The translations under genes were made by a program, and so were the position numbers. Below the pieces are notes generated by a model. It was not told the origin of the DNA. It worked only from the letters and a program-made list of their open reading frames with translations, and searched no databases. This document shows positions 1-64,000 of a stretch of DNA of 64,000 nt, piece by piece (position 1 is the stretch's first letter; each line of letters begins with the position of its first letter). Origin of the DNA: Balanoglossus misakiensis (taxonomy: Eukaryota; Animalia; Hemichordata); contig CM082590.2 of the NCBI GenBank assembly GCA_040954595.2, positions 8,743,764 to 8,807,763 on the forward strand. The letters are read 5' to 3'.

Positions 1-2792
1 TTCGGTTTAGACAGACTTCACTGTACATCATTTTTACCCACAAAGAAGCAATATGCCATGGTGAGAATTAAGCTCACAAATAAATGGTTTACATATCGAG
101 AAAATAAGTAACCAGTGTATAAGATAACATACCAGCTGTTGTATTGCTCAGATATTGATATAATTGTGGGAATCATATTAATTAACGTCCAAACTTGCAA
201 AAGTGGTTGTTTTGGGGAGTATAAAAATGGGGTTGTAGAAATTATTTAAATTTGATCTCTGTAGGGTTGATTTCGCGCAGGAAAATGAGTAAAAATAAGG
301 GTTGTACTTGTAATGAGAAGATAGATAGAGAAAAAATGGTTGAGTGTAGATATGCTTGAGATATACATTTAGCTGTGACCCGAATCAATGACTGAACAGT
401 ATTCCATGACGAGGAAATTAATAACTGCCAACAGACACAAAAGAGGCTCGGTCTTCGGGTGTGTAATTTCATCTAAGCGAAAAGGGAATTTTGAATGTCA
501 TTAATTTGCCGGCATTGTCACGGAATTGTTCTTTTATTGCGAGATTAATACCCAAGATTATCATCCCCGCTGCTTCATTGATTATGTTAATTTAAATGTC
601 CACTAATCGGGGTGTAGTGGATTGTCCTTTGATAATGCCAGTACAAGGTGTTAGGTGCGCACAGACAGGATAGAATGATGGTATTGAAAGTATGGATGGG
701 TGAACAAAAGTGCATAGCGATAGTCGTACATGTCGTGTTCAGTGATGACCAGCAAAAAATGGACGAGCAAATGTTCGTTGCGATGTTGTGTTTATAGTAC
801 ATTGACCAGCAAAAAAAGAAATGGCTGTCACCCCTATTTCTCTGTATGTGGGTCGTTTCAACCCCAAAGACAACTTGTCATCATCGTTTAAAAAATTAAC
901 CATCATAACTTTTTCCATATTTTTGTGAAAATTTTGATCAAAATCTGTGGGCAGTGGGAAGTTATGTCAACCTGGTCCAAAATTACGGAACATATTAGAG
1001 AAAAATGCATGAAAAATGAGAAAATGTTCACCAACGTTTTGACTGGAAAAAAATGTGCGTTCACAGGGTTAACTATAAGGTCAGACCATACCAGTGGAAT
1101 ATTCCGGGTAATTGAAACGTAGTGATAATCGTTAACACAGAATTGGGTGTAACAGTAACTGTAAATTTAAATTCGGGACGCCGGGGTTACACATTTTCCT
1201 CCTGGTACGGCTTCATGGCGATCTGTCATCGTGCAGTAAACTTGTGGTTGGCCGTCTCTGTATGGGTGTAATAAAAAATGATTGAAGGAAATTAAAGCGA
1301 GTCTGCTTGAGATCACCGGCATGTGTGTGTACAACACGGACATTTATTGCTTCCACATTGGTTTCTATGGCGCCTGTTTCCATACCACCAGAGCTGGTCT
1401 GTTTCATGGCTGACAGACTCGCCAGGTTTTGACCTCTGACCTCTGAAATATATGCGTACGCCCCCTTTCCTCACTGATCTGTTTCACGCGTGATAGGTTC
1501 GCCCGATTGACCTCTGACACGGGGAGAAACATGCAAGGGAACACGACTATCTAGGGCCTACCCCGGCCGGAGGTTTCGAGCCCCGGCTGCAGAGTTGAGT
1601 TGTTGGCGAGCGTAAACAGGTTTTATGTAGGCCTAGTCGCAATTGATCGCCTCTAGAATTGATTTGCGGTGGTTTTGAAAATAAAATTAAAGAACGGTGT
1701 CAGCAGCCAAGTAACGAAGCAAAATATGCATAAATTAATAATTCCAGTTCCAAAGAACGGCCACACCTTACATACACAGAGACTTTTTGAATGCCCTGTA
1801 TTCTAGATAATAGGAGACATTGAAATACAATATTGATAACATGGCCTTTACAGGTATTGCATTGTCACTGCCAAGCTCAAGGGCATTGCCAAGTTCGTTC
1901 TGCATCATTGCCAAGGTCAAAGTATCAGGTTGCCAAGGACTTGTCATAGCACTGTCATTATCACATTGGCCCGTACAAGGTTGAGGGGCATATATGTAAA
2001 ACCGGTCTATTCTTTTGCCAATACAAGCATGACCTTATCATAACTTCCTCAATTGCTTCAAGATTTTCCTGAAAACTTCCTGGATATTTGCAAAGTCTTG
2101 CAACCGGTTTTCTGTATGACAATCATGTCATACACATGTTGATTTGTTTACCTGCTATATTACCATAGCAACAGTGTCGATTTTATCTGATTTTACCAAA
2201 GCAATAGTGTGAAGCTGTTACTATAGCAACAAGATAGACATTTTTGTCTTATGATAGCCACTGTAGCAACGGTGGCCTTTTTCTCAAACTGACATAAAAC
2301 AAAACCCTGTTTCCAAGCATATCGTAGATGTGAATTCTGAAAGGTCACGTGTTTCCAAGTATTTGTTCATAATTTATCCATGCTTCTTGGGGGTGGGGTG
2401 GTGGTGAGTTATCATTAATTGAGAAAAAAAACGTTGAATTCTCAGAAACGTCTTGTACCTGGTCACCTATTTGCGAGTGAAGTGATCGAGGTGTTAGGAT
2501 CTCTTCCGAGTACAGACCATGGGGTAGGAACCTTTCCGGTGTTTCGTCTTTTTTTAGTTCTCACAAATAAACTCCGGGGATGGGGGAGGGATTGAATTGA
2601 GGGTGTTTCCTCCCCTATGCACAGTTTTCAGGAGAATTTGGAATTATTTGTGGAGATTTGTTGACTGAAAAAAACGTGTTATTCCCCCTACCCCTATAGA
2701 GTGTGAAAATCCGGGCGTGGTTTCACCGATGTCAATTTTACCGTCTGCAATGACCGATCTGGAATTCTCCGCCGTTGTAGACTAGTCTAGTT

Positions 2793-2960
2793 CAGTGTTT
2801 TTGCTAAGGTTGGGGAACATTGGTAATGGATTTGGGAAGCCCGGTAACATTTCTATAACCCCCTAATATAACTACATTGATACACCCAGGGGAACCCTGG
2901 TAAAATGACTGGGGAACTCTGGTTGATTTTACCTAGGTACCGCCCTTAACAAAAACACTG
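2793..2960. mobile_element. MITE with CAGTG...CACTG TIRs and 5-bp TSD (hAT5-like)
   Basis: TIRs CAGTGTTTT(T)TGCTAAGG / CCTTAACAAAAACACTG flanked by TAGTT on both sides; near-identical copy at 29540-29711; degraded inverted copy ~4410-4554. Confidence 0.8.
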
Positions 2961-4254
2961 TAGTTTCCGCCACATGCGAGAATTAGTGTGAGGGTTCTCT
3001 CTCTCTTGGCTGTGAAGTGTGGGCCACTGTTCCGATAAATCATTACGGCCCTCGCAGGGCATATAGTAATCAGATGTCAGTTGCTTGTACGGAATTAGGT
3101 CAGTTCAAACGCTGACATTTTCCGGGTATAATGAGCGAGAAAAAAAAACGACCGGAGCACTGTTCCGAGGTACACTCTGTATTCCGTCTCTGCCTATGAT
3201 GAAATTGGATTAATTCTTGTGGTTTTTTCGTGGTTGGGTTAATTTTCGTGGAAATGTCGCGAAGTGTCCGTGAATGAATGATTTATGGGTGAGCACTGTC
3301 AAGGTTATCTGAATGAGCATCGGAGCGTTTCTTGCTTGAATATCACATGAAAATAAAAATCCAATTTTTTGTGATTATTCTCTCTTAAGTCTGTGTCAAG
3401 GTGTTTTTGAAAAATGCTCGAGAAATAGGCCCTTTTGAAATATTACTTGTATAAATTATTTGGTTATTCTAATTCATTGGTTTAAATATTTTTGCTTATT
3501 TTATGCATAATGATTATTCATGTTGAGCAGTTTTAATTTGTAAAATTAGTTGAACCCTTTCACCACCATGGTTTGGTCCAACATTATTACAACCAGAAAA
3601 TGTCAAACCTGTAATTTCTGTGAAATTTGACAAGTACTATCCTACACAGCTGTTGGCATGGTAACCAAGTGTAACCAGAAAATGTCAATTATTATGAAAT
3701 TTTGATAAGTACAGCCTTTGGCATGGTAATGAGTTGTAAGATGGTAATAAGATATGAACAGAAAATGTCAATAAACGTGAAATGTTCTGAAACAGACAAT
3801 GCAGTTTCATACAGCTTTGCACGCTTAGACCCAGTAAATGTTACTTTTTAAGCGTAAAATCTTGCGTGAAAACTGTTCAAAAGTGTTTTGGAAGATGCAG
3901 AAGGATTTTCACAATTTGATTGGGTATTGAGCATGTAGTTTTCAGTCCTAGTGGTTGTGAACGAGTATTTTGGAAATGTACAAGATTTTTGACGATTGAG
4001 TGTGAAGCATGTAATGATGATTCCTGTTGGTGTTTTGCCAGACACAGACAGACAGCATTGGGAAGCTCCTTTCGTTAAAACAACACAGGTTTTCCGTTTG
4101 TCATCAAATCTGCCCGCAAGAGGCCCGAATAAATTTGTTTGCCATGTGCGTTGGCTGCTTCCTGCTGTCGACTTGTGTTACAGACATGAGGTCATCTGGG
4201 GTGACGATCTCCGACCGAGGAGTGGGTCAGACATTCCAGTTGAGTTGACTTCTC

Positions 4255-4410
4255 GTGGGGCGTGGTCACATGGGCTGCTGTCATGGTAACGGGTGGGAGT
4301 GGTTTCGGGTGTGGTCACATGGGCTGCTGTCATGGTAACTGTTGTGAGTGGTTTCGGGTGTGGTCACATGGGCTGCTGTCATGGTAACAGATATGACTGG
4401 TTTCGGATGG
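4255..4410. repeat. ~48-bp minisatellite, ~3 copies
   Basis: GTGGTCACATGGGCTGCTGTCATGGTAAC at 4262, 4311 and 4359. Confidence 0.9.
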
Positions 4411-5570
4411 GTACCCAGGTAAACGTTACCATGGTTCCCTAGGCATTTTAGCACAATTCACCCTTGTACATGTATATCAATTCTGTCATATAAGAAGTGT
4501 TACTGGGGTTCCCAAATCTTCCGCCAATGTTCTCCAACCTCAGCAAAGACACTGGTTGTGGACACTGTTTGTTGCCATAGTAACTGGCGACACAGACTTT
4601 ATCTTGTGTTGTGTGGTTTTATTTTGTTTTGCAAGATTTGGGAACAGTAGGGCTGTTCAGAAGAAATTTGAAGCAATAGGCACATAGTGCGTTGTTTTGT
4701 TATACAGTATGCATTGCGTTCATAGATGTTTTCTATGTAGGACAGTTTGACCTCGTCTATGGTGCTAGTGGTGTATAAATTGTGTGTACATTTATAACAG
4801 GAAAGAAAAACTTGTCTGTATTTGACAGGTCTTTCTACGGTAAAGCAATCTCATTCCTGGAGGGACAATAGCTCGCACTTTTGACGCACAATTGAAAAAT
4901 GTCTTTTGAAGGACGAACAGAAAAAAACGACAAGATATAAACGCGTTTTCATAGTAGATTTATTCCGATTGAGGTGAGCTGTCATGGGGAAGGTAAACAC
5001 GGTCGCTGTTTGTAAACCAATGATTTCAATCATCACATAAATTATTGATATTTTTTGGTTATGATAATAGCTAGTGTTATAATGGAAATATATTTGACTT
5101 CCATACAACAATACCTTGTCCTCAAAATTAATGTTTTCTCTCCGTGCATATTAGATTATGATAATTTTCTGAGAGTCCTTGTACATATTTTGTAATCACT
5201 TTTCTATTATATTTATTATTTGTTTAATCTTAACCCTTTCACCACCATGGTTCAGTCCAAACCCATTGTTTTCTATGGTAAGGTTTGCGATTTGTGCGAA
5301 CCAGACTGTATTTATTAGAACAGACCTGCCAATGGCAGAAAAGAGTCAGAGATCCGACTTGAGACTTTTTACGCTATGATCTATTTTGTGACAACTTTTT
5401 GCACTACGATCTAATTTTTTTCCACTGCAGTCTATTTTTGACAACTTTGTACGCTGTTTTGTATTTTGCGATTGATATCAACACCATTTTCGCGCCTTGC
5501 GCGCGTTTTTCAATAATATCAGATACTGACCTCGTGATTTTTCTGTTTTTCCGGTTTATAGGAGTTACAG

Positions 5571-9744
<4,174 letters not shown>

Positions 9745-10936
9745 TGTCACTGCCAAGTCTATGCGTACCAAGACCACGAGTGCGTCAAACTTCTGTGGGG
9801 TTGTCCAATATCACCCCCCTCACAGACCTTAGGATTATAGACAGCTAACTCCCCCCCGAGGGAAATAAACCGGACTTTTGTTCATCTCCTAAAGCCCACT
9901 TTAGGAGGTGGTTAACCCGGACTGTCCCATTAAGTTGTGGGGGTGTCTGATCTACTTTTATTCAATGTGCGTACAAGTGTTTATACCTGCTTTCAAAAGC
10001 TCTGAAATAACAAATCATGAGAAAGTTTTTAAAAAAAAAAATGAGATGAAATTATTGAGCTCTTCGGAGCGTTTGCAGTAACACACATACAAAATAATCA
10101 TTGTTTAATTTACAAGGGAAATTTTTTGTGACGATAAAGTGCAATGTTTCCTTTGCTAGTTTTATTGACACTGTCTAGAAGTAAATAAGTGTGTAGAGAG
10201 AATAAAAAAACTGAATTTATCAGTCAGCGGTCCGAATTGAATTTCCCCCCCCCCCCCCCCCCCCCCCCCCCCAGGGTCTCGCTCGTCGACTTTGCGACGC
10301 ATCTGAGACGAGTTTAAGCCACTGGTACTCACTGTACTATCACAAATTGGGGGTTAGTATCCGTTGACGACGTTTGTCGACTTTTCTTTGGTTTTTTCCT
10401 TCCTTCATACCCCCCAAGCCCCTCGTGTTTCTGCACTGTGATATAGCTCTGTAGAGCCCCAAATCATTGATGTATGTAAAACAAAGATCTTAGGGGTAAA
10501 AAAAAAACAGAAAAAACATTGTACCACTTGTTGAACAGTTCAGATTTTTGCCAGTTTTTGCTACTATGTTTAATGAGAAATTTTGAAAAAAAAAGACAAA
10601 AAAAATTACGTGAGTTGAACCATGTATATGATATGAATTTTTTGTCGACCTTTTGTAGTAAGCATAAAAGTCTTATCCCGTTGCGAATAGAAAATTACCC
10701 TATTTTGATGTTGATTTTTATTAATTTCTACATTAAATCTCTGTGGAGTTGCGAATCTTCAGTATCTTTGGACATTGAATATATTTCTTTGTACACTATC
10801 ATATGAGAGGTTTTTTACGTCACACCTAATGTGAGAGAGTTTTTAAAAACAAGGTTAGAACATGCGAGCAAGCCAGTCTGTTGTATGTAGTCTTTTAACT
10901 AGTGTAAGTGTCAGAGCGCTGTGCTGTAGCAGAACT

Positions 10937-11071
10937 CAGACAGACAGACAGACACACACGCACAGACACACACACATACACACACACACACATACATACA
11001 TACACACATACATACATACATACATACATACATACATACATACATACATACATACATACATACATACACAC

Positions 11072-11126
<55 letters not shown>
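10937..11126. repeat. Compound microsatellite (CAGA)n/(CATA)n/(CA)n
   Basis: Directly visible; explains the spurious THTH/VCVC ORFs. Confidence 0.98.
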
Positions 11127-11130
<4 letters not shown>

Positions 11131-14100
11131 ATCATCTTCTTTCATGTGTTGGAAGACCCACAGCTCCAGTGGCAGGCTAGCAAACATAGTTTTTAGACGA
11201 ACGAATGTAATTATAAAAAGAGACGCTTTTTATGTTCACTGAATGTATTAAATCAAATCGTCGTTGGTCACACTTTGGTCGCTCACAACGATTTTAGTGC
11301 CAGCAGTTTATGCTTTGAATGATATATTTCTGATTAACTTAAAGAGTCCACTGGTACAGAGAGATAGAGTGAACATGGGTCAACCCCCTAGCTTCTTAAT
11401 ATTACGCAAAAAAAACGAACTATTGTAAACTTTTTTATCAGACCTATGATAGTGGTACGAAATGTTGAGTGTAGTTAGTTTGTAACTTCTTTCCTCTACT
11501 GTTGGACATTTTTTGTCATGTGACGATTTGTGAAAGTGTGCATTCCTGTGTACTACAGCATACCTGAGCAGATTAAACACCGTTATTTTTTTTGTTTTTA
11601 TTGTAAAGTAGATACAGCAAGGCTTAAAGAATTTACCTATCTGCGAATTTCAGAAAATTTGTAGGCATTCTAGACTCTTCAGATTATAATCAGAACTTTT
11701 TTAACGGAAGACAAGGGATGTCTGAGAACTCAGTGACATTTTTCATGTAAGCTAGGGAGCTTTTTGCATTTAGGTTGTCATTGATTTGGGTCACGAGGGG
11801 AGATTCAGAATTCACTGCCGTTAATGGTAGAGTACATTTTCACAGCAGATGACCACTTTTTCTTTAAAAGTTAGGGAGTTCGAGAAGTAGGGAAGGGGGA
11901 TAATCTGACATCATCATGCAGGTGGATCTCACTGTGGATAAATTAAGGAATGGCTTTTTTTTACTTCCAAATTTTGCCCGCGTAGTCATTATGGGACCAA
12001 TTCCTGAAAAGATGTGCGCAAAAGTGGTAAGAAAACCATTGCTTCTTTCAGTCTTGTATCCATGCAGACCGAAACATGCGCTACCTGACCAGAACCATCA
12101 GTTGTTTTGCCCTCAGACTTTTGAAAGCTTTTTGGGTTCAATGTCAGTTTGAAACGTCTTCAACTCAATGTGCCAAAATACAGCAAAAGTCTATGCTTCT
12201 CGCCTCCCTAGTTGGTTAATAGAAGTTACTACTGCTTGACGTCTCCCTAGAGGTAAACAAATTACATGCAAAAGTCTCCCTAGATTAGTTGTGAAAAATT
12301 CAAGACCCCCTAAGTTAGGGTGTAGTGATATGACGATGTGCCAACAGAGAATGAAAAAAACGTTGTTTTTTAAGCCTTGATTTTTGTCAGTAACAATTTT
12401 TTTTTTATCGGAAATGTTTATTTTGCTCAGGTATGGATGATAATTGGGTCACTGAAAAGGAATATGTGATTGATAATTGTGTCTATTTTATAGAATGTTG
12501 TCCTTTTACTGTGCCGTCTTTTGATGTTCATGTACTGTAGTTGATTTTTATGCGCCACGGGAAAGAATCAACTCTTTTTAGCTTTAACAAGAAACAGACT
12601 GTACCTCATATTCAAGTTGTGAAGCAAAAAAAATTTTATTTTTAGGGGCCGTCGGAAAATTCACTGCCTTTTTCGGGGAGTGTTTAATGGCAGCATCTCA
12701 TTGGTTGGCAGCCAGCTAACTGGGCACCCCCCTAGGTTACTGATTAAAAGTTGACCAGATGAATTCCTAATAGACACCCTAGGTGGTGAAAATTGGCTCA
12801 TGAATATGCATAATGATCCCCTAGGTTAATATATTTGACATGGATTTTTCATGCCTGACTTTTTTCCTCTCAGCACTTGCACAAGTCCAAAGAAGTTTCA
12901 CATTTAATCTGTTTTGTAACAAAACCAGTCGTGTAATTTATGAGCAGGTTATTATTGTTGACGGACGAATGTACTTTCTGGTTCAGTAACTTTTATATCG
13001 TTTTTTTTTAAGCTGTGACGTGGAATGGCTCGCAGTCATGTGGGTCCTAGAGTTTTGTGGTTATGTTTCTGTTCTTGCTTTCGTGGCCGGGTTAAGGGGC
13101 CCTGTTTTGCAAGAATAGAAACAGAACTGAAATAGCGGCCATTTTCTGCAACGGGCGACCTTTGAACTGAACAAAAATTAAGGACAACTCAAAACCGGTT
13201 TCAGTTGCCAGGGTTCCCCGTTGCCGAGAATGGTCATATCAGTGACACTCACCTTAAGGGGTGTACGGACAGTGTTGACTTCACAAACAGTTCTTTTCCT
13301 GGTCATTTATGCATTGCTTCACCCCTATTTCCAAATCTTCAAGTCCAATCAAACCATTGAAATCAATGGGGTGAAACCAAAGAATCGCAGGGAGAGAGGG
13401 GCGAGATTGAACTTTCTGTAACACCAGGGTCTTAGTTATTTTTTTCTGCCTTCCTCTAGAAAAGATTTAAAAAAGAAAATATTTAAAAAAAGAATGAAAA
13501 AAATAAGAAAAAACTTCCTCTATTTCAGACTTAATGGATATTTCTATGTTCACGGCTGCATGCCAACATGAATTTTTATAAACATGTGAATTAACTTATT
13601 TTTCATTAGATATAAGGTTATGAGAAGGGTCGGTTTACCAGGTGGTTGCAAGATAATATTATAATGACCTGTGGGTCGTTTGTGTGTGCAAGAGTAAAAC
13701 AACTCATTTCTTGCAAATATCTGGTAAACTGACATTTTCCTTCAGTTTTGACTTCGCAAGAAAAACCCAAACTCATGTCACCTATTTGTGGTCGAGTATC
13801 CCTTTGGCAAAGTCAAATTCACAGCAAACTTTACATGCAGGAAAAAAAAAAAGCCCACTGCAGAAAACTGGTCATATTCGGAAAGCTGTTCATTTTGTTT
13901 ACAGAAATGGTCAGGTCACAATATTTTGTAGTCGCGTCAATTTATTCGAGGAATGTGCCAATTTTTTGGCACGCATGTTACAGGGTGTTTACAGTGTAGC
14001 GAGAAAAAAGTTATGCTTTCTGATATAAATCTTGCAAGAGGGTGAGATTCCCCTTCCAAGGGATACTTGACTACAGTGTTGACTTGATTGTGGGGTTTCC

Positions 14101-15013
14101 TACTCAAGGAGGCAGGGAAATGTTTATTTGTAGATTCTGAGATTTTTAGGGGAGTACAGCATTTCCTGTGTAAATGTAGTTCACTTTTTTTTTCTGTGTG
14201 TAGTGCATCGGCCAAAGACTGAAACCTGTTGAAATGTGCCAAACTTTGGGAAACATTTATGCCACTGTCAACTACACAGAATGAATGAGAAATATTTGGG
14301 TGAAACTGGCCACCGGTCTGGCATAGTGCTGTCTGTTGTGCTACCCTGTCGAAAAATTTCTCATTCTATTTGCGTGATAACTATATAACCTTCAAGCTGT
14401 AAAACCCACTTGTAATTTATTTGCATATTCATGATGATTCAAATCATATCAGCCAATCAGGGATTTGTATGGTAATTTGCATATTCATGTGTTTTGCTGA
14501 GCCTGAGAGTGATGGACATGACAACAATCTTCGCACCCTTTCATCGCCATGGTTCAATCCAAACCATTGTTTTGTATGGTGAGGTTGGACCTCTAAATAG
14601 GGAACTGGGGGTGAAAGGGTTAAAAACAAGAGTTTTATTTGTAAAGAGGCTTTTCTTTCCAAATGTGAACACTGCCGACTCCAAGCTCAGACGAATTTTT
14701 TGAACGTCCATCTTCCCTGTTGATAAAAACTGCCAAGTACCTTGAAGTTTGATAAACAAAAGATCTTGATTGTCTGCCAGTGAGGGCACATGTCACTGTC
14801 CCAGTTGTTAGACAACTTTGAAGTTGAATTTGAAAGTCAACGGTTTTCTTTTTTCACTGTTTAAAGTGAGATGAAATAATGACAAAAAAAAATCTTGCCC
14901 CCTTGTACAGTCTCGCCAATTTTCACCGAGTCACTGATTGCAAAACTGCTATTTCCTGAAATTCTTGGATTGCGCAAGCCATGTTTATTCTTAGTGATGT
15001 ATGTTAATTTATG

Positions 15014-15184
15014 TTAAAGGTTCATGGTCACTTATGGAAATTTAGCCACAATTTATGTTGAAAGTTGAGATCTAGCCATTCACAGATTTTCAGTGGGTGG
15101 CTTAGCGAACAAAGTGTTCTTCTTTATGGTCAAAGACATACAATTTTGACCATTTGTAAATTAGAAGTGACTGTATTCCTTTAA
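15014..15184. mobile_element. TTAA-flanked MITE (Kolobok-like family B), diverged copy
   Basis: TTAAAGG...CCTTTAA ends; shares internal GAT[C/G]TAGCCA..CACAGAT.TTCAGTGGGTGGC with 9174-9499. Confidence 0.65.
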
Positions 15185-16318
15185 CCTGTTAATTGTTGTT
15201 TCTCGTCCATTTTCACATGTAACCCACCTTTAAGTGTTGTACTTTGGTTGAACCCACATTGTGCTCACAGTTGGATTGGACCAGCTTATTTCAAAACGGG
15301 GGTGACGCAGAGAAAGTGTAGCGTAGAGTGCACATAGTTGAACTGAAAAATGCCAAAACACCACCTTATTTGCCACTTGGTTTGAGATGGAAAGTTTCAA
15401 CACGCGACTCATTTTGGCCAAAATTGCTTTGGCCCTATCTACTTATATCACTACTATTCTTGTCGAAACACATCTCTTGTAAATTATTCACACCGTCACC
15501 TCGCGCATATTTGTGACGAAGATCGCTAAAATTAACGGAGTCTGTTTGTAATCTATAGAAACAGCCCAAATTTAAATTATTGTAGTTGTTTTAGTGTTGA
15601 AACCTTTGTGCTACTAGCTAGGTTGGAAATTTCCAGAGCACAAGTTTTTGAGAATCAGATATTTTTATTTTTTACTTAATATTTATTTGTGTCCCTGTTG
15701 GGTGTGAATATTTGCATATTCATGGTCTAAACCAATCACAGCTTAGATGAGTAGATCATGAATATGTAAATTAGATCTTTTGAGTCATATGCAAACTAAT
15801 CATAAATGAAATGATCTTACTGGTTGAGAGCCAGGTGAAGGTACATGAATATGCAAATAAGCATGCCAGTTTCAGTTGTTAATCAAATTAACTTGTAATG
15901 AAGAGAATATTTAGACCGATTTTAAAATTGTGGAATTTCTGGAAGAAACTGTGCTCGTTTGGCTGTTATGCAGTCATTCAGCTGTTTGTGTTCTTTAAAT
16001 TTTATCAGAAATTCGATTAATGTGTCACTGCATTGCCAATTGTAAATTACCCTGAAACTCATCAATATGTGAAACTGCTTTCTTGAGAATTTTTTTTTCT
16101 TCAGAAATTGCTTGAACATAGTAACTTTTAACTGAATTTGCCTTCTCATACCTTGTTCCCGGTGTTTTCTTTGAGCATCTTGTGTCCCAGAATACACCTT
16201 GATGTCGGTAGCCATGTCTCGACCCTTGACCTTTTGCAAGGGGGAGATCTTGTAGCGAATTATTTGTGAGTTTAAATCTCTCCCTTGTGATGATATTCTT
16301 AGACTTTTTGTAGGAAAT

Positions 16319-16411
16319 TTAACCCTTTCACCGCCGTGGTTTGGTCCAAATCCATTGTTTTCTATGGTAAAGTTGGACCTCTGTTTAGGTAAACGGGGGT
16401 GAAAGGGTTAA
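16319..16411. mobile_element. ~90-bp piggyBac-type MITE (TTAA-CCCTTTCACC...GGTGAAAGGG-TTAA)
   Basis: TIRs with TTAA flanks; further copies at ~14535-14623 and partials at ~3552 and ~5230. Confidence 0.8.
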
Positions 16412-17465
16412 AAAGGTAGAGAGGGAGAATTACGTGTAATTAATGTTTAGACAATTGTTATACATCGACACTAGTGTTACAGAGAGTTTGCAACACGGTC
16501 CCACGTTCTAGTAGTAAAACCACCCCCCATTTCCCTGTTAATGGGTCCAACCAACCCTGTTGAAGACTGTAGGGTTGTACCATTAAGCAGGCGATGAGTG
16601 GGGGTTTTTAAAACCTTGTAGTGATGATTTCATTTTAGAAAATCTTGATTTTTTATTTAAGTTGAATTTTTAGTGAAAGTTCTGTAGCTGGGGGCCGGTT
16701 GGTCGTCTGTTTATTCGTTGCAATCCTAATACACTCTCGATTGTTGAAATCCATACAACACACTGGTCCAATGTTATTGTCTATACACCATATACTAACT
16801 ATTTGCTGCCTAAATGATATAACAAAAAAAAATCTGCAGAAACCAAGCTTATAAGCAGCGCTTTCAAAAACGATGTAATAGTAATGTTCTTTGAAAAAAA
16901 AATAAAAAAATAAAAAACAGTTGTTAAAATTTGTAGCAGTCCAAGTTGGTTGTGATCCTCATAATATTACAGTCCTTAAAATGGAGGGTTTTTTGTGTTT
17001 ACAAACAGAATAAAATATTTATTCAAACATAATATGGAAACGAGTTGTAGTTATTGTGCGTGTATTTGCTATGGTGACAATTTGCGTTAGCGATTGTGTT
17101 GCAAAGTATGAGGTGTGTGTATGGGTTTTTTTTTGAACCACACACAGAAGAGAGAACACACAGGATTTGTGTACCCTAGCCTTACCCCCTCCCCCTCCCC
17201 TATTCATGTCCCCATGTAAACACTTGTCACATTTCTTTTGTCTTGATGTGCGCCCTCACACAACGACAATGGAAATTATGACCGTGAATAGCGTTAATCG
17301 ATCACACAGCGAGTGACGAAATACATTCTTTTTGATGCTTTATGGTTTTGATCAGTAGAAATACAGTATTTATAGTAAATACAAACATGAATTTCGTAAC
17401 ATTTCATAGCCTACTGTAAAATCAAATGTATATCTAGTTCTGATTGTGGTGAGTGAACGTAGAGC

Positions 17466-17538
17466 GCCCGGTTAGCTCAGTCGGTAGAGCGTGGGACTTT
17501 TAATCCTAAGGTCAAGGGTTCGACCCCCTTAGCGGGCG
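17466..17538 (+). tRNA. tRNA-Lys (anticodon TTT)
   Basis: GCCCGGTTAGCTCAGTCGGTAGAGCGTGGGACTTTTAATCCTAAGGTCAAGGGTTCGACCCCCTTAGCGGGCG folds into a cloverleaf (D stem GCTC/GAGC, anticodon stem TGGGA/TCCTA, T stem AAGGG/CCCTT); A and B boxes intact; T6 terminator at 17545; one G6:G67 mismatch. Confidence 0.9.
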
Positions 17539-18764
17539 TACAACTTTTTTCCCCTTTTTAAACTTTTTTTCTCCTTTAGTTTTGCAATTTTATCTTTTAA
17601 AAGAATTAATTTTCGTTCCCTTCCTTTTCTTTTTTTTGTTTAATTATATATTATCGTACGCTAAATATTTTCTCTCATATAATATACAACTTTTGTCAGG
17701 CTATGATCTCCCGGCAAAGTACATGTACATGGCTGTATCGGAAACAGATTTTTTTCCATTCAAACAATATCAAACCTCACAAAAACTTCAATATGTGAAT
17801 CTTCAGCAAAGATTATCTCGAACCTATAAATTCTTCAAAAACAAAACTTAGTATATCTCTGTTTTATCATGACTGTCATCACAGTACTATGCATTGAGGG
17901 CATTGGCCGGTTAATCCTGCATATTAAAGTTGATATTTTCTTTTCCGCGTCTCTTGAATTGTTCCTAAATCCCCATCTTCCTAGAAAAAGAGACATTTGG
18001 GAACTTTCATCACTGTTTTCCAATCGTTTACATATCTCCGTCTGGTCGGAGCATATGCGCATGTGCGCACGTTATCTAGACAAGTGTATGCCTCTTGGCG
18101 ATTTTCTCTAATATGTACTTTAAATGACAGGGAGATAAGGGGTCCGCGATAGAAGCCAGACGTTCAATTTACATAATTGTTAATAATTTATATTTATTAA
18201 TAGACAGTGAGTCATGTACCCGCATTTTCACCAAAGAAAGTGTGTACACTGAAATAGTTGCCAGTTTTGAGAACGCACACAATCCAGTGATTGGGTCGGT
18301 AGAACTTGTTCATGTGGAGTCCCCATCGAAACAGCTCGTGATTTTCATCCGTAGGTTTAAACAAATCTGCAGCCAGGATATTACAAGAACTTACAAGTTC
18401 TAAATAAACCATTGTTCCAGATAAAATATGAAATAAACCATTATTCAAGATAAAAAAATAAAATCTACTTAAGCTTCCTCTGTGCAGACTTTAATCACCG
18501 TCCGCCATTGATATTAAAGATATGAAGAAATTTCATCAATTTTATCTCAAAGCAAATGGATTGACTTCAGTTGATAAATATTTCAGAGGCTTTCCACCAC
18601 AAACACTGGTTGTCAACAAGAACTAATGTAACAAGTGACAAACAATAACTCATCGTGTTAAAGGGCACAGAAGTTTTTGTTAGACTCTACACCTATTTTA
18701 GTTTCACTCAAAGCTTGATTCGTATTAATTGGCTAGCAACCCGTTGCTGCGGTAAATCACGAAG

Positions 18765-18950
18765 TCTCGCGAGATCTCGCGGTGAGCGGAAAATCAGTTT
18801 CAATACCCTCCCACTATTTGATGATTAATAGAAATTCTTCAGACTAAATGACTCCTGAAACCATGTCCACAAAGAAATAAGTGACGTAATTTCGGCTACA
18901 TTAGTTCCATAGGGAACGACCGTCATCCAGGAAGGTCACATATATTTATA
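18765..18950 (+). promoter_or_regulatory. Putative promoter of the small glycoprotein gene
   Basis: TCTCGCGAGA palindrome 18765-18774, CRE-like GTGACGTA at 18881, TATA-like TATATTTATA 18941-18950, then donor GAAG/GTAACC at ~19025 (non-coding exon 1). Confidence 0.45.
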
Positions 18951-19283
18951 GCTCGTGTTCAAGGTCACGTACACGCCCAAGGGTAAACAGTGAGAGTGAT
19001 CTTGGGTTTGCCGTGCGAGGAAGGTAACCTACATAAAGTCGAATGCATGTAAGGCTGCATGCAAAGGCCGAATGACGTCAAATATATATATATGCATAAT
19101 ATGCATTCGTGGTGCATGTTGGCAAATACAACTGTCTCTTTTTAGACAGCCACTTCACTACTCCGAGTGGTTTTATAGTTAATCCCTTGTGCGCGCAATA
19201 CATTGCGGTTTATTGCTTGCAGACGACACTTGGTGGCTCAAGTATACTCTCAGTTCAACCGGTAATATTGATTTCAAACCAAG

Positions 19284-20562
19284 ATGAAGAATTTCCTCGC
19301 TGTGTCGTGCCTTTTTGCGATGATTGTAATGTGTAGAGCAGGTATGTGTATTTTTAATATTCATATATCATGTACAATTTTTTTAAAACTGGAAAATAAG
19401 GTACAGATAGCGAGAGAGTCATGAGAATGGACAGACAAACTTTAAAACACTCTCAGACAGACAGACAGGGAGACAGACAGGCAGACAGAGACAGACAGAA
19501 ATGGCAGACTATTAATATATATACGTGGCGTACAGCATAACCACTGAACTGTACAATGATACACTTTCACAACGTGACCCTTGATAACGACGTATATACC
19601 ATTGTTCACATATTCCCTATACTGTCAATTTCTACCGATGTTTCAATGCGCTGATGTGATTTACTTTGGAGACAAAACGTGAAAAAATCGGTGTGGCGAT
19701 TTACAGAATGAAAAAAAAATGGAATTCGACATTTCCATCTTTTGTGGGGTCGGCAGTAAAAGCTTATCATGGCCACACCCGTCTAACTGTTTGCTGTGAC
19801 ATAAATTCAACACACGGTGCGCCCAGTACATTTCACAAGGTTTTTTCCAATTAGAGAGCCTCGTCCGTGACAACGCGCGCACGCGTGTTTATGTTGACAA
19901 GACACGTACTATACTAGTATTTCCTTGTATACAGCTTTGCCATGGAAACCGACAGTTGCTGACACATTGAACGATGCTGTCAGTATTTTTTTACATCCTG
20001 TTCAAGAACGACAGTTTCTTGTTCTACTCTTATAGCTTTATGACATTTTCAGTCTTTTAGCTTCTCAACAAAGCATGTAAATGAGCTGCAAATTAATTAA
20101 AATTATTTAGCTTGTCAACAAAATACATGTATACCTGTAAAGGCAGTTGTTGTTCTGACATTTGTATTTTAAAGGGACAAAGTCTCTCTCTCGCTGCCCT
20201 TTTTCCATTAATTATGTTTGATACAAGACACCGTTTATGTTATTCTACATGTGGATATATAGAGAATCCACATTCAACGACACATAACTTCCATCCCGTT
20301 TGTAGGATATGAGAGTAAAAATCCAGCCAAAATGAATAAATGGTAAACACCGATTATTCATTTTGGCGAGTTTTTCACTCTCGTGTCTACAAGTTGGATG
20401 AAAGTTGTGTGTGGTTGAACGTTGATTCACTTTATAGTTTATATCCACATGTAGAATAATATAAACGGTGTCTTCTATCAAATATAATTAATTGAAAAAG
20501 GGCAGCGAGAGAGAGACTTTGTCCCTTTAATCCGGACTGGAATTCAATGGTCAACAACAACA

Positions 20563-20628
<66 letters not shown>

Positions 20629-22062
20629 TACCTCAAGCTTTTCACTAGAAAATACAGTTCTTTTTATCTATTTTTTCAGCTATCAAAATCGATTCTCTCC
20701 AGTTTGAAGCTGGCTACACCATCGACACAGACACCCCCGTGAACATTTCATTTTGGGTCGTACTTTCCAACAGCAAAAATCAACCTGACACTGTGACCGA
20801 ATCTGACGCGAGTGCCTTTCTGTCTGTCAACAACTCGCGATCAACCACGACTGTTTTCTCGGTCGTTTTCCCGGGCGGTGATGTGGCTCTGCCCGGCAAG
20901 GGCTCGGAGAACATCACGGGGGTGGCAACGTACGTGATAGCCGACGTCACAAACTGTACAGTTTATGAACAACTGTGTCTGCAAGTTGAGAACGACGTGG
21001 AGTGTGACGACGCTCAGCAGAAGATTGTGTGCCCCCTGACCACTCCGGAAACCATCACCACTCCTAGTGAGTTTTATCCTTTTTTTGAAAAAAAAAATCG
21101 AGCTTGTGCTTTTGTTTGAGACACAGGTGCTGTGTCTACACCCTCTTCATCTTATAACGAACCAATTGTGAGATTCTTTTTTAAGTTTGATGCAAAATTG
21201 TGGTTTATTTGGAGCGTCAACTCTGATGCGTACATCAAGATGCGATTTTTTCCATACATACAGAAGGCTGATATATTCCATACAGTGTAACGTAAGGAAC
21301 ATCTAGTATTATTCAGGTTGAAAATGGACAATTGCGCATGCGTTATATGATTTCGGATTTTAATTCATCTGTCAATCATAGTAATCTGTTTGCACTGCGC
21401 ATGTGTTGAGATGCAGCACGTTTTTTGAAGAGAGATCAATGAATAGATGAGTTTCCACTCAATGTGAGATCTCGCGTGATTTGATTTATTACCGTGGCAA
21501 CAGGTTGCGAGCTAAGTTATACAAGTCAAGCTTCGTATGAAATTAGAATAGATGCAGAGTACAGTTGAACTAAAATTGTAACTTTTGAGCCGTTTAACAT
21601 GTCGTGTAACCTGTTTCACGTGAAAATGTTCTTTCATATTATGATACCTACCCACGCGAGATCTCGCAGGGTCTCGTTGAGTTCGAAAATGGTCTATTGT
21701 GGTTAATGTACTGGGTGACCTGAAGTCCCTCGTCCCACTATATCCTCGTGCACTCCACCCATTCCTCGATAATATAAACCCTTTACAAATAAGTCTAGAA
21801 ATTGTAGACAGCATCACGTTAACGGATCAGCTAGCCTTTTATGAATGCGTATTGGTAAAGTGACCCCCCTCTAAAGGTCAATTCGAGCCCAGGTGTTTGT
21901 TTTCTTACTTTGACTTGACGATAACATATTATTCCTGTTCTTTTATTTCCTTCAGAACCAAGCAGCGCTGGCACCGCGCATGTGCATATTGGTGCTATTG
22001 TTACCATGGTGATCTCACTTCTGGTGGTTGGCATCAAGGGTGACGTGAAGTGGACGATGTAA
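19284..22062 (+). CDS. Uncharacterised 183-aa secreted/GPI-anchored or membrane-anchored glycoprotein (exons 19284-19341, 20680-21066, 21956-22062)
   Basis: Phase-1/phase-1 GT-AG splicing joins signal peptide MKNFLAVSCLFAMIVMCRA, a beta-rich domain with 4 Cys and sequons NIS/NNS/NIT/NCT, a Thr/Pro stalk, and C-terminal SSAG plus hydrophobic tail IGAIVTMVISLLVVGI. Confidence 0.82.
20169..20530. mobile_element. Palindromic TTAA-flanked MITE (Kolobok-like family A), full length
   Basis: TTAA-AGGGACAAAGTCTCTCTCTCGCTGCCCTTTT ... AAAAGGGCAGCGAGAGAGAGACTTTGTCCCT-TTAA; arms inverted over most of the length. Confidence 0.88.
20552..20627. repeat. (CAA)n/(GAC)n microsatellite
   Basis: Directly visible. 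Confidence 0.97.
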
Positions 22063-24863
22063 CAAACAAGCGTCTACAGTTCTGGATTGGAATTTATATA
22101 ATTAGGTGTTTCACAAATCTTCAATATTTCTTTATACACACAACCCAGAAAACCTGAACCGCACATAAGTATTGTAATATAATTGTTGTACCAAAAACAA
22201 GGTTACCCGAGCAAACTCTCTCATTTTCGTACCCATGGACGATTGTTCAAAAACGTCACGGAGAAAAGAACGACATATTTGTGTACTCTTTTTATGGAAC
22301 CCGATTAAATGGGTGTGGCACTCGTTTAATATATCACTTGTTCAAATTGCAACATACAGCCAAAATCAGGCGTTGATAAGATGTCCATGCATATTATATC
22401 AGTAAGCTTATTTATTTAGATGGACCAATCTAAAATGGAAAGTAAAATCATGAAAATAATGCAAACATTGGCAGCTCTTGGTGCTTTTTTGTCCAAATTT
22501 TCGTTCAGAGAATAGTCGTTTGTTCATGGCTCTACATCGATGCCGGTTCTGGCGTTTTCTATTTGATTGACACAACTAGTCCGCCCCCCCGGGGCAGTTG
22601 TGTTATGGGTAGGATAGGGTCAGTCGGTTTGAATAGACGACCCCCCCCCCCTAGGCTAGGTAAGAGTCGGGCGAGGACACTCGACCGAACGACCCTAACC
22701 TCACTACAATTATTGCAGCTAATCGGATTCAAATCAAATGTAAGGAATAGTCAGTCCATCCTCTCCTCTTTGTCTCGTACTTTTCGTCGGTCGGTTAGGA
22801 AAGACAGCGAAATTTAGATAGAGGACAAACGACGAACTCAATACGAGTGAAAAAACACAATCACAAAACTATAGGCTACCTCTGTTTTAAATCTCACTGC
22901 GTAACATCTACAGAAATTCCCATGGCCAGTTTCCGTTATTACAGTGACTGTATTTCGATATATATATATTTGGTTTACATAAACAGATATTTCACCAGAT
23001 TTGTACACGTTTTCTACCTTGAAACATTTCTTTTCACAGTAAGGCTATCGATTGTATGCAAAATCAGAATTGTCAATGAAGGTTGTTTGTGTGTGATTGT
23101 TTTTATGGCAATAAAGACTACTTTAGTGATTGTACATTTGAAGGCTGTGTGCGTTTTATAGTGTGGTTGAATAGTTCTAGCTAATTCGGTGCCCCTGGCC
23201 ACAAGATGTTTGGGATTTTGGTCTCAGCGAGCATCAATCGAAGGAACTTTGGATATAAAAGACAAATTGCGAGGTGGATAATACCATGACAGTTGCTTAT
23301 ATTACTGCTTTGAGTACTGGGCCTATACTCCTGATGTGACCTTTACGTTTTGATGGTACAGATTTACTCTTTTGAGTTTTAGCTCTGGAACTGCCCCGCA
23401 TGTATTGAATGTGTGTACTCTTAACTCATCCTAGAACAAAAACTGTGGCCTTAGGCCTACGTCTTGGCAATTTATTGGTAGGCCTTCATGTTTTGATTCT
23501 AGAACAGTTCACCATTATATACGCATTGAAGTTATGCACTCTAAGTCATCCTGGAACAATAAAATTGGATTTTGTCTGGTACAAAAGAGTGTTGTTGTAT
23601 TGTTGAATGGTGTATGATGTCATACCAATAAATCACCAAGACATTAGGTCACTCAGAGGTCACTGTACAGGTATACCGCAGAAAATGACCGCAGACATTA
23701 CTGACTTCACCGCTGGCGGCGCCCTAAAACACCCATTTCAAGCGATTTTTGTGCTATTTTCGTTACGCCACATTAGAACTTCTTCGATTTTCTTCAGAAC
23801 TATTATCAACGAAAAACTAACGAGATTGAGCTGTAAGGGCAAATATGGTGTCCTATATTATTTTCTCATATGACCACAGAAGAATGCACGTGAGCTATCA
23901 ATGTCGTCCGATGACACTTTGTAGCTCCTATCCACGTACTACAAATCGCGCCATTGGCTAACATTCGCGCGTGTTGATCAAGAAATGTTTATTATCCAAT
24001 CAACGCTTGTGTTACATAACACTTCCGGATTAGCAGTGTGGGATGGATTTTGGAAGGATAGAAATCAGCCAGGATGTGTCTATCCTACATTTTCGTAGTT
24101 TTTGATAAAAAATCAGCACAATACACCCGTGCGCTGGATATCACTTAACACCAGGAATTATTTGTGTGCCTTTATTGACATTTTTGGGACTTGGACTTGT
24201 GACACGCCACGGATTTGTTGGATGGAGAAGATTCGCTGGATTTCTACAACTACAAGAACCTAGAACAGAAAGCAGGTAAGATTCTCTGAACTGGCTGGGA
24301 CAACTGGCCTTTTACATACGTTGTAATTGCACGTGCGCCCACCAAAACTTTCTAAAACTTGGAAGTTAATGTAGACTAAGATTCTGACGTGAAACTGTCG
24401 TCGGTAATCTTGCCAAGTATAAGTCAAACGATTCTTCTGTACATTTTTGTCTCATCGCGCGCGTGACCACTACAACACGTCTAGAAAACTGAGCTTGCAA
24501 TCGACTTAAAAAGGAAATACAAAATCCCTGTAAGGTGTAATTGTAGTATGTTGTCTAATGTACTAGAATGGGATTCAAATAAAACTGAAGACGCGTTGCG
24601 TTCACTGTTTAAACTGACAGAGAAACGTGCGTCTGTTTGTCGCAAAAGTTTACTCAAAATTTGCATGAAATATACAAACAAGGAACCAACCCGCGTGATG
24701 GGCGTGGTCGGGCCTAGCCTAGCAACGCGTTTTCAAACGGCGATTTCGCTGCATTAAAATATCAAAACTTACCGAAATGTAGCGGAAAGAGCTTGATATA
24801 TGTATTCTAAGATACGGTGCGTGAAAATGTTAAGTTTAGGAAGCCAAACTTCGCGTAACGGCA

Positions 24864-26246
24864 ATGTTTCGGTGGCGCATGATTGTACTGGTCAATTTCC
24901 TAAACGGTAAAGGCAATCTCAAAGTCAACGAATGTGTAGTGACGGTTTTCGCGCCGGCATATTGGACGTATGAACCCGGAGCGACGATTTCAATCCACCG
25001 GATGCGTGAAAGATATTTTTCCGAGAACAGCTGTACCCTAGAACCGGTAAGTGTTGTTGCCATCTAATCTTCTTTTCACTTGATTGATGATATTTAAGAG
25101 AGGATGAGGGCGATCTTTGTACTTATAATATAAGGGTGTTTTAGCAGTGTTGGCCACAGATGCTTTCATTATAAATTGTATGCTTGGATCAACGGTAAAT
25201 GTTATCAGGGTTACCTAGCCATTTTGCCAGATTTCTCCTTGATATAGCAATGCATTTCTAATAGATGTAGAGCAGAAATTAATGTTCCAAAATAATAGTG
25301 TTCCCAACCCGGCAAAAACACTGAATTTATCTTTCAGAGGGTAGCAACTGCATGGAAACTGTACAGTAATGATGTAATAAATCCTTTAACAAATGAAAGA
25401 GACATGCAGCAATGATTGCAAGAAACAAGACATGCTCTCTCAAGACAAGAATGGCACACTTTCCCTAAAAGGTAAAAACGAACTTTTTTTGTTATCCTTT
25501 GATCTCACTACAACAAGATTACATTAAGGGAATTCAAAACATACTTTGGAATACATAGTTTTTATATTAAGATTTATCATTGTAATTAATAAGGTTAAGT
25601 GAATGACATTGTTTTGGAAGTCTATGTGCACCTGTATTCATGTCCCCTCCCCAATATATTTGAACAAAGTTGCCACATGAGGGCAGTATCGCACTCCAAG
25701 ATTTACTGTACACTGTTTTCTTTGACCAACAGTAACTGTCAGTTGTGCACCATACTTCTGTAAATCCACACTGTTAATTCATTCATATGAATAAAGAATA
25801 ATGCATGAATTTTGCCAGAGAAGAATATAGTGATACACAGTCACTATGAGTCATTTTAGGCCACACTGACAATTGAACAACTGTGGAAATTAATTGCTCT
25901 ACCAAACACAGTCATCACAAGCCATTTTCACTGATTCTAGGCCACATTGGCAAGCTACCAGTAATGACTATTAAAATTATTTTCAACTGTGATTTCAATA
26001 AATATTTCTTTTGTTCACAGGGTTGAGATGCTATCTGGAGGAGTTTTTGCTTCAGTAAACTCCGGCAAAGTTGTGGTGCTGTACAGTTACCCGGGATTTA
26101 CACCACTTTTCAGTGATACCACCATCTGATTCTGCATGTTTGAAAATCTGGCTGATGCTGATGAACCAGAACTTAAAGCTGTCCTGATCTGTTTAGTGTG
26201 TGAAGATCTGGAATGGAGTCTGGTTGTCTACTGGACATATATGAAA
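24864..26246 (+). pseudogene. Three-exon reading frame (24864-25046, 25338-25471, 26021-26246; 181 codons) interrupted only by two in-frame TGA codons
   Basis: Good GT/AG sites; phases 0 and 2 keep one frame throughout; TGA at 25413-25415 and 26127-26129; no family recognised. Confidence 0.5.
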
Positions 26247-27049
26247 GTAAGTCAAGCAATTTACTGTAGATGAGTTTAATTTGTATGTACCCACACACAC
26301 GCCCACAATGACATGCACGCTCGCTCACTCACTCACTCACTCACTCATTCATACATATAAGTGGCAAATAAAAGCTCTAAAGATCAAAATGACAGTTATT
26401 GATAGTCAGTTAAAACCAACACTGTTGCCATAGAATAACAAAACTATTGGCACACACATGAAATTTGGAGGAAAAACAACTCAGGTTTATTCAAATTTTG
26501 AAAGATTAGTCTGGACTGGTAATGGCACTAGGTAGCGGTACAGAATGCAGCATTGGCCTATCCCCGATTCTTGACTGGATAGCGCTTGGAGTTCGAGAGT
26601 AAGCTGTGACCTCGAATGACCCTTCCAAGGGTAGTTTCCTGTCTCGATTCTACCACTGGCGGTGCTGTGCTGCAGAACAGCATACGAGTCAATCACTTTT
26701 AGTATGCAGATAATGTCTCTAAACATAATTTTGAAGTCACTCACAGGGACCGTACTGTAACCAAGCAAAAAAAAATAAAACATTTAGGAAATGCGAAGTA
26801 TACAAAGACTAAGAAAAAAGGCTGAATTAATAAGATGACATTATGAAAATGCAAAGCCCCCCTAAAACAACAACAACAAACAAACAAACAAACAAAAACA
26901 ACAACAGCAAACAAACCCCCCAAAACAACAACTTTATGCCCTATGAAATTGAAAGACCAGTGAAAATTTAGTGGTATATAAATTATAATTTTTTTTTTTA
27001 TATTGATTCACAACAAGTCCTACTTTTGGTCACGTCAACTTTTATATGC

Positions 27050-28235
27050 ACATTAATCAAATGTACGGCTTTGGTCCAAAAACAAACGTGTTCCAACACA
27101 TCTTGCTTAACTTTAAGTCATCGAATTTGTGTATTACCAAGAGGCAGTGATATGCTTAGTCAGGTTATTGTGGCCAAAGTGGAATGTACCTGTTCTCCTT
27201 GATAAGGGCTCCACAGCCAAATTAAATTGTCAAGTTGTTTTCTAGCCAAACATGCTCGTTAAATAATAAAATGCATGGCTTGGTTCAAAACAAATTTGTT
27301 CCAACACATCTGGCCTAACTATAACAGTCGCTATATTTCTGTGTTACCAAGAGGCAATGGTATGCTTAGTCAGGTTATTGTGGCCAAAGTGGAACGTACC
27401 TGTTCTCCTTGATAAGAGCTTCACAGCCAAATTAAATTGTCAAGCTGTTTTCTAGCCAAACATGAAAATTAAGCCATAAAACATTGATCAGAAAAAGAAA
27501 GTTCTCCAGGTAAAACAATGCTTGAAAAAAAAGTCTTAGATTTAGTGTATTTATTTGTGTCCGTTGCATACAGAAAGTTTGCAACCTGAGTTTGAAATAA
27601 ATGTGCAACTCCTCTGAATAAACTCCCCATTGTAACCATTAATCCTTGTGTTACCACTACTTACTGGAGTTTTTATTATATGCTTGTTAAATAATAAAAT
27701 GCATGGCTTGGTCCAAAACAAATTTGTTCCAACACATCTGGCTTATTTTTAAGTCACCACATTTGTGTGTTACCAGGAGGCAAAGGTATCCTTGGTCAGG
27801 GTATAATCACTATTTTGGCCCAAGTGGAACGTACCTGTCCTCTCTGATAACAGCTCCACAGCTTGAGAGAGAGACAGTAAAAATTTTAACTTGTTAACAT
27901 TCTTAATGCCGAGGAAGGAGTACACTTGAGAATTTGCATTGTATAGAGAGATTCGCTACACATTCCTTTTTGTACTCTTAACAATTTGAGATTTTATTTT
28001 AAAATCTGGTTGTGGTATTAGTACCTGGTTTGATGGAGTAGAAAATATGAAGCAGAAAAAGGAATTACGCTGGTAAAACAATGATTGAAAAATAGTCTTA
28101 GATTGGTTGTGTTTATATTGTAATTATTCATCTAAATTTAAGTCACATACAGAAAGATTGCAGCCAGGTTGAATTAAATGTACGGTTCCCCTCAACCAGC
28201 TTCCCAATGGTAAAAATTATCGTGTTACCGCTAAT
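27050..28235. repeat. Diverged local duplications (~200-bp unit x3 plus a duplicated spacer)
   Basis: GGCTTGGTCCAAAACAAATTTGTTCCAACACATCT...AAGTGGAACGTACCTGT variants at ~27067, ~27277 and ~27705; ~27500-27660 resembles ~28060-28232. Confidence 0.8.
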
Positions 28236-28971
28236 TGATGATTTGGAAAAAAATTCCAACAAGAAGCTCGTTATCATGCTAGTTGTGATGTAATTGCAAC
28301 TCAGTGTTTTGCAATGTCTGGAACAGGGAATTTAGAACAGAAATTCTTCAGGGTGCCCATGCTGATAGAATTATAAAGATAGAATTATAAATGAAACTGT
28401 TAGTTATGCAGTAATGAAATTGACTGATATCATTAGATTGGTTTAATAAACAACTCAAACATTCAAACAAATGCCTGTAGAAAGTTTGGTGGAGTTGGTA
28501 TTTGTTTATCAAGCAAACACAGTAACACTATACCGGTATAATGTATGATTATTGTTTTTCTGGTTTGTCATGGTATTTTAGATGTCATTTTTTCAAATAA
28601 GATTTCTCTGTATTCACTTATTTGTTCATGCTACATTCCATTAATTTATTGTGTGTATTGTCAAAATATTTAGGGCTGTGTGCAAAAAATTCCTCAGGCT
28701 GCAAAATTGGGTCTATTGGAACACTTTATGTGACATATCCCACCATAATTTTGATGAATAGCCGATCATATATTCTGACTTTATTTGTAGTGTATAAGCA
28801 GTGTATTTACTTACAGTGTTTTTATGACTTTTTTTACAGTCACTCAAGTCTCTCTTCAAAATCACATGATTATAGCCAGAAGACGCCGTCTCAGAACCAA
28901 GTAACAGTTGTTGGACTCGAGACCACCGCAAAAGTTGGTGGGTTTTAGAGCTTTTGGTGTGTTTCAGCTGC

Positions 28972-31900
28972 ATGATGGGCAATTTTTGTTGTAAGAAAAC
29001 CAGGGCTTCCCAGAAATATGAAGAGCCACAGGTAAGTGCTTAGTGACCAGTTGAACTGAAGTTATGGGCATCAGCCTTAATTGCTGCTATTAGTCTGTGT
29101 GGAAGAGGAAAATGGTAAAGAGCACTAACAAGATTGTCAGTATACTGAAATTATGCATGATTCCAGTGCTTTGAAGCATTTGATGGACAAAATGCCGTAA
29201 AGTACATGTATGTCATATCAACACAGCTAAATTGTGATTGTAAAAACTAATTGACAAATAGTCAATGCACTGCAACACTTTAAATGCAGAGTGAAGTGCG
29301 GTTTTATAAATCCAACAGTCGCAAAATTTGCCATTTATATGGCACAATGTTTGTGTTAATATTAACGAAACTGTTTTGACATCTGTGAGTGAGTGAGTGA
29401 ATGAGTGAGAGTGTTAGAGGGTGATGGAGTCAGTTGTCGAGTTGATCACTGAAAATGTAATGTAATGCAAACAGTAATGTGTTGCACTTCATCAGATTGT
29501 GAAACGTAGTATGTCACAGTAATTGTTCATCATGACCATCAGTGTTTTTGCTAAGGATGGGGAACATTGGTAATGGATTTGGGAACCCCGGTAACATTTC
29601 TACAACCCCCTAATATTTATTGATACACCCAGGGGAAGTTCCGAACCCCGGTAAAATGACTGGGGAACTCCGGTAGATTTTACCTAGGTATCGCCCTTAA
29701 CCAAAACACTGACCATGATTTTATTGACTAGAATGTGTGACTGTGTGCTGGACACTTTCATACTTTGTGGAATGTTGTTGTTCAATGGCATTTAAGTGGT
29801 TACCAGGGTTTTAAGCTTTTGGTGTGTTTTGGGGATATTTCAGGTACACCCAACAGACAGTGAATCTGATGAGGGAACAACGGCTTTGCAGGAATATAAA
29901 GACCCACAGGTAAGTGACTTTTGAACTGAAGTTAGTCAGCTGTTTGCACTATTGAAAAATAGTCTGATCCTGCAAGGGGAAGTTTTTAACATCAAATTGT
30001 AACGTTAATAGGTGTTTCAGAATAAAGTATACTGAGATTTTTCGTGATGCCACTATACTGTTTTTGATGGACAAAATACTTTGTGTTTTGGGGATATTTC
30101 AGGTACACCTAACGGACTGTGGATCTGGTTCAGGAACAACAGCTTGGCAGGAACATAATGACCCACAGGTAAGTGACTGTTGAACTGAAGTTATGGGCAG
30201 CTAGCGTGTGCTAGAGGAAATATTGTCTGTCTGATTGAGAGGAAAACTTTAAATTGTAACACACAGTACGTGTTTCAGAATAATGTCTTTCAGTATGCTG
30301 AGATTATTCATCATTCCATTGCAATCTGTTTTATTTTGGTGAAGAATAATCATGGCATAATGTTTAGCAATTGTGTGATGTCATCTTTTTATCCACGGTG
30401 ACATCACAGTTTAATTGTTTTCACAATTCTTCATCAATGACGATTTCAATGTTTTCCTATAATATTACTGCTGTTTATGATTTCATATTGAGCATATTTA
30501 AAAAAACAAACAAGTGATGTCTGTTGATTGTTACAGCTTCTCATCAATGCCGCAAGGGATGGTGACATTGCAATGATCCAGTCGCTGAAAGCTCAGGGAG
30601 CTGATGTTAAGATACAAAACAAGGTAAATATTAACCTGACTTCTAGAGGTTAATTCTAATCAATATACAAACATTTGTTTGTTTGTTTATTTGTTTAAGG
30701 AAACCTCACATTACATTTCAATTTTTGTGACATTGTTCTCATGCTCCTCCTTCATTACTTACAGAATGGAAACACACCTTTGCACTATGCAGCAAGGTAT
30801 GGCAGTGAAGGCCGAGTCGGATTGTTATTGGAGCGCAAAGCTGATGCTAACATACAAAACAAGGTAAATACCAACCTGACTCCTACAGGTTAATTCTACT
30901 CTGATCGACAGACAAACATTTTGTTTGTTTGTTTGTTTAAGGAATCCTCACATTGCATTTAATTTTTTGTGACAATATTCTCATGCTCCTCCTTCATTAC
31001 TTACAGGATGGAGACACACCTTTGCACTATGCAGCAAGGTATGGCGATGAAGGCCGTGTCAGATTGTTATTGGAACACAAAGCTGATGTAACCATACAAA
31101 ATAAGGTAAATACCAACCTGACTCCTACAGGTTAATTCTAATCAACATACAAACATTTGTTTTTTTTTTTTTTTTATTTATTTAAGGAGACCTCACAATA
31201 CATTTCAATTTTGTGACATTATTCTCATGCTCCTCCTTCATTACTTACAGAATGGACACACACCTTTGCACTTCGCAGCAGCAAGGTATGGCAGTGAAGG
31301 CCGTGTCAGATTGTTGTTGGAACACAAAGCTGATGCTAACATACAAAACAAGGTAAATACCAACATGACTTATACAGGTTAATTCTTATCTGATCGACAT
31401 ACAAACATTTTGTTTGTCTGTTTGTTTGTTTGTTTGTTTGTTTAAAGGAAACCTCATAGCATATATGAATTGTTGTGACATTGTTCTCATGCTCCTCCTT
31501 CATTACTTACAGGATGGAAATGCACCTTTGCACTCTGCAGCAAGGTTTGGTGATGAAGGCCGTGTCAGATTGTTATTGGAACACAAAGCTGATGTTAACA
31601 TACAAAACGCGGTAAATACCAACCTATAATTCTAATCAACATACAAACAATTATATGCCTATTTGTTTGGTAATTTTTTTTTTTTTAAAGGAAACCTCAC
31701 ATTACATTTCAATTTTTGTGACATTGTTCTCATGCTCCTCCTTCATTACTTACAGAATGGAGACACACCTTTGCACTATGCAGCAAGGTCTGGTGATGAA
31801 GGCCGTGTCCGATTGTTATTGGAACACAAAGCTGATGTTAACATACAAAACAAGGTAAATACCAACCTGACTCCTACAGGTTAATTCTACTCTGATCGAC

Positions 31901-34900
31901 ATACAAACAATTTGTTTGTTTATTTGTTTAAGGAAACCACACATTACCGTTAAAGTTATTTTATAAGTTGCAGTGGTATTATAAGTCGCACCCCTTCTTT
32001 GAAAGACTTGTTTGGGAGGAGATTTTAAGGAAATGAATACAACAGAACATTGGTATTATAAGTCGCACCCCCTTTTCGGCACACACTGTCACCCAAAAAA
32101 GGCGCGTCAATTTTTGTGACATTGTTCTCATGCTCCTCCTTCATTACTTACAGAATGGAAACACACCTTTGCACATTGCAGCAGGGTGGGGTAATAAAGG
32201 CCGTGTCAGAATGCTATTGGAACACAAAGCTGATGCTACCATACAAAACGCGGTAAATACCAACCTATAATTCTAATCAACATACAAACAATTATATGCC
32301 TATTTGTTTGGTAATTTTTTTTTTTAAAAGGAAACCTCGCATTACATTTAAATTTTTGTGACATTGTTCTCATGCTCCTCCTTCATTACTTACAGAATGG
32401 AGACACACCTTTGCACTTTGCAGCAAGGTCTGGTGATGAAGGCCGTGTCCGATTGTTATTGGAACACAAAGCTGATGTTAACATACAAAACAAGGTAAAT
32501 ACCAACGTGACTTCTGCAAGTTGATGGAAGTAACATTGAAATGTGTTTATTTGTTTGTTTGTTTATTTGTCTATCTGTCTGTTTGTTTGTTTGTTTTTTT
32601 GTTTGTTTGTTTTTCAGTCAGTTTTGTTTGTTTAAGAAAATCCCCACAGTACATTTAAATTTTTTTGACATTATTCTCATGCTCCTCCTTCATTACTTAC
32701 AGGATGGAGACACACCTTTGCACTATGCAGCAAAGTATAGCGATGAAGGCCGTGTCAGATTGCTATTGGAACACAAAGCTGATGTTAAGATACAAAACAA
32801 GGTAAATATTAACCTGACTTCTGGAGGTTAATTCTAATCAATATACAAACATTTGTTTGTTTGTTTTGTTTATTTATTTAAGGAGTCGTGACCTCACTGT
32901 ACATTTAAATTTTTTTGACATTATTCTCATGCTCCTCCTTCATTACTTACAGAAAGAAGACACACCTTTGCACCTTGCAGCAGGATCTGGTGATGAAGGC
33001 CGTGTCAGATTGTTATTGGAACACAAAGCTGATGTTAACATACAAAATGAGGTAAATACCAACGTGACTTCTACAGGTTAATTCTAATCAACATACAAAC
33101 ATTTGTTTGTTTTGTTTTTTTATTTATTTAAGGAGACCTCACAATACATTTCAATTTTGTGACATTATTCTCATGCTCCTCCTTCATTACTTACAGGATG
33201 GAGACACACCTTTGCACTTTGCAGCAAGGTATGGCGATGAAGGCCGTGTCCGATTGTTATTGGAACACAACGCTGATGTTAACATACAAAACAAGGTAAA
33301 TACCAACATGACTTCTGCAAGTTGATGGTAATCAACATAGAAATTTGTTTGTTTGTCTGTTTTGTTTGTTTGTTTGTCAGAAAGTTTTGTTAGTTTATGA
33401 AAATCCCCACAGTACATTTCAATTTTGTGACATTGTTCTCATGCTCCTCCTTCATTACTTACAGTGTGGAGACACACCTTTGCACTATGCAACAAGGTAT
33501 AGCGATGAAGGCCGTGTCAGAATGTTATTGGTACACAAAGCTGATGCTAACATACAAAACAAGGTAAATACCAACATGACTTATACAGGTTAATTCTTAT
33601 CTGATCGACATACAAACATTTTGTTTGTCTGTTTGTTTGTTTGTTTGTTTGTTTAAAGGAAACCTCATAGCATATATGAATTGTTGTGACATTGTTCTCA
33701 TGCTCCTCCTTCATTACTTACAGGATGGAAATGCACCTTTGCACCTTGCAGTAGGATCTGATGATGAGGGCCGTGTCAGAATGCTATTGGAACACAAAGC
33801 TGATGCTACCATACAAAACGCGGTAAATACCAACCTATAATTCTAATCAACATACAAACAATTATATGCCTATTTGTTTGGTAATTTTTAAATAATAACA
33901 CATGATAGCGAGGGCAATATCACGATTTGAAGCCTGCACGAGGGATGGTGATCTCTGACTATAATATTGATGATGCCCGAGCCGCAGGCGAGGGTATCAT
34001 CAATATTGTGGTCAGAGATCACCAGCCCGAGAGCAGGCTTCAAATCGTGATGTTGCCCGAGCATCATGTGTTATTAATTTTATTACACCGAACATTTGAA
34101 CGTACATACAAGGCAGGCATAGAAGAACGTAGACACGCGTCCATATGTCGTACGTTGCTGAGAATGTAAAATGTCTCGATCTCCCAAGAATTATACGATA
34201 CCTACTTCGAACTTAGATTATTTTCAAAATACTGCACTGTTGGTTGCGATTTTGTTGTATTTACTGTCCGTTTGTGGTAAAATATCGTCCAGTTGAACAG
34301 GTGTTAAGCCTATGTGTCGCTTTGAAGCCATAGATGCGGGAGTTGACTGATCGTGGAGGAAGCCATTGAACGACAGTTTGGAACGCGCAGAAGTCGCGCG
34401 CAGAACACAAAACAACCCAGCGGGCAATATCAGCGCACGCGACAGGGCTTTATCAACTCTAGCCATGTTATATCACTTTTTTTTCTATATCACGTGAGCG
34501 CGTCTCAGCCAATCACGAATATGGTATAATACGTGAGGTGTAATAATTTTTTTTAAAAGGAAACCTCGCATTACATTTAAATTTTTGTGACATTGTTCTC
34601 ATGCTCCTCCTTCATTACTTACAGAATGGAGACACACCTTTGCACTTTGCAGCAAGGTCTGGTGATGAAGGCCGTGTCCGATTGTTATTGGAACACAAAG
34701 CTGATGTTAACATACAAAACAAGGTAAATACCAACGTGACTTCTGCAAGTTGATGGAAGTAACATTGAAATGTGTTTATTTGTTTGTTTGTTTATTTGTC
34801 TATCTGTCTGTTTGTTTGTTTGTTTTTTTGTTTGTTTGTTTTTCAGTCAGTTTTGTTTGTTTAAGAAAATCCCCACAGTACATTTAAATTTTTTTGACAT

Positions 34901-37900
34901 TATTCTCATGCTCCTCCTTCATTACTTACAGGATGGAGACACACCTTTGCACTATGCAGCAAAGTATAGCGATGAAGGCCGTGTCAGATTGCTATTGGAA
35001 CACAAAGCTGATGTTAACATACAAAATGAGGTAAATACCAACGTGACTTCTACAGGTTAATTCTAATCAACATACAAACATTTTTTTTTTTTTTTTTTTA
35101 TTTATTTAAGGAGACCTCACAATACATTTCAATTTTGTGACATTATTCTCATGCTCCTCCTTCATTACTTACAGGATGGAGACACACCTTTGCACTATGC
35201 AGCAAGGTATGGCGATGAAGGCCGTGTCCGATTGTTATTGGAACACAACGCTGATGTTAACATACAAAACAAGGTAAATACCAACATGACTTCTGCAAGT
35301 TGATGGTAATCAACATAGAAATTTGTTTGTTTGTCTGTTTTGTTTGTTTGTTTGTCAGAAAGTTTTGTTAGTTTATGAAAATCCCCACAGTACATTTCAA
35401 TTTTGTGACATTGTTCTCATGCTCCTCCTTCATTACTTACAGTGTGGAGACACACCTTTGCACTATGCAACAAGGTATAGCGATGAAGGCCGTGTCAGAA
35501 TGTTGTTGGTACACAAAGCTGATGCTAACATACAAAACAAGGTAAATACCAACATGACTTATACAGGTTAATTCTAATCAGCATATAATCATTTGTTTGT
35601 TTGTTTGTTTGTTTGTTTGTTTAAAGGAAACTTCACATTACATTTCAATTTTTGTGACATTGTTCTCATGCTCCTCCTTCATTACTTACACTTACAGATT
35701 GGAGACACACCTTTGCACATTGTAACAAGGTATGATGATGAAGGCTGTGTCAGATTGTTATTGGAACACAAAGCTGATGCGAATATACATAACAAGGTAA
35801 ATTCCAACATGACTTCTACAGGTTAATTCTAATAAGTGTTACCCGGTAGTTGTTACGTAGGTTAAGTTTGGGATTGTTTCTTGTGACCAGGTGTATTTGT
35901 TGTTTACTTTCGTTATTTGAATATTTGCATGACGAGGTGTGATATACTACTCAGACTTAACGCTGTCACGATGTTGTCGCGTCCTTCGTCTAAACTATGG
36001 AACTTTTTGTGGGACATTGGACTTGATCATTTAAATTTCCACACCTGGTCACACTCAAAGATAGTCACTTATTTTTGTGCATTTTCAGTGTGCAGTGTTT
36101 AATGTTTAATTATTACTTTATTTACTATAATTTAAATTTACCATAATTAAGGTATTACCGCTGTTGTTTGACTGTTGACCATCTTTGTTGCGTGCAGCGC
36201 TGTTTATTTTATTTTAAAATGAGCCATTCAGGCAGTCCGATTTGTTTACTGCCCTGTTTCGGCATTGAATAGCTAGGGTGTCGTAACATTACATAAAGCT
36301 GATGCTAACATTCAAAACAAGGTAAATACCAATACAGAAACAAATACAGTCGAACGCGGATAATCCGAACCTGCTGGGCGGGTTAGATTTAGTTTGGATG
36401 ATTGATTGTTCAGATAATTGATATTAGCACGTCTGAACAAAGGAAATTGACCACACCATTGGGGCATGCGTATGTTTTGATGTTTCCCACATGCACATGC
36501 ATTTTCCATGCACTCACAAAAAGAAGTTAATAAAATAACATGTATTAAGAGTTCGAAAGTTGAAAAGAAAAAAGACGAAGTCAAAGCTGCAATACTCTGA
36601 TCCATTCAACATCGTATGCGTTATGGTCATCGTACCAAACCATGAACGTGCGTAAGCCTTCCATGGCCACGGCAGAATTCACTAGAGCTGGTGTCCCATG
36701 CTCTTTATCGTTCTCATTTTCATGCCATGAGTTTATTTCTGAGAAACAAAGTCGGTGATTTCATCTTACGTTATCATTTCGAAGCTGTCATAGTTCTCGC
36801 TAGTCTCCAAATCTTCGCTGTCAGTGGCATTCAAACCGCACAAAACAAGCTCTCCGCACGAGGTCACTTCTGCAAGTGACAACTTGGCTGTCATTCATAT
36901 TGGTGCTGCCATAGTCACCGGCCGCGACCCGACACGCCTTCACTGTATCGCGGCTGTCCATGCGTTTGAAACGCTGTGTCTTTGATGTTGAAACCTCTGA
37001 CAATGTCCACCGTCCGCTCGCACGGGTCTAAGACGGGCGATATCATCCAACCCATGGCTTTCATTTGTATTATCAAAGACGGTGCTAAGCTTATTTCCAA
37101 GATTGACCAAGATTTTTACGTGTTTTACACTCGAGTGTGAAATCCTAGTGTCAAATGGTACGATACACGAAAGTGTGACACTCTGTTGTCGTAAAATGAT
37201 TGAAATATTCAATGATAAAAACGTTCTTAACACGTCCTGCCGCCCTTTACAACTGAAACAATTAGAACTGATGGTCTAAATTGTCAGTTTTTCTGCGGAA
37301 ATGTCACAGACCGCCGAGAGTACAGGTGCTTGGCCTGGCTAACTTAATGTTCAGGGACTGTACGTACCAAAGCGTTCGGATAAACGGTGTCCGGATAATC
37401 GGCGTTCGACTGTACTTGACTGTTTATTTTTATCTCTTTATTTATTTTTTTCATATAGGGAAACCCTTCATGTAATTGATGCTAATATACTGTAGAAATC
37501 TTTCATTACTGAAACTATGGACACCTTTACAATATGCAGCAATGAATACAGTGTCAGATTGTTGTTGGATCTCAAATCAAACTGTGGATGTACCCGTATT
37601 CATAGTCAGTTTCATTCTAGTACAATGATCATGTTTTTTTTAAGACATTTATGTAGAAATCGTTATTGTAAAGAAGATATGGTGACAGTTTTAGATTACT
37701 CTTTCAGTTCATCTTTCAACAAACTGAAACTAAAAAGCCTATTTAGAGGAGATACCAACCACTATGGTTTCCTCATTTTGGAGTTTTGTTTTGCGTCCTT
37801 TGCAACCACTACCACCACCATTGTAAGTTGGTACTGCAGGTATGTTTTGCGGCACTGTTTATACGCACCTATTATAGTCCCGATCTTGCTGTATCTCTTA

Positions 37901-40900
37901 CATGAAGTAATTGCTTTTGTTTTTTTTGCACAGGATGGCAACACAGCACTCCACATAGCAGCAATGAGCAGCTCTTGGAGACGGGATTATGTTGTGAAAC
38001 TGTTGCTGCAATATGGAGCTGATATTGACTGCAAAAATAAGGTACAATCTTCTGTTGCTTATTGCAATATTTTATTCTGTTTCACTGACACCATGCATTC
38101 TGATTAACTCAACCCATTTTTAAAGTTGAATCTTCACAACCATTGAATTTGAAATTCAGTTTGTATGAGTGTACAATTTTGAATTATCAGTTGGTAATAC
38201 CTGTTTTAACAGTTATTAATAATAGTATTAGCTTATCAATATCAACATCATAATTGATAGTTACTTCTATCCCAATAAAATTTAGACTGGAAAGACACCA
38301 CTTGATGTTGCAAGTTGGTCTGTTCAGGTTGTGCTGTTGGATTACATTAGGGTGAGTGTAATTTTTTGGGGGTCATGAATTTGAATAATTTATAACCTGA
38401 AATATGCAAATTCTTATGTACCCTGCATTAAGAGTGTCCATAAATATCAATGTAATAATTTGTTACATGTATTTTCTGATTTCTTTATTTAACAAGAAAC
38501 GAGATGAGTTCAGTGACCTGATGACGGAATCAGGTATGGAATGTGACACTTTTAAGTTGTTCTTCGCTGGAGATGGTGGAGTTGGTAAGACTACACTGTT
38601 GAAGTCACTTCAGAGGGTATGTTGATATTTATTGTTTTGCGCAACAGTTCTAGTAAGCCATAACATTCACATTGTAGTATGTATGGTGCATATTAGAAAA
38701 CTACTACAGGTACAAATATGGATAATTTAATATACACATAGTTGATGAAATTTCATTGTTTTGTGAAGATATTTTGTGCTGGCATTATGGAGTTCACAGG
38801 ATAAACTCTTCATTGCATTTTTATTTTTCCAATCATTGTATGAGGGAGGAGTTGAGGTTGTATTTCATTTGTTCTTTGTGTTTTAATTACCCATGGCCTT
38901 TGAAAAGGGAATATTGTAGTCGTGCACACATTGCACAGCTATGCTTTTGTCTACAAGCATATTGTGCACTTCAGTGTAGACGTTTGTACAATTTTATAAT
39001 TCACAATCAAGTACTATAAAACGGGTTATTTTCGCGAGCAATAAATTTTCGTGAAATACGCGAGAGCCAAAAATACGTGAACATAAAAGTCACGTAAAAA
39101 TGTTTTTTCGGAGATTTGCCTCTTTTGATATCGCGAAAAATTCCTGTCGTGAAAATAACCCGTTTTACAGTATGGTCATACACAAAGACAAAAAATAACT
39201 AGAAATTGTTTTCTTTCACTTTGCCTTATCAAAGAGTGAAGAAACAACTCTGGAATCTGAAGAAAGTGAACACATTCCCACACCTGGTATTGATGTCCAA
39301 AGTGTTCATATTCCTGATGTAGGAAATGCCAGTGTTTGGGATTTTGCCGGCCAGGCTGAGTATTACGTCACTCATAACATGTTTCTGGGAGCACCCAATG
39401 CTGTCTCCATATTGGTGTTCAAAGCTACAGACGAGAATGGTCAACTCAACACCTTTGAACGTGTGTTCAAGGAGGTAAGAATCTTCACAGTAAATTAACT
39501 AAACATGCTTGAGACTGGAAGTCCATATGTATTGTATCATTTATTACTTTCCATCCCCCAAAGCAGAAGAAACTGACAATTCCCAAAATATCAATTCTTG
39601 AATTATTATCTCATATTCATGATCCCTTCAAATTTGCCTCAGAATTAATATAATATTTAATTATACAAATATTCTCATTGGTAGATTTTGTTTTGGTTGC
39701 GGTTTCTGAAAGGAACAACCCACATGGACAGGTATTCATTCGATGAGCCCGGTGAAGGATACAAGAAACCAGTGGTGATATTGGTTGCAAGTCGAGCTGA
39801 TCAGTTGAAGAGGGTGGATATGGCTCTAGGTTGGTGTTGTCAGCTCATGCAAATACTGTACAATGTCAAGCTCATTGTAACATGTGTTGTTCAACTGTTG
39901 ATAAATTGATCGATAGTGAGAAGAACATGTATAGTTGTTGGACATGTCAAAGTTCGAAAAAAGCAACCAGCTATTACTGTGTCCATTTTAAGCATTAGCT
40001 AGCTGTCACTAAGAAAAAGATTCACAGCTGAACTTTATGCCTTACTTTCTGCAAATCGAATTATGCAGCAATTAGATTTGTGTTATAATTTCACAGCTCG
40101 TCATATGCTAGACGAAGTTCTGACAAGAGCACAGGAAATGTTTCAAGATTATTTGGACATCTGCACTAATGACATATTTCTGGTGAATTGCCGTGATTCT
40201 ACAGACAGTAAAATGAAGCAAGTCCGCGCCTGTTTACATCAGAAAAAAGTAATAATATTTTGCTGTTGTCAATATTGCCTCTGAATTGTTCTACCTTTAT
40301 AAACACTCTATTAATTTCAGTTACCATACAATTACAAGATTCAGTTTCATGCCTCCACCTTGAAAAAATGCAAAGACTCAAAGTGTTGGCAACATACTAC
40401 CAATGTATGTTTGATGACCCTTGCTTAAGCACCACTTGCAAATGATTAGGTTACATATTTATCCAATTTTAGGAGCCACCAAAATGTGAACTGTTTCAAA
40501 ATGTAACATAACATAGTCACATTTAACAAATATGTGATTACCTCCTTGTGTTTCATTCATCACTTGTGAGACTTGCTTGACAAGTTATGCTGTTATTTAA
40601 TATTTCTTGTTGTAATTTTTAGACAGTAAAAACACTTCCAAGCGTGTGTACCAAGATAATGGAAAAGAAGAGGGAATTATATGACGACTTCCCAGCTCTT
40701 TATTGGATAGAATATGTGGCAAGAATCAAAGAAATATACCCCACGATTGACGAAAGGTTCTTACAAAAAGCCACCAACTATCTGCATGACATAGGAGAGG
40801 TCAGTAACAATAAAGACCCAACGTGTTGCTCATCCATTCTCTTTCAGTACATATACTAGGCTGAGTGAATGTGATATTTCCATCAGTTACAAATTATTTT

Positions 40901-43049
40901 CTCTTCAGAAATCTGCAAAGGCAAATTTTACAATGTATTATTGTCTCACTGTATGATTGTAATTGTTTGTGGTTTTGGATCCCCAATATTTCTTTAATCA
41001 TAATAATATCACAAAATTACCAAAGATTATGTTAAGGTGACTTTAAGATTAAACTATTCAACTTGGCTGCCTGTGTAAAAATTGGCTTGTTGTGAGATTT
41101 TGAGGATGAACTAAAAACATATGCATGTCAAAAATTTGTCCGATGATAATTGTTTAAACAATAATGTATGCCCCAATATGCAATAATTGACAAAAGTACA
41201 TATTATGGAGTAAATGCAATGATTTCTTTTGGCTAGGGTTGATATATCAATGAGCAGGATCATTATGGTATTGGCATCAAATGGTTTAGATAATTCATTA
41301 TCAGTGGCATACTGTAGTCCCCACTGGAGCACTAGAAATGAAATTATTGAAGTTCTAAATACAGTTGTTGTGTAATTCAGTATTTAAGGATTGTGCCTTG
41401 CATACATTCATGAATCAAAATATTTCTTTTCTTGTGTACAGCTTTTGTTTGTGAAGAAGTCATCTTCGGAAAGAGAAGATGTCGTGGTATTGGATCCAAG
41501 ATGGTTGTGTTACAGGATATTTGGACCAATGTTGGCCACCCCTTTATTTGCAGAATTCAGTTCCAGATTCAAGAGAGATTGCTTTCAGACGATGGATCAG
41601 ATAGAAGATGTACTTGGTGACCGTGTAAACAGCAAACTTCTCATCGACCTTCTGGAAGATTTTGAGCTTCTCTGTCATGCACATGGCCTCACAAGGACTG
41701 GAGAGAAACTTTTCGTCATACCAGGGCTTCAAGACGATGACATGCCTAAAGATCAATGGAAATTGAATCGCATGAAGAAAATCTACCGTGGAATACGGTT
41801 TGAATGCCATGATGAATCAGATTCCTTTACAGCAGGCTTCTTCCCAAGATTACAGACCCGTCTATATAAGCGTTTCACCAACCTTGGCCAACCACCCAGT
41901 GGCTTATGGAAAAATGGTATCAAAGTGTGCCATGATATTGAAGGTCTTGTCTTTATGACCAATGGGAGAAGGGCAGTCAATGTCTGCGTACGAGTTGAAG
42001 ACAAGAATTTAATTGGTGAGGGCTACAAGCTTCTTGAGATGGTTTCCAAAGACATACAGGATGTCTTCTCAATTGCCTGTCCAGGCAACAGGATGAATCA
42101 GCTTATCCTGAGTGCAGATTCTCTTGCAAACCACGACATGGAACAAGTTGGGTTTTACACTCTCGATGACGTGCTACACGCAGAAGATATGGGGAGGAAA
42201 GTGTACAACGAGGAAGTTGGAAAAGCAGAAGATGTTTGTGACCTGCTTTGTCAAGGTCATGACACAACGATCTTACGACATAAGTGGAAACGCTGTGATA
42301 TCAAATGGATGCTTGAAGAAACCAAAAGAAAACTGACCATGAGTATGGACATTCAACGTGCACCATCTTTGCACTACGCCAGCATGGCCGAACATATGGG
42401 AATCGTCTACCAGGATGTCAGGGCACTTGAAGAGATTGCGGGTCGGGCAGGCAAACCAGTTACAGTATACATCTTTGTAGAGTGGTGTCGTAGATGCGCA
42501 GAGAAGAAACGTCATCAAAGGGAAAAAGACACCACAGAATTCCCGGCCACTTCTCATGACACACATGATGTTGATAGTGGTTTTGCAACGATGTCACCGT
42601 CATCACAACAACCAGACCCAAGCGTTCAATTCCGACGAGGAAAAGACACCACTACAGCTGCAGAATTCCCGGCCACTTCTCATGACACACATGATGTTGA
42701 TAGTGGTTTTGCAACGATGTCACCATCATCACAACAACCAGACTCAAGCGTCCAATTCCGACGAGGAAGAGACACCACTACAGCTGCAGGTGCCAGAGCC
42801 ATCTCACCTGACATAGAGACCTCCGAAGGTCGTTCAGCAAAAATGTCACAGTCATCAACATCGTCACCCCAACAAGATTCTGATGAAGAAGTGAATGCTC
42901 AGAAAACAAGACGGAAGTATCCACATTTAAAGGGACCTGTCTTCGAAAGCAACTTTGAGAATCTGTTGGCAATATTCAGCACCATGGGAAGAGAGGACAT
43001 GATCGGATTGATTGAAGAGATGTTCGAGACATTGGAAGAACGCAGATAG
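28972..43049 (+). CDS. Kinase-less ROCO protein (DAPK-like ankyrin-Roc-COR-death domain), ~29 coding exons, ~1526 aa if all exons are included
   Basis: Exons: 28972-29031, 29844-29909, 30103-30168, 30537-30623, 17 ankyrin exons 30765-35796, 37934-38041, 38286-38351, 38497-38616 (P-loop GDGGVGKT), 39235-39474 (PTPGID, WDFAGQAEYYVTH), 39685-39829 (VILVASRAD), 40097-40248, 40623-40799 (YLHDIGE), 41442-43049 (VVLDPRWLC, GFFPRLQ, LWKNG, death-domain helices). All junctions are GT-AG and in frame. Confidence 0.9.
29540..29711. mobile_element. MITE with CAGTG...CACTG TIRs and 5-bp TSD ACCAT (hAT5-like)
   Basis: Near-identical to 2793-2960; ACCAT on both flanks. Confidence 0.82.
31947..32106. mobile_element. 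Truncated pogo/Tigger-type MITE fragment inserted in an ankyrin-cassette intron
   Basis: Interrupts the conserved intron after a TA; starts CCGT; repeated TATAAGTCGCACC motifs. Confidence 0.55.
33890..34546. mobile_element. Non-autonomous hairpin element (Crypton-like) inserted in an ankyrin-cassette intron
   Basis: ~180-bp imperfect palindrome 33894-34075 with loop GAGCCGCAGGCGA, then TTATTACACC...GGTGTAATAA inverted pair; absent from sister introns 31612-31755 and 32253-32395. Confidence 0.7.
35837..36288. mobile_element. Probable solo LTR (TGTTAC...GTAACA) adjoining a 5'-truncated ankyrin exon
   Basis: TG...CA inverted termini, ~450 bp, unrelated to cassette introns; no TSD, consistent with an adjacent deletion. 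Confidence 0.45.
36293..36321 (+). pseudogene. Remnant 3' end of an ankyrin cassette exon
   Basis: AAAGCTGATGCTAACATTCAAAACAAG/GTAAATACCAA with no acceptor or 5' part. Confidence 0.8.
36347..37412. mobile_element. Non-autonomous Tc1/mariner (pogo/Tigger-like) DNA transposon, ~1.07 kb
   Basis: TA-CAGTCGAACGCGGATAATCCGAAC ... GTCCGGATAATCGGCGTTCGACTG-TA; only fragmented minus-strand ORFs inside. Confidence 0.82.
39014..39170. mobile_element. 157-bp TA-flanked MITE
   Basis: TIR CT[A/G]TAAAACGGGTTATTTTC[G/A]CGA at both ends, TA TSD. Confidence 0.85.
41442..43049 (+). CDS. ROCO terminal exon: COR domain plus interrupted death domain
   Basis: Longest ORF in the window; acceptor TGTACAG at 41441; COR motifs VVLDPRWLC, FVIPG, YRGIRFEC, GFFPRLQ, LWKNGI; AATAAA at 43315. 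Confidence 0.93.
   Translation, partial: LLFVKKSSSEREDVVVLDPRWLCYRIFGPMLATPLFAEFSSRFKRDCFQTMDQIEDVLGDRVNSKLLIDLLEDFELLCHAHGLTRTGEKLFVIPGLQDDDMPKDQWKLNRMKKIYRGIRFECHDESDSFTAGFFPRLQTRLYKRFTNLGQPPSGLWKNGIKVCHDIEGLVFMTNGRRAVNVCVRVEDKNLIGEGYKLLEMVSKDIQDVFSIACPGNRMNQLILSADSLANHDMEQVGFYTLDDVLHAEDMGRKVYNEEVGKAEDVCDLLCQGHDTTILRHKWKRCDIKWMLEETKRKLTMSMDIQRAPSLHYASMAEHMGIVYQDVRALEEIAGRAGKPVTVYIFVEWCRRCAEKKRHQREKDTTEFPATSHDTHDVDSGFATMSPSSQQPDPSVQFRRGKDTTTAAEFPATSHDTHDVDSGFATMSPSSQQPDSSVQFRRGRDTTTAAGARAISPDIETSEGRSAKMSQSSTSSPQQDSDEEVNAQKTRRKYPHLKGPVFESNFENLLAIFSTMGREDMIGLIEEMFETLEERR
42535..42789 (+). repeat. In-frame 126-bp (42-aa) coding tandem duplication
   Basis: EFPATSHDTHDVDSGFATMSPSSQQPD[P/S]SVQFRRG[K/R]DTTTAA x2. 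Confidence 0.97.
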
Positions 43050-43457
43050 ACTGTCTCAAAAGAAGAGCAGATAACATGGGAAAACCAGAATTTGATTGCT
43101 TCAAATTCCACCCAGTAAACTAAAACCATGTGTGTTCAATGGCTATAGAAATGTCAGGGGTAACTGAAACATAAATCTGATTTGGAAATATTATAGCCAT
43201 GCACCCCTATGCGACAGTTCAGTTCAGTTTTCTGAAAGTGCCTCAGAGAACTCTTGTTTGGAAATGGTTAAGTAATTCGTCTGAAATGCAAAATAGCATT
43301 TTGGACAGCAGTACAATAAAGGCATTCTTCATATAAAATATAAACATTCTCAGATGTCATTTTTCATGTTAAGGACACATTAAGAACAAATTTTAGGTCC
43401 TGTACACCAAATTAAAAAGCTTGACTCATACTGATTGAAATCTAACACAAATCTCAG

Positions 43458-43811
43458 TTAAAGGGACAAAGTCTCTCTCTCGCTGGCCTTTTTCCATTGA
43501 TTATGTTTGATACAAGACACTGTTTATGTTAATGTACATGTGGATATATAGTGAATCAATGATCAACCACACAAAACTTCCTTCCCACTTGTATGATATG
43601 AGAGTAAAAACTCGCCCAAAATGAATAAATGGTGAAGAACGATTATTCATTTTGGCGAGTTTTTTCACTCTGCTGTCTATAAGGGGGATGGAAGATGTGT
43701 GTGGTTGAACGTTCATTCACTATATATCCACATGTAAAATAACAAATGTTGTCTGGTATCAAATATAATTAATGGAAAAAGGGAAGCGAGAGAGAGACTT
43801 TGTCCCTTTAA
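43458..43811. mobile_element. Palindromic TTAA-flanked MITE (Kolobok-like family A), full length
   Basis: Same TIRs as 20169-20530. Confidence 0.88.
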
Positions 43812-44161
43812 TGAGACAACACACGAAATATCTGATTAAAAAAGTTTATTGCAAATGGAAGATGGAAGAAACTGCAACTGGGTAATTTAAATTCAAGTGT
43901 GGGTTTTATTAAAGTGTCTCATATGACATAGTTGTGAACGATGAAAGTTGGCGAAAAGTTTAACTGCTACAATGCACATCACTGAAAATTTTCCTGGTAC
44001 ATTTATTACTGCAATTTATTCTTCTTTTAGACAAAAAAAAGTTCACAAACTTTTTGTCCATATGCAAACATGAACTGCACTGGTTACGATAAGAATGCCC
44101 TAAAGCAGTAAAAATGGTGTTTACACCCAGCCCTTTGACTTGAAACCAAATAATTTTGATG

Positions 44162-44356
44162 GTTATTGCAAGAGGGCGATCGTGACAATTTGACAACAGG
44201 AGAGGGTTGACTTGAACAAAAGGGGGGCTTTAACGTTGATGACTGTTGCAAGAGGGCGATCGTGATAATTTGACAACAGGAGAGGGTTGACTTGAACAAA
44301 AGGGAGACTTTTACGTTGATAACTGTTGCAAGAGGGCGATCGTTATATCTTGACAA
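44162..44356. repeat. 80-bp tandem repeat (~2.5 copies) containing a MITE terminus
   Basis: TTGCAAGAGGGCGATCGT recurs every 80 bp; the inverted motif occurs at 60744-60771. Confidence 0.85.
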
Positions 44357-46014
44357 CCGTTGCCAAGGCTTTATGATGACAGTACTGAACTTGTCGATAA
44401 ATCAAAGATTGAAACGACTATATAGAAACTCAACCTGCTCCTCGCCAACATAATTTGCCAGATTTGCGAGTTTAATGTTTTTAACATGACGTCTTGCTTT
44501 TCCCATCATTCATAAGTTTCTGCACTAATATGCATTGATCTCAACTTTAGTCTTCCTATACAAACAAATATTTTTAAATAACCCTAGAGTGGCATATTCC
44601 GTATATTGATTAGAAACGCTCGCGATTGTAGTGCCTTTACTATGTTTCTCTCGAATTCCATTTCTACCTTTGAGGCTCTTAGACGCAAAGCAACGTTCAA
44701 TTTCCATGAGCGCCTAAATAAGAGTGAAATGTACTCATTTTAACATTGAAAACCTCGTATACTCAGTTTTATTCCAAACGTATTCAAAACTTTTAGAAAT
44801 ATAATGTATTTTAAAATATTCGTTTCTGCAACTTTTTATTACTGTTTTGTATACATGTATGGGTTTTGCGCACACTTTTGTGTCTTGCATATGTCCTGAA
44901 ATAAAGTTATTACATGTATTATTATTTTAATTTCATGTACATGTACCAAAGTCGATAAATACACTTTTATACAACGTCAAAAGTGGTGAGGGTCATGAAA
45001 ATAGTACGATTTAACTAGTCTTAATTCATTACCCAAAGCTAAGGAGTCTGACCATAGTCTTGAGTACTTTTCAGACTCTTTAGCTAGGTGAAAATAATCC
45101 AGGCGAATGAAAGTCTGGCGCATGCGCTGGCTAGTCACGTGAGACGCAGTGATCAGCGAAAAAGGAAGCATCAGCGCGTATCACCACTAGGGGCGCACTA
45201 TTGACCTTTGACCTTAAACGCACGTGTAACGTTTGTTTACATGTATTTGAGTACGGAGACGTCCTAGAAGTTCGCGTATAGCCCGAAATTGCCTCAAACT
45301 TTCACTAAGTCCACTCAACAATCGTCCGCGGTTTCTATATTGGTTGCCAAATCTTCACGCTTTGGGGTAGCAGACTGACTTCACAGGAAAACTGCGGTGA
45401 GATTCTAGTTTTGCATCATTTGTTGATGTTGTTATGTTGACATTGCGAAGCTGCGCTAGCGCTATAGGGCATCCAACACCAGCATACTTGTAAAGTAGTC
45501 AGTATAAAATCACACAGCCCGGCCCTGTCGATCAGAGATAAGGTTTAACGTAGCTGTCCAGCCTTCAGGGTTCGAAGGGGCCTGTCCGGTTATGCCCACA
45601 GGGCCCTCAAGTCAACCACTCGAAGCCCTAAACTGATTACAACTGTTTACAATCTATGGCTTCTTGTGGTTACGCCCACTTCACTCCTATAACAACACAC
45701 TCTTGTTGTTTGAATAAACGAATCAGAAATCATGTACTCCAATCCGCTGTCAAAACAACTGATTCCTAAATCGTCGATAGCCAGATAATGTCAGTGCGCG
45801 ATAGTTTTCGGTTCTAAAATTTCCCTTGTTAATAATAAAATTGGGATGTAAATGTCAATTAATGTCAGTTTCACATGAAATGGTCACCTGATTGTCAATG
45901 TAGGTTTCATTGATATTGTTCGTTTCATTCTCATACAAGTTTTGGTGCGTGCGTGTAAATGTGGATATCCCATTTCTTATGTATATTATATATACAAAGG
46001 GACCTTTTGGTGAA

Positions 46015-47660
46015 AAGGAAAATTCCCGACTTTGCCAACTTTGTTGAAATTGTGATTTGTGGACATTTTTTATGGGTTATAGCTCATGAAAATTGTCAGA
46101 ACAGGAAAAATTCCCGACTTCGCAAAATTTGGTGAAATTGTGATTTGGGGACATATTTTATGGGTTATACCTCATGAAAATTGTCAGGACAGGAAAAATT
46201 CCCCACTTTGCCAACTTTGGTGAAATTGTGATCTGGGGACATATTTCATGGGCTATAGCTCATGAAAATTGTCAGGACAGGAAAAACTCCCAACTTTGCA
46301 AACTTTGGTGAAATTGTGATCTGGGGACATATTTCATGGGCTATAGCTCATGAAAATTGTCAGGACAGGAAAAACTCCCAACTTTGCAAACTTTGGTGAA
46401 ATTGTGATCTGGGGACATTTTTCATGGGTTATACCTCATGAAAATTGTCACAACAGAAAAAAATTCCCCACTTTGCCAACTTTAGTGAAATTGTGATCTG
46501 GGGACATATTTCATGGGTTATACCTCATGAAAATTTTCAGGACAGGAAAAACTCCCAACTTTGCAAACTTTGGTGAAATTGTGATCTGGGGACATATTTC
46601 ATGGGTTATAGCTCATGAAAATTGTCAGGACAGGAAAAACTCCCAACTTTGCAAACTTTGGTGAAATTGTGATCTGGGGACATATTTCATGGGTTATAGC
46701 TCATGAAAATTGTCAGGACAGAAAAAATTCCCGACTTTGCCAACTTTGGTGAGATTGTGATCTGGGGACACATTTCATGGGTTATAGCTCATGAAAATTG
46801 TCAGGACAGGAAAAACTCCCAACTTTGCAAACTTTGGTGAAATTGTGATCTGGGGACATATTTCATGGGCTATAGCTCATGAAAATTGTCAGGACAGGAA
46901 AAACTCCCAACTTTGCAAACTTTGGTGAAATTGTGATCTGGGGACATTTTTCATGGGTTATACCTCATGAAAATTGTCAGGACAGAAAAAATTCCCCACT
47001 TTGCCAACTTTGGTGAAATTGTGATCTGGGGACATTTTTCATGGGTTATACCTCATGAAAATTGTCACAACAGAAAAAAATTCCCCACTTTGCAAACTTT
47101 GGTGAGATTGTGATCTGGGAACATATTTCATGGGCTATAGCTCATGAAAATTGTCAGGACAGGAAAAACTCCCCACTTTGCAAACTTTGGTGAAATTGTG
47201 ATCTGGGGACATATTTCATGGGTTATAGCTCATGAAAATTGTCAGGACAGGAAAAACTCCCAACTTTGCAAACTTTGGTGAAATTGTGATCTGGGGACAT
47301 ATTTCATGGGTTATAGCTCATGAAAATTGTCAGGACAGGAAAAACTCCCAACTTTGCAAACTTTGGTGAAATTGTGATCTGGGGACATATTTCATGGGTT
47401 ATAGCTCATGAAAATTGTCAGGACAGGAAAAACTCCCAACTTTGCAAACTTTGGTAAAATTGTGATTTGGGGACATATTTCATGGGTTATAGCTGATGAA
47501 AATTGTCAGGACAGGAAAAACTCCCAACTTTGCAAACTTTGGTAAAATTGTGATCTGGGGACACATTTCATGGGCTGTAGCTGATGAAAATTGTCAGGAC
47601 AGGAAAAATTCCCAACTTTGCAAACTTTGGTGAGATTGTGATTTTGAGACATATTACAGG
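46015..47660. repeat. 88-bp satellite, ~18-19 copies
   Basis: Unit ATCTGGGGACATATTTCATGGG[C/T]TATAGCTCATGAAAATTGTCAGGACAGGAAAAACTCCCAACTTTGCAAACTTTGGTGAAATTGTG; starts at 46231, 46319, 46407... Confidence 0.98.
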
Positions 47661-47859
47661 GCTAAAATGTCAAACAACTCATAAGGCTAGGACCCCCAAT
47701 GTTCTGCTGAGGTTGTTAATAAAGTGGGGCAAATGCTCTCTGGAGATTTAAATCTTTAGGTCATTTTGGAAAAAAATGAGGTCAATCATACCAAAGCTCA
47801 TGATATACATAAATATAGGTCTATCGCTAACTCCAGACTAAGAACAAAGTGCTGGGCCA

Positions 47860-50800
47860 ATAGATGTAGATATTATTTCAAAATCTAACTGTATGTGCTG
47901 GGTTGCTAAGCAATAGCTGAGGCCAAGTGCTGTATGTTGTCATTTACATATGAAAGCATACACTGACTAAGCAGCGACTGTGTTGATCCTTCAGTATAGA
48001 CTTACTTTCTTGTCGTTTTTCATAACTTTTGCAACTGTGTAGCCAGACCAAAGTTTGCTGACATGATTTCTACCATCCTAGCCCTTCTCGTAATCGTGTT
48101 TTTACTATTTAAACATTCAAACAAGAAGTATCCGGTCAAATGTTCTATCATCCAAAAAGCTTTGATGTCTACGCTGTCCATTGTTTATCAATGTCCACAG
48201 TGACACGCCCCCTTCATTTCTCCGTGTCAATACTCACGAAAACTCGCTGTTTAAGTCAGACCGCAGTTGAAAATGTGTGCGAAATTATCACCAATCGCTT
48301 TGTCTTGATTTAAAGAAGACTTTAAAGCAAAAGCTGGCGAAATCGACAAAGATTTGAGCAATCGGTGATGCGTTCTTTCGACTCTCGTCAGCGGCCGTGT
48401 TCCTATCATGGACGTCCATTGACACTGTTGTTGAAAATCCGCGTAGTTAAAATCACTTTCATTCAAAATATTTCTGGTTCCTGACTCTATTTATTGTGTA
48501 AAAGTTAGGCCCATGCAATAATCAGTTAGAAAAGTGTATAGACTAAGGGCTGGAGTACTTTGCCATTTCTGAAATCTGAATTTCATGTGCCGCTGTTTGC
48601 GTGTTGATATCGGCGACTGACTCTGTCTCCATAGGATTACACGCGTCACCGTCGCTGATCATCAGCGCCGATCGCAGATTGAAGTGAAATTTCCTGTAGA
48701 AACCAATGTTTCCCTAAGATTTTTCCTGAACTACAATATGCCCGATATGTATACACTTCATGGAACTTAAAGTACAAGCTCTAGCAACTTCTCCAGAAAT
48801 GTAATCGCTGGTTTTCTGTGTGTGATGTTGGTTTCCCGACTTAGCGTATTTCAATGCGCGGTGTCCATTGTTTATCAATGTCCACGGTGACACGCCCCCT
48901 TTACTTACCAGTGGCAATACTCACGAAAACTCGCTGTTTAAGTCAGACCGAAGCTGTAAATGTGTTCGAAATTATCACCAATCGCTTTGTCTTGATTTAA
49001 AGAAGACTTTAAAGCAAAAGCTGGCGAAATCGACAAAGATTTGAGCAATCGGTGATGCGTTCTTTCGACTCTCGTCAGCGGCCGTGTTCCTATCATGGAC
49101 GTCCATTGACACTGTTGTTGAAAATCCGCGTAGTTAAAATCACTTTCATTCAAAATATTTCTGGTTCCTGGCTCTATTTATTGTGTAAAAGTTAGGCCCA
49201 TGCAATAATCATCTAGAAAAGTGTATAGACTAAGGGCTGGAGTACTTTGCCATTTCTGAAATCTGAATTTCATGTGCCGCTGTTTGCGTGTTGATATCGG
49301 CGACTGACTCTGTCTCCATAGGATTACACGTACACGCGTCACCGTCGCTGATCATCAGCGCCGATCGCCGATTGAAGTGAAATTTCCCGTAGAATCCAAT
49401 ATTTCCCCAATATTTATTGTGAACTACAACATAACTCTATGTGTATACGTGTCATTTTTACTAAAGTACAAGACCTAGCAACTTCTCAAGAAAAGAAATC
49501 GCCTTTTTCCGCGTGTGTTGTTGGCTGTCCGACTTCGCGTATCTCAACGCTGTCCATTGTTTATCAACATCAACAGTGACACGCCCCCTTCATTTCTCAG
49601 TGGCAATACTCACGAAAACTCGCTGTTTCATTCAGACAGAACTCGTAAATGTTTGTGCAGTTATCACTATTCGATTTGTTTTGATGTAAAGAAGTTTGGT
49701 AAGCAAAAATTGAGAAAATCGACAGAGTACTTAGCCATTTCTACCACTGTTTACGTGTTGATAGCGGCGGCCGACTCTGTCTCCATAGGATTACACGCGT
49801 CCACCGTCGCTGATCATCAGCGCCGATCGCCGATTGAAGTGAAATTTCCTGTAGAAACCAATGTTTCCCTAAGATTTTTCCTGAACTACAATATGGCCCG
49901 ATATGTATACACTTCATGTAACTTAAAGTACAAGCTCTAGCAGCTTCTCCAGAAATGTAGATATTAATTCAAAATCTAACTGTATGTGCTGGGTTGCTAA
50001 GCAATAGCTGAGGCCAAGCGCTGTATGTTGTCATTTACATATGAAAGCATATGTACACTGACTACTAGTATGCAGCGACTGTGTTGATCCTTCAGTATAG
50101 AATTACTTTCTTGTCGTTTTTCATAACTTTTGCAACTGTTTAGTCAGACCAAAGTTTGCTGACATGATTTCTAACATGCTAGCCCTTCTAGTAACCGTGT
50201 CTTTACTATTTAAACATTCAAACAAGAAGTATCCGGTCAAATTTTCTACCATCATAATGGATTGTAAATAGAAATTTACACGAGGTGACCCGTAGACGCG
50301 ACTCGCGGAGATAAACAGTGAGTATTTTCAATGTTACCGTGAATGTGTGGTGCGATTTACATTGCCGTTGCAAAGAGAAACTGTCAGAAAACAGAACAGC
50401 ATGACACAGACGTTTACAATCGTGAAATTAAAAGAGAGAAGGACCTCTGAAGTTTTCCGAAATCTCTGTCATTGACGCCATTGTTGTTTACGCGTATACG
50501 CTATCCATTGTTGATCAATGTCCATAGTGACACGCCCCCCTTTTATACCAGTGGCAATACTCACGAAAACTCGCTGTCTAATTCAGACAGAACTCGTAAA
50601 TGTTTGTGCAGTTATCACTATTCGATTTGTTTTGATGTGAAGAAGTTTGGTAAGCAAAAACTGAGAAAATCGACAGAGTACTTAGCCATTTCTACCACTG
50701 TTTACGTGTTGATATAGCGGCGGTCGACTCTGTCTCCATAGGATTACATACACGCGTCACCGTCGCTGATCACCAGCGCCGATCGCTGATTGAAGTGAAA

Positions 50801-51110
50801 TTTCCAGTAGAGTCTAAAGATTTATTGTAGACTACTTATAGCCCTATGTGTATACGCTTTATTTTTGCTAAAGTACAAGCTCTAGCCACTTCTCCAGAAA
50901 TGTAATCTCCATTTTTCGCGAGTGTTGGATGCCCTATACTTAGCGTGTTTACTTCCGTGTTGTCAATTTCAGTGGAGGTGATAGTTGGGGCGCATGCGCA
51001 GTACAGAGACGGACTTAGTGATAGACGCTTTCCCACGTGTGTTGGTTGCCCTATACTTTAGCGTGTTAGTTGATACGCATGCGCAGTGTATAGATAGACT
51101 TAGTGTTAGA
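47860..51110. repeat. Complex tandem duplication block (~687-bp unit x2, two shorter variants, and a duplicated ~285-bp segment)
   Basis: GTCCATTGTTTATCAATGTCCAC at 48176 and 48863, variants at ~49552 and ~50503; 47862-48145 is repeated at 49956-50245. Confidence 0.92.
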
Positions 51111-51519
51111 TGTATTCAAAGTTTTCCCTGAAGTTGAAACACACTTTAGCTTTGTTATTTCGCGTAGTTTTCAGTTTAAGAGGCTTTTCTAGAGTTTAAG
51201 CCGGTCTGTTGAAAGCTAACGTGTAGAATACCTGTTATTTTGAGCAGTGTTTGTTCATTTTTCGATTTTTACTGATTTTATTATGATGTGTGACTGTACT
51301 TTATTTCCTTTATCAGTAAATGAGATTAAATTCTATAAAATGGAATTTCATTGTCACATTGTGCATTTCTTAGCTTGTTGTGTAAACGATGATTTTACTT
51401 TTACAATCTGAAAAAAGAGTACAGTCAACATAGAGTTTGTGTTTTTTTCCAGATTGTAAATTTTAAAATCTCTTACATTACAAGAGCAATGCTTACGGTA
51501 TGAAGAGAGTGAGTGTTTT

Positions 51520-52125
51520 GTTTGTCTGATTTCAATTTTTGTAGATGAAATTTATCAGTAGCTCTTTACACCGTGTGTTGTGTACTTTTACAGTGCAACC
51601 TTTAATTTTGCAATTTTTCACATTTTCATTGCTTTAGCTGTTAAAATAATGGAAAATTCATTGTTTTAAGCAAACCAGCCAATTCCTTCAAAATTACAGA
51701 TATTTTCATCATTACCAAAAACTCTAATTCTAATAGCTATTTCTTCAACCGAAATAGCCGTTTTTTCCAAAATTACATGTATTCTTCCTTATTTTCACCA
51801 AAAAAGCCATTTCGATCACTAAAATACCCATTTCTTACAAATTAAAGGTCAGTTTAACCATTAAAGTTCCAAATTTACATGCCTTTTCCACTATTTTCAC
51901 CAAAATAGCCATTTTAATCACTAAAATACCCATTTCTTTCAAAATTAAGGTCATTTCAACCATTTTAACAGCTAAAAGCAATGCGAATGATGTAAAAAGT
52001 TGTAAAATTACTGGTTGCACTGTAAAAAGTACAGTAAAATGCAGTACACACACACTGATAAAGGAGCAACTGACAAATTTCATCAATAAAAAAAAAAAAA
52101 TCACCAGAAAAAAATTTGAAATCGG
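51520..52125. repeat. Foldback structure: ~130-bp inverted arms around an AT-rich, internally repetitive core
   Basis: TGTACTTTTACAGTGCAACC (51581) vs GGTTGCACTGTAAAAAGTACA (52013); GATGAAATTTATCAG vs CTGACAAATTTCATC. Confidence 0.7.
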
Positions 52126-52738
52126 CAAAAAAAAGGCGGAAAAAATATTTTTGGGAAAATTTTTTGTCTCTCGCCCTTTTCTCTCCTCCTCATCTTGTCT
52201 CCCCCCCTTCTTCCTCCTCCTCATCTTGTCTCCCTCCCTCCCATCCTTCCTACCTGTTGCATGCCCCCCTCCCTGTGTCTCCCCTCGTTGCATGGCCTCC
52301 CCCCTCTATCTATCCCCGGTGTATGATCTCCCCCCCCTTTGATTGACCCCTGATGCATGACCCCTCCCCTATGTTTCGACTTACCTGCAAATCTTCATCC
52401 TGTGTCCAAGTTCCATCCACGTCCAGTCTTCTCCATATGCACCATGTCCTCCAGCGGGTCTTGATCTCGCGTCCTTCCACTTGCTAGTCACTTACCTTGA
52501 CCACTAGGCCACGGAGCTGCATGCAAACATATGCTCGGAACTTCTATATATTGGTCACATCACTTACTAATAACCTAGGAAAAGGATTTAGAGCCAATTT
52601 TTCGATAAAAAAATGCTTTTTACAGCTTTTAATGCATGGTAGAGTAAATAAAAAGAGAATATTCCTGTTTAAAGAGAGAAAAAAAGGAAAAAAAAGTGGA
52701 TCAAAGTACCAAGTACTTGGCCTTTGGTTGAAAAAAAT

Positions 52739-52808
52739 GCCATCCTTACCGGGGCTCGAACCCGGGTACGCCGCATGGCAGTCCTCGGCCCTGACTACTA
52801 GGCCACGC
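52739..52808 (-). pseudogene. tRNA-derived sequence (Gly-GCC-like loop), SINE head or pseudogene
   Basis: Minus strand: TGGCCTAGTAGT A box, CT-GCC-AT loop, CCGGGTTCGAGCCCCGG T arm, then a T-run; acceptor stem poorly paired. Confidence 0.6.
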
Positions 52809-53089
52809 TAATGTTTGTAAGGATGATCAAACAACTAAGTTATCAATGCCACAACGTAATTGTATGTAAACAAGATGGCTCGATCTCGTAAAAGCAAGTA
52901 CTTTTCGCCTTGCTAAAAGAAGACTGAGCTTGTTTTCGGTCAATACTGTTGGCGGTAACGTTAATTCGATAGAAAGATGTTCATAGTTTATACTTTACTG
53001 TCGAAAACACGCATTTTTCTAAGGGCTTTAGCGCGCCTGTGTTTGGGTCAAGTCACACGTCACGGAAGGCTAAAGGTCATGCACAGCGC

Positions 53090-54560
53090 TCTCTAGAGAC
53101 GGTATCGACAATTAGTCAGTCACATGACAGTCGCATGTAAATGTACTGTATACGTAATCCAGGTGCAATGACGTCACGGGGAAAAAGGGGAGGAATGTGA
53201 GACTATAATGAGCGTCTTCCTAGTCACGTGAGACGCAGTGGTCATCGACATCAATCTACCATAGAAAAAAATAAATAAATCCCTGCCGGGAATCGAACCC
53301 GGGACCTCTCGCACCGTAGCCAATCGCTCTAGCCACTACGCCACACAGTCATTTGCATAATTTGCATGAATACTAAGATATAACCTATAGACTACGCTCT
53401 TGGTGGTTTACTTAAGTTATTTTCGGCACGCTACGATGAGAACGGGCTTATTTACGGCCCGTAACTTCCATGGTAGAATAAACTCGATAGAAAGATGTCT
53501 GTACTTTGTGCGATACTATCAAAAAAAATTATTTCTAAGGGCGCTATCGCGACTAGTGCTTGGGCAACGCAACACGTACACACAACCGATCTGGAGACGC
53601 TATTTACAATTAGTCGGTCACATGACAGTCGCATGTAAATGTTCTGTAATCGAGGGGCAATGACGGCTCGAGGGGAAAAGGGGAGGAATATGAGACCATG
53701 ATGAGCGTCTTCCTTAGTCACGTGAGACGCAGTGGTCATCGACATCAATCTACCATAGAAAAAAAAAATAAATCCCTGCCGGGAATCGAACCCGGGACCT
53801 CTCGCACCTTAGCCAATCGCTCTAGCCACTACGCCACACAGTCATTTGCATAATTTGCATGAATACTAAGATATAACCTATAGACTATGCTCTTGGTGGT
53901 TTACTTAAGTTATTTTCGGCACGCTACGATGAGAATGGGCTTATTTACGGCCCGTAACTTCCATGGTAGAATAAACTCGATAGAAAGATGTCTGTACTTT
54001 GTGCGATACTATCAAAACACTTATTTAAAAGGGCGCTATCGCGACTGTGTTTGGGCAACGCAACACAGCCCTGGATTCTGTACACTTTTTTTGGGGGGGG
54101 GGGGGGGGAGAGAACCCCTCCAGAGGGCGCTTTGCACGATGTCCGTCAAATACCAGACCACACACAGCCAGATCACGCAACTTTTGCCTAACAGATATGG
54201 CTTTGGCTGCGCCAACTCATAACACTGTATTTTTGCAATTATAAATTATATCGGAAAATAGTGACTTTAACCGGTTAAGATGGTTTGAACATTGACACCG
54301 CTTTTACTTGTTACTTTATTTGGAAATCATAATCCAGAAGAACACAATCCACATCTACTCTAGAAGAAAAAAAAATAAGAATCCCTAGTGGAATTCGAAC
54401 TCGTGACCTCTCGCACCAAAGTCAATCATTCTAGCAATTACGCCAAGAAGTAATTTGCATATTTAGGCTGAAAACTAACTGATAAGATGGACTATAAGAT
54501 TACGTTCTTGTACTTCACTTTTCGGCTCGCTACAATGAGATTGAGCTTATTTACGACCCC
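53090..54560 (-). repeat. ~493-bp tandem repeat, each unit carrying a tRNA-like Pol III cassette (53280-53350, 53773-53843, ~54382-54452)
   Basis: Minus strand TGGCGTAGTGG (A box)...GGTGCGAGAGGTCCCGGGTTCGATTCCCGG (B box, tRNA-Pro-like 3' half), then oligo-T. Confidence 0.8.
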
Positions 54561-54945
54561 TATATTACAATTGAGGTTGAGGGACTTGAGACAATAATTT
54601 TCCAGAGACTTTTATTTGTCCATACATGTATATTTATTTCAATAAAAACAAAATCATTACATACATAAGTAATTTCTTGCCTATTTCTGACGACCATGCT
54701 GGTGGTTAAATATTAATGTTGGTAGCAGCACACTTGTGACAGTGATTTTCTAGAGACATTATTAAAATGCAAATAATTATTTTCCATTGAATTGATCTAC
54801 AAAAACCAATATGAAATGAAAATAACTGTCCATACAATGTCTTCTTTTAATACTTTCATTTATTTTATTAAAAAAATCCAAGTGGCATAGGAAACAATAG
54901 TATGGAATAAGAATCAAATTTATTGCATTCAAAGGCCTAATATAT

Positions 54946-56870
54946 ACATTGTCATTCACTAATGTAGTGGGGGAGGGGAGGGGTGCTTGATGACTAGGGG
55001 GCTATAGCTCACCTCACATTGTCATTCACTAATGTAGTGGGGAGGGGGAGGGGTGCTTGATGACTAGGGGGCTATAGCTCGCCTCACATTGTCATTCACT
55101 AATGTAGTGGGGGAGGGGGAGGGTTGCTTGATGACTAGGGGGCTATAGCTCACCTCACATTGTCATTCACTAATGTAGTGGGGAGGGGGAGGGCTGCTTG
55201 ATGACTAGGGGGCTATAGTTCACCTCACATTGTCATTCACTAATGTAGTGGGGGAGGGGAGGGTTGCTTGATGACTAGGGGGCTATAGCTCACCTCACAT
55301 TGTCATTCACTAATGTAGTGGGGAGGGGAGAGGTGCTTGATGACTAGGGGGCTATATCTCACCTCACATTGTCATTCACTAATGTAGTGGGGAGGGGGAG
55401 GGATGCTTGATGACTAGGGGGCTATAGCTCACCTCACATTGTCATTCACTAATGTAGTGGGGAGGGGGAGGGATGCTTGATGACTACGGGGGCTATAGCT
55501 CACCTCACATTGTCATTCACTAATGTAGTGGGGAGGGGGAGGGCTGCTTGATGACTAGGGGGCTATAGTTCACCTCACATTGTCATTCACTAATGTAGTG
55601 GGGAGAGGAGGGCTGCTTGATGACTAGGGGGCTATAGTTCACCTCACATTGTCATTCACTAATGTAGTGGGGAGGGGGAGGGCTGCTTGATGACTAGGGG
55701 ACTATAGCTCACCTCACATTGTCATTCACTAATGTAGTGGGGGAGGGGAGGGGTACTTGATGACTAGGGGGCTATAGCTCACCTCACATTGTCATTCACT
55801 AATGTAGTGGGAGAGGGGGAGGGTTGTTTGATGACTAGGGGGCTATATCTCACATTGTCATTCACTAACTACATGTCTGCCTGACAGTCGAAATTTGTTC
55901 ATTTTGTTTGATGACTAGGGGGCTATAGCTCACCTCACATTGTCATTCACTAATGTAATGGGGGAGGGGGACGGCTGCTTGATGACTAGGGGGCTATATC
56001 TCACCTCACATTGTCAATCACTAATGTAGTGGGGGAGGGGGACGGCTGCTTGATGACTAGAGGGCTATAGTTCACCTCACATTGTCATTCACTAATGTAG
56101 TGGGGAGGGGGAGGGCTGCTTGATGACTAGGGGACTATAGCTCACCTCACATTGTCATTCACTAATGTAGTGGGGGAGGGGGAGGGGGGGGGGGTTGTTT
56201 GATGACTAGGGGGCTATATCTCACATTGTCATTCACTAACTACATGTCTGCCTGACAGTCGAAATTTGTTCATTTTGTTTGATGACTAGGGGGCTATAGC
56301 TCACCTCACATTGTCAATCACTAATGTAGTGGGGGAGGGGGAGGATGCTTGATGACTAGGGGGCTATATCTCACCTCACATTGTCAATCACTAATGTAGT
56401 GGGGGAGGGGGACGGCTGCTTGATGACTAGAGGGCTATAGCTCACCTCACATTGTCATTCACTAATGTAGTGGGGGAGGGGAAGGGCTGCTTGATGACTA
56501 GGGGGCTTTAGCTCACATTGTCATTCACTAACTACATGAATGCCCGAAAGTCGAAATTTGTTCATTTTGTTTGATGACTAGGGCTATAGCTCACCTCACA
56601 TTGTCATTCACTAATGTAGTGGGGGAGGGGAAGGGCTGCTTGATGACTAGGGGGCTTTAGCTCACATTGTCATTCACTAACTACATGAATGCCCGAAAGT
56701 CGAAATTTGTTCATTTTGTTTGATGACTAGGGCTATAGCTCACCTCACATTGTCATTCACTAATGTAGTGGGGGAGGGGAGGGGTGCTTGATGACTAGGG
56801 GGCTATAGCTCACCTCAAATCGTCATTCACTAACTACATGAATGCCTGACAGTCAAAATTTGTTCATTTT
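54946..56870. repeat. 70-bp G-rich satellite (~27 units) with an interspersed variant unit
   Basis: Unit AATGTAGTGGGGGAGGGGAGGGGTGCTTGATGACTAGGGGGCTATAGCTCACCTCACATTGTCATTCACT; variant AACTACATG...GTC[G/A]AAATTTGTTCATTTT at ~55867, 56238, 56530, 56679, 56832. Confidence 0.98.
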
Positions 56871-57349
56871 CTCATCAAAGCTTGCAGATGTCTAACATAG
56901 TGAGCCATGTTGAAAATACAGCTCAAAAGTACAACTCTGTAAATACGAACACCCCCAAAAGTAGCAATCTTTATTTTCCCAACAATTCAACATTTTCAAA
57001 TCATGTGCAAGTGTTTGTAATTTATTTTTGAGTGTGTCTTATACATATTAGACAGAAACAGTTCTCTTATCTGTTGACTGCCGATACGCAACTAAGGACT
57101 TGGCTGTCTGACTGTTTATTCATTATGTCAATCACAAATTCAAACTGAGCTGTTCTTTTCTACTCTGCGGTGTACAAGGTACTCCGGTCTGGAATGTGGA
57201 CGGCCCACACATCAGCTCAAACGAACATCTCATACCTGTGAAAAAAACATACCAGTCACATTACTATATTACAATTCATGGAAGATTTTATGATTTCATT
57301 TCATTTTCATTTCACAATGTTCAAATAAGACAAGGAAACATTATCAATA

Positions 57350-59740
57350 TTATTTGTAAAAATATAAAAATTAGAAGTGACTATTGTGTTCATCCTGAAA
57401 CAAAGCAGAATCAAATAAAGGCAAAAAGCCAGGTTAGAAACACAATGTCTCAATGTTTGAATTCACAAAACACTAGCAGAAATATCTCTTCTTTGAATAA
57501 TGCAAGAATTATTTGATCTTCTTTCACTAAAATCAATATTCTCATCTTTGTTTATCAATGTCATTATCAGTCGTATTACAGTGAGGAGATTGAAAAGTCA
57601 ATGAGGTCAACTCAGACAACTGTTCTCACCTTTTCCATTCATGGTCTGTATCCATGGTTTCTGACTGCTGTTTCGAGCACATCAATCCAGATCGTGAAAA
57701 CATGTTACCAAGGTGATATCATTTTCATCCTGTTAATAAACATGAACAAAATTGTGAGAATCACAAATTATTACAGCCTGTGTTGTTAAGTTTGAGGGCA
57801 TGTTTTTTTCACAAATCCAATATAGACAAACAGAAGCAACACACAGGCTGTTCATTCAAACCAAACACAAAATAGACAAATATCTAAATATATTTATATA
57901 GAAGTATAAAAAATAGAAGTGACTATTGTGTTCATCCTGAAACAAAGCAGACAGAATCAAATAAAGGCAAAAGCCAGGTTAGAAACCAGTCTCAATGAAA
58001 AGTAATGCACTATGGTAAATTCTCTTGAACATGTTTCGTTTCCATACGCAATGTCTTATGCAAGAATTAGTTGATCTCCTTTCAGTAAAATCAGTAATCT
58101 TATCTTTATGATCAATGCTGTTATCAGTTGCATGAGAGTAAGGAAACTGAGAAGTCAATGAATTCAACTGTTCTCACCTTTTCCATTCATGGTCTGTATC
58201 CATGGTTTCCGACTGGTGTTTAGAGCATATCAATCCAAACCGTGAAAACATAGGTTACCAAGGTGATATCATTTTCATCCTGTTAATAAAAATAAACAAA
58301 ACTGTGAGAATCATAAGTCATTACAGCCTGTGTTTGGCTTCGAACTACATCCACAGTACACTCCCATTTTCTAGAAAGCTCACAATCCCATACAGACATA
58401 AACAAACAACACACACTCTGTTAATTCAAGCCAAACACAAAATAGAAAAATATTTTCCAAAATAGTATAAAGAATAGAAGTGACTATTGTGTTCATCCTG
58501 AAACAAAGCAGACAGAATCAAAAAAAGGCAAAAAGCCAGGTTAGAAACACAATGTCTCAATGTTTGAATTCACACAACACTAGCAGAAATATCTCTTCTT
58601 TGAGTTATGCAAGGATTGTTTGATCTGCTTTCAATAAAATCAAGAACAGTCGTATGAGTGAGGAAATGTTCTCACCTTTTCCATTCATGGTCTGTATCCA
58701 TGGTTTCTGACTTACAGAACCACCAAGCATGTCAATCCTATCCTTGGAAACCTAGGTTACAAAGAAATAATTTTCTATGTTAATAAAACTATATAAATTG
58801 TGAGAATCACAAATCATTACAGCTTGTGCAGTTGTCAATTTTGAGAGTAGATCCACAGCACACTCCCATTTCTTACAAACCTTCACCAAACACTAACACA
58901 CTCACACACAAACAACACACACACACAAACAACACACAGGCTGTTCATATATAAGTCAAACACAACATAAACAATATCTATATATCTTTGTTAAAATATA
59001 TAAAAAATAGAAGTGACTTTGGTGTTCATTCTGAAACAAAGCAGAATCAATTACACGCAAAAAGCCAGGTTAGAAACCAGTCTCAATGAAAATACACTAT
59101 CATGGTAAATTCTCTTGAACATGTTCGTTTCCACACAGACTATCAGAAATATGTATCTTCTTCTATCTATGCAAGATTTGATCTGCTTTTACTAAAATCA
59201 ATATTCTCATCTTTGTATATCAATGTCATTATCAGAGGCTCACCTTTTCCTTTCGCTGCCCATATCCATGGTTTCTGACTTGGTTGGTGCTTACAGTACT
59301 TAAGAAACACAAGACTGTCCCAGAAATAAATGCTTTTTTCGAGGAAGTCAATCCTATCCATGGATACCTAAGTTTAAAAAGTGATATTACTTACAACCTG
59401 CAAATAAAAATACACAAAATTGTGAGAATCATAAATTATTTGATAAGTGCCAAACTACATTCACAGTACACTCCCATTTTCTACAAAACTCACTAATCAC
59501 ATACAGACACACACTGGCTTGTCATTCAAACTTAACACAATATAATAAATATATAATTATAAAAATATGGAGTGACTATTGAGTTCTTCCTGAAACAAAG
59601 CAGACAGAAACATGGCAAAGGCAGGTTAGAAAATGTTTAAATTCACAATACACAAGTAGAAATAACTCTTCTTCTATTTATGTAAGAATTGTGTGTTCTG
59701 CTTCCTTTTAAATCAATAATGTAATCTTTGTTTATCAATA
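57350..59740. repeat. Diverged ~540-560-bp tandem repeat, ~4.5 copies
   Basis: AGAAGTGACTATTGTGTTCATCCTGAAACAAAGCAG and variants at ~57373, 57915, 58476, 59009, 59569. Confidence 0.92.
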
Positions 59741-60159
59741 ACCCCCCCCCCCCCCTCCACAGTACTTCCGGGTTGCAGACTCCCCCCCCCCCCCCCTTAT
59801 CACGAACGATACTGGTGGTGATGTGTAAAAGCCAGTTACAATTTTAATGTATCAACTTACTCTTCCTTATTTGACGTCCACGGGTTCTCCAGGATTCTTG
59901 ATTCCACAGTCACGACAGCCACCAATGAAACAAGTACAAGAATCCACGTGACACGTGAAACATTGGATACATAAACAGCAGCGACCATACACCGTTACAC
60001 GGTCCGGTTATGGTCTCATGTTAACGGCTAGGGGTTTGGTTAGTGTTAGAGTTAGTGTTCGTTTAGCGTTAGAGCTAGGGTTAGGCAGTTTCGCGCAATT
60101 CCCTGACCGTTAACACCAGACCACAACCCGATACAACCAGGTGCAACATGGATGGATGG

Positions 60160-60590
60160 GCGCCGCCATTTTGAAATTGAGGTCAACAGGGGTCAAGCGC
60201 CGCCATTTTGTATGATGGCCCGCGCGAAGGAGTCTGGGTAACCGAGACTATCAAGCGCCGCCATTTTGAATAGAGGTAGTTGAGGTCAACAGGGGTCAAG
60301 CGCCGCATGCTGGCCCGCGCGAAGGAGTCTGGGTAATCGAGACTATCAAGCGCCGCCATTTTGAATAGAGGTAGTTGAGGTCAACAGGGGTCAAGCGCCG
60401 CATGATGGCCCGCGCAAAGGAGTCTGGGTAACCGAGACTATCAAGCGCCGCCATTTTGAATAGAGGTATTTATTTGAGGTCAACAGGGGTCAAGCGCCGC
60501 ATGATGGCCCGCGCGAAGGAGTCTGGGTAACCGAGACTATCAAGCGCCGCCATTTTGAATAGAGGTATTTGATGTCACAGGGGTCAACTT
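60160..60590. repeat. ~95-bp GC-rich minisatellite, ~4.5 copies
   Basis: CAAGCGCCGCCATTTTGAATAGAGG at 60252, 60347, 60442, 60541. Confidence 0.95.
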
Positions 60591-62665
60591 CAGGTCAATA
60601 TTGAAAACAAATCGAACCGCGGATGCCGTTGGCAAGGCTTTATAACGAAACTTTTAAGCTTTTTCAATAAATCAGAGATTGCGATAACAAAAATAAACCT
60701 AACCCTCGCCAGAATAGTTTTTTTTCAAGAAGAACTTCGCCCGTTATCACGAGCGCCCTCTTGCAACAGTCTAATCATATTACTTTGTTTCACATTGTGT
60801 AAGGGTGTTTGTTAGTCATGAATGCATGGAAATGCCTATCTAAGAACCCTGGCTAGGTCTTTGACTGTTATATATTTTACTGTCCAGATAAGAGAGTTCA
60901 GCCTTCTTTATGATGAAAGATCACATAAATTCTGCTCTAAGGGGGTACTTACAGTCATGATTGGGCCAATGTCCAATATATCTATTTACTCTTTCCATAA
61001 TTCCAATATGTCTTAAGTACGTATGATTTTCAATTGATTGTCATTCAACCACAAGACAACATGTTGTTATTAGAATGAGTCAACTTTTTTTACAACTTAG
61101 GTTTACAAATAAAACATCTCTCTGAAATAACTTAGTTTCTCTTGAGTATTCTAATAACTCCAAAATGTCAAGAAACACAAAGCAAATTGTTACATCAACG
61201 AGGCATTGCAAACTGTCATAACTAATAATACTGCTGGTAGTAACATTGGTGGAATTGAACATATAACCAGATCAATTGAACTGTGATACAGTTTCAAGAA
61301 GTTATAATTCTATTGGAGAATATATTCAATTAGTAAGTTTCTAATATTAACTAATACTGTAAAATGGTAAATTTTCACAAACTTTGTGAGAGCAAAAAAA
61401 AAAGCGCTAAAATTAGTCGCGAAAGAATAGTTATTTGGAGATAGAAAGGACATGAAAATAATCATCGCAGAATAAAGGTCAAAGTTGTAAGTCAAGAATC
61501 CAAAACAACACTGACAAAATAGCAAGGTCTGATGAAATTTACTTTGGCACAATTCCCTTCAAAATTTCGAACTTTGGCACAACTTAAATATTTTTTCTAG
61601 TGTCAGAAAACCACAAACTAAACAAGCCAATCAAACTGCTTCTTACAAATTTTAACAGTTTCAGCAATTTCTGTTAGGTAAAGTAAAACAAATATCTTAA
61701 TAGCACACAAGTCTTTTGAAATTACATTCGAAAGACAATAATAAATAGAAATTAAAGTATAATACAAAACAATCAGAAAAGTCACACAGAAAAAAAAGAT
61801 ATTAACAAAACATTCAAAATGACAAATTCGTAAAGTCAGCTTTAGTTCTCATAAAAGTAAACTTTTTGCCAAATTCTGTAAGTACTCAGTATTTAAATAT
61901 AATTTCAGGGTAGCTCAGTATCTACCAATGAAATCAATGATATATTAATCTATGCAATATTTTTGCATATGCATAAATTTACATAAATTATGAAGTCAAT
62001 TCAAGGGAAGAATCTAGCTATTCTTGCTAACTGTAGTTGAAGATATGTAACAAATATTTGCCTGTGTATATAAACTTTTCATTTTTGTAAAATATAAATT
62101 CAATTTCTTCAGTAAACAGTTGTAATCTTTTACGGCAAGATATTAAGTACCTATTTTGAAATTAGATTCAAGAGGTCCAAGTTGCTGTCTTTTGATGTTG
62201 TATAATTTCAAGCAGGTGTTAATTTTATCCTCTGAATTGAAACATAGGTTGTAGGCCCAGGAATCAAAAACTCATTCAGAAAATGCATCACTTTTAAAGT
62301 GCTATAATTAAACTTACAGATGTATAACAACTGGAAACAAATTTGCCTTCGATTTCTGATTCAGAAAATCATGCTTAATTTAATGTACAATCAGTCAATT
62401 AATTAATTTGTCTTTGTTTACATCTGTAATTTGAAGGGAAAAAGAATGAATATCAAAAGACAGCAAGTTTTTCTGCTCAATGTACTCTAAGTTCTATTTG
62501 GTGGAAATCAAATAAAAAACTGACTTACTGTCTTAAGTCAACTTTTCTTGTAACCTATCTATCTCTCTTCAGACTTTAGTCTTTCTAATAAACTGGAAGT
62601 TTTCATGATATACATATACCCTGTCATGTAAATGGAAGAATCCGTGATCTCTGAGTGGGACATTG

Positions 62666-63940
62666 CTAGAAATACTCTGTTCCAAGCCTGCTTGGACCAG
62701 CTCCATTTTCAAGAGGGTAGTCTGTAGAACTGGTTGTACCATTTAAGGTGTAGATGCCGGTTGGATAGTGGATTGGTTGATACTAGGTAGGTAAAGAAAA
62801 AAATTGAAAAGATCTTATTAAATACAGTGTTGGAAGACACACACTAGACAAACATTAGGCTGAAACTAACACTCTGCCAATATAACTACAGTAAACACTG
62901 GACCAACATTAGGTCACATTAACATTACACTATTACAGCCTAGCACTGGGAATTCTAGACATCAAAGTGTTGATACCAGACAGTTTATCAACCATTCCCA
63001 CCCCCACCCCTTTGCCCTTATTAGTGGCCCAACCAAACCATAGAAAACAATAGACTTGGACTGAACCATTGCAGCAAAAGGGTGACTCACCCGGAGTTCC
63101 ACGTCACCTGGATGCTCCCCAACCACAGGCTCCCTTCTGTTGGCGTTCTGTTGTTCCAGTTCCAGTTTCTCAAATTCGCTTTCGTGGAGCGACGCCCTCA
63201 ACAAACCTGGCTGGTACCCGGACGACCACAGAAGCTCGTCCACATCTTCTTGTCTGGGCGTCGGTACATCCACTTTTTTCCTGTAAAACAAAAAGAATAA
63301 AGAAATAAATACATATATACAAGAACGAATATATACATATAAACAAAGAAGCAATACCTACATACCAACATGCTAACATATCCATCAATCCATCCATCCA
63401 TCCCAGATCCATCCATCCATCCATCCATCCATCCATCCATCCATCCATACATACATACATACATACATACATACATACATACATTTTAGTTCAAACAAAA
63501 GTCATTAGGCCACTGCTACACTGTTCTTTTTTGTCAGACACGGGTATAAAAATTACAAGTGAATAACAAACGGCAAAAACTTTACCTTTTGCAACAAACG
63601 ACCAGCAGGGTTATAGCCAAAGCTATCAGCAGAAATCCGGCAATGCCACCAACAACAATAGCAATCCATTTCAATTCTGAAATAACAGATATGGATGATA
63701 TCAAGCTCTTTCTTTATTATCCCATTCATGAAACCATGGCAACACACCTCTTGTTTCGATCAAACTGGTGCTGAAATTTTTTTCACAGTTTGGAAGTGTC
63801 GTCACAATATCAAAGTAGTTTAAGCCTTTCACTTGGTTACGAGAAACACAAAATGCATTTTCTTGGCCTGATAGTTCTACTTACTTTTTAATTCTGGGTC
63901 CTCTTCTGTACAAGTCAAACCTACATAGCCACTGACACAG
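62666..63940 (-). CDS. 3' end of a single-pass membrane protein with juxtamembrane EGF-like module (exons 63940-63885, 63676-63586, 63280-63091, 62782-62666); continues beyond the window
   Basis: Spliced: ..[67 protein letters not shown]...[21 protein letters not shown]...RLGTEYF*; GT-AG sites with consistent phases 1, 2, 0. Confidence 0.85.
63380..63484. repeat. (CATC)n/(CATA)n microsatellite
   Basis: Directly visible. Confidence 0.97.
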
Positions 63941-64000
63941 CTGAAACAAAAAAATAGTGATCATTAAAAACCTTCTGAAAGATCCCTTTGCTTAACCCTT

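Follow-up and report, generated by a model that had tools for sequence, protein, structure and literature searches.

An ankyrin exon array in an apparently kinase-less DAPK-like ROCO gene of Balanoglossus misakiensis: a candidate intracellular sensor probably diversified by inherited recombination

Introduction

The closest described counterparts of the gene reported here are found in brown algae, fungi and animals. Brown-algal LRR-ROCO genes, as described in PMC3341825 and PMC11378527, are multi-copy, combine Roc-COR with N-terminal repeats encoded one per symmetric exon (72 nt, phase 2), and have recombined arrays with dead repeat exons in introns, binding-face variation and, in Ectocarpus, inverted intronic repeats; splicing variation and strong positive selection have been reported for them. 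Fungal HIC NLRs (HNWD, ANK and TPR types), according to PMC13449251, join a P-loop NTPase of the NACHT/NB-ARC ATPase kind to a cell-death effector and carry near-identical repeats with few variable face positions, which are gained, lost and shuffled via unequal crossing-over; high internal conservation is tied in that source to length polymorphism and NLR-like sensors. DAPK1, a ROCO protein of group 3 (PMC6337361), contains ankyrins, Roc-COR and a C-terminal death domain, without LRR, in addition to its kinase.

Here we analyze a 64,000-nucleotide stretch of the Balanoglossus misakiensis genome (assembly GCA_040954595.2, contig CM082590.2, positions 8,743,764 to 8,807,763 of the forward strand; hereafter the window), in which an earlier note had described an array of ankyrin exons within a ROCO gene. 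Like the brown-algal genes, this gene combines Roc-COR with N-terminal repeats carried one per symmetric exon, and it has multi-copy relatives. A literature search, with most subscription papers outside its scope, yielded no description of the family in hemichordates or of an ankyrin-exon ROCO array.

Results

Cassette exons and splice signals

The 17 phase-0 exons reported in the earlier note, each encoding one ankyrin repeat, were all found in place on the plus strand, from 30765-30863 to 35698-35796 (cassettes 1-9 start at 30765, 31007, 31251, 31513, 31756, 32154, 32396, 32703 and 32953, and cassettes 10-17 at 33197, 33465, 33724, 34625, 34932, 35175, 35443 and 35698). Sixteen are 99 nt long and one (31251-31352) is 102 nt; all are stop-free, and the first, which was the only one scanned, matches Pfam Ank with an E value of 6e-10. 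Exon and intron together form a repeating unit of ~240-310 bp (about 245 bp). Ankyrin exons of 99 nt are common in animal ankyrin genes, and a literature search on how ankyrin repeats are divided into exons elsewhere in animals returned nothing usable. The 17 cassettes comprise 16 distinct sequences at the DNA level and 15 at the protein level, with pairwise differences of 0-23 nt among those of 99 nt and a protein identity to the nearest neighbour of 0.82 over 19 repeats (our own measure, not T-REKS Psim).

The reported near-invariance of the splice sites also held. The window contains 16 exact copies of a 29-nt acceptor block, one before each of cassettes 1-16; before cassette 17 the block carries a 6-nt duplication. 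The donor GTAAAT follows 17/17 cassettes and also the N-cap ankyrin exon (30537..30623, plus strand). The terminal exon (37934-38041, plus strand), which encodes a full 36-aa ankyrin repeat (Pfam E 3e-10), and the C-cap exon (38286-38351, plus strand) were likewise as previously described. All 20 cassette-like matches in the window are plus-strand and fall within the gene, and no cassette reservoir outside the gene was found in these 64 kb.

Gene model and domain architecture

Our gene model contains 29 exons and encodes a stop-free protein of 1525 aa with an ankyrin stack, Roc, COR and then an insert-split predicted death domain; it shares 37% identity over 1208 columns with a Glandiceps protein, and appears to represent an intact animal ROCO gene whose nearest relatives are acorn-worm genes. 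Nine of the ten introns outside the array are also phase 0 in this model, indicating that phase 0 is not peculiar to the array. The predicted first coding exon (28975..29031, plus strand) begins MGNFCCKK, which we take to resemble an N-myristoylation and palmitoylation signal; one codon before this start there is a further in-frame ATG, and the gene may extend farther upstream. The MG..CC start, which rests on this predicted exon, is found in 0/55 other rows of a 56-row family set. Two related 66-nt phase-0 mini-exons (29844-29909 and 30103-30168, plus strand), identified by self-comparison and modelling, form together with exon 1 a second, older exon-plus-intron unit that was triplicated; these three small 5' exons had gone unmentioned in the earlier note. 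Exon-like stretches further upstream (24940-26227) are interrupted by stops and give no Pfam match, and were left out of the gene.

The assignment to ROCO GTPases is borne out by Pfam, which detects both Roc and COR-B. The Roc GTPase (38497..40248, plus strand) is encoded by exons 38497-38616 (P-loop GDGGVGKT), 39235-39474 (TPGID and WDFAGQ), 39685-39829 (VASRAD) and 40097-40248; the acceptor at 39235 is uncertain because relatives carry ~10 extra residues there. Pfam Roc scores 28.6 bits (cut-off 27) on exon 39235-39474, and the P-loop exon gives a weak Roc match (E 0.017). COR follows directly (40623..42209, plus strand), encoded by exon 40623-40799 together with the 5' portion of the final exon, with Pfam COR-B at 41802-42209 (30.2 bits, cut-off 27), and its predicted structure matches RocCOR 3dpu (Foldseek E 1.5e-8; VIA Z 13.6, rmsd 3.9, 230 aligned). 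The gene thus has the sequence features expected of ROCO proteins, namely Roc with G1-G3 motifs and an adjoining COR. P-loop matches to the ATPases of NLRs are sub-threshold (NB-ARC 16.2 bits vs 23.5, NACHT 14.4 vs 26.7), and because the NTPase is Roc, the protein falls outside the NLRs in the sense of STAND ATPases.

A death domain, also proposed previously, is supported by fold comparison of a predicted model, with Pfam silent. It occupies 42291..43049 (plus strand; the stop codon ends at 43049) and is split by a disordered insert containing a 126-bp tandem repeat (42535-42857). Residues 284-535 of the predicted model resemble the death domains of MyD88, IRAK2, Pelle and FADD (Z 9.2-10.9), including MyD88 with Z 10.9, rmsd 2.8 and 98 aligned, and IRAK2 with Z 10.8, rmsd 2.0 and 93 aligned. 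Compared with PDB sequences, the last exon gave nothing below E 0.2. No kinase was detected: 0/71 plus-strand ORFs of at least 32 aa in 21900-30536 match Pfam, a scan that very small or farther exons would escape, and tblastn with family proteins (kinase-bearing DAPK1 not among the queries) gave no match outside 30500-43100.

Family and relatives

In a quick Roc-COR tree (56 rows, midpoint root), built from automated gene models in a sample hand-picked among named matches, the protein does not group with DAPK1, whose rows sit across a branch with SH-aLRT 99; its sister row is XP_070550841.1 from Ptychodera flava (SH-aLRT 100). The protein falls within a clade of kinase-less DAPK-like ROCO proteins that has expanded in hemichordates and amphioxus. 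Ptychodera, Saccoglossus, Glandiceps and amphioxus each have several copies, and the C-terminal part varies among Death, CARD, caspase and GT4. Homogenised arrays occur on scattered branches in 12 of 27 invertebrate-deuterostome members with at least four repeats, vs 0/6 for DAPK1, and the consensus repeats of seven arrays inspected are distinct from one another. Relatives are annotated with long arrays of 13, 18 and 24 repeats within one protein, and the 18 repeats of XP_070546714.1 have a consensus similar to that of the B. misakiensis array. Amphioxus immune-repertoire surveys reportedly mention combinations of GTPase and death fold. Among metagenome contigs, a protein search gave 50 pattern matches with 0 confirmed relatives, and a search with the acceptor block gave 0 matches.

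Duplication, mosaic exons and decayed cassettes

The array grew via tandem duplication of exon-plus-intron units. Self-comparison of the block-duplication span (32318..35017, plus strand) reveals that 32318-32788 is identical to 34547-35017 over 471 bp and, in a second exact block, 33220-33526 is identical to 35198-35504 over 307 bp; smaller exact duplicated blocks measure 212 and 121 bp. These long identities could also arise if cassettes 13-16 were a second haplotype of cassettes 7-11 that the assembly had set in tandem. However, the two blocks differ by a one-unit deletion (the chimeric cassette 14 described below), single substitutions and a 659-bp insertion with a 190-bp palindrome (33888..34546) present in one copy only, and the array bears traces of the same process in older partial duplications (212 and 121 bp). 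We regard such an artefact as very improbable, and 12-13 cassettes would be left even if it were true.

Sequence comparison identifies composite exons. Cassette 14 (34932..35030, plus strand) is a chimera whose 5' side equals cassette 8 (385 nt upstream and 86 nt of exon identical) and whose 3' side equals cassette 9 (38 nt of exon and 53 nt of intron identical), and cassette 12 (33724..33822, plus strand) is a mosaic, with its 5' part as in cassette 4 (191 + 21 nt exact) and its 3' part as in cassette 6 (54 + 67 nt exact). The N-cap exon has also exchanged sequence with the array, since its 3' end and donor side share 84/87 nt with cassette 8. The four-gamete test fails for 79 of 210 informative exon-site pairs, and an exon-only PHI-like recombination test is not significant (p 0.08); a whole-unit version (p 0.0002) was set aside as inflated by misaligned intron flank. 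Several crossovers lie within exons, which favours ordinary unequal crossing-over among the tandem units over a dedicated exon-shuffling mechanism. Although the array is known from one haplotype, inherited recombination is supported by these patterns as its probable diversifier.

Two decayed cassettes lie at the 3' edge of the array on the plus strand. The first (36291..36321) retains the 3' third of the exon with an intact donor, its acceptor block and 5' part being replaced by unrelated DNA, and the second (37499..37580) is ~68-70% identical, with deletions and without a donor. The earlier note had missed both these and the mosaic exons. Other insertions include 159 bp in the intron before cassette 6 (31948..32106) and a transposon-like element (36347..37412), presumably Tc1/mariner-like, that is bounded by terminal inverted repeats and flanked by TA on either side.

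Constraint and selection on the repeats

Framework codons are constrained and binding-face codons vary most. The acceptor block shows 0 changes in 29 columns vs 40 changes in 67 flanking intron columns, and non-face codons have 0.36 replacement changes per site vs ~0.6 at intron and synonymous sites (p 0.017), with core codons at 0.17. Of the 37 extra amino-acid states, 15 fall at the six positions that were randomised to make a published library of ankyrin binders (PMC4308713; p 0.0014). Face codons have 1.07 replacement changes per site vs 0.60-0.65 (p 0.04 vs intron and p 0.10 vs synonymous sites, uncorrected, three position sets having been tried), so that positive selection on the binding face is borderline. 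A face set with a pN/pS of 1.9 was not relied on, as it was chosen after viewing the sequences.

These values bear on a near-neutral explanation, in which a recombination-prone unit was homogenised under purifying selection alone in a scaffold or signalling GTPase without defence recognition. The overall cassette pN/pS is 0.83, the face excess over synonymous sites is not significant, and the binding-face positions vary in ankyrins at large (PMC4308713), where they are the most variable sites, so that much of the face variation could reflect relaxed constraint; moreover, tandem-duplication repeat expansion is described as widespread (PMC1553488), and the prevalence of phase 0 outside the array fits as well. 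On the other hand, homogenised arrays recur in a multi-copy clade and are absent from DAPK1, the C-terminal modules of the relatives are death-fold or conflict-type domains, and high internal conservation is reported to be generally rare and enriched in NLR-like proteins (PMC13449251). Weighing both sides, we consider the near-neutral explanation unlikely.

Splicing and somatic rearrangement

Combinatorial splicing might instead be the main source of diversity, in-frame cassette skipping producing many solenoid variants per allele. Every cassette is symmetric and phase 0 with identical splice sites, brown-algal ROCO repeat exons undergo alternative splicing (PMC11378527), and RefSeq isoforms X1 and X3 of amphioxus LOC144872558 differ by exactly 99 aa, which makes three complete ankyrin repeats whose register is compatible. 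However, recent duplication alone suffices for identical splice sites, only one of six isoform pairs examined (automated predictions) differs in the ankyrin region, and two hemichordate genes with long homogenised arrays have isoforms differing elsewhere. A sequence at ~30497-30516 is complementary to TTTG tracts in the array introns, but it is of low complexity, and its pairing energy of -17.3 kcal/mol is reached by 3% of 958 background probes; RNA pairing of the docking-site type is weak and was not accepted. Splicing as the main source appears rather improbable to us, whereas in-frame skipping may add a further layer, the sequence being explicable without it.

Programmed somatic rearrangement, by which cassette sets would differ from cell to cell as in lamprey VLR or V(D)J, would be compatible with modular in-frame cassettes and with the invariant 29-nt block as a recombination signal, and the idea has been proposed, not demonstrated, for Ectocarpus (PMC3341825). 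However, the block contains branch-point-like motifs, a pyrimidine tract and AG, and is therefore explained by splicing. The gene already stands complete and in frame in the germ line, and the 20 cassette-like matches leave no outside reservoir in the window. RSS-like flanks were not found with the RSS consensus motifs: the window contains 28 loose matches, four in the array region, three of these within exons (13-nt spacer). We regard somatic rearrangement as exceedingly improbable.

Discussion

The reading that we favour, with somewhat better than even confidence, is a kinase-less DAPK-like ROCO whose array, with its duplicated blocks and mosaic exons, probably arose by inherited unequal crossing-over and gene conversion and which works as an intracellular sensor via its predicted death domain; taken more broadly, the gene is likely to encode a fast-evolving intracellular sensor diversified through inherited DNA recombination. 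Exon-plus-intron units were duplicated as blocks, crossovers within exons yielded chimeric repeats, and cassettes at the edge decayed. The usual transcript would include most or all cassettes, giving a long solenoid of ~19-20 repeats, and alleles may differ among individuals in repeat number and order. A ligand bound on the concave face might then act through the Roc-COR switch on death-domain assembly, possibly at the membrane through a lipidated N-terminus. An immune role is suggested by the architecture and the behaviour of the family. A bolder proposal, which we hold to be doubtful, is that these genes are overlooked ROCO-GTPase immune receptors of acorn worms and amphioxus, an animal NLR analogue with a natural DARPin library, diversified by recombination and cassette skipping and equipped with interchangeable death-fold effectors.

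If the sensor reading is true, invertebrate deuterostomes would have reached the design of fungal HIC NLRs and brown-algal LRR-ROCO genes from a different set of parts, in which ankyrins and death folds are joined to a Roc-COR GTPase. Many "DAPK1-like" entries would then gain a function, ROCO proteins would enter animal non-self sensing, and a compact 5-kb locus would be at hand for separating inherited, somatic and splicing diversity. If it is wrong, the array is still a clear record of repeat-protein growth by exon-plus-intron duplication.

Among known animal proteins, DAPK1 shares with this protein ankyrins, Roc-COR and a C-terminal death domain (predicted here) without LRR. Unlike DAPK1, the present gene has no kinase that we could find and sits on a separate branch of the Roc-COR tree, and it has ~19-20 homogenised repeats vs 6-7 detected, diverged repeats in DAPK1 (nearest-neighbour identity 0.82 vs 0.39-0.44). 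The same clade and architecture are shared by "DAPK1-like" proteins, so named by automated annotation, from Ptychodera flava (XP_070550841.1 and XP_070546714.1), Glandiceps talaboti (XP_077996865.1), Saccoglossus and Branchiostoma, whereas the MG..CC start is present here only among those examined.

Near-identical repeats with few variable face positions, their gain, loss and shuffling (here probably through unequal crossing-over), a P-loop NTPase and a cell-death effector (here a predicted death domain) are likenesses to the fungal HIC NLRs as described in PMC13449251. Unlike them, the switch here is a Roc-COR GTPase, the sensor lies on the N-terminal and the effector on the C-terminal side, and each repeat has its own exon. 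In comparison with the published accounts of brown-algal LRR-ROCO genes (PMC3341825; PMC11378527), the repeats are ankyrins in 99-nt phase-0 exons of an animal host, a predicted death domain follows COR, introns are homogenised along with exons, all cassettes lie on the coding strand in contrast to the inverted intronic repeats of Ectocarpus, and selection is only borderline. Recombined arrays, dead repeat exons in introns and binding-face variation are common to both. The earlier note had proposed an animal counterpart of these algal genes; its exon-library arm appears improbable, whereas the likeness itself is supported for an ankyrin-Roc-COR-predicted death domain protein with one repeat per exon, recombined and with variation concentrated on the binding face.

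A ROCO gene with a regular array of ankyrin exons

A scan for acceptor and donor motifs across 30000-38100 recovered 17 exons (cassettes 1-17, 30765-35796, plus strand), all 99 nt long apart from one of 102 nt, and each encodes a single ankyrin repeat in phase 0, as the earlier note had described; this regularity is far above chance expectation. The near-invariant splice signals claimed for them were likewise recovered: a 29-nt acceptor block is exact upstream of 16 cassettes and absent elsewhere in the window, and GTAAAT is the donor in 17/17. Considering that cassette exons differ pairwise by only 0-23 nt and that the array introns are, like the exons, mutually homologous, what has been repeated is an exon together with its intron, about 245 bp in all. 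The array is a genuine, tidy feature, and it is very improbable that part of it is an assembly artefact.

When the cassettes were GT-AG joined to four upstream and eight downstream exons (the last ending at 43049), a 4578-nt frame with a lone terminal stop was obtained, whose predicted 1525-aa protein is 37% identical to Glandiceps talaboti XP_077996865.1 across 1208 columns. Pfam matched Ank, Roc, and COR-B, and by its Roc and COR the protein is a ROCO (groups as defined in PMC6337361). The last exon was modelled with AlphaFold2 (mean pLDDT 77.7), and fold comparison matched the model to bacterial RocCOR and LRRK1/2 and its residues 284-535 to death domains (MyD88, Z 10.9, rmsd 2.8, 98 aligned); such Z values are of moderate size for helical bundles, but most rows matching residues 284-535 are death folds. 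The death domain proposed after Roc-COR is supported by the predicted model, where it holds a disordered insert. A 126-bp coding tandem repeat at 42535-42857 enlarges this loop, and the Ptychodera sister protein has a shorter insert in a similar place. Phase 0 characterizes 27 of the 28 introns in the gene model, including 9 of the 10 outside the array, and is therefore a property of the whole gene. At its 5' end (28940-30332) lies a second, older exon-plus-intron triplication with phase-0 exons of 57, 66, and 66 nt. Immediately 5' of the N-cap acceptor, an A-rich segment (30497-30516) is complementary to TTTG tracts of the array introns; the core 10-mer of this segment is found at just three places on the window plus strand, and its duplex strength is equalled by 3% of background probes.

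Duplication and recombination within the array

The array has a recombinational history. Exact shared stretches of 471, 307, 212, and 121 bp demonstrate block duplications. The 5' side of cassette 14 (start 34932) is identical to that of cassette 8 (32703) and its 3' side to that of cassette 9 (32953), the signature of a one-unit deletion via within-exon crossover, and cassette 12 (33724) fuses the 5' side of cassette 4 (31513) to the 3' side of cassette 6 (32154). The N-cap exon (30537-30623) has 84 of 87 nt in common with the end of cassette 8. Among informative site pairs in the cassette exons, 79/210 are incompatible, and a clustering test for recombination gave p 0.08; a stronger earlier result was discarded because of misalignment. 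Two decayed cassettes at the 3' edge flank a transposon-like insertion, two array introns carry private insertions, and all 20 cassette-like matches found across the window lie within the gene, on the plus strand. A truncated cassette (36277-36321) may be usable as an in-frame exon of 45 nt, its acceptor being weak, and including it would disrupt the ankyrin stack.

This pattern would be expected from unequal crossing-over and conversion among tandem units, and array formation requires no special machinery. Somatic rearrangement of cassettes is extremely unlikely, as no RSS-like signals were found adjoining them. Of the diversifying library that the earlier note had envisaged, inherited reshuffling is supported by the block duplications and chimeric cassettes, and a combinatorial receptor is an improbable reading. 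Combinatorial splicing of cassettes as a main layer appears doubtful. Among six aligned isoform pairs, one, X1 and X3 of amphioxus LOC144872558, is distinguished by precisely three ankyrin repeats, and in the two hemichordate genes with long arrays the isoform differences lie outside the ankyrin region.

Selection on the cassettes

Changes numbered 40 in 67 sites for flanking intron columns, 14.5 in 22 for synonymous sites, and 0 in 29 for the acceptor block, which holds branch-point-like motifs; these are minimum allele counts from non-independent copies. Non-face codons show 0.36 replacements per site (p 0.017 below neutral) and core codons 0.17, and this constraint, together with that on the acceptor block, implies that the cassettes are maintained as coding exons. 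Six library positions, which we take to map to cassette positions 33, 1, 3, 8, 11, and 31, account for 15 of the 37 extra amino-acid states (p 0.0014), with 1.07 replacements per site (p 0.04 versus intron, p 0.10 versus synonymous sites), three position sets having been tried. This face set consists of the positions that a published ankyrin library varied at random (PMC4308713), and variable ankyrin positions sit on the binding surface according to PMC8229355 and PMC8683736. Positive selection on the binding face is suggested by these sequence comparisons, and a neutral expansion with no defence role seems unlikely, if still credible.

We slightly favour a long ankyrin solenoid that varies between alleles and provides recognition for a death-domain signaller switched by its GTPase. 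A long solenoid would be made constitutively from the array, its repeat content would shift between alleles through recombination, and it would serve as the recognition arm. The recombinational past of the array, the constraint on its codons, and the order of the domains are established by the sequence; beyond these, the ROCO gene may be polymorphic, sense ligands, undergo activation, and act in immunity.

Relatives and neighboring features

Named relatives come mainly from Ptychodera, Saccoglossus, Glandiceps, Branchiostoma, and echinoderms and are mostly labelled 'DAPK1-like'. A quick tree was built on Roc-COR from 56 rows chosen by hand, with each gene represented by one isoform apart from an Amphiura pair. 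It places the window protein and P. flava XP_070550841.1 as sisters within an 18-row hemichordate clade (SH-aLRT 100) separate from DAPK1 (SH-aLRT 99), and another tree gave a similar result. The predicted first exon begins MGNFCCKK, a start common to no other row among the 56, presumably resembling a myristoylation and palmitoylation signal. At least four repeats were detected in 27 of 44 invertebrate-deuterostome rows, 12 of these 27 having nearest-neighbour repeat identity of at least 0.70, versus 0.39-0.44 in six DAPK1 rows. Homogenised arrays occupy scattered branches, and library positions were more variable than other positions in all seven arrays inspected. C-terminal modules differ among relatives (Death, CARD, caspase, GT4). 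In five relatives, mostly amphioxus (P0031, P0186, P0197, P0204, and P0033), Roc-COR, in most cases accompanied by ankyrins, is linked to GT4 glycosyltransferase, OTU-family, caspase, or multiple CARD domains, which suggests effector swapping.

Elsewhere on the plus strand are the last exons of a G-protein alpha subunit gene (8935-9096 and 9514-9741; Pfam G-alpha), which we take to be Gq-like, and a small spliced gene candidate (19286-21990) with a signal-peptide-like first exon, a Cys-containing exon (about 20691-21057), and no Pfam match. Exon-like stretches at 24940-26227 (+), with good splice sites, internal stops, and no Pfam match, are possibly a pseudogene or 5' UTR. Satellite arrays (46019-47655 and 54946-56833) have 88-bp and 70-bp units.

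Comparison with known systems

The window protein is not DAPK1, since it lies on a separate branch and no kinase was found (0/71 ORFs upstream of the array with a Pfam match). Our search, with subscription journals mostly outside it, found no literature on this ROCO family or ankyrin-exon layout in hemichordates. PMC8195603 reports that death-fold immune proteins have expanded in a lineage-specific manner in the same marine groups, and it describes bacterial conflict systems that combine an AP-GTPase with COR; repeat expansion in general is treated in PMC1553488. The proposed parallel with NLRs holds in mode of action, as the gene would work like fungal HIC NLRs (PMC13449251), but not in identity: it has no STAND ATPase and is not an NLR. 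The likeness to brown-algal LRR-ROCOs stands, with a comparable way of working described in PMC3341825 and PMC11378527.

Follow-up and report, generated by a model that had tools for sequence, protein, structure and literature searches.

The repeat arrays closest to the one described here are known from brown algae and fungi. The brown-algal ROCO genes (LRR-Roc-COR; PMC3341825, PMC11378527) form an expanded family that combines a Roc-COR core with N-terminal repeats, encoded one per equal-length phase-0 exon, and show reshuffling of units, inactivated units in introns and positive selection on the concave face; the present locus shares these features, the selection being likely here. They differ in carrying LRR instead of ankyrin repeats, and the host here is an animal whose protein also has a predicted C-terminal death domain and an N-terminal acyl motif. 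Moreover, the units at the present locus, introns included, are much more similar to each other, and no inverted units were found there. Repeat exons of the algal genes are alternatively spliced, whereas here spliced joins were seen in short paralogous contigs.

The fungal HiC-ANK NLRs, such as Podospora Pa_3_8560 (PMC4986451), likewise contain near-identical ankyrin repeats under concerted evolution; the sites that vary and are positively selected lie on the inner helix/beta-hairpin face, and repeat number is polymorphic between individuals. Unlike the present gene, they carry NACHT or NB-ARC (STAND) domains and not Roc-COR; here the repeats are N-terminal, each is a separate exon, and their mean amino-acid identity is 77%, compared with a threshold of 85% in the fungal set. 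DAPK1, assigned to the third Roco group (PMC6337361), and the proteins annotated as 'DAPK1-like' have the same ANK-Roc-COR-death-domain order (the death domain being predicted here, and DAPK1 compared by domain order). DAPK1 has an N-terminal CaM-regulated kinase, whereas neither a kinase nor a calmodulin region was found in the present gene, whose homogenised array comprises about 20 ankyrin repeats and which belongs to a multi-copy family. The engineered DARPin libraries (PMC8248824, PMC8229355) resemble the array in having an N-cap, a constant 33-aa framework and a C-cap, and five of their six randomised positions are variable here. The natural array differs in that library position 33 is almost fixed, variation is added at DARPin positions 10, 15 and 16, and only 3-5 residues are used per site. 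Literature searches, with thin coverage of subscription journals, returned no animal ankyrin-Roco case.

The window analysed is a stretch of 64,000 nucleotides from Balanoglossus misakiensis, in which the following features were placed.

28975-29031, + strand: first coding exon, MGNFCC...
29844-29909 and 30103-30168, + strand: two duplicated 66-nt exons, an acidic/polar 22-aa linker repeat
30537-30623, + strand: N-cap ankyrin exon, 87 nt (Ank E=0.098)
30765-35796, + strand: ankyrin cassette array, 17 one-repeat exons (two units scanned with Pfam: Ank E=6e-10 and 5e-9)
30765, 31007, 31251 (102 nt), 31513, 31756, 32154, + strand: exon starts of units 1-6
32396, 32703, 32953, 33197, 33465, 33724, + strand: exon starts of units 7-12
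34625, 34932, 35175, 35443, 35698, + strand: exon starts of units 13-17
31727-31753, + strand: 27-nt acceptor-proximal intron element (example from unit 5)
31945-32110, no strand assigned: insertion in intron 5, transposon-like, unclassified
32311-33600, + strand: source block of the internal duplication, units 7-11
33888-34548, no strand assigned: insertion in intron 12 with an internal inverted repeat, transposon-like, unclassified
34540-35600, + strand: duplicated block, units 13-16
36291-36332, + strand: unit remnant, 3' half and donor, acceptor absent (blastn E=2e-12)
37499-37576, + strand: decayed array unit with internal deletions (E=4e-7)
37934-38041 and 38286-38351, + strand: divergent last ankyrin exon and C-cap exon (Ank E=3e-10)
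38497-38616, 39235-39474, 39685-39829, 40097-40248 and 40623-40799, + strand: five exons of the Roc GTPase and the start of COR (Roc E=2e-6)
41442-42290, + strand: COR domain in the last exon, directly after Roc (Pfam COR-B E=5e-7)
42291-43049, + strand: predicted death domain, split by a disordered insert of about 135 aa; stop codon at 43047-43049

The host gene has an intact open frame of 1525 aa and encodes a kinase-less ANK-Roc-COR protein with a predicted death domain. Its MGNFCC... start is presumably an N-myristoylation/palmitoylation membrane anchor. The Roc region contains the P-loop GDGGVGKT (G1), WDFAGQ (G3) and the G4 variant ASRAD, which is common to the homologues, and one of its introns is spanned by a spliced contig from a near-identical copy. 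The COR assignment is backed by a Foldseek match to the C. tepidum Roco protein (E=8e-9) and by a VIA Z of 13.6. By domain content the protein belongs to the Roco family, with a Roc GTPase domain followed by COR. The prediction of the death domain comes from the VIA match to 3mop_K, with a Z of 10.8 (under the caution level for helical bundles), an rmsd of 1.9 and 93 aligned residues, and many death folds rank high in the VIA list for the C-terminal region. Pfam Death gave no match in the window piece or in eight homologues, and a single-sequence fold of a homologue C-terminus was set aside at a pLDDT of 53. The disordered insert (about 42537-42941) contains a 126-nt tandem duplication. No Pfam kinase match was obtained among 64 plus-strand frames of at least 30 aa at 22100-28990, a search that shorter exons might escape, and no kinase family is present among the precomputed domains of 26 homologue matches.

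All 17 array exons are in phase 0, have a common acceptor and a GTAAAT donor, and encode one ankyrin repeat apiece; 16 are 99 nt long and exon 3, with an extra codon, has 102 nt. The units differ on average by 12 nt per 99 in pairwise comparison. Only 16 distinct DNA sequences and 15 distinct protein sequences are found among the 17 because units 13-16 copy units 7, 8/9, 10 and 11. Unit 7 is identical to unit 13, including the 208-nt intron, units 10/15 and 11/16 are one base apart, and unit 14 is a chimera that has its 5' part from unit 8 and its 3' end and intron from unit 9. The 3' end of the N-cap exon and the intron that follows it also match those of unit 8. Incompatibility was found in 104 of 276 site pairs (Rm 9) and did not rise with distance (p=0.21). 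The 27-nt element next to the acceptor carries no substitution in any of the 17 units, apart from which unit 17 has a 6-nt duplication inside it, and none of 3641 neutral simulations produced such an invariant element. A Dscam-like docking site for this element was rejected, as 12 shuffled controls spanned -24 to -32 kcal/mol and the best duplex reached no more than -30.3. The homogenised background proposed in the earlier note is therefore borne out by the low divergence, the chimeric units, the block duplication and the invariant acceptor.

The framework that the same note described as fixed or nearly so is indeed invariant at P5, L6, H7, G16, V18, L21, L22, A26, D27, I30 and N32, and the residues it listed at positions 1, 3, 8, 11-14 and 33 are correct, as are the six codons at position 8. 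Positions 10 (A/T/V), 20 (L/M), 28 (A/V) and 29 (N/T/K), which it omitted, vary as well. The frequent multi-nucleotide codon changes that it reported proved rare: the codons of position 8 are all linked by single steps, and only TGT at position 1 and TGG at position 12 have no one-step neighbour. Two of the three sister pairs one base apart differ at codon 8 (Y/F).

The variable sites were placed by DARPin numbering and not on a structural model, because the length of a complete homologue was beyond what could be folded, and the mapping is approximate. The library positions 2, 3, 5, 13, 14 and 33 (PMC8248824) correspond to exon positions 33, 1, 3, 11, 12 and 31, and were fixed beforehand. Of the positions listed in the earlier note, 1, 3, 11, 12 and 33 are library positions; positions 13 and 14 (DARPin 15 and 16) and 8 (DARPin 10) are not randomised in the libraries. 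Position 8 is a framework position that touches the target in one complex. Exon position 31 is randomised in libraries, yet is Q in 16 of the 17 units. The six library positions account for 15.5 of the 38.5 minimal nonsynonymous steps (p=0.003 by permutation), an enrichment that persists when only the 17 surface positions are permuted (p=0.03-0.04).

The codon model gave an omega of 2.1 for the six a priori sites (p=0.012) and of 2.8 with position 8 added (p=0.0003), although position 8 joined the set only after the data had been seen; the convex face gave 0.54-0.66. The dN/dS check thus came out above 1 for the contact class. These exon-only values are inflated, since exonic four-fold sites (pi 0.08) are more conserved than introns (0.16). 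Omega stayed at 2.6-3.2 after terminal units or the duplicated block were dropped. The comparison of M2a with M1a gave 2dL=14.1, without calibration for recombination, and called only positions 1 and 8 individually (NEB 0.97 and 1.00), with NEB <=0.24 for positions 3, 11, 12 and 33. A count of alleles at 0-fold sites gives 12 for the 11 sites of the contact codons (16 for 13 once position 8 is included), compared with 41 for the 77 free sites of introns and 4 for the 14 sites of the convex face. Under a neutral null with recombination, the allele test gave p=0.005-0.017, and a seven-site LRT>=11.6 was reached in one of 210 simulations. The diversity-based test gave p=0.019-0.061 for seven sites and was not significant for the strict six (p=0.066-0.099). 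The diversifying selection claimed earlier therefore stands as a class effect on the binding face and not in the strict six-site diversity test. Positive selection of moderate strength on the concave face is likely; it is graded so, and not as proven, because no single position other than 1 and 8 stands out and because the same codons also gather synonymous changes.

That clustering is a point in favour of relaxed constraint with uneven mutation or conversion, an account that we find unlikely but deserving of some weight. After a recent expansion of the array, folding and stacking would keep framework and convex positions constant while contact positions would drift, and a hot zone over codons 1-14 would mimic an omega above 1. 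Synonymous and nonsynonymous diversity are nearly equal in the eight codons singled out earlier (0.28 vs 0.30), where synonymous changes also concentrate (4.5 on 3.9 sites); the strict six-site result and the small number of distinct units point the same way, and the x positions of ankyrin repeats are variable by definition and vary in natural ankyrins anyway. Against this, framework codons 2, 4, 5, 6, 7, 9 and 10 show no synonymous change although they lie between the hot codons, so that a hot zone would need codon specificity. Moreover, the contact sites evolve at about twice the intron rate, the neutral simulations seldom match the observed statistics, and exposed convex positions are conserved.

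Selection could also be real and the partner endogenous, the protein guarding or scaffolding a fast-evolving host protein or acting in allorecognition or in gamete or germline conflict. Ankyrin concave faces ordinarily bind proteins. The LRRK2 ankyrin domain binds Rab29 (PMC6337361), and similar fungal repeats are reported to function in allorecognition (PMC13449251). The lineage-specific expansion of the family and the predicted death domain suit immunity, and we consider an endogenous partner improbable. That units 13-16 are two haplotypes assembled in tandem, and the real array shorter, is very improbable: the identity of units 7 and 13 and the near-identity of 10/15 and 11/16 would agree with it, but unit 14 combines 8 and 9 as a clean chimera, a unique insertion and unit 17 border the block, and every selection result persists without it.

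The nearest relatives are hemichordate and amphioxus proteins named 'DAPK1-like' at NCBI (Ptychodera, Glandiceps, Saccoglossus, Branchiostoma), those of acorn worms being closest, and the gene family is expanded in both groups. The last exon is 26-50% identical to 26 aligned homologues. In the internally conserved homologue arrays, contact positions were more variable than convex ones in 13/13 and 4/4 cases (17/17), at the protein level only; the consensus of the 13 arrays is identical to the cassette consensus here at just 11-16 of 33 positions. Public runs contain many paralogous units. In run X3, recorded as 'DNA?' and taken as RNA-like from its joins alone, 99-nt exons are joined exon-to-exon by splicing and introns are uncovered. 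These spliced contigs carry alleles missing from the window and so attest that members of the family are expressed, without bearing on this locus in particular. Most of the new alleles in runs X1-X3 lie in codons 1-13, where the 1% listing threshold is easier met, and they were not counted as evidence.

Overall, the reading that we regard as probable is that of an intact ANK-Roc-COR gene with interchangeable one-ankyrin cassettes, homogenised by recombination and likely selected on the concave face, which encodes a probable immune sensor. Unequal crossover and conversion between exon-plus-intron units of about 250 nt would homogenise the framework and reshuffle the units, with exchange probably also between paralogous loci, and selection would favour new alleles at contact positions, chiefly 1 and 8. 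By domain analogy, the acyl motif may tether the protein to the membrane, a ligand on the ankyrin solenoid may switch the GTP and dimer state of Roc-COR, and the death domain may recruit a death-fold partner and lead to cell-death or inflammatory signalling. A more speculative proposal, which we hold to be doubtful, is a pool of about 70 to 140 or more swappable ankyrin exons in at least 10 Roc-COR-death-domain loci, in which the invariant acceptor would allow free skipping or recombination, and splicing or somatic rearrangement would give each animal or cell its own combination of DARPin-like intracellular receptors. If true, this would be the ankyrin-based equivalent of diversification in Dscam or in lamprey VLRs.

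Under the favoured reading, the strategy of a homogenised array with a diversified face, known in brown-algal ROCO-LRR genes and fungal NLRs, extends to animals near the vertebrate lineage, here with ankyrin cassettes on a DAPK-like Roc-COR chassis with a predicted death domain. It also offers a natural test of DARPin design, in which the strongest variation falls at DARPin 10, fixed in the original library. Most of the differences between cassettes lie on the predicted binding face and likely result from selection diversifying a pathogen-sensing receptor, in the manner of engineered DARPin randomisation, and in hemichordates and amphioxus an overlooked expanded family labelled merely 'DAPK1-like' comes into view as a candidate set of intracellular immune sensors.

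The 17-exon ankyrin array (window 30765-35796, + strand) lies inside a gene whose GT-AG exons were joined into a single open frame of 29 exons (28975-43049) encoding 1525 aa. It begins with MGNFCC, a predicted acylation motif, followed by two linker exons of 22 aa each and an N-cap. After the 17 cassettes come a divergent repeat and a C-cap, then Roc, COR and finally a C-terminal region. Roc and COR-B have Pfam matches, and the structure predicted for the last exon (pLDDT 76) matches Roco COR domains (VIA, Z 13.6). Residues 284-528 of this model also resemble death domains (3mop_K, Z 10.8, rmsd 1.9, 93 aligned), for which Pfam gave no match in the C-terminal region. The predicted death domain is interrupted by ~135 disordered residues, and its insert is much shorter in the homologues. 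A 126-nt tandem duplication (42535-42857, 2-2.6 copies, 96%) is located inside this insert. None of 64 frames upstream of the array gene matched a Pfam family, so a kinase is unlikely. The closest relatives are proteins of Ptychodera flava (52-55%) and Glandiceps talaboti (48%), followed by 'DAPK1-like' proteins of Saccoglossus and Branchiostoma.

Each array exon encodes one ankyrin repeat (Pfam Ank matched both units scanned). All are in phase 0 and are flanked by an identical acceptor and a GTAAAT donor; one measures 102 nt, the other 16 measure 99 nt. The introns measure 143-208 nt, except for two that took insertions (299 and 802 nt), and past the end of the array lie two decayed units. 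The units comprise 16 different DNA sequences and 15 different peptides, and they form 14 distinct words over the eight positions listed as variable in the earlier note (1, 3, 8, 11, 12, 13, 14 and 33 of the 33-codon unit). Its residue and codon lists were correct on recheck; positions 10, 20, 28 and 29 also vary, and the amino acid is invariant at 11 positions.

The units are homogenised and shuffled. Unit 13 is identical to unit 7, while 15 differs from 10 and 16 from 11 by one base each. Unit 14 takes its first 21 codons from unit 8 and its end and intron from unit 9; unit 8 shares its end and intron with the N-cap exon, and unit 12 mixes features of units 4, 9 and 6. Codon 8 is the sole difference between units 5 and 7 and between 10 and 15. 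Incompatible pairs made up 104 of 276 informative site pairs (Rm=9), with no decay over distance within the array (p=0.21). The 27 bases before each AG, adjoining hypervariable codon 1, carry no substitution in 17 units, an invariance reproduced in 0/3641 neutral simulations. A docking partner for this element was searched for and not found; the invariance may stem from strong constraint on splicing or from a conversion sweep in the recent past.

In DARPin libraries, according to the available text of PMC8248824, positions 2, 3, 5, 13, 14 and 33 are randomised, and position 10 is framework yet touches the target in the D5 complex; the available text of PMC8229355 places all of these on the concave surface. 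In exon numbering they become 33, 1, 3, 11, 12 and 31 (the six sites, fixed in advance), and DARPin 10 becomes position 8 (with it, the seven sites). Of the 38.5 minimal nonsynonymous steps, 15.5 fall on the six sites (p=0.003, or 0.03-0.04 against 17 surface positions) and 19.5 on the seven (p=0.0001, or 0.001-0.004). The proposed concentration of variation at DARPin contact residues was thus borne out for the six sites, but position 8 belongs to the DARPin framework. Amino-acid variants per position averaged 2.6 at the seven contact positions, 2.0 at 13-14, 1.0 at eight convex and 0.44 at sixteen core positions, the convex and core sets being our own assignment from the ankyrin consensus.

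Allele density at 0-fold sites was 12 alleles/11 sites in the six codons and 16/13 in the seven, against 41/77 in free intron, 4/11 at four-fold and 4/14 at convex 0-fold sites. The suggested exon-intron comparison favours selection at contact codons. The diversity of exonic four-fold sites, half that of introns, counts against selection. So does the synonymous diversity of the eight listed codons, which matches the nonsynonymous (0.28 vs 0.30; 4.5 synonymous steps on 3.9 sites). Under a GY-type codon model, omega was 2.10 for the six sites (2dL 5.1, one-sided p=0.012) and 2.80 for the seven (2dL 11.6). The estimates were 2.0-2.6, 2.8-3.2 and, for convex sites, 0.59-0.66 once terminal units, the duplicated block or both had been omitted, and 1.9, 2.6 and 0.54, respectively, on a tree that included intron flanks. 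Among 210 sets simulated under omega=1 for the seven sites, 2dL reached 11.6 in one and 5.1 in four, and omega reached 2.8 in two. Against coalescent nulls that included recombination and were conditioned on the neutral level, the allele test yielded p=0.014-0.017 for the six sites and 0.005-0.006 for the seven, and the pi test 0.066-0.099 and 0.019-0.061. M2a was better than M1a (2dL 14.1, uncalibrated); its NEB value was 0.97 for position 1, 1.00 for position 8 and ≤0.24 for every other. These tests are weakened by the partly post hoc choice of position 8 and of the eight listed positions. The contact codons probably carry a genuine but moderate signal of selection, about twofold over neutral and strongest at positions 1 and 8. 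Diversifying selection on the binding face, as first proposed, is supported for the sites as a class, but individually only for these two, and the six-site pi test falls short.

Arrays of at least three similar repeats occur in 12 of 31 homologous proteins examined. In all 13 arrays, and in the four found among 143 further representatives, variability was higher at contact than at convex positions, a protein-level comparison in which selection and relaxed constraint look alike. Their consensus units (of the 13) are identical to the Balanoglossus unit at 11-16 of 33 positions; therefore, the arrays expanded separately, the ten mutually related amphioxus arrays counting as about one event. Mean variability profiles correlate with the Balanoglossus array at rho 0.54 (hemichordate) and 0.47 (amphioxus). 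In the Glandiceps protein P0001 (residues 39-533), two unit types nearly alternate, each homogenised separately. The Branchiostoma proteins P0020, P0029 and P0031, of the same Roc-COR clade, have additional PF00534 and PF00619 domains, presumably glycosyltransferase and CARD, which suggests modular sensor/effector swapping.

The array-gene locus is present in three public sequencing runs of one sample (X1-X3). Contigs identical to the window had a depth of ~32 in X1 and, for one contig, ~92 in X2. Contigs matching a single array unit numbered 386 and 347, many with alleles not in the window. Peak summed depth, once divided by the 31 words and the single-haplotype depth, suggests that the unit has at least 140-280 haplotype copies, although the tool warns that depth is not a copy number. 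Single COR-exon contigs reached depths of 560 (X1) and 2685 (X2), which by the same kind of arithmetic suggests that the gene has 17-29 haplotype copies with ≥85% identity. In X3 the exon is covered and introns essentially are not; two contigs join exon end to exon start with a 99-nt period, a third has a new exon between, and one spans across intron 39475-39684. Therefore, the family is likely transcribed and spliced as modelled, at family level only, as the X3 contigs differ from the window.

A Roc intron contains a very high-copy interspersed element (39012-39173), whose borders both show many loose ends. Several segments at 24200-26250 (+) look like exons and have good splice sites, with stops in every frame at 26022-26246; they may belong to the 5' UTR of the Roco gene or to a non-coding RNA. 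Open reading frames also suggest the last exons of a G-protein alpha subunit (8893-9744, +), presumably Gq-like. A small gene of 3 or 4 exons (19285-22062, +) has a signal-peptide-like start and a hydrophobic C-terminus; its main exon has no Pfam match. Further repeats in the window are as follows:

8559-8765, 20169-20530 and 43458-43811: MITE-like element, three copies, ~90-nt terminal inverted repeats
46019-47655: minisatellite, 88 nt, 18.6 copies
54946-56833: minisatellite, 70 nt, 26 copies
48171-50714 and 57358-59636: longer-period tandem families, ~690 nt and ~550 nt (five copies)

The available texts describe comparable systems. In brown-algal ROCO genes each LRR has an exon of its own; the units are shuffled and subject to diversifying selection, and inactivated ones sit in introns (PMC3341825). 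Alternative splicing occurs there as well (PMC11378527). In Podospora NLRs the ankyrin repeats are polymorphic in number and internally highly conserved, and five sites on their concave face are under selection (PMC4986451). The host gene works like these algal and fungal repeat systems. The Roco group that combines a death domain with an N-terminal kinase is DAPK1 (PMC6337361, available text); the host protein is a Roco protein, but not DAPK1 proper. Roc-COR proteins are viewed as conflict systems in the available part of PMC8195603, which describes no ankyrin Roco family of this kind. Within the literature searched, main texts with few subscription journals among them, no one-exon ankyrin cassettes under diversifying selection were found for an animal Roco gene.

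Beside the observed gene anatomy and sequence evolution of the array, the host protein is most likely an intracellular membrane-tethered sensor, for which we infer a ligand, activation and an immune role. A variable ankyrin solenoid of ~20 repeats would be its sensing part, Roc-COR the switch and the predicted death domain the output. New cassette orders would arise from unequal crossover and conversion, and new contact residues would be favoured by selection.
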